Source of the DNA: Azolla caroliniana
Lineage: Eukaryota; Plantae; Polypodiophyta
Direction of reading: 5' to 3'
DNA: 64,000 nucleotides
NCBI GenBank assembly: GCA_043228905.1
Contig: JBHGNT010000008.1
Coordinates: 2,666,001 to 2,730,000 of the forward strand
The notes below the pieces were generated by a model. That model searched no databases, had not been told where the DNA came from, and worked only from the letters and a program-made list of their open reading frames with translations. Below are positions 1 to 64,000 of this stretch, piece by piece. Positions within the stretch are counted from its first letter, which is position 1; each line of letters opens with the position of its first letter. A program made the translations under genes and the position numbers.

Positions 1-482
1 AACTACAACCACCACGAACCACCACGGAACGATGAACCTCTCGTCGGGAGCTCATGGGCTTCCTGTGTGAGCAGAGGCTTCACCTTCTTCCCCGGATAAG
101 CACAGAACACACACAAGAAAAACAGAGAGCGAGGGAGAGAGGGGGAGAGAGAGCTTGGCACTCAAACCGAGAGCACTTCGTCCTCCCCCTCCTCGTCGAT
201 GCCCAAATAGGCTCAAGCCTCCCCTTTTATAGAACAAGGGGAGACGTTACATCGTAATCAGGGGTCGAGCTTCTCCCCAATTTCTTCACATCAAATCCCC
301 CTATCCTTTCTATCCATACAGGTCTTTAAAGTACTTATTAAATCCTACTCCCTAGTACTTACTAGTCTGATGCTATTTACATATGTTTGTACACAAAGAA
401 CTAAGTTTGTGTGCATCCGTGCACACACCCATTCACGCGCATCTGCCTTTGTTTCTCTCCATGACCGGAATCCATCATGACA
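1..482 (-). repeat. 3' LTR of gypsy A (runs off the window start)
   Basis: On the minus strand the PPT GGTGGGGGTGGA (483-494) directly precedes TGTCATG at 482. TATAAAAG-like box at about 224-231. Confidence 0.85.
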
Positions 483-3262
483 TCCACCCCCACCAAACCG
501 CACATCCTCCGGCATGTGCCAAGCAGTGTGGCGGTGGGGATTCCGGCTCAACCTTTACTTGTCCTCTCCCGAACCGTCACCGACCGAGTCTCCTTCTTGC
601 TCCTCGCTCTCACCCTCACCTTCTCCCATCTCCAGATCCGGTTCCGGCTCATACCACTTCTTGAAGGCGTTTATCTGCTTCCCCGTAACCGGCACTGCGA
701 TCCTTGTCTCATCAAGCTCGGCAAGATGGTATGTCGCGTTATCGTTGGTGCTTGTCACCACGTACGGCCCGAACCACCTCTTCGCAAACTTTCGGGTCGA
801 CCGGTGCTGGTTGTCTAGGTTGTTGTCATAGACTAGCACCCAATCACCCTCCTCGATCGACTTTGGCTGGGGTCGGTGTGTTTGGTCGAACTTGCCCTTG
901 TTCTTCTTCCTCACCTCTTCTACCCTTACCGTCGCTCTCTCGATCTCCTCCAGCCTTTGCTCGAGCTGTCAGATCCGTGCCACGAGCAACTTTTCCTAGC
1001 TCATCTCTTCCGATCAGTCGATCGCTAACAACGATGACATTGTCCTCTCCACTGGCATGATCAGCTTTTGTCCGAACATAAGTTATGCCGGCATGTACCC
1101 GGTTACTGAACTATGTGTAGTTCGGTCGGCCCATAATGCATAAGGAAGTAGTCTCGGCCAGTTCCCGACTAGTTCGTCGCATGCTCGCACCAATGCTTTC
1201 ACAATCGGCATGTGCCTGCGCTCAATTTTCCTATTGGATTCCGGATTGTAAGTTGTAATGAGGGAGAACTTTACCCCTACCCGGTCAAATAGCTTCTTAG
1301 CTTCCAACACGTTCAACTCCCCTCAATTGGCTACAATCTTCCCTACGCACCAGTACCGGCAGATCATGTCTTCGATTAGGAACCGGCAAACCGTGGCAGT
1401 TGTCTTGGTTGTTAAGGCCCGACCCTCCACCTGGTTTGTCAGATCTTTTCTCGCGAGCACCAGGTAACGTATATGTCCTACCCCCATCGGCATCGTCGTT
1501 AAATCGACCATCCACTTGAAGTGAATGATTGGAGAGTAGGTCGGGTGCAGCTTGTCTCAGTGCCGGACTCCAGAATGCACTTGGCAGCTCTCGCAAGCCA
1601 CCAATATTTCTCCTTTCGTTTCTCGAACGTGGCCCATGTGCCCCGGTGTCCGGACTAGGAGCTCTCGTGGAACTCCAACACGATCACCGAATGTTCTTCC
1701 TTATTTGCCACAACTCGGAGCGGTGTGTTGGTCCGTCTCTTCGGGTGCTGCCATGTTGTACCGTTCCGTAGGAAGAACTGGTAAGCCCTCTTCCGGATCC
1801 GGCACGTTTCCTCTTTCATCCATGTTGCGTCTAGCATCAACGTACTTAGGAACCACTGGATTCGAAGCCACTCCCCGTCGGAGTTAGTCTCGTCAAACTC
1901 TCTCAAGGTCGGACTGTCCCGTCTGCTTGCCCTTAGTCGAGCCGACTTGAAGAAGTCCTCGGCAACTTCTTCATCTTTAGACACCATGTCGTCCTCATTG
2001 TCGAATTGTGCTCTCCAAAGCATATTGGCCATGGCGTTGTCTTTACAGGAAAAGTGCGGTATCTCTGGATTCAAGGAATTTACGTACGCAATCCACTTGA
2101 GCATTCCCAGGTTCAGAGTCGCTCATCTGGAAACCAAGCTGAGAATCGGCAGGCAATCCCTCTTGATGATTACTTCCTCCTGGATCAAATAGTCCTTATC
2201 GGCCTTAACCACCGAAACGATACCCCAGAGTTCGCGTTTAAGGTGGACGTATCCTCGCTCCCACTCGCTCAGCACCTTTGCACCGAACCGGATGGGGACC
2301 CGTATGTTATCCTCGTCTTCTTGATTAACCACCCATCCAATCCCGGTTGGACTCGTATCCACCATCACGTAAACCAGAGTGTCTGTTTGGTACACTGTGT
2401 TTCGGAGAGCCGGTGTTGCCATTAGCTTTTCCTTCAGTCTCCGAACCGCCTCCGTGTGCTCGCTGTTCCATTCAAATTTCTGACCCTTCTTCAGCAACCC
2501 ATAGAGCAGCTCGGCCAACTGAGCGTATTGTGGGATCCAAATGTAGTAGAAGGCATACACCCCCAAGAAACGTTGGACTTCCATGACCAACCTACACTCT
2601 TTCCTTCATTGCTAAGATGGCCTCTACCTTCGCCGGAGACGGTTTCTGACCGTATGGTTCGCATAGGTGTCTGAACACCAAGATCTCCGATTGTCTGAAA
2701 GCCGACTTCTCCCTAGCAAAAGGTAAGTTGAGCGCCCTCAAGCCTCTATAGTATCTTCTCGCAGTTGGAGATGTGATCCACGAAAAACTTCCGACACCCG
2801 TCCACTCCAATCAACTCGTCGTTAGCGTCCTCTGGACATCCCTTGATCGGGATGTTGTCCAAGAACAACATGGTAATGCCCGGGATGCAATCCCTCAACA
2901 CTCCTTGCGGTAGGGTACACATCCAAACTAGGTCAAGAGGGGTTCGCATTGTCGTGACGTCCCTACTCTCCACGACTTGTTGGAACTGGTCATACCCGGA
3001 GTATAAGTCACTGACCAAGTAGATAGACCTTCCGGCGAAGGCCTCCGTGAACTCCTTGATTGTCGGATCGACCCCTGCATTTCGAATGGTCACCTTGTTG
3101 ACCGGTTGCAGGTCCTGAATAAAGCGCAGCGTGCTGTTCTTCGAATAAGGAGCACTCGACGGCTCGGGGATGCCCATATCCACTTTTTTCTTGAGCATCT
3201 CCATCAGCTTCAGGATGTGAGCCCTCGGTACCGGAATCGGTTTGAGACTCCACAACACATGT

Positions 3263-4291
3263 TGTCATAGACATGACAACAATCATGTCAAGATTTGAAC
3301 TCCTGACCTCTTGACATATATAGTCAAGTATTGTGTTCTAACCAACACATCCAAGCATATGGTCATATATGTATATCTTAGTAGATTATTAGTAGATTAT
3401 CTATTTCATGTTCTAGGAGTTTTTAGAAAGTTCTATTATTAGAAGGTTCTGGAGGGTTCTAGAATATTCTCCAAAATACACTGTCGCTCACACTCACGTT
3501 GGTGTTCCGGTCTCCGGTGAGGACCATGCATGATTGATCATGCTCACATTGGTGTTACAGTCTCCGGTGAGGACTGTACATGGTCGCTCACGCCCATTGG
3601 TGTTCCAGTTTCTTGTGAGGACCACACATGGTCGCTTGTGTTCACCCATACTCCTATTTCTAGTGAGGACTACTTGTGGTCACTCACACCTCAATGTACT
3701 TTGGTTTTCTCATTCTACTCACCCCTACACCACACTTTCGAAAAGGCGGCCATAAGGGCGAGGATAATGTCACAGACATGACAATAATCATGTCAAGATT
3801 TGAACTCTTGACCTCTATACATATGTAATCAAGTATTGTGTTTTAACCAACACATCCAAACATATGGTCATATATGTAAATCTTAGTAGATTATTAGTAG
3901 ATGATCTATTTCCTGATCTAGGAGTTTTTAGAAAGTTCTATTACTAGAAGGTTCTAGAATATTCTCTCGAATATTCTCCAAAATATTCTAATGTATGTAC
4001 TTCGACTCATAGTATAAATACTTGTAACCTCCTTGGTCCCTTTCGAGGGATTCAACACCAGTCACTGACACATCAATCTAGTATTCTTGTTTAGCCCCAT
4101 CTCCTCTCCTTGATTTACATCTCTTTCTTTATGCTCTTGTATTGTTCCTAACGTTTTAAGTTCCTCATCTCGTCGCTCCCAACTTCCCGAGATTCTAGCC
4201 TCATCACATTGAGTTCGACGTTTGTAACCTTATCAGTTGTAGCCTCGTCATTCGTGCTCCGTTGTAGTCTAGGGTTGGTGTGTCCGTGACA
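3263..4291 (+). mobile_element. Internally deleted LTR element inserted in gypsy A pol: partial 5' LTR, 3' UTR, PPT and complete 3' LTR
   Basis: Ends are TGTCA...TGACA with TSD CATGT/CATGC. 3263-~3478 repeats the start of 3768-4291. Purine tract AAGGGCGAGGATAA precedes 3768. Host VIFTVPH|VLWSLKP rejoins across it. Confidence 0.85.
3487..3690 (+). repeat. About 4 degenerate ~48-bp tandem units in the 3' UTR of the deleted LTR element
   Basis: Recurring (C)ATTGGTGTTCCAGT...GTGAGGAC...TGGTC units. Confidence 0.75.
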
Positions 4292-4847
4292 CATGCGGTA
4301 CCGTGAAGATCACCATTGGTTCTATGTTAGTCGAGTCTATGCACCCAATTTGCCCCGGTGAGAATGCAAAGGCTTTCTCGTGCCTTTCGAGCATCCTCCA
4401 AAACAGGTCCTACTCCGTGGGCAGTAGGAAGCTACCCCCACTAATCTTGAGCTTTCGCAATGTCCTATTCCGGCCGGATCTCGTAAACTAGAGTTCATCG
4501 AGACCCCTCTCATCCGTCCCCAGTTGTCCTTCGGCAAGGGAGTCGCGACTTGCCTCACCTTCCGGTCCACATTCTTGTACTTGATGTCTACTCGGGCAGT
4601 CTGATCCGACCCGATCATCTTCCCGAAGTTCGTGATGACTTCGTAAATCTCGACGAAATTTACTGGAATGACCCGGTCTTCACTAAGATCCTCTTCGACT
4701 ATCTTCTCGATCTCCCCGAGGGTGTCTCGTTGTGGGAGCCAAAGGCATTGCATGCCTTCAAGCGTCCTTCCACTTGTTTCTTCCATTAACAGAGGGTCAA
4801 AATTTCCTTCCTATGGTACATGTGTGGGGTTTCTTCCGGTTCTCCGG

Positions 4848-5497
4848 TGTCGTGAAGATTCCGGGCCATGGTGAGAAACCGGGGAATATCAGAAGTATCG
4901 GCGGGGTGGAGCATGTGCACTCACCCTTGTACAAATGGTGTAGGTGATAGGGGTGCCTTTATGGCGCCGAGTAGGAGTTAAGTCGGGATAGGGAATCCCA
5001 TGTAAATTGGGAATTATCCCACATTGTAACGCATCCCTCTCCTTGTTCTATAAAAGGAAGGGAGGGTCCCTTGTAGAGGGGTTGCCCATTTTGAGTTAAG
5101 AGGGTATACCGTTAGATTTAGGGTTAGACAGTTTCTCTTATTCTTGCTTAGTTCTAGGGTTTCATCTTGGTAGTTTCCGTTCTTCTTCTTCTTCTTCTTC
5201 TTCTTCTTCGTCGTCGCCGTCGTCGTGTGGGTTGAGAGTTCGTGTCTGTTTAGGGTTTGCTTCCGCTCGGTATCTTGTGCAAGACCCTGCTCGACGCGAC
5301 GAGCCCGAGAGCTCCCCGATCGGCGGCTTGGCAGCAAACTGCTGTGGTAACCTAACCTACCTTGGTCCGGCTCGAAGCCGGGGTTGTATCTTTTCCCTTT
5401 GTAATATATATACTCATATTTGTTTGTGCATATTGGTGTATTTGGTGGTGTTGGGAGCATAGCCCCTTGTTTCCTGTGCATAAGAGTCAGTGTCACG
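4848..5497 (+). repeat. 5' LTR of gypsy B (~650 bp)
   Basis: The start resembles the other family LTR starts (TGTCTTGAAGATTCC, TGTCGTGAAG). TATAAAA at 5049. Ends TGTCAC(G). The right boundary is inferred. Confidence 0.7.
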
Positions 5498-5502
5498 CGC
5501 AT

Positions 5503-5549
<47 letters not shown>

Positions 5550-5799
5550 TTCGGTTGCCTCTGGGACGTGTCTGGAGTCGTTTTCTTGGCATCCCTTCCT
5601 CCCTCGTCCGAGATCCCCGTGGTCCCACCCCTTCTACATGCATGAAGGGCAGCAAGGGAGAATGGAGTTGGAAGAAGACGACTTGACGCAACTTTTTGTC
5701 GAAGCGGTGAGGGAGTTTGGACGAGCGACAACAAGAAAGGAGACGACGCAACAAGCTGTTGAGCGAGTGGTCAAAAGAGTTAGCCGTTTCAACGGGGAC

Positions 5800-6465
5800 T
5801 GTCAGGAACTACACGCTCCGATGAACAACCCTCGGCCACAACCGAGCTTAGAATTTTAAAAAAAAAAACACAAAAAACGGGGAATGAATGCACGACCCAA
5901 TGGAGAGAAGAGTACACAGGATGTTTACGTGGAAAACCCAAACACGGGAAAAACCACGGTAGTCCACTGACTACTAACTATCACTATGTAACAATATACA
6001 ATAGATGAACACAAAGGCAACGACCTCTTGTTCACTGTCTTCGCCACAGGCGGCGGTTACAATAGAGATACGAACTCTTCGTCTCTTTCTCTCTCTCTAT
6101 CTCTCTGTACACTGTTGCGCTCTAATCTTGCGCCAACAAGAATGACAACACCCACAATATACTAAGTTTTCCCTAAGTCATATTTATACTAATATGACTT
6201 TTCAGCTATTTACAAATATAGCCCCGATGGCCTCTTAGGAAACATATTTACGAATATGTCCCTTCATCCGGTGAGCACTTTCCACCGGGTCTTCACCATC
6301 CAGCTCTTGCCGGGTACTCCTCATCTGGTTCTCACTGGGTCTTCCGTAGCCGGGTACTCCTCATCCGGTTCTCATCGAGTCTTCCGTAGCTAGGTACTCC
6401 TCATCCGGTTTGCTCATCAGTACTGTTCTTCTCACTTCCCATCCGGAGGGACCTGTTTCCTAACA
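5800..6465 (-). mobile_element. Solo LTR (666 bp, probably copia-type) inserted in gag of gypsy B
   Basis: TGTCAGGAA...TTCCTAACA termini with perfect TSD GGGAC. Contains GTGGAAAACCC...GGGAAAAACCACGG and ~40-bp tandem units at 6309-6410. Orientation inferred. Confidence 0.9.
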
Positions 6466-8189
6466 GGGACAAGGTCCCATTCTACTTGGAAGCCTACAAC
6501 GCGGAAATGGAGGAGCGAGACATAGATGAGGTGTTGAGGCTAGGGTTCTTCTATCGAGCCATCGTCGTCCGCATGCACGTGGCAGTGAAGGAGCTCCGAG
6601 AACCTCATAGTTCGTGGGAGGCCTTCGAAGAGGCACTCCTGTAGGCATATGGAGGACGACGGAAGAGCCGGGGACGACGCGGCTTCGACCAGTGGGTGGC
6701 ATCGGCGAAGACCCACCAGGGCTAAATGAAGGCGTTCCGAGAGTTCGAGCGACAGCTTGCCCGGCTCCCGGAGCAGGAGCAAGGTTTGGTGGGGGCAGAC
6801 AAAGTCTTGTAGTTCGTTAGGTCGATCGACCAAGCAGAACGGGAGGCCATCGGGATTGAACTCGAAGACAAGGACGGAGCGAATGGCCTTACGGAGGACT
6901 GGTCAAAGGTCGGAAGGGTATGTTGACGGCTAGATGATGAGTGAGTCGAGAAGGCTACGAGGAAGGTGCGCAACGGCCCGCCATCATAGCGGGAAGAGGT
7001 TGAATGGCAAAGAGAGTCAACAAGGCTTGGCTTTGGGGCCAAGATTGCGAAGGCGTGCGCTGCTCTCGAGGCAATGCTCGAGGAAGAGGAAAGATCGAGG
7101 CCACAAGCCGACGTTGAGGAGACGGACTTGCCCGACAAGATGGCAGAAGATCGGTACCACGATACCACGGGAGAGGGTGCGGAACAAAATGCCCTCTCGG
7201 ATTGCGGAGATAGAACGGCCAAGGACAAGGCCGAGATACCGATCGCAGAATCGGAACGTTGGGACTGGCGGTTTCGGGCACGTCAGCCCGAAACTCTAGA
7301 CATGGGAGAAGCAAGCCCAGGCAAGGCTTGCACGATCGCTAAGAAGACGACCACGGACCATGAGGAGCTAGTGGCTACGGACGAGGGCGTAAATAGGATG
7401 GTCGATTCTATGTGTCTTCACACACTTGCTCCCAAGACAATGGCAGTCGGACCCGAGTGCCCACGTGAGTCCCAAGAGGAGGAAGGCGGCAGCGTGAGAC
7501 TGAGAATCGCCGGCGAGACGATACGAGGATGGAGCAAACAAGAGCCCTCGGAACCGATTCCGGAGAACTCGGCATTCAGGCCCTTACGCCCACGGGAGAC
7601 CGAGGAGATGGATGATGGTATCAAGGAGTCCTGGCACGATGCCAGCGAAGAAGGATGGGGAATGGCCCGTGAAAACGTCTATGAAAGGACTGAACCGCGC
7701 GACGCTTTGATTCGGTTGGAGCGCAATCTGGTCGTGGATTGTTCGACTGGCGCCAAAATCGGCATGAAGGTGCCGATACGGGAGAGGGTGCGGAATGAGC
7801 CACCCTCTTTTACATGGAGAGAAAGACCGACCGGGCGAAGGTCGGGAATAAGGAAGAAGATGATCAAGGGTTTAGAGCGAGTCTGGCAAGATCGGCATCG
7901 GAGCCAAAACTCAGGACATTGGAGAATCAAGCCCAGGCGGGGCTTGGTTGATCATAGAGCGGATGCTATCCACCGACACCACTAAAAGGGTTGGTGGCAT
8001 GGGATGAGTCGCCAAAAGACGTTACGAAATTGGCTACCCCACATCTTGTCTGGAGACTTCGGCAGTTCGGTCGGTGTGGCAATGTGAGACCGAAAGAGAT
8101 GGAAGATGGAGGCGCGAACATAGCAAGGACAGCGACGACGAGTCCGGGAGAAGTACAAGGGATGAAGCAGAGAGCGAAGACCGGTCCTA

Positions 8190-8915
8190 TGGGTCACCTC
8201 ACACCGGATCTAGAGACTTGATCGGTCGGCATCGGGTCCGACATAAGACCAAGATACTGACGGTGGCGGCAGGAGAATGGGACCCGACAATCCAGAGAAT
8301 GACGGACAGACCCAGACGAGAACCGAGCGGAGTGCACTTCCGGATAACCGATCCGGAAGAGGGGAGCGAATAGGCCTATGAAGAGGCCGGGAACACGGTA
8401 CGTCGGTACCATGGGAGAGGGTGTGGAGCGAGCCATCCTCTCGACTTGCGAACAAAGATGACCCGGGATAAGGGTCAGGGATACGACAAGCCCAAGGAGG
8501 ATCCTTCACACCGATTCTAGAGATCCAGCGGTCGGCCCGAGAGCCGACGTGAGACCTAGAGTAATGGACAGTGGCGGTGAGGGGACGAAGGCAAGGGGTT
8601 GCGGATGGGCGGTCTACGGAGATCCTCACACGGATCCGGCGGTCGGCCCGAGGGCCGGCGTGAGTCCTATAGGAGAGGTCAGTGGTGGCAAGTGAACATG
8701 ACTGTCAGAGGAGGTCAGACAACGGCGAGAGGAAAACGGCAAGCGGTGTTGCCGTGACCTTACACACACCGATTCTAGACACTCTGGCAACCGGCAACGA
8801 GAGCCGGCATGAGACCTAGAGTAAGGAATGGTGGCGGCGGCAAGGCGGGCAAATTAGACAGTAGAAGGGTGGGTCCCACGAAGATCCTCACACCGATCCG
8901 ATAGAGATCCTCACC
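8190..8915 (+). repeat. Degenerate ~120-130 bp repeat units in the expanded gag region of gypsy B
   Basis: CCTCACACCG(G)AT(T)CTAGA...GGTCGGC...GAGACCTAGAGTAA...GTGGCGG recurs near 8195, 8503, 8621, 8760 and 8883. Confidence 0.65.
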
Positions 8916-11900
8916 AGCGTGGTCAAAGGCCCGCCCGGAGGAGCGGCTCTGGAGGAGCTGACGCAGATGGTGCGAGACCTCCAAATTGCCCAGACAAGGA
9001 GGGACGACAGCAAACAGCCTCGTGACTGAAGGCCTCAGGGTGGGCATCAGTGCTTGTGGTGTGACGCGATCGGCCACGTCTGGAAGGACTGCGTGGATTT
9101 CGCAGAAGCATTAAGGGCTAACGTGGTGTACCTGTGGAACGGGAGGGTGCATGCTAGCGACACTCTGAGAGGCTTAGAGCTGAATATTGGAGGAGGAGGA
9201 ATGAAGAGGCTGATGGAAGAAGTGGCGGCGTGCCACATGGAGACCATCCACTACTCAGCGTCAACAAGAATCCGGGTCGGGAGTGACGAAGGCCGGAAGG
9301 CAAAGGACTCTAGGTTCTGGCCGGTGGTACTAGAAGGCCTTGTCAGTATGCGGCTGAGGAAGGAGGAAGCGGACCGCGCGGAAAGGCGGGTCCGGGAGGT
9401 CACCGGGTGGAGCAATCCGGTAGAGGAAAAAACTAGCTTCGTGGAAGCCGCGTGTCAGAACTACAAGGTTCTGGTAGAAGACAAGCGTGCAGGGGAGGCC
9501 GGAGGAGCCGAACCCTCGCAGTGGTACAAGACCCGGTTCGGGCGGAAGCAAAATGACGCAGATACTTCCGACACACCAGATAAAACAAAGAATGGCAGTT
9601 ATTGGTTGAGCACCGAGATAGAAAGAACGACAGACCTGCGGAAGGTCCTTGAGGAATGAATCCTCGACACCAAGGTGGAGTTGTCGTTGAGGGAAGTGCT
9701 TGGGATTGCCAAGAAGGAATTCCATGACTCCATCGTGAACTTGGTGAAGCGGAAAAGGCTTTCGATAGAGCCAAAGCCAAAGCCGAGGAAGCCGGTGGAG
9801 GTGCGAACGACGCACCTAGAAGATATGGCCCTGGAAGACGAGTTGGCGGAAAGCTACTATTCGAAGCTGCATTGGGCAAGAGCCACTACGGAGACTCCGG
9901 TTTGGATCAGAGACGTCCAGGAGCCGGTGGTGACGCTGGTAGACCACGGTTTGGAGATCAACCTGATGTCTATGGACTTCTACAAGAAGGGCAAGTGGCC
10001 GATCAACACCAAGCACGGATGGAAAATACGAGTCGCGAGGCGCGCCATGGAGGAGCTACACGGGGCCTGCCCAAATGTGCGGGTGAAAATTGGTGATGTC
10101 GAGATTGACCAACACTTCTTCGTGCAGGAGACATCGTCGCATTCGGTGATACACGGAGAACCGTACATTACGGCAGCGCGCATGGAAACGAAGGTGTTGG
10201 ACAACGGTTCGGTGTACGCGCACGTGAAGAGCCAAGATTGGTGACACTCCATCCAATTTCTGACGGTGCGACCGAACCACGAGCGCAACCGCGAGACCCT
10301 CGGCAGCGAAAGCCGAGGAGAATTTTAGAGAGGGCTATCAAGGCGTGGGGCCGCAATAGTCCGGACACCCCAGAAACACCCCACACATGTACCATAGGGA
10401 GGAAACCTTGTACTATGGGTAGGAAATTTTGGTTCTCTGACAATGGACGTTGTACAACCTTTGGCATTATCGGCCGGGAGAAGAAACGGGCGGAGGGACG
10501 TCTCAGAGAGTGCAGAGTCCTGGGCCCCGACGATGAGATTGGTGGAGCTATGGAGGCGGTCTCTTTCGACGACACCTTGGGGGAATTAAAGAAGGTGTTC
10601 TATGATGGCCTCAGCGAAGACTGGACAATTCCGGTTAGTTCGGAAATGATGTACGAAGTCATCGCCGACTTCGGGAAATGGGTCGAGTTGGACCGGACGG
10701 CCCGCGTGGATACAAGGTACAAGACTGTGGACCAGAAGGTGAGGCCAGTCGCGGCACCCTTGGCGGAGGGCAACAAGTTACGGATGAAGGGGGTCGCGTC
10801 GGACCCAAGTCTACAGGATCCGGCCGGCATAGGACACCAGTTCACAAACATAACGCTACAAGAGCTCAAGGTTGGTGGGGGTGGCTTTCTACTGCCGGTG
10901 GAGGAGGAACGGTTTTAGAGAATGCTCGGGAGGCACGGGAAGGCCTTCGCATTCTCGCCGGAAGAGATCGGGTGTGTAGACCCGACGGTAGTTGAGCCGA
11001 TGGTCACTTCACGGTGCCGCATATGCCGTGGAATCTCAAACCGATTCCAGTACCCAAAGCTCACATCCTGAAGTTGATGGATCTACTGAAGCAGAAGGTG
11101 GAGATGGGCATCCTTGAACCGTCGAGTGCCCCATACTTCAATCGTTGGTTTATCGTGCCAAAGAAGAAAGGCACGTTGCGCTTTATTCAGGACCTGCAGC
11201 TAGTCAACAAGGTGACCATTCAAAACGTAGGAATCAGACCGACCATTGACGAGTTCGCGGGAGCCTTCACCAGAAGGTCGATTTACTCAGTCGGGGATCT
11301 GTACTCGGGGTACAACCAATTCCAACTAGGCGTAGAGAGCAAGGATATTACGACAATGCGGACTCCTCTCGGCCTAGTGCGGATGTGTACCCTCCCGTAA
11401 GGGGGGACAAACTTGGTAGCGGACATGGTGAATGCGATGAATAAGGTGCTAAGGGATTGCATCCTGGACATCACCATGTCGTTTTTGGATGATATTCCAA
11501 TCAAGGGATGTCCGATGGAGGGTAAGGACTTAACGGTCGGACCATATGGGTGTTGGAAATTCGTCTCGAACCACATCAAAGACTGCGAGAAGGTACTACA
11601 AAGATTGGAAGGCACGCGGCTCACCTTCTCCGGGGAAAAGTCGGTTTTCGGATAGTCAGAAATCATGTTCATCGGTCATTTGCGCGGGCCTTATGGCCGG
11701 AAACCGTCTCTGGCAAAGGTCGAAGCCATTTCCGCAATGAAGGAGGAATGCAAATCGGTAACGGAGGTGCGGAGGTTCCTAGGGGCGTGTGCGTTCTACC
11801 ACATCTGGGTTCAGCATTACGCACACATCGTAGAACAGCTCTACGGGCTGCTAAAGAAAGGGCGCAAATTCGACTGGGGCAAGGAACATACGGAGTCGGT

Positions 11901-12013
11901 TCGGAGATTGAAAGAAGCACTTAACACGGCACCGGCAGTCTGTAAAGTGGTTTACGGCAAGGACATTCCGATCTATGTAACCGTAGATACGAGCCCGACC
12001 GGAATAGGATGGG

Positions 12014-12629
12014 TGTGACATGATCGTGTGTAGACACGAGCGCGGACAGAGATGCTAAGAACAACTTGCATTTGGCAGATAAGTTTCTATTAATCAATAT
12101 ATGCACGTAGCGCTGTGGGTGATTCAACCGGATTAGTGCTGATGGTCGAGCGTAGGCTCTACAGTAGTCAGATACAAAGTGGAGTATGCACACAGAAGGT
12201 CAATCCCTGGTCGGGAGCACTCGGGCGTCTGACGCGAGCCGAGGAAGTGCCTTTTGGTGATCTCTCGTAGGACTCCTTGTCTGGTCTTCTCTCTATTCCC
12301 TTTTTTCCTCTCTCTTACTTCCCCAAAAATGACATCCCCGCAAACAGTCAAATGTCGCCCCCTTTATAGCACAAGGAGCAACCGTTACAAGGCATTCATG
12401 ACTTGTCACTTTCCCTTCCTAGATTCTCCCCCCTGATTCGCTCTCCTCGTAACTCTCCCTACTTACGCGACGTCTGAATCCCTATTAATGCCTTAACTAC
12501 CTAGTACACCTCCCTCTACCTATGCCTAGTACTTACACTATTTAATTCACTAGGGGTGTGCACTCGTGCACACCAGTGCTCCCGCGCGTTTCACCTTGTT
12601 TCTACCTATGGCCTGGAATCTTCAAGACA
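12014..12629 (-). repeat. 3' LTR of gypsy C (616 bp)
   Basis: TGTGACA...AGACA termini with adjacent PPT (TCCAACCCCAC on +). Breaks the B reading frame exactly at IGWV. Confidence 0.85.
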
Positions 12630-13588
12630 TCCAACCCCACTAAACCGCACATACTCCGTTATCTGCTGGGCAGCGATTTTAGTGAGAGATTCCGGGCCAT
12701 ATGCTACTCGTCCTCCCCTTCTAAACCGACCCTTTCGGCTCCTGGGTCTGGTTCCGCCTTGCTCCGCCTCTTGAAGGCCTTTATCCGTTTCCCGACCACC
12801 GGAGTCGTCATTCGGGTCCCGTCGAGCTCCGCGAGATGATACGTCGCGTTATCATTGACGCTAATTACCACGTATGGCCCGAACCATCACTTCGCGAACT
12901 TACGCGTAGACCTATGCTGGTTGTCGAGGCTGCTATCGTAGACCAACACCCAATCGCCATCCTCGATCTTCCTTGGCCGGAGCTGGTGTGTTCGGTCGAA
13001 CCGGGCCTTGTTTCGGATTCTCGCTTCTCTCACCCTAGCCGTGGCCCGCTCCACGTCTTCTGGCCTTCGCTCGAGCTGCCGGATTCGGGCCGCTAGCAAT
13101 TCTTCTCGGCTCATTTCAGCATATGACATCTTCAATCAAAAACTTACATACTACCGCGGTGGTCTTGTTCATTAGTGCTCGGCCCTCTACCTGATTCATT
13201 AGGTCTTCTCTAGCCAGCACCAGATATCGCTTTTGACCCTCTCCTATCGACATCGTTACCAAGTCGACCATCCATTTGAAGTGCACGGTCGGGGGGTATG
13301 TTGGGTGCAGTTCGTCGCAGTGTCGAACCACCGAGTGCATCTAGCAGCTTTCGCACATGGACACGAAGTCGTGTACGCTCTTATACATACTCGGCCACTA
13401 GTATTTCTCCTTTAACTTCTCGAATATGGCCCATGTACCCCGGTGTCCAGACCAAGGGCTTACGTGGAACTCTGATATTAACTTCTCTTGATCACCCGCT
13501 CGCGCCATTACTCGGAGCGGAGCGTCGTGTCGCCTTTTTGGGACCCTCCAAATTTTTCCGTTCCGTAGGAAGTATCAATATGCCCTTT

Positions 13589-13983
13589 TGTAGAAAGTAA
13601 CGTGCGGAAGCAAGTATGAAGACCGAACAGAAGGAAGGAAACTCAGGTTTAATGGAGAGCTTGAGCTTACACGGTATACGCGGGAGAGATAGAGAGAGTG
13701 AGAGAGAAGACACAAAAAACTATATTCAACAATAATACTCAGTCTGTACATAAGACGTGCTCAGTGAACACTTTTATACAAGCCCTAGAAGGACTGACCG
13801 AAGTACGGACAATACTTCAATGCTCATCAAGAGCTCCTACACTAACTCCCAAATATATTCCTCACAGAATATCTTTCCTAACGACCTCCCGGTTTACGCA
13901 CTCGGCCTAACCGATCGGTCCCAACCGATCCGGTCCTCGGCTTCTTCAGCCGAACCGGCCGATGTTGAGCTTGTCTCTCAACA
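13589..13983 (-). repeat. Copia 3' LTR
   Basis: TGTAG...TCAACA; 11 substitutions versus the 5' LTR by manual comparison. Confidence 0.97.
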
Positions 13984-16900
13984 CTCCCCCTCAAGCTCAA
14001 CTTGAGGCTCTTCGGGATCCTCGGGCACATAGCTCCGATTCCTCCTGGCTTCACGCCTCGCTCGCGCTCCTCGACCTATTCGACTCCGCGCGCTTCAACC
14101 CTTCCAGTCGGCTTGTCTGCTCATGCGGCCCTTAGCTCTTCTGTTGTTGCGGTGTTGACGCTTCTCCTGCTGCCTTTTCTTCCGCTTGGGCCTCGATTGA
14201 TTCAGCGTGTCTGAATCAAACATCCAAATCGACTCGGCTACTTCCGATCAGTTTTCGCTCTCGTCCGAGTTGGTTGTCTCCAACTTGTCTTCGGTCTTCT
14301 CGTCCTCGATTGCATCATCTCCCCCATGCGTGGTTGGCATCGGCTCTCTCCTTCGGCTACTCCTCTTCTGTCCGCTTTCGGACTTTTCCGTGGGTCCGCC
14401 CTCGGCTTCTTCAGCCGATCCGAACTCGAACTCGACAATCGAGTCTACCGACTCGGACTCGGTGTCACGGTCTCCGCTCCTTTCCTGCTGCCTTCCTTGG
14501 TCGTTCAGGACTGTTCTCCCCCTCAAGTTCGGCACATCGAGGTGACACAACCCGAGCGCACCTGAGAATTGTCGCAACTTGTCCAGACCAAGCGGCTTTG
14601 TGAAGATGTCGGTAGTTTGCCGATCCGTCGGCACGTACTAAAGTTCGACTTCACCGGAAAGGACACGCTCAGAGACGAAATGGTAGTGCACCTCAATGTG
14701 CTTGGTCCGTGCATGGAAAACGGGGTTCCTCGCGAGCTGGATGCTGCTGAGGTTGTCGCAGTAGATCGTCGTCGGATCTGACACCTCCACTTGCAGATCC
14801 TTAAGTAGCCGCTTCAACCATATGGCTTCGCATGTCACGACAGCCGCTCCTCGGTACTCAGCTTCGGTGCTCGACAGTGCAACTGTCGGCTGCTTCTTAC
14901 TGCACCACGCGATCGCGGCACTCCCGAGGGAGAACACATATCCGGACGTGGATCGGCGATCGGCGGCGTTGCCAGCCCAATCAGCATCAGTGTAGCCGAC
15001 TAACTGCGCGGCTGCACCGGTCCGATATAGCAGTCCCCGGTCCTTAGTGTCATTGACATACTGAAGTATGCGTTGCGCACACTGAAGGTGCTCCTCGGTA
15101 GGTCGCACCATGAACTGACTGATCACCCCGACCGGATAACTGAGGTTAGGTCGGGTGATGGTCAAGTATATGAGGCTTCCGACAATTTGTCGGAACCTCG
15201 TCGGGTCGCATACCTTTCCCGTATCGGGACGAAGCTTGATGGTTCTGTCTAGAGGAGTCGAGACGGACTTACAGTCGGCCATCCCGAGTTTGAAGAGCAT
15301 ACCCAGCACGTAATGACGTTGGCTGATCAATATGCCTTCGAGGGTACGGATCACTTCGATCCCGAGGAAGTAATGAAGGTCCCCCAGATCCTTCATGTCG
15401 AATGATGCCGCAAGCTGGAGCTTCACGCGGTCGATTTCACCTAGGTCAGCACCGGTGATGACCAAGTCATCAACATATAGTAAAATACTAACCGGTCCGA
15501 GTCGACCTTTCCGGATGAACAGGGAAGAATCCGAATTTGACGAGACGAAGCCCATCTGATGTAAGTGCCACCCCTTGGCCGCGGCTACTACGAGCAAAAC
15601 ACGGACGGTCATCATTTTCGCGACCGGCACAAACTTCTCATCGTAGTCGATGCCATGTTTCTGCGCGTAGCCCTTTGCCACTAGCCGAGCCTTGTACCGG
15701 TTGACCGAGCCATCGGTGTTGTACTTGACCTTGTACACCCACCTACACCCGATCGGTTTTACCCCCTTCGGTGCCTCAACCAAGTCCCAGGTCTCGTTCT
15801 CCGCCAATGCGTGCATCTCTTCCTCCATCGCGGCACGCCAATTCGCATCTTTAGCCGCTTCTGCGTAGCTCTCCGGCTCACGCACTTCCGCTACACGGGT
15901 CATGTACGCATAATGATGCGCCATGTACTTGTTGTATCCGAACCGCAAAACAGGATTCTTCTGGCGGGTAGATCGGCGTAATCTCACATTAGCCGATGTC
16001 GAGGCCTTCTCGGTCAACGCGGACTTCACCTTTAAAGTCCTGTCACCGGTTCCCTCGGAGTCGGACTCGTTCTTATCCGTGCCGGAATCCGACACCTTCT
16101 TCTTCCCTTTCTCTTTGCGCGTAAGCCATCTCCTTAGCTTCCTGCGCGGGGAATGCACGGCCGAGTCTCCACTACTCGCCGGCTCTTCATCGGACTGATC
16201 GTACCGACTCAGTCGTCCAATCGGTCCACTTAAGCAGAGTGAAATCGGACTCTCTTCGCGGGTCTCGATTTCGGGCTCATCCGGAGGCATCTCGGCCTCA
16301 CTGACCTCATCGTTAGAACACGGATTGGACTCGGGGTTCGGAGTCGGGGGCTTGTACCAGGACGCGGACTCGTCAACCACAACGTCGCGGCTAACACGCG
16401 CTTGTTTGGTGCGAGGGTTATAGCACTTATAACCCTTCTGCTCGTCCGAGTAACCGACCAAGATGCATTTCTCGGCCTTTGCGTCCAGCTTCCTTCTTTT
16501 CTCCTTCGGTACATGCACATACGCAATGCTACCGAACACCCTCAAGTGTCGTAAGTTCGGCTTCGTTCCGAAATATAGCTCGTGCGCTGACACTTTGTCT
16601 CCGATCCGGTTCTGGATGTATACCGCGGTCCTTACCGCCTCGGCCCAGTAGAACTTGGGTAAGCTCTTCTCCTCCAGCATTGCCCGTGCCGCTTCCACAA
16701 CTAACCGATTCTTCCTCTCAGCCACGCCGTTCTGCTCCGGCGTGTATCTACAACTGAATTCGCGGCGAATTCCCATTTGTTGTAGATAACCGTTGAATTG
16801 ACCAGAAAAGTACTCTTTTCCGCCATCCGACCGCAAGCACTTGATCTTTCGTCCTGTTTCCGTTTCCACGAACCCTTTGAGGTCACGGAAACAGTCAAAG

Positions 16901-18619
16901 ACTTCGCTCTTTCTCTCAAGGAGGTAGATCCACGTGTGCCGCGTGTGGTCGTCGATGAAGGAGACGAAATATCGGCTCCCGCCAAGACTAACGTTTTGTG
17001 TCGAGCTTATTCCGGCTCCGGTTTCGCTCGTTGGGGAAAGGAAGTTGGTGTTGCTTCCCGAGCTGGCAGGCTTCACAAATTTGTGCCTTTCGACCACTAA
17101 ATTTGGGCAATCCGAACACTACCTGTTTCAATTCCAGATCTTGAAACCACTGGTAGTTGACGTGGCCTATCCGCTTATGCCACAAGTCGATGTCCGACTC
17201 GGTTTTTCTTCCCTTCGCGAACATTGCGGTGCTGCCGTCAGTGGAGTCGAGGATGAACATCCTCCCGTCTCTGCGCCCTTGCGCAATCACACGGCCTTCT
17301 TCCTCAATGAAGCACCCGAGGTGTGTAAACCGAACCTCCATCCCTTGGTCGACGATCTGTCTGACCGAGACCAGGTTTTTCGTGATTGTCGGAACGTGCA
17401 GCACGTTCATGAGTTTCCCTTTCTGTCCGACATGGCTAAGGGGAACTTCTCCGACATTCGCGATCGGATGCGGAGTGTCGTCTCCTGTTGCGACTACTCC
17501 ATTTTGTATCGGTTTTTCAAGGTACGAGAACCACTCCTTATGGCTCGTCATGTGGTTTGACGCGCCGGAGTCTACGTACCACACCTCGTTTGATCTCGGG
17601 GTGCTTTATTTCATTGAGTTTGCTTTGTGTCTCGTCACGAAGGCAGACCCTTCTCCGACTCTCCCGGAGTCTTCGGCGTAGTGCGATTGCTGCCAATTTC
17701 CCTTGTCGGTATGTCTGGAGCCGTTTCTCTCCGAATCGGCGCGCTTCTTCCAGCACTCACTTTCCCTGTGGCCTTTCTTGCCACAGTACCAGCACTCCGC
17801 GATGGCCTTCCCTTGCCGGTTCTCATCGCTTCGACTCCCCCTATTTCCGGAGGGTCCGGAGTTGCTGTCGGCATCACTTCGGTGCCTTCTTCCTTGATCT
17901 TGTTGGCCGCCTCCATTGCGTGCCGACTCGCCTCGTCCTCCACGTCCACGGGGCCTATCTCCCTCCGTGTACAACATTCTGTTGTCGGTGTGCGTGCTTG
18001 TAGACGCACCCGCGTGGTTCTCCTCTACCAGGAGCATCGACTGTAAGTCAAAAAAGGACGGCGTATTCTCCCGGGTACACACAGCCGTTCGGAACGCTCC
18101 GAACTTCGACGCCAAACCTCCAAGACAGATCTGAACCATCTCGCTCTCCTCGATGTTCACCTCTATGGAGGCGAGGGAGTCGCAGATATCCTCGATCTTC
18201 GAGGTATAATCCGCCACCAACAAGTCACGTTGTCGTAGCTGGAGTTTCCTGGTTGTGGTGCTCGCGGCGAACATCTTCTTCAGATTTTCCCACGCACCCT
18301 TCGGCGTCTTTGCATCCCGAACATAGCTCAATAGTTGTTCGCCCACACAAGACGCGAAGCAGTACAATACCCTGCTCGCCGATTGCTCCCACGACGGGAA
18401 GTCTTTGTGTGTCGATTCGGGTGCCGCGTCATTAGCTCCTTCGACATAACTCCAGTAGCCATGCCCAAGCAGGTACTGGTGCATCTTGTAGGACCAAGAC
18501 GCGTAGTTGGTTCTGTCGAGCTTCTCTGTTGGAAGCGAGCTCGCCATGCCTCTATCCATCATTCTTCTCGTTCTTCTTCGTCAAGTTGTGTCGGCTGCAG
18601 AGAGGTTCTCAACCCTCGC

Positions 18620-18631
18620 GCTCTGATACCA
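18620..18631 (-). promoter_or_regulatory. Primer-binding site complementary to initiator tRNA-Met
   Basis: TGGTATCAGAGC immediately after the 5' LTR. Confidence 0.95.
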
Positions 18632-19026
18632 TGTAGAAAGTAACGTGCGGAAGCAAGTATGAAAACCGAACAAAAGGAAGGAAACTCAGGTTTAATGGAG
18701 AGCTTGAGCTTACACGGTATACGCGGGAGAGACAGAGAGAGTGAGAGAGAAGACACAAAAAACTATATTCAACAATAATACTCAGTTTGTACATAAGACG
18801 TGTTCAGTGAACACTTTTATACAAGCCCTAGAAGGATTGACCGAAGTACTGACAGTACTTCAATGCTCATCAAGAGCTCCTACACTAACTCCCAAATATA
18901 TTCCTCACAGAATATCTTTCCTAACGACCACCCGGTTTACGCACTCGGCCTAACCGATCAGTCCCAACCGATCCGGTCCTCGGCTTCTTCAGCCGAACCG
19001 ACCGATGTTGAGCTTGTCTCTCAACA
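18632..19026 (-). repeat. Copia 5' LTR
   Basis: Direct repeat of 13589-13983, adjacent to the PBS. Confidence 0.97.
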
Positions 19027-22000
19027 CCTTTTTCAGATCTGTCCCGCTTCCTCCCTAGTCATCGAGGCGTCTGCCATCATTGTTTTTAGAAATCTTCCGA
19101 TTAGAAGCTACTCCCCATCGTAGTCTTCTTCGTCGAATTCGTTCAGGGGCGGAGCGCTTCGCCCTTTTATCCTCATCCTTGTTGATTCGAAGAAGTCCGC
19201 GCCGACTTCTTCGTTTTCTGATACCATACCGTCCTCATCCTCGAACCGCTCTAGAAAGCATATCATCCATGGCGTTGTCTTTACCCAAGATGTGTCATAT
19301 CTCTGGGTTCAGGGACTTGATGTACGCAATCCACCTGAGCATGGCCAGGTCGGGAGTTGCACATTCGGGGACCATACTGAGAATCGGCAGGCAGTCCGTT
19401 TCTATAATCACTTCTATCCCGATTAGGTAATCTTTGTCGACCTTAACCGCCGAAACGATACCCCATAGCTCGCGCTTGACTTGGGCGTATCCTCATTGTC
19501 GCTCGCTTAGTACCTTCGCACCGAACCGGATAGGGAAGCGCGTGCCATCTTCGTCCTCTTGATTTACGACCCATCCGATCCCGGTCGGGTTGGTGTCCAC
19601 CGTGATTTAGACCGGAGTTCCTGGTGCACATTCTACTCTGCGAGATCTCTGATTGTCCAAAGGCTAATTTTTCTCCCGAGAAGGTAAGCCGCGCATCTTC
19701 GAGCCTCTGTAGTATCTTCTTGCAGTCGGAGATATGGTCTGTGACAAACCTTCGGCACCCATCCGCGCCGATCGATTCATCCTTGGTGTCCTCCGGACAC
19801 CCCTTGATAGGGATATCGTCCAGGAAAGGCATGGTGATGCTCGGAATGCAGTCCCGCAAGATTCTGTTCATTGCATTCACCATGTGTGCCACTGAGTTGG
19901 TCCCTCCCTGTGGTAGGGTACACATTCGAACTAGCCTGAGAGGGGTTCGCATTGTTGTGATGTCCCTGCTTTCCACAGCCAGCTGGAACTGGTCGTACCC
20001 CGAGTAAAGGTCTCCGACTGAGTATATGGACCTTCCGGCGAAGGCTTCCATGAACTCATCGATCGATGGCCCAACTCTTGTATTGCGGATGGTCACCTTG
20101 TTGATCGGTTGTAAGTCCTGGACGAAGCGCAACGTACCGTTCTTCTTTGGTACCGTAAACCACCGGTTAGAGTAAGGGGCACTCGATGGTTCGAGGATGC
20201 CCAACTCCACCTTCTGCTTAAGGAACTCCATCAACATTGGCATGTGAGCTCTTGGTACTTGAATTGGTTTGAGACTCCATGGCACGTGCGGCACGGTAAA
20301 GATCACCATTGGTTCAACAATGGTTGGGTCAACACACCTGATCTCTCCCGGCGAGAATGCAAAGGCTTTCCCGTGCCTCTCGAGCATCCTTCTGGACCGG
20401 TCCTCTTCCGCCGCTAGTAGGAAGCCACCCCCACCAATCTTCAGCTCTCGTAACGTTTTGTCGGTGAAACGGTGTCCTATGCCGGCCGGATCTCGCAAGC
20501 TCGGGTCGGTAGCAACCCCCTTTATTCGTTCCCAGCTATCCTCCCGTAAGGGGTCCGCGACGGGCTTCACCTTCCGGTCCACAGTCTTGTACTTGGTGTC
20601 TACTCAGGCAATCCAATGTGCCCTGGTTTTTCTTTCGAAGTCCGCAATGACTTCATACATGTCAACCGAGTTGACCGGTATGACTCGGTCTTCGCTTAGG
20701 CCTCCCTCGACTACCTTCCTGATTTCTCCAAGGGTATCATCGAACGAGACCGCCTCCACAACTTCCCCAATCCCTTCGTCGTGACTCAAGGCTCCACACA
20801 CCTTTAAGCGTATCTCGGCCCGCTTTCTTTCTTGGCCATTGATGCTGGCTATTGTACATCCGCCGTTGTCGGAGAACAAAACTTTCCTTCCTAGTTTACA
20901 GATGTGGGGAATTTTCCGGCTATCCGGACTATCGTGGCCCCACGCCCTGATAGCCCTTTCTAAAAATCCGCCTTCTCGTTATTTCCGAGGGTGTCCCTGT
21001 TCCGCTCGTGATTCTTCCGAACGATCAAAAATTGGACAGAATGACAGCCATCCTGACTCTTTACCCTTGCATAGGCTGAACCATTATCCAATACTTTCGT
21101 TTCCATTCTAGCCGATGTGATGTATGGTTCGCCTAGGATGACTGGGTGGGAGGACGTCTCTTGCACGAAAAAGAGTTGGTTTATATCGACGTCTCTGATG
21201 CTCACCCTAACGTTCGGGCAAGCCCCATGTAGTTCTTTTGTGGCTCTTGTAGCTGTGCATATCTTCCACCCATGTTTGGTGTTGATCGGCCAATTCCCCC
21301 TTTTGTAGAAGTCCATCAACATCAGGTTAATTTCCAACCCGTGGTCGATTAATGCCACCACTGGTTCCTTCATGTCCCCGATACGAACCGGGGTTTCTAT
21401 AGTCACTCTTGCCTAGTGCGGCCTGGTGTAGTAGCTCTCCGCAAGCTCAACTTCCACGGCCATCTCGTCGAGGACTGCCGCCCTTACCTCAATTGGCTTC
21501 TCGGGCTCCGGCTCCATCGCGTGACGCTTTCTCTCCACGAGGTCCACTTCCCTTAGTGTGAGTTCTACACGACTGTCGAGAACTCGCTCCTCTAGAACCT
21601 TTTATAGGTTCGTTGTTTTCTCAATCTCCGAGCTTAAACGGAAGCTCGGAACCTTGCCCTTCTCCTTCTCCTGTGGCCCGGTCGGAGTGGCATCATGCCT
21701 TTTCGGCGTGCTTCAGGTGTCATACCTCCCCGAAGGACCTGCTCCCCCGGTTTTCCCCGCTCGCCTTTCGTCGATCAGGGCCTCGTAGTTCCTACACGCA
21801 GCCTCCACAAAGCCAGTGCTCTCCTCAACGGGGTCGCTCAAGCTGGTAACTTCGCACACACACTCCTCCGCCCGCTCCGCTTCTCCCTTCTACAGCCTTC
21901 CTTTGGACAAGGTCTCAAGAATAACCGGCCATAACCCAGGGTTTGAATCGGGTTTGGTCGCCCTTTCGCCTACGTGGATGCCGGCCGAAGCCGAGTAGTG

Positions 22001-22293
22001 GACGGCATCGACGTGTCGTGCCGTGCCGCAGCCTCTTCCATTAGCCTCTTCATTCCACCTCGCCTGAAATTCGCGTCAAGCAATCTTCGTGTGTCGCTCG
22101 CATGTATCCTGCCATTCAAAAGATAAACTACATTACTTCTGAGCGCTTCACCGAGGTCAATGTAGTCTCTCCGAGAATGTCCGGTGGCGTCGCACCATAT
22201 GCACCGCTAATTGGCCGGCAGTCGTCGGTCGCACTGTCGCGAAGTTTCGCGTTCGCGTGTAGGAAGAGGCGGGACCACGGGGGTCTTGGACCA

Positions 22294-22333
<40 letters not shown>

Positions 22334-22334
<1 letters not shown>

Positions 22335-22950
22335 GCAGATACACAGAAAGAAAATAAGAGCAAGAAACAGGAATCTGATTACTATGATCAGTAGCTTACA
22401 ACTCGAACAGTTCCAACCAGCAACCCGGTAATGGACCTGACACGGGGTCCTACTCACGCACATAGACGATAGCCACACAACTCGAAGAAACAAAAAAAAG
22501 GGGGGGGGGGGGGGGGGGGGGGGGGGTGGAGAAGAGAGAGAGAGAGCCTCTGTTGGAAGCACACGGGCTGTCCATGAAGCAGAGGCAGCGAACGACGATC
22601 GGAAGAGAGAGAGCTCGGCCCTCGGTTCTGCAGCAGCACTTCGTCCTTGCCAACGCGCGATCCCTTTTCTTCCTTAAATAGTCCTTAAATAGTTCCCTTA
22701 AATAGTCCTTAAATAGTCCTTAAATAGTTTGACTAGAGACCCTTCTTCCCTAGTCAAATCGCTTTATTCCATGTCCCTTTCGATAGAGATACGCGCAAAT
22801 CCCCTAATAAATGTGTACTACCTAGTATTTACATCAGCCGACCTAATTATGAATTATGTCCAAAATATCAATTCTCGCGTCCGCCTATGTAAGAGCCGGT
22901 TCATGCTCCTTTTTCTTCGATTCCACCTATTGCCGGTTTTCTTCACGACA
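22334..22950 (-). repeat. Gypsy LTR upstream of gag of copy C, itself preceded by a PPT and ~100 bp of 3' internal sequence (22951-~23055)
   Basis: The minus strand reads GGTGGGGGTGGA|TGTCGTGAAG at 22950 and ends ...TGCA before a (CT)n tract. Left boundary inferred. Confidence 0.75.
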
Positions 22951-23057
22951 TCCACCCCCACCAAACCGCGCATCCACCGGCATGCACCAGAGACGGGTAG
23001 ATACCGAAGAAAACCGGCTTTAGTCGTCGGTCTTCGATTCTTCGCCAGGCCCAGAAA

Positions 23058-23893
23058 TTGTGTTGTGGCAAGAAACAAGGAGAAGTTAAGGATAGACACG
23101 ATTTCCCGACATCCTTCCTTGCACATCTTGAGAGAGCCAAAAAAGAAAAGAATTGTCGCTTAGTCAAGGCGTACGAAATTGAGGAAGATGGCTCCTTCAA
23201 AAAATTTAGCCACAAAAAGGATATTACGAGAGATCTTTACTACAACGTGGTTTGCGGCGATGTCGTTGACATGATCCAAAAAGTGCCAAAGAAGGAATAT
23301 ACGCTAATGATTGTTGATATTCCATATGGATTTCGAATGGAAGGGTCATCATACAACGATGAACCATTTAGGTTTAAACAGTTAGAGAAGATGGTCAAGG
23401 ATTTTGTTGAGCTAACGACCACATCCTTGTGGAGGATAGTTGTCTTTCATAGTATGGACCAAGGGTACTCGGTAGCTCAAGCTTTGAGATCTCGTTGCCA
23501 TGGCATCGAGAACCTTGCATGGTAAGGATTATTTATATGTCTCATTCACTATATTGCCTTTCTTAAGATTGTTCAATCGATTCTTAACTCGATGTAATAT
23601 TTGTTATAGGATAAAAACCAATGTCAATAGAGGGCCAACCTTTCGGTTCGTAAATGGCATCGAGAACCTTGCATGGTAAGGATTATTTATATGTCTCATT
23701 CACTATATTGCCTTTCTTAAGATTGTTCAATCGATTCTTAACTCAATGTAATATTTGTTATAGGATAAAAACCAATGTCAATAGAGGGCCAACCTTTCGG
23801 TTCGTAAATGCCATTGAATACATTACGGTTGGCTACTTCGATGAAATAAAGAAACAAAGAATCAAAAGTCGAAGGGAGGATGAAGTGACGTGA
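23058..23893 (+). pseudogene. Fragment of a beta-class amino (N4-C/N6-A) DNA methyltransferase-like gene with spliceosomal intron(s)
   Basis: NVVCGDVVDMIQKVPKKEYTLMIVDIPYG fits the IxxGDxxxxLxxLPxxSVDLIxTDPPY start of N6_N4_Mtase. Splicing GT-AG 23522-23609 gives LAW-IKTN...RFVNAIEYI, matching the WxK...F...EYI motif. No ATG and no FxGxG motif seen. Confidence 0.7.
23500..23810 (+). repeat. 154-bp tandem duplication (88-nt intron plus 66-nt exon)
   Basis: ATGGCATCGAGAACC at 23500 and 23654; copies are near-identical. Confidence 0.95.
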
Positions 23894-24099
23894 GAACAAT
23901 ACACCATCATTCCAGCGTCGTAGCTAATGGTGGCAATCGCAATCCCGACGACTCACCTTCATTGGAAACTCCATAGTCTCCTTTTCTTTCATTTCGTATT
24001 CGTTTGTGCTCTATTCGTATGACCATTTTGTAAAAACCATCAAAATTGTGGTACTCTATCTCGAATCGTTGTAAACATAATTTGTAATGATATTGCTTA

Positions 24100-24180
24100 T
24101 GTTAAGAATTAGGTAAGTAATTAAGAGTTAATTAGTACCTAATTATGTGATAAAGTTGATAAGCAAAAGATTATGTGATA

Positions 24181-24223
<43 letters not shown>

Positions 24224-24540
24224 CTTATGAATAACGCAAGATGGGGGATGAGTAAACTAGAGTGTATATTATAAAACATCATCAAATACAAAAATACCTA
24301 CAATGAGGTATATATAGATCTCATGTGCAAGGGTGCACATGTGTGAGGATAATATAGGTACAAAAGTGTAAGTCCTATATTAAATGTACTTGGGAGTCGA
24401 GGATCTAGAATATCCCACGTAAGTACAAGGTCCTATTTAAGGTGTTATAGTCAACACTTCTAACTAGATTCTATCTAGGTAACTACGAATTTACATGGTT
24501 GACTAACTAACTAAACTAAGTTGAGCTTGATCCCTCAACA
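24100..24540 (-). mobile_element. Solo LTR (441 bp), copia-like
   Basis: TGTTAAG...CTCAACA with perfect TSD GCTTA. The terminal GTTGAGCTTG...CTCAACA is shared with the copia LTRs. Confidence 0.88.
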
Positions 24541-24798
24541 GCTTATATATATTTTGCTCACATTTTTGTCTTAATCTAGTGTACATTTCCTTAATCGCAT
24601 ATCATGATCTTACCCTTGTGTGTTAATCATCATTCAAGTCGTTGTTTCCTTCGAGTCTGAAGAGACTTTGAGTCTAGCTCCCTTCAACTTTGGGGACCTT
24701 TTGACTTTGGGCTATCTTCGACTCCAATATCCAACATCCAACACATTGACACCACCATCATATACATGGCTATATGTGCCATGTAAACGATGCCTTCA

Positions 24799-25134
24799 TG
24801 ATTAAACAAGTTTTGTCGTCCAACATTGGTGTGCATGAGGAGCATCGATCTTTTGTTATTTGAATGACTTGAACATTTCCATGGTTCATCGACCACCAAC
24901 ACTAGAACTCCTCGTCCACCCACACTTGGAACTATTCACGTCTCTCTGTACATGAATAAGCATATTCTTATGATTAACCAAGCTTTGTCGTCCAACATTG
25001 GTGTGCATGAGTAGCAACGATCTTTTGTAACTTATTCGAATGACCAACATTTCCATGGGTCATTGACCACCAACACTCGAAGTCCTCGCCCATCCACACC
25101 AACTATTCGCATCTCTCTGTACATGAATAAGCAT
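24799..25134. repeat. ~172-bp tandem duplication
   Basis: TTTGTCGTCCAACATTGGTGTGCATGAG...TCTCTCTGTACATGAATAAGCAT occurs twice. Confidence 0.85.
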
Positions 25135-26565
25135 CCGACGGAAAGTGAAGAAGGTATAACTTTCCTGCACTACCGAAGAGGCAAATGATCGCGACACGTA
25201 ACGTGATTGTTGAGGCGGTCGAAGTCCAGGCCATGTAAGGTTCTCAGGATCGGTCGGTACAGTCGGCGTCCCGCTCGGCACATAGGCCTTCGGGGTTATG
25301 GATGCATGGAAGGAGTCGATGGGCAATAGATAGAGTGAGCCGAGCCCATGGGACAAATGTTGTCCAGGCGGCCCGGGCTTGGGAGTGTCTGCCCGGACAA
25401 TTGCAGTCCTGACCATCGACCACCCATATGTCCGCCCACGCCCACGCCCACCCCCACCCCCCACGAACCAATCTCTCTTGGAGGCCTATATGGTTGCTTG
25501 GCAGCCACCATAGATCCCACATATGTATGTATGTATGTATGTTCTGATGAAGCATCCATCCATAGCCATGGGAGCCATGGTCTCACCTCTCCAACGCGCC
25601 GTCCATCCATGATTCCATCCATCCATCCATCCACTCACAGGTATCTATCCATCCATCTCTCTCTGATCTTTAATCTGATTTTCCCTCCCTCAAATCTATC
25701 CACCATTTTGGTGCATAGGGCGTGCTAATCTTTTCGTCGGATTCACGTTCATGTAAACACTTCATATCTCTCCACATAAATCACTGTTACTTCTTACTTG
25801 GATCTTTCCAAAATCACACGCATCTAGTAATCCTTACATATATGTATCTTGTGTCAACGTCTCTTTTGATATTTGCACACACATGCATGTCGTAATCCTC
25901 ACTTATACCACGTGTTAATCCGTCATTTGATCTTGCCACTCACATTTATATCTCATAATCCTCACATATATGATGTGTTAATCTCCCTTCAATCATTGTA
26001 TCTTTTCGCCTTTTTTTGGTTTGATCTGACAGGTTTCATCACATATCTCTTAATCCTCACATATATGATATGTTTATCCAATCTTTGATCTTTTTATTTC
26101 TCCATCTTTTTTTCCTGTTTGATCTAGGTAAGTTCCATGGCATACCTCTTAAACTTCACATATACAAGTTGCGTTAATCCTTCCTTTACTCTGTGTATTT
26201 GTTTTCCATGTTTTCTTGATTTGATCTGTGCAGCTTTCACTACATATTCTTTTTATTCATGTCTTGAGAACATGAGTTAAAGAAGATTGTCGTTGTTAAT
26301 CCTTTCCTTAACCCTTGTATCTTTCTTTCCGCCTTCTTTTCTTAGGTAATCTATTCAGATTTCCTCGCAGATTCCTTCCGTGCACGTTATAAGAGACGTA
26401 TAAGAAATAGTTTGTCTTTATTCTTCTCATATTGTCTTGGAAACTAAGAGAAGAAGACGAAGAATATTGCCTTGTTATTGTCAATCATTTCTTTAGTATT
26501 CATCTATATTTTTTAATCCGTGCAGGTTCCATTGCATATTCTCTTTGCTCATATCTTGAAAAAGC

Positions 26566-29500
26566 ATGAGTAACAGTACTAGAAGAAGCTCATCTTTCAA
26601 AGTTCTGCCTAGAAACAGTCCTGGCGATGGCGAGCTTCTTCATCACTACGAAGACAATGGAACCATGGCTGCAACAACGAGAGGAGATGGTCCTCACAGG
26701 AGAAGGAACAGGCAAAAGAGCAAGAAACTCGGTCTTTCTCAAACATCTATTCCTCTAAAGTTAGGCTTAGATCTCAGTTTAAGCCCAGATTTACTTGGAG
26801 ATGGATGGTATGATGGAAATTTGCACACATCTTTGCGTCAAGGTAGATGTTATGATGGAAGTATGTCTGTCGTTTCTACTCCTGAACAAGGACTAGAGAG
26901 CTCTGAAGGATTTCTTCCTGTCAAGGCTAAAGAGGAAGTTAAGCCAAAACAGAACCTCCTTGTGAAGGCGGAAGATGAAGTTATGCCAAAACAGGAGCTT
27001 CTGGTGAAAGCGAAAGAGGAGCTTGTTAAGGTCACTGGTGATCATGTAAAGGCCAAATATGAACTTGTTGAGTTGAAAGATGAAGTTGTTAAAGCTAGAG
27101 ATGATTTTTTAAAGCCAAAGAACTTCATTAAGCCAGAAGATGATTTTCTAAAGATGAAAAATGATCTTTTAAAGCTTTTTGGCCATGAGTCTGAATCTGG
27201 TTCTACCAATATACAGCTTAAAAGTAATGATCCTATTGATCTGTCTTCTTGCTTGACGGTAGACTCAAACAGTATATGCACACCAAACTCCACAATTAAT
27301 GGAATATTGGTATGTATGATAACTTCAGATGCTTATGCTGATGGAGATACATTTTAAGAGTAATTCATACTGACCTGTATGCATGGTGCAGTTCAGTATC
27401 CTTTACTGAAGGATATGCATATTAAGAGTAATCCTCACCTAAATTTATTTTAATCGCATGCTAAGAGCATTGGTAATGCATGGTGCAGTTCTTCATCCAT
27501 TACTGAGGGAAATACATGTTAAGAGTAATTCTCACTGAAATTCTCATGCTAAGAATATTAGTGTCTATAATGAAATTCAGTTTCCTTAAGGGAAATGCAT
27601 GTTAAGCATAATGCTAACCGATCTTGTTTTAAATACATTTTCAAAAGTGTACTTATAACGTCGCAAATCTTGAACCTTTATTTAATTGCATCTTAAGAAT
27701 AACCCTGAATATTTGCAATCTGGAAACTTAATCTAATTGCATTGGTTCAGGATTTGAAAAATAAAGACAGTGCTATCATAAAGAATCAAGATTTGAGTGT
27801 GGAAGCATCGTTTGTTGATGCTGTTGCTCGACAGTCTTCATTTGGTGATAGCGATGGATATAACTTCGATATTACTTATAAAGCTCATGTATCACCAGGT
27901 ATTCTTCTATTTTGAGGTTGCTCAATGTATTTCATTTATTTTGAAGTTTTTTGTAGTATCAATTTATCCCTTCCAGCAACCAACAAACAGTTTTGTCATG
28001 AAGTCTGTTTGCATGACACTACTGCATTCATGAAATAGTACCATTTATTCTACAACATTGTTGATTACATGAAAAAGCAAGAAATTATTAGCTGCATATA
28101 CACAATGAATTATCCAAGATCATCTGCATCCGATATACATGATGAAGAGTTGCATTGATCATCATTGGAACATGAGTGGCAATTTCTGAAGTTGGATGAG
28201 CAGGTCTATTTTGAACTATATTGCTTTTTATTTCAACAGCTATGCTTACTTTACAGCATCAAATCCACTCTCGGTCTAGTTTTAAGTGAAAGGTTCTGAA
28301 ATACCCCTTGATTTTTTATTATTTTCCAAACTTTGGTTAACCTCTGAAAGAGAGAAAAAAGGGATGAATTAACTGTGCAATTGCTTAAACAGCACATGTA
28401 ATTGAGAAAGGAAGGATACTTTGACATACTTGCTCAAATAGCACATATAATTTCTTTTTGCAGTTGACCAAGGGCATTCAGGAAAATAAAGGAACTGGGT
28501 ATTTCAGAGTTTTTCTATATTTGTAGTGGCATAATTATGCATAACAGATTGTTTCAGACCTCTTTGTTAGGTACTGCTAATACACTGCCAATCTCATTAA
28601 CCAACCATATACTAATCATAGTGTTAGGACCAAGAGAATAGTAGCAAAATGCTAAGTTGGGCCAATCTTTGTAATCTTTATTTGGAATACAAATGTAAAA
28701 CCATTAGAGAATACAACATGGAACCAACAAGTAGAGAATACAATGTAAGACTGAGAAGAATAGTGGCAAATGCTAAACCTGTAGATCTACATGGTAGTTG
28801 CCTTCACTACGTGGAAGTTTCATGATGCTAGATTGGATCTTTGATACATAGTAAACATTGATTAGCAGATATACGTGGTTATCACTGGGCACTTGAAAGT
28901 ATGTTCAAGTTGAGTGACCTTCTGTAATGTTTTTTGTTTCTCTCTTGGAGGAGGGGGAAATTGGAGGGTGAAAGCTAGCTGTCTGCTATACTGATTTTTA
29001 TAAAAGGACCTTTTTTTTCTATAATTGTAAGTTTTGTTCTCTAAAATTATTTCCAATGTGTCTTATTGTACTTCTTTAACTGCATGAAACATGTTATAAT
29101 TCTTATCTGCATAGTCCATGAATGTCTTATTGTGCTATGATATTTATTGTACTGAGGTTTCAAGTCATTTTAAAAGCAGGTCCTGCACCAGTGATTGTAT
29201 CACCATTTGATTATTTTGTTGGTGAAGTTCTACGGTCATCTTGTACCTCACAAGTACAATCTATTGAGAATGACAAAAAACGGGAACATGTCTACAACAC
29301 AATGTTCCATGTGCCCTGGAGATGTGAGTTGGTGGGTTCTTTTGAGCTACAATCATTCGAATTTGGATAAATGGGGGATTTGGGCACATTGGTTAATCCT
29401 TTCTCTGTGTCCACTTATTGCAGCTAATAATTGTAGGGTTCTTTGTTTGCTTGGATTCATTTTTGACATTGTTGACCATCATGCCTGTGAGGGTCTGCAT

Positions 29501-32500
29501 ATTTCTATGGAGGCTGCTTCGCAGTAGAAGGTAAGATTTCTTTACTGTCACAAGATGACTTCACAGGGCGAAGTTAGAACCTGATATTATACGATAACAG
29601 AAAAATGAAAACATCCAGAAAACCCGAGTTTTTCTTTATTTCCTGAATGCCCTTGTGAATCCCATCTCAAACATTTATATGGGATTTGAGTGATTCTGTG
29701 GTCAGTTCTTCTCCTTTCTCCCTCTTTTATGTATTGGATGTTGGGCACAGGAATTTGGGGAAATAAAACTAGGGATATTTGTCAAAATGAAAAGCTCAGA
29801 ATCCTTTCATGGCTCTTTTCCTGATAATTTTGTAGTCAATTCTATCATTAATGATTGCAGCTATATACTTTCCTACTAAAGTTTCCATAAGAACTCCAAA
29901 CTATCCATAACTTACTTTATAGATTATAATTATTCTATTCTATCACAGGAAGTTTCGGAGACTGCGTGCAGATGAGCTTGGAGATTTGGGATCTCTCCTT
30001 GTATTGGTGGCCGGGGTGACTTTACTGCAGCAAACTGGTAATATTTGGTGAAATCCGGTTCTTTGGGTACTGGATTATCTCCTGTTGATGCTTACATGCA
30101 TCCCAAATTTTCATTTAAGATATCAGCTATATTTATCATATGATAAGGAGTCAGGCAACCATTAAGCTGTACGTTGTATACAATGTATTGGAGGTAAGGT
30201 AAAATTGATAATACTCAAATTCCTTTGTTATAAAGAAGTTCATTCCAAGATGCTAATTTTTTTAATGCAGATACTTGACAAGCTATGCCAGTCTTTTGGC
30301 AGTGATGTGCTCCAAGTACTTCTGAACTCTGCAGAAAATGTGGCAACTTGTTCACATCATGTTCTCCTATCAGAGGCACTTAGGCTTACATTAGACCAGG
30401 GCATAGCTGTCTTCTCCTCTGATATCCTCACCATTAATTTAATGTTACCTTCTGTGCTTTTTTGTTTCAATTATCAAGAGGGATTTCATTCTTTATTTCT
30501 TTAACTGTTATCACTTCTCCATTCATTCATCATCTTGGCCCAATCAATTACAGTGTCAGCAGCTATACGGTCTCACAATAATGCTTTGTTGACACTTTTG
30601 GTATCCAACAATTTTGCTGAGATCAAGAGTAACGTTTTCAAAAGACTAACCAAAGACAATCTTCACAAGCTCGCATACTTGGGTATGCTATATACAGCCT
30701 AGATAAGGAAGGGAAAATCTCTGAAATGCCTCCAAGTTTCTCTTTATTTCCCTAAATATCCGTGGCCAACCCCGTCAAGGAAGAAAAAGTTGATGGGTTT
30801 GACCATAGAATTGCTCAAATAGCTCATACGCTTGTGAAAAAGTGCATGAATTGACCTATGGTTGGTCAAATAGTGATATAATCTTGCTCTTTTGGGGGCT
30901 TGATTAAGGGGATTTGTGGAAATAAGGAAAACCTAGAGGCATTCGGATAAATAAGAAAGCAAAGGGTATTTGGAGCTTTTTCCTGTCAGGACTGTAATTT
31001 ATTGTAATGTAACTATTATTTTGATTGCAGACACGGTGGAACGGTTCCATATCGTAGCACATCTTTTTTTTGTCTTAGCACAAAACCTTTTAGCAGCAAA
31101 TGAACCTTGGCTTTTAGCATTTGTTTGGGTGAGTATGAGTGCTTTAGGGGAGAGACTTTTGTGAAGTTTTATTTGGACATTTTTTTTCTATTGGAGTACA
31201 AACCGAGTTTCTATCTAATCATGAATAATATTTATATTATGCAGAATGCAGGTATTGTGTTCTCCTGTGAGGTTCTAGTGGATGTAATCAAACATGCTTT
31301 TCTTGCCAAATTTAACGAAATAAAGCCATCAGCTTATTCTGAATTTCTTCTGTCCCTCTGTGAAGAGGTATTTTTCTTATTCTGATATGCTTTTATCATA
31401 GTGCAGCATGCTAGGTTTATATAATATTCTGAACCTGGTAATGGTATTATTTTCTGCCTTAAAAGAGTGCAACTCAGTTTTTCTTCAGATTGCAAGTTTA
31501 ACAAATTGGTCTGTGAAATTCTGTTTATACTGTTACTCCACATATAATCCAACTACAATTGAATAAGGTAGGGGTCAAACATCAATTGAAGATTATTGTA
31601 AAGGGAACTATGAAATATATGCATCTAATTACCGAGGAAAGTATTCGGAGTCCTTATTTTAGACCATTTCTAGAGTCTTGCATAGCAGTCTGAGACCTTT
31701 TTATCAATCACATTAATTACCCTCTCTTCTCACACATGAAACATACACCTAACCTAGACCATACTCTCTTATGTGAATGAAGATGGTGAGCATTTTCTAA
31801 TCTTCTAATTCATTCTTTTCTGGATTCTGAGAATTTTAGCCTGTATATTATATTTTTTTGCAGTATATCTCATATTACTAGTGGCAAACCTCTGTGAGAT
31901 GAAAATAAATGAAATCTCATTGCTGAACTAGTGTTCAAACGAAAATAAAATGAACTAAGACTAAGCTAAATGTGTTCATTATGAGAACTTGCATGAATTA
32001 TTTCGTTGAATGCTCCAAATGAGGCAGTACTGATTCCATGTTGTCAAATGTAGGAATGAAATGTTTAATCCCTGTTGTGAAATGTAGTGACCATTTCATA
32101 GTGAGGTATGACACAGATAAAAGGAGTATGCTGATGAACTAATGTGATGGTTGAAAACTAATATAATAGCACCCATTTGGGGCCTGTTGACTTTCTTGCT
32201 TGTGAGTTATTCATCTTGTTGGTTGAAACTGTTATTGCCTGTGCAGACATTGTCCACACAATCAAGGGAAGTTCATAAGACAATGTCATTTGTGCCCTTC
32301 GCACCTGCATGTGTGGTAAGTCCTCTTTGTGGACAAGTACATGACTAAAGGAGTCAAGACATTCCATATTCTCTCATGTCTATTATGATAATTTATAGCC
32401 TGAAGAAAGTATCATTGTAAATGTCATGCTGAAGATTCAATCAAGGGGAAATTTATATCCTGATTTTGGAGAATAGAGTACGATGTTGGATATCAGAGAG

Positions 32501-33013
32501 TAACAGATCTACTCCAGAATATATAGGCGTTTTTTAACCTGTATTTCTGCCATAATTTGGGGAATCCAGCTCAAGGAAGTCTGCACCTATTACGCATTTT
32601 TATGATAGTTTCTAAGTTCCAATTTTTAATATGGGTTAAGTAAGATTATTTTTGACAGATTGATTATCAATATTAAACTTCGTGAAATCGTAAAAGCAAT
32701 GCATATCATTACACAGATTCAATAAAGCTATGTATCGTGATAAGCTACACAGTATTTAATGAACCTCAAAAAAAAAATTCAGATTCATCATAAAATGTCT
32801 TTTTGACAGGTTATTCGAGTTCTCATCCCATTGTATGCAGCTTATCTTCCGGGTGTACCATTTTGGCGGTTTTGCTGCATGTTTATCTATGGTATAACTA
32901 CATATTGTTTCCTTGTTGCATTGAAAATCTTGATTTCTCTCGTATTGGTAAAACATGCAAGCTGGTATGTAGCAAGATATAAGAAGAAAAACAAACTTTA
33001 TCACCTTGATTAA
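26566..33013 (+). CDS. POD1: TAPT1/POD1 (POLLEN DEFECTIVE IN GUIDANCE 1)-like ER membrane protein, DUF747 family. Exons 26566-27309, 27751-27898, 29180-29331, 29424-29530, 29949-30037, 30120-30193, 30271-30421, 30515-30682, 31031-31128, 31245-31367, 32247-32315, 32810-33013
   Basis: The spliced frame gives VPWRCELLIIVGFFVCLDSFL, YHMIRSQATIKLYVVYNVLE, HNNALLTLLVSNNFAEIKSNVFK, DVIKHAFLAKFN and FVPFAPACVVIR. The first two exons are less certain. Confidence 0.93.
30422..30514 (+). other. U12-type (minor spliceosome) AT-AC intron
   Basis: 5' ATATCCT, branch site TTCTTTAAC (30497-30505), 3' AC. Removal restores ...FSS-VLHSFIILAQ. Confidence 0.92.
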
Positions 33014-34353
33014 TATAAATAGTACAATTTCTTGTGGAACCTTTCGATTTGAGCATGGAAAAAATTATATGGTTGTGTTGGTTGGAAAATAGACATATCT
33101 TCAAAGAATTTTCTAAAGCTTCTTTGAACCTTCGAGGAAATTAAGATTTTTTTTTATCACATTCATATCATTTGTTTACTATTATGCCAAAGCCTGCAAA
33201 GCGTTTGGGTTGCAAATCCTGTATATTGTTATGAGGCATTACGTTAAAACAACTTGAGACTAACAGAATGCCAAATATCCATAGCCATATTTGAGCTTAT
33301 ATGTCAAAAGACATTATGATGGTTACTGAACTGTGATGGCTACACATAAAATTGTAAATGTATTTGCATGATCATATTTATTTCGCCACAGGTACCATGG
33401 GTGTGATTGTATTTACACTGCTTCAGATTTTGGATTTCAGACATGTAATTGTCACCTATGTATGTATATGAATCTAATCATAAAATAGTCATGCCATACA
33501 TGTTTTGAAAATTTGCCTGACGATACAAACGCACTTGTGATATGCGAGAATTTGAGCTATGCTGAGTTTATTAATTAATTAATAAGCAATTTTATTTGGT
33601 TATATTAGGTTCTATAAATTTAGGCGGGGATAGCCAAAATGGGGTGGCAAATAGCGCTTTCCTATATTTATTAAGTCCACCTTGATAAGTTATGACATAC
33701 AAAAGATCGAGAACCAATTGATAATGCATCAAAATACTAAATGAAAAAAGCATCTGTAGCCCATTTTAAGACATCACAAGAATTGTATATGAACCCATCC
33801 CCCATGGAAATATTGACACACAGCCTCACATCTAAAACAAACCCCAAGATCAATACTCTTTTTAGAAATAATGAGACATTAAAACATCTATAAACTATTA
33901 CCAATAACTCAACACCACAAAAGAACTCAGCATTTAAATTGTACCAAGTAAACATGTGGCTGTGTTATAACACACCAAAACACCAATGACGTTACATTGC
34001 ATTCAGATTACAAGAAGTGTCCTTCAGCAATGCACCCTACTCCTTGGAGAATACATTCTCTCTTCTGCGCAAAACTCATTTTAAAATTTCTTTTAATACC
34101 TCCCATTTACATGGTAGAAAGGCAGCTATAGAAGAGATTAATAGCATTTACATGACAAAATGGGTAACCATGTAAGTCATGAATCTCGATGTTACCATAT
34201 CATAAAGGAATCATCATGACAAAGATTCAGGAGATCCACTAGCATTCCTTGTAATGTTTCTAAGATCAGTGGTCTAGGAATCTCTTGCCATTTTGATCAT
34301 GTTCTGCTTGTGGACCCACCTGAAGTTACCAATCAATAAAATATGCAATAATG

Positions 34354-37270
34354 TCAAGCATCATCACAGCGAAGACTTAATAGGTCTACAAGTATTCCTC
34401 GTAATGTTTCTAAGTTGAGTGGTCCTAAGAGCCTCTTCCCATTGTTTGAAGTTAAATCTTCCGTTCGGTCATCCTCTGCCTTTAGACCTGCCTGAAGCCA
34501 CCAATTGATGCAATATGCTTGAACATCAAGTGCAGCAAAAAGAACAAAGTCCTCCTTGTCCTTGATATCGAAGGAAATGCTCAACATATTCCTTCTTACC
34601 TTCAGACCCATGACCATTGCCTCCTCATATAACCACCTTGCCAGCTGTATTGCAAGCTGAACATCCAATAAACGCATTGGTATGATGTAAAATTTGTCAA
34701 GATTTATACTTGTAACAAGATTCAATGTTCTAAATTATTATGTGAAGACAATGTAGATAAAATGGTGAATGGATGGTATTACTTCTACTAAGTTGGGTAG
34801 ATGTTCTTATCAAGTAAAAAGGGTGGAACAAATAAAATGTTTAAAGATCAAGTAAATAAATGTCGAATATTGTGGTTCTGATGGAGATCAAGATGTTCAC
34901 ATATAAAATAAAACACTCGCTTTCTATATTCATCAAACATACAATCTAGTTTTATATATCTATCACCTATGAGAAAATCTGTATAAATAAAGTGTCCTTC
35001 GAGTAAAGTTAATGACAGACTTTTTATACCCACCATTTATACTTTGATGCAGTTGATACGTGAAACTTTACAGAATTGACACCTCATCACTCTCATGTTG
35101 GTTGTGAATAACTAATTGGTGCTTTATCGTGAAGAAGTATAAAAGATCTCTCATATTCCATGCACAATCTATGTCAGTCCAGTTCTATTGATGTTTCTAT
35201 AATTAATTTTACATGTATCACTAAGACTCATTAAATTTTCACTTGGGTCAATCATTGAGTAATAAGTATAAAAACATACAACATTTCGCTTGGTGAAATC
35301 AATGTAAATTAAACAAGACATTACATTATTTCAATATTTCCTATGGATTATGTATATGCTTTAAGGCTAGAGGGAATAGAAAGTAAAACTTATACCTGAT
35401 ATAGAAGGAAGCCTGGCAGCTCAGCCAAATCACATCTATGTTTGGATCGTTGGAATACACTTGGAAGTGAACCTTCTGGTATGTCCATTGATTCTACACC
35501 TTCTACGAAAATAGAAGTGTCATATACAAGAACTTTGAGTTGGAACTTTGTTCTACCTTTCTTCTGTGCTTCGGCCCACCCAACCATGCTCATCTTCCAT
35601 CCTTGTACTAGTGGTTGAGGTATCTCCAATTTAATCATCCAAATTGTGAGCCTTGCATTCCAAGTAGGATGAAATAAGAGAAATAGGTAAGGAACTCTGC
35701 ATACCTGCATTATGCACACAAACTAGGCAAAATGATGTCTGGAAAGAAACGGAAAAGAAATCAATGACTTTCTTTGAGGATGATTAGCTACTTCATTGTT
35801 TATTATTTTCAGCCATGGGATAACTAGTTTAGACTCATTTGATTGAATGCAATCATGATCAAATGGATCTACACTCAGAAGGGACAAACAAATCCTGCTA
35901 GTTTGGCAGTTTAAAATCACTGTAAGATATCTCCTGTCTGAACATTGCATTCATTAAGACTCTTGAAGTACTGTTTGGACAGTTGAAAGGGCTAGTTATC
36001 CTTCTTGTTTTATATTTTGCTTATGATCTCTATTTCGAGCTTATACACATTTTGCATAAGATGGTATATACTATCATACCTATTTTGTAGTTTGAAAATA
36101 ATGATAAATGAAGCAGTGAGTTCTAATGTGGCTAATGAACTATTACGTAAAAGTCTCAACTCTAAACAGTAAAAGAGCAAGCATTATTATCATTTAGATA
36201 AAAAAGTATTTGTGAAGGATTAGAAAATAAAGGAATTTACCAATTTTTCTAATTCTGAGAGTACTTTAAAGCTGAAGATTCGATGACGCATGGTCAACGC
36301 AAAGTATTTCAGTGGCGTGATACCTTCAACAACCACCAAATCTTGTGAAGCACTGATTAAGGAATCTCTCAATTTTGTCAACATCAAAGCTCCATCTGTA
36401 GTTCTACTCTGGTTTGCTTTGGATGTTGGATATGGTGATGACTCCGGTACTCTAGGGCATACAAAAGCACTTTTATAGAAAGCCTGGTGTAAACATACCA
36501 TTGCACTCATGTCAGCCAAGAAGTTTGTGCATTTCTCCTTTGATTGCTCACCATGTCCTTGTGCTTTGAGATTAGGTTCTTCAGATTTGATCTCCTCATA
36601 ATTCAGCTCATTTTTTATCATTTTGGATTCTTCAGTCGATTTATCATTTTTGTTTATCTTTGAAAGCTTTAAAACAAGGGCACATGAATGTCCCAAGCTG
36701 AGTCGGACACTGTTCTCGTTAACACCAGTGACGACCAACCCAGATGAAGATAACAAACCTTCTCTAACTGTCCATTCAAAAATCTGCATTAAGTGCAGAC
36801 AGGTGTAAACAAATTAGATTCACAGCAAAAAGCTATCAGAGAAATATTATGCATTCCTTCAAGGGAAAATTTGGATAATACCTTAAGAAACACCTTATAT
36901 CGACAATACACCTTATCTATTGTATTAGATATAATATCTCCTAGTATATTGTATTAGAGGAAATACAGATACTACAGAGAATATTGACAATACACCTTAT
37001 ATGTTGCATTAGGTATAATACCTCCTAGTATTTTTCTAATTATGAATACCTACCCCTCGCTAAAAAGTAACAACATTAATCTTCCCATTCTATTAACAAA
37101 ATACATTTAAGCCAAACATACTGATCTATTAATTTCCATGGCATGACCTTTGAAAAAATAAAAAATGCAAAACGTTAGCCTTTGTGAAATGAAAAGATTT
37201 ATCTGTTTCTTGGTGGTAATGCACACATTCTCAACGTTACTTTCTGACCAGTGGTATTATTTAGTTTCCC

Positions 37271-37319
<49 letters not shown>

Positions 37320-40300
37320 TACCTGCTCTTCAACTAGAGCCATTTGGATGCGTCGAAGCACTGAGTGAGCTGCAATTGCCCCTTTACTGACAGCATCTCC
37401 AACATCTTTTTCACTGGAAACACTAGGTTTCCTCTCAGTTCCTATGGCATCGCCATCACGTACAGCTGTATCAGATGATATTGTAGCCAAGTTATCCTTC
37501 GAAATGTGGTTGTGAGGGATATGGGGCCCAACAAAGTGAATGTCAATGGTATTAATGCTATGGCTTGGGATATCAGCAATGAGTAATCCAGTCGAATCTT
37601 GTTCAACGTTAACAGAATACAAGCCAGCTGATCTTGCTGACAACCCAGCCAGCATTTCTATTGGCATTTGTGGATAAGTCAAGTCAATGGTGAAACCCGC
37701 ATTCCCACCTGGACCTGCTGAAATGCCTCGGAGTCTTTTTACTTTCCAATGCTGCTGAAGCCTAACTAGCATTTAAAGAATTCAGTATAGAATTGAATTG
37801 TGCAAGAAATGTACTGCGAAGACGAAATGAATATTGTTAACTTTATTGGGTAAGGGATGAAATTCCTTCCAACCCTGCAGTAATATACCTCATAAGGGCT
37901 CCATAAAATATGGCTTCTCTATCAACTTGTTGCTCCAATGCTTTTGCAGTTTGTTTCAAATATTTTCCAATTTTCTGGAGACAAAGAGAAGCAATGAGCA
38001 GTGAATCTAATAAAAAATGCATATTAACAAATATCATATAGTTATGTAGAGTATGAAGCTATATAGTTGTATAGTTATATAGAATACATTGAGCATTATA
38101 TAGTGTATGTAGTTATATATAGTTCTATAGAGTATGTAGGTACATGTGTACAGATTATGTAACTACATAGTTGTATAGGTTATGCTGTTACCGTGATCAT
38201 CAGAACAGACCTGAAGACAGGAAAGAAGTTTTGACGAGAATTGATAAACATTATTGTTGAAATGAATTGATAAACATTTTTCAATACAATTCCAGTCATA
38301 GTGATACGAGATTTTTCCCCATGTTCATAAAATAGCAAAATATTTTCACCCGAATGAAAGGGAAGGAGATGCTGGCCCAAAACTATGAAACTAAATCCAC
38401 TGCAACGGCTCACCACTAGAAAATGCCTTTGGTTTTGTAATAGTAGCAATCTTCCATGGGAGGATAATGAAACGGGGAATATTCATCCTTCACTACTGTT
38501 AATTTCGAATTTTGTTCTGTTTTTACAGACAGTATGGGACTGATCGAGAAACACAAATGGACATAATACAAAAGATATTGCTGAACATTCTTTCCCCCAT
38601 TAACAAGCTATCTCTTTCTTTGTCACATAGTTCACACAAAGAGCAGGCAAGTTATGAAAGAAACAAATCAAGATTCTAAAATATATAATTGTAAAAGGCA
38701 GATTCAGAAAAAATCCATTGTAGTGCAACTCACAAGGAGAGTAAATAATAACCAAAATACTGCATGTGTATATGTAATGTCTATATATCTATATTCATAA
38801 ATACAGTGTACAGTGCATTCCAGTACCTTAAAACTATGTAGTTTTGAAGCTGCCCGCAATGCTAGCTCTGAGCAAGCCTCATGTAATAACTGTTTTGGTT
38901 TCTGCATACTTGCCACAGTGATAGCATCATTTGCTTCAACCTGTCAATATATTCATCGAAATTTTAAGGCATCCGTGATCACAGTAGAATCCAAAGAAAG
39001 AAAAATAAATTAACATCTTCTTAGAGACCGAAACAAGAGATTACATCTGGAAATGATGTCTTATCTTGGAAAACAACAAATATAAACACAAATAAATTAG
39101 TAAAGCATCGTGAAAGAATGATTCTCACATGAGTAATGAAGTCCAAAATATAAGAAAGTTCTTGTTGGGCCATTTGCAGATTCTCAACGAGTCCCTGCCA
39201 CGGCCATTTTGAAGATGCCTGTGCAGCAGCCTCTTTGGTAGTTTTAGCTTTCTTTGCATCCTTCTCCTCTGCACATCCAAAATCAATGCGTTGTAGAAGA
39301 AAACGCAATTTCTCCTCTGGTGTATGTTCACTGCCGATTAATGAATGAAATGAAAAAGTGTCTATATATTAGATATGCTCATCATACATGGGAAGACTTC
39401 TTCTATAAAATAAACTAAAGATTGATATATAAAAACCCTTCACCGTATCTGAGTTGAGAACAACCATCTCCTTTTTCTCTCCTTTCAAGAATTAATGAGA
39501 AAAAGGAAATTCATGTGTCTGCCTACAATCAATAGGCACATAGACACATATACCAATTATGTGAACTGTGCACATCAACAGGAAAACATTTGAAACCAAA
39601 GTAGTCTAGCTTCTTATGTTAACAAATCATGTGTGTGAGAATCTAGAAGAAAGAAAGAAAGAAATCTTAATGTCTTTTAAAAGACTAAAATAGCCTGTAA
39701 GACCAAACAAGAGCTTACATCTTAAAATACTGCTCGACTTTGAGCGCAACAAACCAAAATAAATGTAATTAAGTAAAAAAGTAAATAGAAATAGAAGAAG
39801 ATGTGACTAAAGAATCTCATCATCTATACAAGTAAAATGCTCTCAAGTCAGATATATTGTAATTTTTGTCTTTGAAAGGTCTCTAGCATAGGTCGATCTA
39901 GAATGGAGAGATCTCCGAAGCAAGGGAAGCACCTGGATGGCAGGACATAATGGCCTTTATTTGTTGATGACAAGGGTGGTGAGATTATGGTCGACGAGGC
40001 CAGGGCCTACATGCACGACAAACTGCTATTGCCTGATATATTGTAATCCCTTTGCAATGTCCTGGTTGGGAGTCCATTTGTATAGCCCTTGATTGTCTTG
40101 TAGCATGTGTAGGAGTGATGGACCTAAAAAAAGTTGGCATTGTTCTTTGTTGATGAACTTGTGCGGTTGTATTGTTGTCTTCAACAACATCTACTTTTTT
40201 ATTAGAATGTGATTTTATAACATTTGCCAAGTGACCCAAATATGTCCTAGAAGCTCTCAAGAGAGCTATTGCATGAAAGGGAGCTTTATACCAACAAAGA

Positions 40301-41849
40301 TATTTGATTCTAAAATCCACAAGGAGACATTCAATTCTGATATTGGACTCTACATGTCGAGCTTTCATTTCAAGAATTTCATTTTGAACTACATTAGAAG
40401 TTCTAAGTCTTTTGCTTTAAATTCCAGAAGGAGGTCTTTAACTTCTAAGTTTTAGAACTAAAAAATAGGGCAGAGATATTGCATTGGGGTACTGAGTTTG
40501 GCTACTCCAAATCCTTTAATTGGGGATACCTTGCATGGTTCTCAGTCTCATCATGAGTGAGTTGATCCATTAGTTACTTCTTGGAGTCAGATCAATTGCA
40601 AATTACGTATAAGGTCTGTAAATGTCCATGGCAGAAGCCTTTATGTTTATTTTGAAGCCCGATAGGGCATCTTGGACTTCAAGAAAGACATATGTCACTT
40701 CAAGTGTTAAACTTTTACTCTCTGCATGGTTGGTATCTGCCATTTGGCTTAATCTTGTGCATGTGTTGATTGTTAAAAGCCTTTTGCAGCTGAATAAATT
40801 GCCAAGTTCAAGAAATTTCCTTGTTTATTAGACTTCTGAAAGTCATCTGACATTTCCATTCCTATACTTCAGGTTCTTAGATTGGCCACCCATTGCATGG
40901 TTGTCACACTTCAGTACCTGGCTCAGTCTTGCCATGTGAGAGCATCTTTTTGGAGCTGAATCAACAGCCAATTACATGTAATTTCCTTGTTTTATTCTGA
41001 ACGCCAGTAAGTACATCTTTCACTTCTATTGCAAAACTCCCAATGTGTACGATGTTTAGTCAGGTTTTCGTTTTGGGGCTGAATGAGTTGCAAATTGCAT
41101 GTAATGCCCATATATTATTTCAAACTCTGGAAGGACATCTCTCTTACTTATACTGTTAAAATCCTGCCTCTTCAAACTTGCACGGTTGCCACATGACAGT
41201 ATCTCGCTCGTATGTCAGTTGATCGATTTTTTGGAGCTAACTCAGATGCTATTTGCTTGTAATGAATGCCCTTATATAATTCTGGGCTGCACAAGAACAT
41301 CTTTTACTCCTAGGTTCGACTTTGCTTCATTTTGAAGTACAAAAGGACATCTTTCGTTCCTACGTCTTTTATTTTGGACTCCATCCAGAGAATTTTTCAC
41401 TTCTAGTCTTTTAGGTTTCAGCTCTAAAACGAGATCACATTTTAGCAGTTTGGATCTTCTGTGTTACACAACAAATAGGTGCTCTCATACTGTAAGATTA
41501 GAGACTAATCAAGACTCCAAAGAATTCCATAACAAAGTAAAATCACAGACTTTACGAACATAAGAGAGAGACAGAGGGAAGGGGGAAATTAGAAATAAAA
41601 AAAGTACGAACAAAACGCATGCTGCATACACAGGGAAGGAGATGCAGAAAAACTAGATATTAAAAATGCACAGATTACAGAGAGAGAAAAAGAAAAAGAA
41701 ATTAATCGAAATTAAGAGGAAGAAAAAAAAAAATTTAAAAATTAGAGGGAGGTGAGAAGCGCCTACGGTGGGAGGTGCTCTGTTCCATTTTCATCGATGG
41801 CGAAGGGGCGCTTCAATGGCAGAAGGTCCAGATTCACGGTACCCACCAT
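34354..41849 (-). CDS. MED17: Mediator of RNA polymerase II transcription subunit 17. Exons 41849-41767, 39330-39129, 38940-38827, 37974-37889, 37761-37323, 36783-36241, 35704-35396, 34656-34354
   Basis: [82 protein letters not shown] and [12 protein letters not shown] match plant MED17 as recalled. GT-AG junctions keep the frame. Confidence 0.9.
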
Positions 41850-41857
41850 GCCTCCTC

Positions 41858-41878
41858 TCTTCTGTCTTCTGTCTTCTC

Positions 41879-41919
<41 letters not shown>

Positions 41920-42170
41920 ATCTCCTGTCTCCTGTCTCTAATCTGAACCCACTCAGGAATCAACTCCTGATTCCTGCGCTCTAATCAAATGAGACCCAAA
42001 ATCCTTCTGTCTCTCTAATCTAAACACACTCAGGAATCATCAACTCCTGTTTCCTACACGCAAATCAAATGAGAGAGACCCAAAATCTTCTGTCTCTCTA
42101 ATCTAAACACACTCTATCAGGAATCAAACCCCCTGATTCCTACATACACTCTAAACCAGAGGGCCAAAAT
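41858..42170. repeat. 7-bp TCTGTCT microsatellite plus three ~70-80 bp units upstream of the MED17 start
   Basis: (TCTGTCT)n at 41858-41940; CTCTAATCT(G/A)AAC...CAGGAATC recurs three times. Confidence 0.8.
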
Positions 42171-43061
42171 CTAATCAAAATTTTTCATTATGTAATAATA
42201 ATCGGGAGAAAAAAGAGAGGATTTTAATTGAACTAAGGGCTCCCCTTGTCGCCTTCCATGATTGGATCGCATCCTTTTGTCGGCATCTATTCGGCACTCT
42301 TTATGGCGTCTCTTTGGTTCTGTATATGGGCCATATTCTCAAAGTAATACCCACATGGATTCGGCACTCTTCATGCGTCTCTTTGGTTCTGTATCTGGGC
42401 CATATTCTCGGAGTAATGCCCACATGGCCCAAGATCTGCTTTTACAGATGTCGGACCAATCACGGGTTCAAATCTCGCTCGTTGCACCGCCCTTTCTACA
42501 CCAGATCATATCGTATATCGTATCTACTGTTTGAATGCTCGAGCAAGAATCCTCTCGCCTAACTACCTAGATGGGTACTTGACATTATGAAATGGCTTAA
42601 GAGATGGCGAGCAAACGATCTATTAGAGCTCTTAGGTGATGTTATGCAGTAACTGATCACCGAGGATAGATTATTAGAGAGAGGCACCAAGGATGAAGTA
42701 GCAAGATGCTACCATGTACCATGTCAAAGTTAAGAGTATTTATTACATTGTGAATATTAACCCCCGATGTTGGCCCCAATACAAGGTCCAAAATGACAAA
42801 GCACATCCGATCACATCTCCCCCCAATGAGCCTTGGCTCTCGAAGAGCCTTAACACTTCTTCGAACTGGCTCACATGAGTTAGGTGTTGTGGTTGCATCA
42901 TGGCATCATCACCCAAAATGAAGATATGCAAAGCATGCAATTGAAAACCTGGTGTAGGATGAAAATCACTTACTCATAGCATGCTCAACGTATAAGGTGA
43001 GAAATGTGATGACTTGTTATACAAGCATGATAATGTAAGTGTCATACTCAAATGAGGTGAC

Positions 43062-43689
43062 TGTGGAGATTCGTTCTTTGAGATCTGTGAGAAAGACCGA
43101 CTACGAAATACACAATAACACGGAAACAAGAAATACACAAGATGCATAGTGTTTTATGTGGAAACCCTAAACGGGGAAAAAAACCACTGGAGAACAGTTC
43201 TTCCACTATTCAATGGAGAATACAAGGGAGATAATATACAACACTCTTTGTACAGAGTTTATCAGCCACACAAGACTCTTGGCGTCTGAGCTCACTCAGC
43301 TATGGCGCCACTCACTCCTCACTCTCTCCCTCTCTTTGTCTACATTGTGTCAACACTCTCTGTTCTACACTATGTTTGCCCTAAGTGTATTTATACTTAT
43401 GCACTGAATGGGCTATTTACAAATGTAGCCTCTACTATTATCTTCCTATTACTATACTTATAACAGTAACAATTAATCAACCAACTCCAGTTTCAACTGT
43501 CTAGTCGGCCTTGTCATCGACCATCCGGCTGGCTCAACTAGTCGGTTGTGTCTTTGACTTGGATCACTTTTGCAACACCGCAGACTCACATTGTCGACTC
43601 TTTCTCAGTCAACACTCCATGTCTTCAATTGTCGACTCTTACTCAGCCGAACAGTCGACTCCTCCCACAGGAGGGACATATTCCTAACA
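43062..43689 (-). mobile_element. Solo LTR (628 bp) related to the 5800-6465 solo LTR
   Basis: TG...TTCCTAACA, TSD GTGAC/GTGGC, shared GTGGAAACCC...GGGGAAAAAAACCAC motif and terminal GGAGGGAC...TTCCTAACA. Confidence 0.8.
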
Positions 43690-43699
43690 GTGGCCACAT

Positions 43700-45250
43700 A
43701 ACTTCCTGCATTATTTTCATATAGAGATTTTTTACTATGAAGTGGTAACTCCCCTTCTTAGGAAGAAATCGCATATAAGATTATATGTTGATTCAGACCC
43801 CCATAGGTCATGGATGATTAAACAACTATTCTACTCTATTTTGTAAATAGTAATGTATCAATTAAGAAAGTCAATATAGTTGGCTCACCACAAGATCAAT
43901 GAGGCTTCCCATGGCATCCCTCATCTTTGAGTACATTGATCATTATGGACCTGCACAATCCCATGTCTTGTACATGCCAGTGCAAATGGCAAACATGATG
44001 CCCATCCAACCTACAAATACCTAATTCCTCTTGTATCAACCTCCATCAAGTCTCTAACAAGGAGAATCAACATAGTAGTAAGTGTTATGAAAATGAAACT
44101 TGTTCTAGCTATCCAAAAAGTTAGTATTTTTCTTTGGGTTCCCAATATGGCATCGTGTACATTAACCAAGCCCAAGCATGCCATATGAAGGGAGTGTTTA
44201 TCCTCCAACCCGAAAATATGAAATGTTGCAAAGACCTCCAATTGCAAAGAATTTGCATTTTATCTTTCTGCTAATGGATGCCAAGCCTTTGTAATGTTTT
44301 CTTGGCACACTTGCAAAGCCTATGTAATGTTTTCTTGAAAGGCTCCCAAAAAACATAAAACGGTCATTGTTTGCAAATGCACGATTAATGCAATGAGAAG
44401 GAAATTCTTACCAACTCTTTATCTCTAGCAATATTATAAAAGATCACTCAAATCAGATGTGTCACAATAGTAAAGAGCAACAAACTTAATGGGCCTCCTT
44501 GTCTAACTAATTCACCATTGAAATGATTCAAGTACTTCCTCCATTATGTACAACATGAGAAGTAGAACCATCCCCAATATACATATCAATCTTGACATAC
44601 GTTCATAGAATCCCATATGAGGCATTAACTCCATCATAAATTACAATTTCACATTATCATAAGCCTTTTCTAGATCCAATTATACCATGATCAACTCCTT
44701 ATAGTTTTCTTAACAAAGTCCACAATCAGCTAAACATTTAGAATATAATGTATAATATCCATTCTTGACATAATCCCACATTGTGCGTTGTGAATAATTA
44801 TGGACAACTATTCTTATGGCAATGACATTGGCAAATTACTTCTATACTCACTCCATTGAAGGAATAAGTCACTATTGCTTAAAAGACAATGGAGATGGAA
44901 CCTTAGGCAACAACTTTATCAAACCAATCTTCCATGATTGTTTCAAACTTTGTGTTATTCATGTAAGGCATAAAAAATTTTGGCGACAGATAATTATCAT
45001 TCTCCAACTCATACTTCATCATATACATCTAATTTCGTACACTACACTCTTTAACTCTACACAAACTCATCCTTATCTCCACCAACATATGCTAATTGCA
45101 ATGGTTTCTTCTCTTTGCTACCTTTTGAAAACAAATCCTCATTCTCTTCTTCAATTTATGCTTCTTCTTTATTTGGATCCAAAAAACTTCCAAAAACCAT
45201 GAAACACTTTCAACAATGGTGATGCTCTAACCTACCACCAAATGAAAGAA
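43700..45250 (-). mobile_element. Highly degraded LINE reverse-transcriptase remnant
   Basis: Minus-strand motifs LDLEKAYDNV (~44650-44685), VRQGGPLSLLLF (~44470-44507) and FANND in place of FADD (~44365). Boundaries approximate. Confidence 0.7.
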
Positions 45251-45649
45251 AAAGAAAAAAGGGAAGAAAGAGAGAAGGAGAAGAAGGACATGGCTTTGAA
45301 TAGAATTCTTCTTTAAATGAAAATCACCATTTCCTCTCCATCTCTTTGAATCACATTATCCCATTCAATATGTTGAAGCACCTCTTGAAGCATATTAATT
45401 GTCAGACTTCAACAAAATAAATAAAAAATTTGAGATCAAGCATCAACTACATCTCCCACCTCTTTAATCCCGAAAGGAACAAGCAATTAAATTGAGAGCG
45501 CAAACTTTCCTTTCTGTGCCAACATAAGATTGTGAAGACACAAGTCACTCCTTTTGCAAGGAATTAGAATGCTCTCTACTAGATGATGGTGCCCATAAAA
45601 ATAAAGGGCATGTTCCATACCATGAGACAACTAAGTGTTTCATACCATC

Positions 45650-46120
45650 ATCTAGTGAAAAATGTGTCATTTTTTGTCCTATAAGTTATATTTGACCCTT
45701 GAGGTTGATAATCAAACTTATTTATCTATTTATTTGTGCGTCTCAATTGGTTTGATAGATTTGAAGAACACTCTCTTCACAACCCCAAGAGCAAGGTTTT
45801 CACTCATACTACATGAAAAATGTTTCACTTTTGGTTCGATAGGTTATATTTGGCATTTGAGGTCAATAAAACCTATGTATGTATGTATTTGTGTGTCTGT
45901 GAGGGTTTTATAGATTTCAAAAAGGCTCGCTTCACAATCCCAAGGACAGTTTCACTCATACTACGTGAAGAATGTCTCATGCTTGGTCCCATAGGTTATG
46001 TTTGACCTCTAAGATCTATAATGCCACCTACATCTATGAATTTATTCATGCATTTGTGTAGGTTTTAAAGATTTCGTGAAGGTTCTCTTCACATCCCAAA
46101 GGACAAAACTTCAAAAAATA
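45650..46120. repeat. Three degenerate ~158-bp tandem units
   Basis: TGAAAAATGT...ATAGGTTATATTTG...GATTT...CTCTTCACA...TTTCACTCATACTAC repeated. Confidence 0.7.
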
Positions 46121-46199
46121 ATGAAAAACATGGAATATCCACATGCATGAAAGCAATGGATGAGGCACTTGTCATCGCAAGTAAGATGTACATTGAAGA

Positions 46200-47046
46200 C
46201 ATACAAAGGCTTTCCTAAGGTACATGGTCTAATAGCTTATGCAAGGCAATGGAGACCAATCATGTTGCTCAACGCAATCTATAGGATTTTTGCCAATATT
46301 CTAGCCAAGAGGGTCAAACCCCACTTGCATGCACTAATTAATGTTGGACAAATAGGATCCATGGAAAACAAATGCATAACTTGTTGACCTTTTGGGAGGC
46401 AATTGCCTTGGCAAAGAAAACAAATCAACATATTGCATGTCTCATGCTTGACTTTGAGAAGACATATGACACAGTACAATGGCCCTTTTTAGATAAAGTT
46501 ATGGAGAGGTTAGGACTACCCTCCAAATGGAGATTGGATGCGCTAGCCCTTTACAAAGCAAGTTTGAGTAGGGTGTTGGTGTTAGGGCATCGGGGCCCAC
46601 CAATTCCATTATGCGGGTCTGTCAGGCAGGGGTGCCCATTGACCCCCTACCTTTATTTATTTATTTCATAGGCATTCTCGTTCTTGTTAAACAAACTGGA
46701 TGCAGGAATAAGGGGATTAGTTGTCCCACATGCAAGCACGGAGTTGTTGGACTCGGCGTATGCAGATGACACTATGCTCTATATGTAAGGCAATGATGCT
46801 AATTTACAGCAAGCCGAAGAGAAGGATTGAGTTGTTTTGTAAAGCGTTAGGAGGGAACATTAATTGGAACAAAAGCAAAGGATTCTGGGTAAGTCCAAAC
46901 CCATGGCCTCTTTGGTGCCCTAATGCTAATTTTCAATGGGTCCCCAATGGAACGACAGTTAAATATTTGGGTTTTTTGGTGGGAGTTGTAAAGAATCAAG
47001 AGATGGATTCTATGCAACGGAATAGATATGAACTCTGTGTGTGTAT

Positions 47047-47077
<31 letters not shown>

Positions 47078-48890
47078 AAAGACAAGGAGTAAGACAGAGA
47101 GAATACGCAAGGTAAAGTATATTAACAAATGAGAAAGACTCAACAACAATACAAGGTGGGAGGAGGGTGCTTTATATAGTCACCCTCTCTATTCATTAAC
47201 TACAAGACTCATGGAGCATGGGGAATGTGAAAGCTCATAAGTCATGTGTCATATAATATGATTCTATGACTCATACTAAATGCTAGAATACAAAGTGGTG
47301 ACATAATGGTGACTCTTGACCGTTGGAGTGTCTATTCACTCTCAAGGTGAGTTCACACACTAGACCAAGTTGAGCTTGATTCTCAACAGGAGTTCAAACA
47401 CCTAAACATCAACAGCTTGAGCAAGTGAAAGAAAAAATCAGAAAAAGCTTTGGTGATGGGCATCAATAAAGCTTTCTCTTGTAGGTAGGGTGGTCGTGGT
47501 AAACCACATTTTGTTGGTCATCATGTGGCACTCGGTGGCATGCTAGATGTTAGACAAAGCTTGCATCAAAAACATTAAGGCAATGGTGAGAGGGTTCCTT
47601 TGGTCGGGTAGAGACGACATCAGCTAAAGTGGCATGGAGTTATTTGATCAAGGCGAAAAACCAGGGTGGACTTGGGTTGGTAGATCCAGTTCACCAAAGT
47701 AAGGCTTTACTCGGTAAGCTACTAGTGCGAAGTCTACAACCTGAACCTGAATTGTGGAAGATGCTTCTTAGGGACAGAGCTGACCTCTGGTGTCGGAGGA
47801 ATGGTGGCCCTTAGAAGGCAAAGATGTGGTGGTTGTCCAGTCCAGGTCTAAAGTCGAACGAATCGGCTAGGATGGATGATAGGGTGGCCATAATGAGGGC
47901 ATGGTCAAGTGTAAGAGAAGGGTTGGTCTTAATGCAACAGAAAACGTTAGAGGAACAACTTCGACAATCACTGATTTGGAACCCCATGATTAGCAACGAG
48001 GACGAAAAAATATTTGCCATGGAGGCGCATGTTAGGGTACAATGTTAGTTCAATAAGAGATTGGGAGGTTTCGAAATGAAGAGGAGCGAGGTCAGACTGG
48101 TAGCAGTATGTTTATTGGCAGGTTAGAAAAGGTGCCCCAACGAATAGATAAGGTTGTTGATGGTCTAGATACTAGCTTGAATGAAGAAGAGGGGGCTTGG
48201 TCTGTGTGGTTTGTAGTTGAGGGTGATGCACAAATTATCTATGGCAGGTGCCCAACTAATGAGTATCGCTTGTGGGAAAACCTAAGTGCTTTGTTCGACA
48301 ATGGTCAGTGGTTGGCAATGCGGGTGGCAATGTTGGAAGGTAAGAAGTGGCAAGTGAACCCGGACCAAGGGAAGTTGGATAATGATACTTCACTATTTTG
48401 GGAATTATGCAAAGGCGATCAACATTTGGGGTAGAAGTCTCAGGATAGTGGCAGCATGCGGTGTGAATGGGAGAGTTGTGTGGGGATCCTTACAAGGTTT
48501 GAAGTTAACATGGGAAGGCTGGCGGAACAAATAAACCCACATGGTCATGGATTTATAGTGCAGGACGACAGCCTGTTCCAATGTGCTGGAGTGTAACCTA
48601 GCACAAACTCTGCATTTTTTTAGGAGATATGGATGTTGGTGGCATGCTTATCGGTCTGGCACATTTGGACCAGGAACTGTACGTTTGTTGTTTAGCAGCA
48701 AAAGCTCCCAAGTGGTGAGGTGTTGCTAAACATTTGGTTTGAGATGGTTCCTTGGTTGCATGGACGATACGACTCAATGCAAGGGGACTCAGATGAAGCA
48801 GAAAGGGCTCAATCAAAGTTTCTCCAATGATGGTAAAATCATTGTCAAGGCCTAAATGGAACTACCAAGCACCCAGATGGTTGTTTCCGC
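46200..48890 (+). mobile_element. Degenerate L1/Tx1-like LINE ORF2 (RT and C-terminal part), interrupted by a solo LTR
   Basis: WRPIMLLNAIYRIFA, LDFEKTYDTVQW, VRQGCPLTPYLY, YADDT, KYLGF, GGLGLVD. Stops and frameshifts. Confidence 0.9.
46987..47388 (-). mobile_element. Solo LTR (402 bp), copia-like, inside the LINE
   Basis: TGTAAAG...CTCAACA with perfect TSD GGAGT; terminal GTTGAGCTTGATTCTCAACA is like the 24100-24540 element. Confidence 0.9.
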
Positions 48891-49223
48891 CAATGGCTTC
48901 CATTAGTTTTTCATTCAATCTTTTGTTTCCTTTTTTGTTCTATCATTTGAAAATCCCCCATCTAATGTACCAAACTGACATCCAATGTACCAAAAACATG
49001 ATAAAGTGTCACTTACAAGGCCATTACACATGATTATCATGATTTCCTACAAAGTTTTACTAGCTTTCAAGAACTTTCAATGAAGATGGAATCATCATTA
49101 AAAGACACCGCAAAACGAAACTCATGGAAGATCAAAGCAATGGAATTTGGCAACTAACTTCGTTTTTCATTCCAACTTTTATTTCCTTTTTTATTCTACC
49201 ATTTGAAAATCCCCCATCATTGG

Positions 49224-49507
49224 TCCCATGGATCATGTTGTTCCCTTGTGGGTGTTATTATACCATACATTAACAATGTGAGTGAGTGTGTGTATTAAAG
49301 AAAAGAGGTTCAAGTTTTTTTACTTTCTTCCTGAGCATTATGTGAATGCACTTTCCTTGCTCTCCCATGGATCATGTTGTTCCCTTGTGGGTGTTATTAT
49401 ACCATACATTAACAATGTGAGTGAGTGTGTGTATCAAAGAAAAGAGGTTCAAGTTTTTTTACTTTCTTCCTGAGCATTATGTGAATGCACTTTCCTTGCT
49501 CTCCCAT
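49224..49507. repeat. 139-bp near-perfect tandem duplication
   Basis: TCCCATGGATCATGTTG... at 49224 and 49363. Confidence 0.93.
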
Positions 49508-50843
49508 TGCATGCATAATATGGAGTTTCCAAGACTTATCCATATTCTCTGCTCTCTTCCTCTTGCATAATTGGACCTAGTCCCGTTGTTGGATTAAGAG
49601 CATATATGAGGATGGTTTGTCATTTGTGACACAAGGAATGTGAAAACAAAAGTGTGAAATTGTGAGACCCAACACCATTTTTACACTTATTGACCATTCC
49701 TTTCCTAATAAATGTAAATAAGTAGAGAATATCGCTCTATGCTATATAATTGACATTTAATGCAAGTGGTGGAGGGGCTTGGTTTAAATAAGACATATGT
49801 TACTATGTATGTATAAGTCTATGTAGAACTTAGAATTTAGGATCCATCTAGTAACAAATGGGAGAGTATATGGGACATCTAGAATATCCCCTTCATTAAT
49901 ACAAAGGTCTCTTCTACTCATTAAGTAAATTGTGGACTTTAATACAACATGCCCCAAGGAGTATGTGTGCACTCACAAGGTATGTAATTGAGTTGGCCAT
50001 CACAACCACCCATTCTTGATAGTCATTGAACCAAGTCGACATTTTCCTATAAATTTGCAATTACATATAATATGTTTATCCATTATGGGGTCATCACAAG
50101 GTCTTTCTGTTAAGATTTCTTCTTGATAGGTGAAGCTTCTCCAAGTGTTGTTCCAAGAAGTTCTTCTAACCTACCCCTCATCAAGGGATACACAATTGAT
50201 TAATTGGTCCTTTTGGAGTACTTTTCATACATAACCATGCTACCACATTCAAATTAATAGTTGCACACGTTAATCAATAATAAGTATGTATTTTGGGGAG
50301 TAAGGAATTGTGACAATTAATGTGATTAAGTGTGAAACACTCATTGTTAGTTATTTTGGTAGTTGTGACATGTTTGTTGATTTCTTATCTTAGCAATGTT
50401 GCCGATTACGATAACAAAATGTGAATATGTGCATTGGTGTAGAATCATATGTGAATCGTAATTAATATCATTTGAGTTTCTAATTTTCTTACCATCACTC
50501 GTCACGTGGATCTAAATTTAGCCACTATATTTGTATGAAGTTGTTCCAGATTTCTTATGGATCAAACACATTGGGTTTGGTAACCTTTCTAATGGCCTAT
50601 GGGTTTGATTGTTGATCAAGCCTCTAATATCATGACGAATAACATTATTGCAATAATGTGCAACACATCATTGATGCCATCGCATGTATGTTTGATGTCA
50701 TTGCAATTCGTGACATGACCACATTTCGAAGTTGAGATTTTGCTTAAACATGAGCTGCAACAAATATATGGATCCACATATTAACTCATTATAAAATATC
50801 AAAACATATTGTTTGTGTTGTTACTTAATTCTTAATTTTTATT

Positions 50844-51656
50844 AGCCGGCTACTGCAAAGGTCTCGCACACATATCAAGTTCCTCACACAATTATCACCA
50901 AGTTTTGGGAGAAAATCTGGAAACAACAACACGTGAGGCGAATTACCACGTTCCAATGGCTATTAATACATAAGTCACTACCGGTGGGAGCATGGCAATG
51001 TGGGAACCTTAGCTCTCCTAATTGTGTAGAGTGTCCAAATGCAGTAGAATCAATACGACACGCTCTATGGGACTGCCCAGCGTCCCATCGAATATGGCGG
51101 GGGGTTGGCCGCGTGTTGCAATTATGCCAGGTGCAAGGCTCAATCAAGTGGGGAAATATATGTTGGCTATCATGGCACACCCCAGTTGGCAGATATGAGC
51201 ATCAGGAGGAGGGGATGACTTTGGTGATAAAAGCACAAGAGGTTTTTTTCTCCACCATCAGCAATGTCCACTCAACTCCTCTTAATGACAAATCTCAAGT
51301 TGTGTTGGGATTGTCAGCCCAATAACTCTTTGGATTCTATGGAAACAACGGTGTAGACGGGGGTCTTCTCCAACCAAATGGCACATCCCACAATGTTACT
51401 GCAAGAGATATGGAGTGAAATTGTAGCCACTCTAAAGAGCCAATATGATGACCTCCAGGGCACCTCCGATGGAGTTGAAAGACAACGAATAGCCTTCATC
51501 CAACAATGGTCGTCCTCTCCCTTTCTTGAGTCAGTGGGCATCCACATAAGATGGAACTATCGCATCCCTACATGGATTTGTACATAATTATCTCATTTGT
51601 AAAATTTTATAACTAATGGAAGGAGTTTTTCTTTTGGATAAAATAAAATAAAAAAA
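50844..51656 (+). mobile_element. 5'-truncated LINE insertion (zf-RVT end) with A-rich tail and 14-bp TSD
   Basis: FQWLLIHKSLP...CVECPNAVESIRHALWDC; tail ATAAAATAAAATAAAAAAA; TSD TCTTAATTTTTATT at 50830-50843 and 51657-51670. Confidence 0.9.
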
Positions 51657-54600
51657 TCTTAATTTTTATTCGAGAGAATTCCCCTAACATAGTGTCATTC
51701 AATCCCTACTATCTCCCATGAGATCATTTTTGTTTTCGTAATGAATAAGCATAGCATAATATGCACAATTTTTGAAGAAGAATATGAAACTACATGGTGA
51801 ATGCAAATAGAACATAATCTTATATTGATCTAGATCCTCTAGACTAACTTGACTAATTAAACACCATCTATACGGAAGTTTTACTTTAACAAAACCATTT
51901 CTCTCTTACTTAAAAGCAAATGTTCAAAAGCGTGATGAAAGTCACTATTTAATGGATTATTTGCATATTGAACTCAAATGAAATATCAAGCCCACACACA
52001 TGTAAATAACAGTTCATAATTGTGACATAGCATGACGTAAGACAAAGTGGATGGTTATAAATTTGGATATATATTAAGTTGAGCTCACTAATTCATGTAG
52101 TTTATGTTTATGCTTCTTTTTTTAACATTCACATCATGCATGCGGTGCAAAGGCATGTACATGCACAAAATAGTCAAAGACCTTAATATTAACATAGATA
52201 TCTATGGTCATACAGCTATGAAAATGAACATTTTACATTGATGAATTAAGCATGATTAATGTTTCTAATGATGCTTAAAATAATTAGTGGACACAAGAAA
52301 AACTTTATATGTAGCTAGATTTTAGAAAAAGGTGGCTTGATATCTACGTTGAGATTGAAAAATGGAATTTCTACATAAGCCGGAAGGTTATTTACCACAA
52401 GGTAGTGATGCCTTGAATTAAATATACATAATGTAGGACATTTATACCTCATGGGATGCTTATAATTCGTCATGAGGCATCTTTTATCTCTCTATTTTTC
52501 AAGCAATTATAGCATTTTTATTGACCAAAGGAGTTTCTTTGACTATCTTGCACAATCGGCTTAGTAGGTGTTAAGTGATTTTACGAATGTAAAGCATGTT
52601 TTCATTGTGGGCTCCAAAGTGCAAGAGACGCATATTCATGAACACGTCATTCAAAACTTTGTGATTTTCTTCATGGCATGCACTATTGACATATGGTGAA
52701 TAAGTGAATTAAATAAGAAACTCCCAAAAGTGGAAATATAGGGCTACCAAAAGGGCATGCATGATAATGAAGTCCAAGCATGAAAAATGGACACGACAGT
52801 ACATACATGCTAAAGAACCATGTAAAATCATTGTCCCTAGTATCTATTGAAGTAGCATGTGAAACATTTCTCATCACCTCAAGGGGAAAACCATAAAAAG
52901 ATGTGAAAACGCACAAAGAATGGTTAACTATTGTCGTAAGGTTAGTGGTGAACCACACAATAGAGTGTGTGCAAGTAAAAGGTTACCCCTAGGTTGCCAA
53001 TGGCTTAGACTTCCTATGTAGATTTAGTAGCCAATTGAAATACCTAGAGGGTAAGCAACTCAAATCATCATTTGATTTGTCTATTTAATATAAGCAACTA
53101 GTCAAACTTTCAATGGGTGACTGTTCCAAGGATGAGTGAAAATTTGAAATCTTTAGAAAAGTTGAGAAAAGTGCAACGTCTTTGGATCCATTTTGTTTTC
53201 AATCTGTTCATTTTCGTCCATTTTGTTTTATATTTTCACATTAACAACCCATCAAGTCGCAATGTGGGCTTCAAGCTGTCTCAAAAATATGTAGTATCAA
53301 CATCATACATGTATAAAAAAAGGTTACTTATTTGATGTAGGCATATGCCAAAGGAATTCCAAATAGTCGATTAACTTCTAGTTAAGCTTACCCAAAGGCA
53401 ATACATAACTCTTTCTCTCTCTCTCTCTCTAGTTGAGTTTGGAATGATTTGGTACAATCCTCTATACTCTGAATTCACACCAATTGCAATTTACTAGCAA
53501 ACATGGACACCTTTCTTTAGTACTTTAAGGCGAGTTATAACCATTTTGTTTAGTTATAACTTATTATAGCAAAATTTCTTAATTGGTAATGGAACATACG
53601 AACAACCTCTAAATGTCTCACACATCATAAGTAGTGGATAGGTGAGTACTAACACATTAGGACAAAGTGCCGATCAATTTAGTGATGGGGAATGTGGAGC
53701 ATTCAAGATTAACATTGAAGGTTGTTAATCAAGGAACATCATTTGCCTTTTGCAAGATCATATAAGGCTTTAGACCATTGATAAACTCATCTTAGGCCAA
53801 CACTCATTCTATGTGCCTTTAAAACTAAACATTTATTCACTTGTATGTGTATTTCTATGACATACCACTCTACAATAGATTTGTGTTTTCTTCTCAACCG
53901 TTGGTAAACCTTTAGATTTGTGTTAACATGCTATTTTGGAGTTTGAACATGGACAAGGCATTGGAGCAAGGAACTTTGAAATATGGGCACATAGCACTTT
54001 AATGATCGACATATTAAGATTAATATCAAAGGTTGCCATTATGGGGGTGCACGCAATCAAATTATACCAATAAATTACATCGACCTCCATATATACGAAA
54101 TGTTTCTGAAGTCCTAAGATTTCTGAACTCAACTTCAAAAACTCGATCTCAATTGACAACGTGAAATCAAGCATGAGCATGTATTATAAAACCTTGACAA
54201 CATTTTTAAGCATTCGTTGAACATATTATGTTGTATGATCATAGTTTCTGTTGAATGAATAAATTTATCAATAATGTTAGAGGCAATATTGATGGTAATG
54301 AGCAAACCAATATGTTGAATAAAACCAAAACAAAAAAGAATCAATGCAAGTTCCTTTTGGTAGAAGTTTTTTGTATGTCCTTATCTATGCATCAACTTCA
54401 CTACTTGCTCAACAAATAAGGTGAAATTATCTCTCAAATATTAAATCAACACAATCTTTAAATTAGGAGAAGTTGATGTTAGCTTTTATCTTGGTTAATG
54501 TCTTGTTGGAAGCAAACAATCCACATGTAAATGGTCATTTTTCCTTCGAACTTGCAAACATCATAAATTTCTCTTTCGATTGAAAGTCCGTTGAATTGTG

Positions 54601-54799
54601 TAGGTGACTCATTTGTTTGAATGAAGAGGATGTCCATGTGCTAGGATTTACAATGCTATATTGTTTGCAAAGGGGCAACAACTATATTAAAGAGATGGAA
54701 ACATGGTCAATTATAAATATGGTAATGGAAGTTAATAACTTCTGAAATGGTACAAGACAAGAGGGCAAAATTCTCCGTGTGTGTGTGTGTGAGACACAC

Positions 54800-55720
54800 A
54801 CACACACACACACAAGAAAGGGGATGTGCCAATTTATTACAAAGTGAGGTTTCAGCAACATCAAGGCTGATATAGTGGGAAAGTAAAACACCTACTTAAC
54901 CTACAATTTAGTACAATGGCTAGATTGGGTTTGGTAACTGTGGAGGATGTTATGTGGGTGCCACGGCCCACAAACAAATGGCCTTCCAAACAACAATATC
55001 AACATTTCATATTCCAAGCGGTTATAACTTTAATTTTGGATAAGTTCCAAGTATCACTATCATAGCATTACCCAAATCCTAATTTAGATGGTGGGTCTCA
55101 AGTAATTGATTGGGAAAATGTTGGAAACATGAGATTGACTATGATATCAACAAATGATGTTTATTACAAGTTGATTGACAAATACAAGTGGATAAAAGAA
55201 AGGGTTGAAAAGGTATGGGGTTTTGGTAAGCCCATTACATGGTGTTTCATGTGATCACGTCAAGTTGGAGTTCTTGATTGATGCTACAGGCGAAGGTATT
55301 CATTTGGAGCTTTACCATTCGGGGATGCATTAATAAAAAGAAACATTGCTAGTGGAACATGCTTCTTTTGTTTGGTGGAATTGGAAAATGGTAGGCATCG
55401 ATTTTTGTCCTGCGTGATGGGTAGAATGCTTTGAACATGTATTAATTTATTGTGGATGTCTTTCATTAGAGTAAGAAAATCGTCATTCAAGTGGGGTTTT
55501 ACACATATGGAGAACAATGGAGTGATGCTTCATTTCCAAAAAAAAATTGAGTTCATGAGGTATTGGGAGCTATGGTTCAATTGGAATATGCAGAACTCCT
55601 TCACTTTTGATTTGTAAGTTGGGGAGAGGAAATATGTTGCAAAGATGTTTTCTATATGTACATTTCTCAAGTAATATACTAAGGTGTATCTTTCTTAAAT
55701 TTTTAAAAAAAGAAAAAAAA
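54800..55720 (+). mobile_element. Degraded LINE 3' remnant
   Basis: CFFCLVELENGRHRFLSC (CCHC zf-RVT-like) at ~55360-55412 and an A-rich tail at ~55705. Boundaries approximate. Confidence 0.55.
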
Positions 55721-56174
55721 GTTGCAAAGATAAAAGGACTTTTTATTTGATAATGTTAGAGAAGTCTCATAATCTCAACCATGAAGAGGGCTAACTGTGC
55801 AAGGTAGCATTCCATCATATTCATCATCTGAATTGATGTGTAGGGTAGGATTGAGTTCGACACTTACAGTTCTAAATTTTGTTGTTAGTCATGGTGGTTT
55901 TTTCCTTTTCTAATGAAAGAGATTATTTATGTGTGTGTGTGTGTGTGTGTGTGAGAGCATGTTTAAGTCTATTATCGTCTTTGGAGGATAAAAATAACAC
56001 ATGGGACCAAAGTGAAGCTTTTTAGATAGTGTATGTTAGAAACTTAGATTTGATAAACTACTCTAAATTATTGATTTGTTTACTAATGAGAACTTCAATT
56101 GGGAGTGCAAGTTGTGAACAAAAGTGGAACATGTGTAGTGATAGGTTATGGTAGGGAACATGGGTAGTTTATGC

Positions 56175-56224
<50 letters not shown>

Positions 56225-56339
56225 GAGTTCCTTTAGCAATATATGGTAAAATTGGAGTGACGAAGCGAAGATTAGCATGCTTGATGATTCAAAGAAATCC
56301 TTTGATGCTAAAATGCTGAAGTCCCACTAAATATTCATC

Positions 56340-57500
56340 TTTTCACGTAATGACGAGAGATCTCTTGGAGATTTGGTGTTCTCGTTTATGAAGCTCACAC
56401 TCAACTTTTCACAAACATAATCATCTCATAGGAAGAACCTTAAAGTGCAATATTTGGCATTTGCTATACTTTTTGGTATCCAATAACCAATGGCGGCATT
56501 AAGAGCCCCACTAGATTGCTCAAATATGAGTGGAGAAAAGGTTTCCTTAAAAGACAAATCTCGAAGTCAACCATATATGATTGATTGCATCCGTTTCTTA
56601 TATCTTCCACCATTGAGGACGTCCAAGACACTATAATACAATCTCCTATTGAAAAAGCTCACCTTTTAACAAAGTGGAGAGTCATGCACTCTTGTGTAAG
56701 GGTAATGCCAATGAAGATCGGTATATTTTATTCAAAGGATCTCGTTATTGAAACATATTTACTAGCTTTCCAAAAGAAGTAGTTGAAACGCCATTTTGTG
56801 TCTAATATTGTGACGGAGTTCCCACCCTCACTTGAATTCCCTCCTTTTAGCATCTAAAGGGTACACTCTTGTCTTCTAAATGTAGAACCATTGGTTTTCA
56901 TCTTTCTTTCTTTCATGGGAAGTGGCGTGAGAGAGCATACACATAAAAACAAGTTTACAAGGTTTTGATTTTGGACACCTCTTTTATGAATGCAAATATC
57001 TTATTTCCTTCAAAAAGTCGACAATGCATAGTAAAAGCTTTTGCCATGGAATCAACCTCCATCACATCACATTTTATAACAACCTTATGATGCTTCTACT
57101 ACCTCAATTTTGATAAATAAACAAAGATGTTGATCTAATAAAAAAATTATTCTTTGATAGTTGAGGGTTAGAACATATTTGGCAATAACAGGATTCACCA
57201 TAATCATTGATAAAACAATATGAGAGACATTTGGGGCCACGTTTCTATTGTTGTGGTTTCCTAGTTTCTTTCTCCTTGCACCTCTCTTCAATGATCGTTT
57301 TCTGCATTAATGACCACTCCTTACCAAAGCACATTGTCTCTAGCGTATTCTTTGTTTCTAGAGGGTAATCAATTGAGAAACTTTGCCTTTATCTGCTTGA
57401 GGAAGTTTGTGAGCTTAATGGTCACAATCAAGTTATTTGCTCAATAGTACACATGGCTTTCTTGATTTCTCAAATCTATCTAACCATACACAACATAATC
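56340..57500 (-). mobile_element. Possible degraded LINE endonuclease-region remnant
   Basis: NVAPN (like NxYAPN) at ~57230-57245 and KWRFN at ~56782-56797 on the minus strand, in the expected order. Very decayed. Confidence 0.4.
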
Positions 57501-58799
57501 TCCCCGTCACAATGCAGACTCTCAATTCAATGGCAAACGTGACTAGTGTTCATGAAAAAGGTGTCATCATTCACTAAAACAACGGTAAATTTATTGAACA
57601 CGTCGATTCTAGATATTTATAAAGGGAACAAACCTAGATATAGACATTTTATGTAAAGTTTTATTGAATTGTGCTACTTTTTAGATTTTCCTATTATTTC
57701 ATATGCATGAAAAGGGAACTCAATTGATTCGCAAAGAAACACTTTGAGCTATGTGCAACGTATAAGGTCTACACACATCATGTGAAAATCACATTGGTTG
57801 GTAACAAGAAACAAGAGAAAACACTTTACCTGATTCTATGTTTTCGAATGCATTACTAGAATTGCTCTCGATTTTAATTAGGGTTAATTACTTGTTAAAA
57901 AACCTATATTCTACGTTTAGTGTACATTTTAGAATATTTCACATACTCCATTTATTTAACAAGTAAATTCATATTTCCAAAAAGCTTTAAAATTTTAATT
58001 TAAAAAAACTTTAAACTTTAAATAGTATTTAATCTATTTTACACGTATTCTACATATTTTAAATATTCTACTTATTTAACCTATTTAATGTATTTTATTT
58101 GTAAAATAAATCTTCTAAGTATTTAAAAAAAAAGTTAGAATACTTACTGTAGGTATTCTACGCATATTGTATGCAAATTATTCTCAACAATGGTTAATCC
58201 ACACTTACCTAGGCATAATTAGCAATCCAATTAGTTTAATAAACTTAAGCTACAATGGATAGGATTAACAAATTAATCACATTATTAATAACAAAAATGG
58301 AAGGTTGGAACCCAAAATGAATCAACAACTTAATTATTGGGTAAGCTTGAATCGAAATTGCGGGGATGGTTGTAATTTCTATGATAGGAATCTTAAGGAA
58401 TCATAGATATGAGAAAGTGATCAATGCTTTTTGTTCTCTCTTTCTATTTGTGCATTGGTAGAAAATGTGGACGGCATGTTCCTTGGTTTTATCATAATGG
58501 GCCTACCATAATGGTAACCTATTTAGGCAATGAGCTCAAGGTCTCGGGTTCAAATCCTTACGTTCCTCTTTCTCAACCCTGCTCCTGCCCTCCCGTTCGC
58601 TCAAATTTACAAGCTCGTGAATAGAGTAACCATACAATTACCCATTGTTTTTAACCAATACTATGAAGAAAACCAAAAACTAGACATCAAACTATCCCAT
58701 ATCTATCTATATCCATCCATCCATCTAACAACATATCTCTCTCTAGAGACATAAACCCCTCTCTTAAATACTCCTAGTTAATCAAAATCAAATTCACCC

Positions 58800-60032
58800 A
58801 TGAGCAACATTAACAACATTGAGGACTCTAATGTTAACAACAATGATGACAAAGCCAACAACAATAAAACCTTGGGTTCGCCCCATGACCTTGAATTCCC
58901 GGTTGCTAGAAGACATCTTCATGCCCATCTACAGTCCAACACTTCATCCTCACCCTCTTTCTGTTCGCCCCCTCCACTCTCTCAAGCGAGACCCTTGATG
59001 TCCTCTCAACCCGAGAGGGACACGACAGTGATCCACACACATTCCTCGAACTTCCGTGACATTGTCCAACAACTCACGGGCCCATCTCGAGACAAACATG
59101 ACCTTCTTCTCCCTGTCACGCTACCATCCCGACTCACAATCAATACGAAAACCACATCACACAACAACAACAACAACAATGTCACCCACAATACCGAGCT
59201 TGCACCACAAGACACTAATGGTGACCTTCAAGATGCCCGAACTCCTCCCGGTAGTGGTGAAGGCATGATTCCATCCAATCGAGGTGTGAACGCGGTTATG
59301 ACAAGCCCAGGTCCGGCCGGCAATTCGGACCAACTGGGGCTCCGCAAGGCCCCCTTGAAGCTCCACGAGAGGAGGAAGTTTATGAGCAACATGAAGAACC
59401 TAACCACCACCACAAGTGTCTTGCAACAACTATATGTTGAGCAACAACAACAAAAAGAAGTCTCTACTTCTAGGGATACTACCCCTAAGTATATCATTAC
59501 CAAGCCTACTCTAAGTAGCCCTTACCATTACTATAACAACCCGAGCCCCGTCACTCCGTTAGCCTCCGATTTCGAGAGGTTTTGTACCGCGGCCAGTACC
59601 CCGACCTCGTCTTCGTCCGGCCGAGCCAACTCGGCTCTCAATCCACCCTCCATCAATAGCTTATCAAATACCTTTAATGAGACACATACTCATAGTGATT
59701 ATAGATGTAGCTTTAGTAATAATACCTTAGATTCTACCTCCCCAATCTCTTTGATGAGTAGCAATAACTATGCTAATAATATGAAGTTTCCACTACCAAA
59801 ATCTAGTGTGGATTATGGCCATGACAATGACTTACATATGAATGTGACCTTAAGATCAGGGCCACAATCTCCACATGAGAGCTTAGGGTTTTTCCTACAA
59901 AGACATATCCCTTCTCCTACTATTACTGATACTGGTATTGGTGCTACAACACATACAACAGATCAGAAGGCAAGCCCCACTTTGCTTAATCTATTTCCAG
60001 AGTCCCCTGAATTTAGCCCTAGACATGGATAG
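58800..60032 (+). CDS. Intronless VQ-motif protein (MVQ/VQ4-like, MAPK-target type), 410 aa
   Basis: FRDIVQQLTG (FxxxVQxLTG), KLHERRK, SPVTPL, GFFL and C-terminal LLNLFP. Many S/T-P sites. Confidence 0.93.
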   Translation: MSNINNIEDSNVNNNDDKANNNKTLGSPHDLEFPVARRHLHAHLQSNTSSSPSFCSPPPLSQARPLMSSQPERDTTVIHTHSSNFRDIVQQLTGPSRDKHDLLLPVTLPSRLTINTKTTSHNNNNNNVTHNTELAPQDTNGDLQDARTPPGSGEGMIPSNRGVNAVMTSPGPAGNSDQLGLRKAPLKLHERRKFMSNMKNLTTTTSVLQQLYVEQQQQKEVSTSRDTTPKYIITKPTLSSPYHYYNNPSPVTPLASDFERFCTAASTPTSSSSGRANSALNPPSINSLSNTFNETHTHSDYRCSFSNNTLDSTSPISLMSSNNYANNMKFPLPKSSVDYGHDNDLHMNVTLRSGPQSPHESLGFFLQRHIPSPTITDTGIGATTHTTDQKASPTLLNLFPESPEFSPRHG

Positions 60033-60069
60033 AATGCATTTTTCCATCATGCATGCATGCATACATACA

Positions 60070-60335
60070 ATATATGATCACCCATCATGTATATTGGATG
60101 GTGTCTACATGCATACCCCCGTCATACATACATACATACATACATACAATATGTGGTCACCCATCCATCATGTATGGATGGGTGCCTACACGTATACCAG
60201 TCGTTGTAGTCATTATCATCATACACAAGTACCATATGTGGTCACCCATCATGTATGGATGATTTCTACACGTTCACCTCATCATCATCATACAGAAATA
60301 CATAGAATATCTGGTCACCAATCATGTATGGATGG
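60070..60335 (+). repeat. Four degenerate ATATGTGGTCACCCATCATGTATGGATG units 3' of the VQ gene
   Basis: Copies near 60072, 60150, 60235 and 60308. Confidence 0.7.
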
Positions 60336-61192
60336 TACTTCCATTTACACACCATTATCATAGTATATTATGTTACTATTGAGGTATAGCTGATAAAAAA
60401 AAAGGTTGCACGAAGCAGATGTTATTACTCTCACGTCAATGCATGAATGAATTAATGCTGTCTTTATCTAATGCTATGAGATGCATATGCAAAATTTCCT
60501 TTGTTAAATACAATACCGCATATTTTAGGTGTATATATATATGTGTGGCAGAATTGAGACTTGAACCTCTGACCATTCCTTCATATTTACTTAGACTTGT
60601 GTAAGAACTCTCATATTGGCCTGACCAAAGGGCATTGCAAAGATGATAGCATCAACTTTTACTTCTAAAACTGAAAGTTGTCTCTACCCACTTATGAATA
60701 ATGATATAGACACATGTTACTGACAACTGTGAATAATGATGTAAGAGGCATAATTATGCCAGGCATGGTCTCATAGTACTAATAAAATCAGGCTGGTTTT
60801 CTTTATTAATGAGCATTGCATGCTTTAAGGCCAATCCAAACTCTAATTGTCTTGAAGAATCACTTGATAAAACTAGTGTTGGAACAAATAGGGAACCGTA
60901 GTCCAGAAATCTATTAACGCAATAGGAGCAATACTTGATATGTGCTTTGTGAGTAGCTTCTCATGTTCAAAGTGAACCTTGACTGAACATTTGCCTTGTT
61001 CTAAAGAGTAAGCTTATGTAGGGCACATATCAGTGGTAATTGATTCCAAATTCACTCAAACAACTGTGAAAAAAGAAGCTTTTCGTTGTTTGAAGGACAT
61101 TTTCCACTCCCTCTGATATGATAATGACTTGTTTTCAGCAATAGATAAATCAGACACGGAAAAATCACTTGTTAGGTAACTATATCACCAAG

Positions 61193-61522
61193 GTTAGTAA
61201 TCTACCTATGTATGAAATCTACCAAATTGCTATTAAAAACAAAAACAATAAGGATTCAAGTGTGGACATCAGCAACTAATTCCATTCACTCACACTGAGA
61301 CTTCTTTCATTGAATCTCACTCAATAGATATAATAAAATGTCCATAAAAAAACCCATGTTAGTAATCTACCTATGTATGAAAGCTACCAAATTGCTATTA
61401 AAAACAAAAACAATAAGGATTCAAGTGTGGACATCAGCAACTAATTCTATTCACTCACACTGAGACTTCTTTCATTGAACTCACTCAATAGATATAATAA
61501 AATGTCCATAAAAAAACCCATG
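61193..61522. repeat. ~165-bp near-perfect tandem duplication
   Basis: GTTAGTAATCTACCTATGTATG... at 61193 and 61358. Confidence 0.93.
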
Positions 61523-62090
61523 TGTACCACGAGAAGACAACAAAAGGCTCCAGCAAGAGGGTCTGTAGCAAAAATTGATTCAAATTAACTTGCCTTTTGA
61601 CAACTTTAGAAAAAAAACACTATGTAGATAAAGTTACATGCAACTAACAGACTTTGCATTAATCTGATTGGTGGAACATCATCGGTACATTTTGTAATAG
61701 TAACATAAAACCCCCATAGCGTGTAACAAATCTCCAGGTGGTAACAGTAAACCTCATCTCAATCAATGGGTTTAGCAAGCAATTAGGGCAATAGTAATTA
61801 AGCTAGCCATTGCAATCAATGTATCTAAATCAGAAGTCTTTAAGCCTCGCTCAAGATTTCGAGGAAATTCCTCTTTCAGGTGTTATTATGCACGTAAAAA
61901 TATCTGTAAGATAAATCATTATACTGTGTCAAAATTGATTGCATGGCAAAGCAAATCTGCTTCTTGAAGAAACAATACATATATATTTGTTGCAATGCAC
62001 CTACATGCCATATGATATGGCTTATCAGCATCCTTCGTATATATCTCTATAAGGGTAATCTAGGTAATCTGTCTCCTATATATAGTTACT

Positions 62091-63962
62091 TCATGGCTTA
62101 ATAGCAAAGAGGGGCTGCACAAACAGAAAAAACATATGAGAAAATAACTTGGAAAAAGCGAAATGTATAAACAAATTTCCCATCTAGCATCATATAGTTA
62201 AATCTTTTCCCGTTTATCATCAGATTGCCATCTATCTATCTATCTATCTAAAATTACCATCAAATGATATATATATATATACCGTGTCAATAGATACAGG
62301 TTTGCCATCTCCTGCTAAGATTTCGACAATTGTTCCTGTTTGATCAGACTGTAAAATGGGTAAAAATAACTTTAGTCAAACTACAATTTAGCAAATGAAA
62401 GAAGAAAGGACAAGCAAATCCATAAAAGCACCTCAATTTCGTTCATTAGCTTCATGGCTTCCACTATACAGATTACTTGTCCTTTGGTAACCCTGTCACC
62501 AACCTGTATTAAGTTTTAATAATAAATTGGTAAATTAGAAAACAAATTAAACACACGCAAAACCTAGAAAACTACTATATGTGAAGCTCTAACAAGTCAA
62601 AAGAGTTCCGAATAATAGAGGAAAAACAAACAAGCTAGGAATCTAAGACACAAGCATATCCTACAAAAACTCCACATTCTAAGACAACAATCTACTAACC
62701 TTTCTTTAGAACACAAAAGCAAAGAGTTTACTAGAAATAAGAGACATGAACAAAGAAAGAACTTTTAAAAAAACATGCAAATTTCTAAGATGATGCCGCA
62801 TTCAATTAAATGTACAAATAAGACTGAGTCTAATTGTCATAGAAACAGGTGTGATCTCCCGACCACTTTACTCATTTAGGGTTTAGGGTTTACTGAACTT
62901 GGACAACCATTAGAAATTTATAAATTCAAAATTACTATCAAATCATTTAAGAACAAATGCACATTCTATATGTGTGCACATACAAAGAGATCTGCCAAAT
63001 TCTACTAACCTTGACAAATGCAGGTTCACCAGGGCCAGGGCTCTTATAGAATGTACCAGCCATAGGTGACAAGATTCGGGGTAAGTTTGATGCAGTTGTA
63101 GAGACGCTCTCAGTTGTCTCGGTGGGTGTCACCTCTGTCACCACAGGAGAATCAACAGGTGCTGGATTAGGTGACGGTGATGGAGCCACACCATATGATG
63201 GATACATCATTGGTGCATGGATCATTTGAGGTTGCGCTGTATTTGCTTGTACCGGAGAAGTTTGTTCTAATGCCTCTTTCTTCCTTATAATAAGCTCATA
63301 ATGTTGATGCTTCAACTCCAGCTCTACGATGTCTCTGGAATCTACAAGCCTTCAAAGCACAAAGTATGTGAAATCAAGAAACATACATTTGAGTTTTCAA
63401 CTGATCACATATCAACAAAAGCAACAAAAATTACTTATCCATGCCAAAATATGTGCATAGCTTCAACTTATGAGTTAAAAAAATTGGAACGTGAAATGTT
63501 TAGCCAGTCAATGATGTCAACAAGGTAACAAATTGGAATTTCAAATATTGAAGAATCCGATACATGAACTAGAACAGCAAATACAGATTAATCACTGTCC
63601 AAGATTTCCTGCATGTATACAGCTTCCAGATGCAAAGAGTTGAACCTAACATTAGTTCTAGCCACTGAGTTTTGAATCCCAACAAAAGCAAAAAATACTG
63701 ACTAGCCCATGAGAAGCATATGCAGAGCTTCAATTTGCACATCTTTGACCCTAAAGTAAGACCCATAGTATACATGTTGTTATATTGTTATATATGCAAA
63801 GGAGACTACATACTTAACCAAATTTGCCACATCAGCCATAACAGAAGAGATAGTTTCTTCATTTTGTGTCGTAAGACTCTTCTCGGAAGTGATATCCTCC
63901 TCGGATTTTAAATCAAGCTGTTGTGTGGTTACTGCTGCATTTGCAGTACCATCAACAACAAT
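62091..63962 (-). CDS. BCCP: Biotin carboxyl carrier protein of plastid acetyl-CoA carboxylase, 5' exons outside the window. Exons 63962-63814, 63349-63010, 62503-62432, 62348-62283, 62114-62091
   Basis: LVDSRDIVELELK, SPMAGTFYKSPGPGEPAFVKVGD, biotinylation motif EAMKLMNEIE and terminal PLFAIKP*. GT-AG junctions. Confidence 0.95.
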
Positions 63963-64000
63963 CTGTGAAAGAGACAATTCACATCAATCATCTTACTTGG

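Follow-up and report, generated by a model that had tools for sequence, protein, structure and literature searches.

The described system closest to the gene reported here is the Sola1-1_Ec32 transposon of the brown alga Ectocarpus, which, according to the part of the report available to us, has an opposite-strand accessory gene encoding a ParB-like domain and an N4C/N6A methyltransferase (1,104 aa), AAC-starting termini and a 4-bp duplication, and for which self-marking of the element was put forward, as a proposal only (PMC12477816). Sola elements, according to the available text of a second source, have a DDD transposase and make 4-bp duplications (PMC10741241), and the Sola1 entry cluster_4009 of the fern Cibotium barometz is given with AACAC termini, a 26-bp TIR and a 4-bp duplication (PMC12973397, Table S2). 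For Plavaka (EnSpm) PAG2/PAG3 of Bostrychia, the accessible part of a preprint describes a giant DNA transposon with a methylase of PF01555, a ParB-like domain and tandem inverted-repeat arrays that are proposed as ParB sites (bioRxiv 10.1101/2025.02.11.637652). Outside this architecture, and again as far as the available parts of the sources go, DN4MT1 and N4CMT are eukaryotic beta-class amino-methyltransferases of prokaryotic type (bioRxiv 10.1101/2021.02.12.428880, PMC8885841, PMC10406627), LTR and DIRS retrotransposons that carry DAM, a prokaryote-type adenine methyltransferase, are reported with more 6mA and more transcription (bioRxiv 10.64898/2026.05.21.726589), and land plants are said in a review to have few N6A-methyltransferases (PMC4738411).

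Here, we follow up a feature in a 64-kb stretch of DNA from Azolla caroliniana (the window, to which all coordinates refer unless a locus is named), which a first-pass annotation had read as a broken, intron-containing fragment of a beta-class amino-methyltransferase at the edge of a retrotransposon nest. That annotation took it for a long-resident eukaryotic gene, possibly transposon-borne, and for one of the rare eukaryotic acquisitions of the N4CMT and DN4MT1 kind.

Results

The window feature at 23053-23865 is a broken scrap of a transposon accessory gene and not a host gene. Of the five exons of this accessory gene it retains the third and the beginning of the fourth, and it is cut at both ends. 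Its parts are as follows.

22577-23052, minus strand: high-copy repeat adjoining the left break of the fragment, with very high summed depth
23053-23054, plus strand: remnant AG of the intron 2 splice acceptor and left break of the fragment; homology to the related loci L001 and L002 begins at 23053
23055-23521, plus strand: exon 3 of the predicted ParB-methyltransferase gene, encoding a linker, motif IV and the strands after it
23316-23327, plus strand: putative catalytic motif IV, DIPY, which aligns to the DPPY of M.MboIIA and CcrM
23500-23807, plus strand: 154-bp tandem duplication (23500-23653 / 23654-23807, 99% identical), of which relatives carry one copy
23522-23609, plus strand: first copy of the GT-AG intron within a Trp codon (GT at 23522, AG at 23608-23609)
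23676-23763, plus strand: second copy of the intron, inside the tandem duplication
23764-23865, plus strand: 5' part of exon 4, broken before the stretch with YQKP and DLFSGTG (motif I)
23866-23893, plus strand: foreign DNA outside the gene, read through to a TGA

The translation with DIPY that had been quoted is present in the ORF at 23001-23525, the frame of which encodes ...YNVVCGDVVDMIQKVPKKEYTLMIVDIPYG...LWRIVVF...ENLAW, and exon 3 has 89% amino-acid identity to that of L002. Left of 23053, relatives carry on with intron sequence and the window does not; to the right, contigs of intact copies continue in exon-4 sequence past the position matching 23865, and the homology of relatives is confined to 23053-23865. 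Within the 64-kb window, the start, exons 1, 2 and 5, motif I and the transposase are all missing, in agreement with the earlier view of a broken family member that lacks a start and the SAM-binding motif.

The intron in the Trp codon is real, since its splice sites are kept across the 39 loci in which both sides could be located while the donor-acceptor distances (77-113 nt) fall in all three phases; the donor reads TG/GT in all 39 and the acceptor AG/G in 38. The 154-bp duplication runs from the end of exon 3 through the intron into exon 4, so that the intron and the exon 4 start are present twice. Consequently, the ...FVNAIEYITVGY that had been placed after the 23521/23610 junction follows only the second acceptor (23763/23764). 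Both splice paths remain in frame up to the TGA at 23891-23893. No spliced contig was seen in three sequencing runs, two of them presumed to be RNA and one unlabelled, a result that has no bearing on expression.

On its own, the fragment had no significant match in Pfam or the PDB, and the profile and structure check that had been suggested gave a result only through the exons of relatives, a family profile and a Ginkgo model. Matches of the fragment alone to centrin were set aside as chance, and a comparison with longer proteins found none, which is weak evidence because a profile search later recovered them. The family assignment is instead made through the relatives, namely 75 protein clusters at 65-90% identity, most of which end at the Trp-codon intron, and downstream exons that score above the PF01555 cut-off.

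A search for fuller copies gave 68 DNA loci related to the fragment, all belonging to one narrow set of records, and their flanks may be chimeric because many of them are collapsed assemblies of repeats. They define a gene of five exons, with an exon 1 of ~560 aa, a short exon 2, DIPY in exon 3, YQKP and DLFSGTG in exon 4, and exon 5; intact copies encode a beta-class amino-methyltransferase joined to a domain of predicted ParB fold. In summed contig depth the exons exceed nearby unique flanks by a factor of hundreds, which is not a copy number. The gene is far from the rare acquisition that had been supposed: it is high-copy in the A. caroliniana genome and has relatives across streptophytes. 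A profile search of a representative protein library returned 131 proteins, and among the 20 that were looked up, 11 had species names, namely Chara braunii, Riccia sorocarpa, Diphasiastrum complanatum, Adiantum nelumboides and Ginkgo biloba. Five protein models were seen for Ginkgo. In a tree the window copy stands next to L001 and the vascular-plant sequences group weakly (82/76), but with 34 rows, no outgroup and neither P0205 nor DN4MT1/N4CMT among them this tree cannot separate vertical from horizontal spread.

Exons 3-5 are whole in 32 of the 68 loci, 29 of them without a stop and three with one. The dN/dS of exons 3-5 had a median of 0.029 and a maximum of 0.077 in the 20 usable of 136 pairs among 17 representatives (the other 116 were saturated or had a dS under 0.05), and the ParB core gave the same median (4 usable of 78 pairs). 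Judged from these substitution rates, the catalytic exons are under strong purifying selection.

Some gene models and loci have unusual structures. The 1,825-aa Chara braunii protein P0136 has two ParB-methyltransferase units in tandem in one gene model. Models from Diphasiastrum and Adiantum (P0090, P0182) join the methyltransferase exons to cytochrome P450 or Copia integrase, and these fusions are likely annotation artefacts over inserted elements. In L002, a copy that breaks off in exon 1 is preceded by an ORF (1253-2074, minus strand) that lies between repeats and looks short-chain dehydrogenase-like by eye.

The methyltransferase class named in the first-pass annotation was borne out by the relatives. 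All five scanned ORFs of relatives that contain exon 4 passed the PF01555 cut-off, and the Ginkgo protein P0114 matched this family at 7.6e-18. The order of motifs in the relatives is that of the beta class, with motif IV (DIPY, exon 3) before motif I (DLFSGTG, exon 4), and DLFSGTG lies downstream in 33 of 45 matches; the paralogues therefore carry both the motif IV and the FxGxG-type motif whose joint absence would have spoken against the assignment. A profile of the family made from 46 sequences matches M.MboIIA (5e-10), CcrM (6e-10) and also M1.HpyAVI, and more weakly the rotifer N4CMT (0.005) and M.PvuII (0.04). In the AlphaFold model of P0114 the methyltransferase part is mostly above a pLDDT of 90, and Foldseek matches it to CcrM (1e-13), with the 4mC enzymes (the rotifer enzyme and M.PvuII) at 4e-10, so that N6-adenine enzymes rank first in both the profile and the fold matches. 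The canonical (D/N/S)PP(Y/F) form of motif IV is not what the family carries: DIPY, which varies at position 2, is the commonest form among the fetched relatives (74 of 142 matched), followed by NIPY, DAPY, DIPH and DVPY, and no DPPY or SPPY form is among the 25 commonest motifs. This variant lowers confidence in activity but not in the fold.

The N-terminal part of the intact protein was missed in the first-pass annotation, as was the 154-bp duplication. The exon-1 core is predicted to have the ParB-N fold of the ParB/Srx superfamily. Its model, of middling quality (pLDDT 67), has ParB, Noc and KorB as top Foldseek matches (best E value, 3e-4) and also matches sulfiredoxin folds, and VIA-align gave a Z score of 9.2 for PadC (rmsd 3.3, 100 aligned) and 8.1 for a ParB-N domain (rmsd 3.1, 103 aligned). 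A Pfam scan of the relatives' ORFs gave no ParB match. The ParB stretch of the relatives reads GGSHSAEARR and is without the arginine patch, which we take in its canonical form to be the motif of CTP-hydrolysing ParB.

The suspicion that the gene might be transposon-borne proved right, as it lies head-to-head with a DUF7869 transposase gene inside AACAC inverted repeats. In tblastn searches with the exons and the transposase, a transposase was reached in 10 of the 68 loci, head-to-head in nine and downstream in one (L050). Most of the other loci stop too early upstream for a transposase, and L002 and L018 have unrelated DNA there. The transposase ORF is ~830-920 aa long and the three that were scanned all matched DUF7869 with an E value of about 1e-52. 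Seven of eight transposase ORFs have the candidate Asp motifs DGMDQ, QLDN and GHTHDHID at constant spacing, which we presume to be the catalytic Asp residues of a DDD transposase, and the eighth is truncated. The transposase profile had no match among solved structures in the PDB.

A repeat of ~35 bp is present at 26 ends in 23 loci with unrelated flanks, and 22 of these 26 ends begin with AACAC. L013 has this repeat partly, inverted at both ends, and L040 contains a whole element of 7,724 bp that interrupts a Gypsy frame and is flanked by a perfect 4-bp duplication. Both ends are also present in L046 and L057, with no matching target duplication, so that one of the three two-ended contigs has one; the element size is roughly 8 kb. 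The carrier may be called a Sola1-like TIR cut-and-paste transposon because of the 4-bp duplication in L040 and the AAC-starting termini shared with two published Sola1 entries, and a CACTA, Transib or Helitron origin was dropped on account of the AACAC inverted repeats and the same duplication. Two contigs have a further peculiarity. L050 is rearranged: its methyltransferase and transposase genes stand in tandem and a left-type terminal repeat comes after them, as would result if one half of the element were inverted. L057 has a big array of direct and inverted ~570-bp repeats (10950-15592) directly past the right end of the element.

Between the methyltransferase and transposase genes, and between two divergent promoters, lies an array of the palindrome TCGATRC-N3-GYATCGA. 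Of 21 loci examined, 18 have it upstream of exon 1, in up to 14 copies, and only one (L009) has it anywhere else. Its exact form is missing from the other three upstream regions, including that of L006, which has an intact transposase, and there is none in the 64-kb window. The core of the palindrome is kept across subfamilies with different flanking letters. The palindrome spacings fit a 10.3-bp period, a score that none of 10,000 random sets reached in either of two controls (36 locus-spacing values, 22 of them distinct, with four near-duplicate loci left out).

The window copy is a dead, truncated and decayed fossil. Compared with L001, 30 of its 468 bases are changed, and C>T/G>A differences affect 13 of 67 CG/CHG sites compared with 2 of 137 CHH sites (p 1e-5), where the direction of change is assumed and L001 is a collapsed contig; such CG/CHG-biased change is the pattern expected of a decaying copy silenced by 5mC. 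The retrotransposon nest that had been noted is present as a Gypsy/Copia nest to the left of the fragment, and it may have broken the methyltransferase copy. The repeat at 22577-23052 is 60-75% alike to other retroelement leaders of the window (120-521 and 12584-12658). Together with an RVT_1 ORF at 19446-20603, this suggests that it is probably an LTR or leader belonging to the neighbouring Gypsy element. The nest also contains a Copia element (13589-19027) that is inserted in a Gypsy element and has 396-bp LTRs of 97% identity (13589-13984 and 18632-19027); other Gypsy relatives are at 409-4726 and 9050-12015.

The 154-bp duplication may be an assembly artefact, as no contig joint with it was seen among the matches listed. 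That its two copies differ by one mismatch speaks for a young and real event. Further short tandem duplications are found at 49224-49507, 61187-61523, 42289-42427 and 45656-46105 (periods of about 139, 165, 70 and 158 bp), two of them 97-99% identical. They are common in the window and reflect either real events or a trait of the assembly. Elsewhere in the window, an intronless 416-aa ORF (58782-60032, plus strand) has a VQ motif (PF05678, 1.4e-9), and two minus-strand stretches contain what we take by eye to be host-gene exons, Mediator-subunit-like at 36220-37772 and for a biotin carboxyl carrier protein at 62947-63351. Imperfect 36-bp repeat arrays at 25820-26179 and 27338-27621 flank a 265-aa ORF (26560-27357) with a short coiled repeat.

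Discussion

We give a probability of roughly 60% to the reading that the fragment is what remains of a dead copy of the second gene of a Sola1-like cut-and-paste transposon, and that the intact protein likely binds the palindrome array and would methylate its own element, helping the activity of the latter. The ParB-fold and helical region would bind the phased array between the two genes, and the fused methyltransferase would then mark nearby element DNA, more likely on adenine. Such methylation could keep the element active, either because the divergent promoters are favoured or because silencing by host 5mC is blocked, and for this the accessory gene would have to be expressed and catalytically active in intact copies. 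We lean towards 6mA because motif IV begins with Asp and because of the order in which the matches rank, and the base is not settled since the rotifer 4mC enzyme and M.PvuII match the fold too; we would put the chances at about two in three for 6mA, about one in four for 4mC and about one in ten for an inactive binder. A broader proposal, that an ancient streptophyte transposon lineage extending from Chara to ferns and Ginkgo, and amplified to high copy in A. caroliniana, runs a parS/ParB-like addressing system, in which the ParB-fold domain loads on the phased array, together with self-writing of 6mA (or 4mC), is more tentative, and we would sooner bet against it than for it.

The same protein could instead aid transposition, by binding the array and bending or bridging the element while (hemi)methylation times transposase expression or the pairing of ends. 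ParB folds spread on and bridge DNA, and Dam methylation plays such a timing role for bacterial insertion sequences. The helical phasing, which turns every site to the same side of the helix, and the location of the array between two divergent promoters would fit this role as well. However, the array is internal and not at the element ends, and its exact form is missing in three of 21 upstream regions, one of them next to the intact transposase of L006, and we therefore regard an aid to transposition as rather unlikely compared with self-marking.

Still less probable is a methyltransferase domain that has lost catalysis and shields the element solely by binding DNA or flipping bases. The non-canonical motif IV, with no DPPY or SPPY among its 25 commonest forms, would suit such a module, but N-I/L-P-Y supports activity in rRNA adenine methyltransferases. 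From ferns to Chara, moreover, the family has kept its catalytic Asp, the Pro-Tyr and the DLFSGTG that binds SAM, and the dN/dS of the catalytic exons is as low as that of the ParB core. A precedent for loss of activity does exist in DIRS1, for which inactive transposon-borne methyltransferase domains are described in the available part of a review (PMC4738411).

We consider it very improbable that the gene is a domesticated host 4mC writer that acts genome-wide in gametes, like Marchantia DN4MT1 or rotifer N4CMT, although it shares the Pfam family and the beta order of motifs with them and has annotated gene models in Ginkgo (five proteins), Riccia, Adiantum and Chara. Those two enzymes carry TSPPY or SPPY, which the ParB-methyltransferase family does not, and the family profile scores N4CMT at 0.005 compared with 5e-10 for M.MboIIA. 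A host writer is further disfavoured for the A. caroliniana genome by the multi-copy state of the gene and its location inside TIR elements. The first-pass annotation was right in taking the intron as an argument against contamination, but the gene is cargo of a transposon and not a long-resident gene of the host. Bacterial or phage contamination or a chance resemblance can be dismissed, for although the Adiantum relative has methylases of phages and bacteria as its nearest Atlas clusters, the spliceosomal introns are conserved, the neighbours are plant retrotransposons and the relatives are annotated in plants.

Enzymatic 6mA or 4mC in land-plant DNA is disputed, and to our knowledge the 4mC of Marchantia sperm is the one established case. 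The family offers a candidate writer and, in the TCGATRC-N3-GYATCGA array that separates two promoters, a defined target as well; its many live and dead copies are internal controls, so that the idea of self-marking proposed for the alga could be tested directly with long reads from one plant. If true, the broader proposal of a parS/ParB-like addressing system would mean that land plants have a transposon-encoded anti-silencing mark at the DNA level, and that amino-methylated DNA in their genomes has a real enzymatic source.

In the literature that we searched, we found no land-plant account of this architecture, although Iyer 2011, the Repbase reports and the bioRxiv supplements may contain one, and no match for DUF7869. 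CcrM, M.MboIIA, M.RsrI, M.BceJIV and M1.HpyAVI, which have motif IV before motif I, are the best profile and fold matches, but the transposon family has about 20% identity to the N6-adenine methyltransferases, carries DIPY for DPPY, is spliced and fused to ParB, and has no restriction partner. DN4MT1 and N4CMT are described in the available texts as 4mC-writing host genes with TSPPY or SPPY, N4CMT having a chromodomain, and transposon cargo status is described there for neither (bioRxiv 10.1101/2021.02.12.428880, PMC8885841, PMC10406627). The DAM-carrying elements are retroelements with Dam-type enzymes, and the accessible part of that preprint mentions neither Sola nor ParB (bioRxiv 10.64898/2026.05.21.726589). 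Plavaka of Bostrychia belongs to another transposase superfamily and, in the part of the source available, has methylase-SET and ParB-2OG oxygenase proteins in separate genes (bioRxiv 10.1101/2025.02.11.637652). The Cibotium cluster_4009 TIR diverges after the first five bases, and a methyltransferase/ParB cargo is unmentioned in the main text as available to us (PMC12973397). Sola1-1_Ec32 is, by its described architecture, the closest parallel, in place of the N4CMT and DN4MT1 that had been suggested. As described in the available part of the report, it differs in being 21.5 kb long with 282-bp TIRs and AACCG ends, compared with ~8 kb, ~35 bp and AACAC here, and in coming from a brown alga and not a land plant, with no phased palindrome array mentioned there (PMC12477816). 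The architecture as such is thus already published for the Ectocarpus element, and the kind of system to which the Azolla gene belongs is known, as a proposal.
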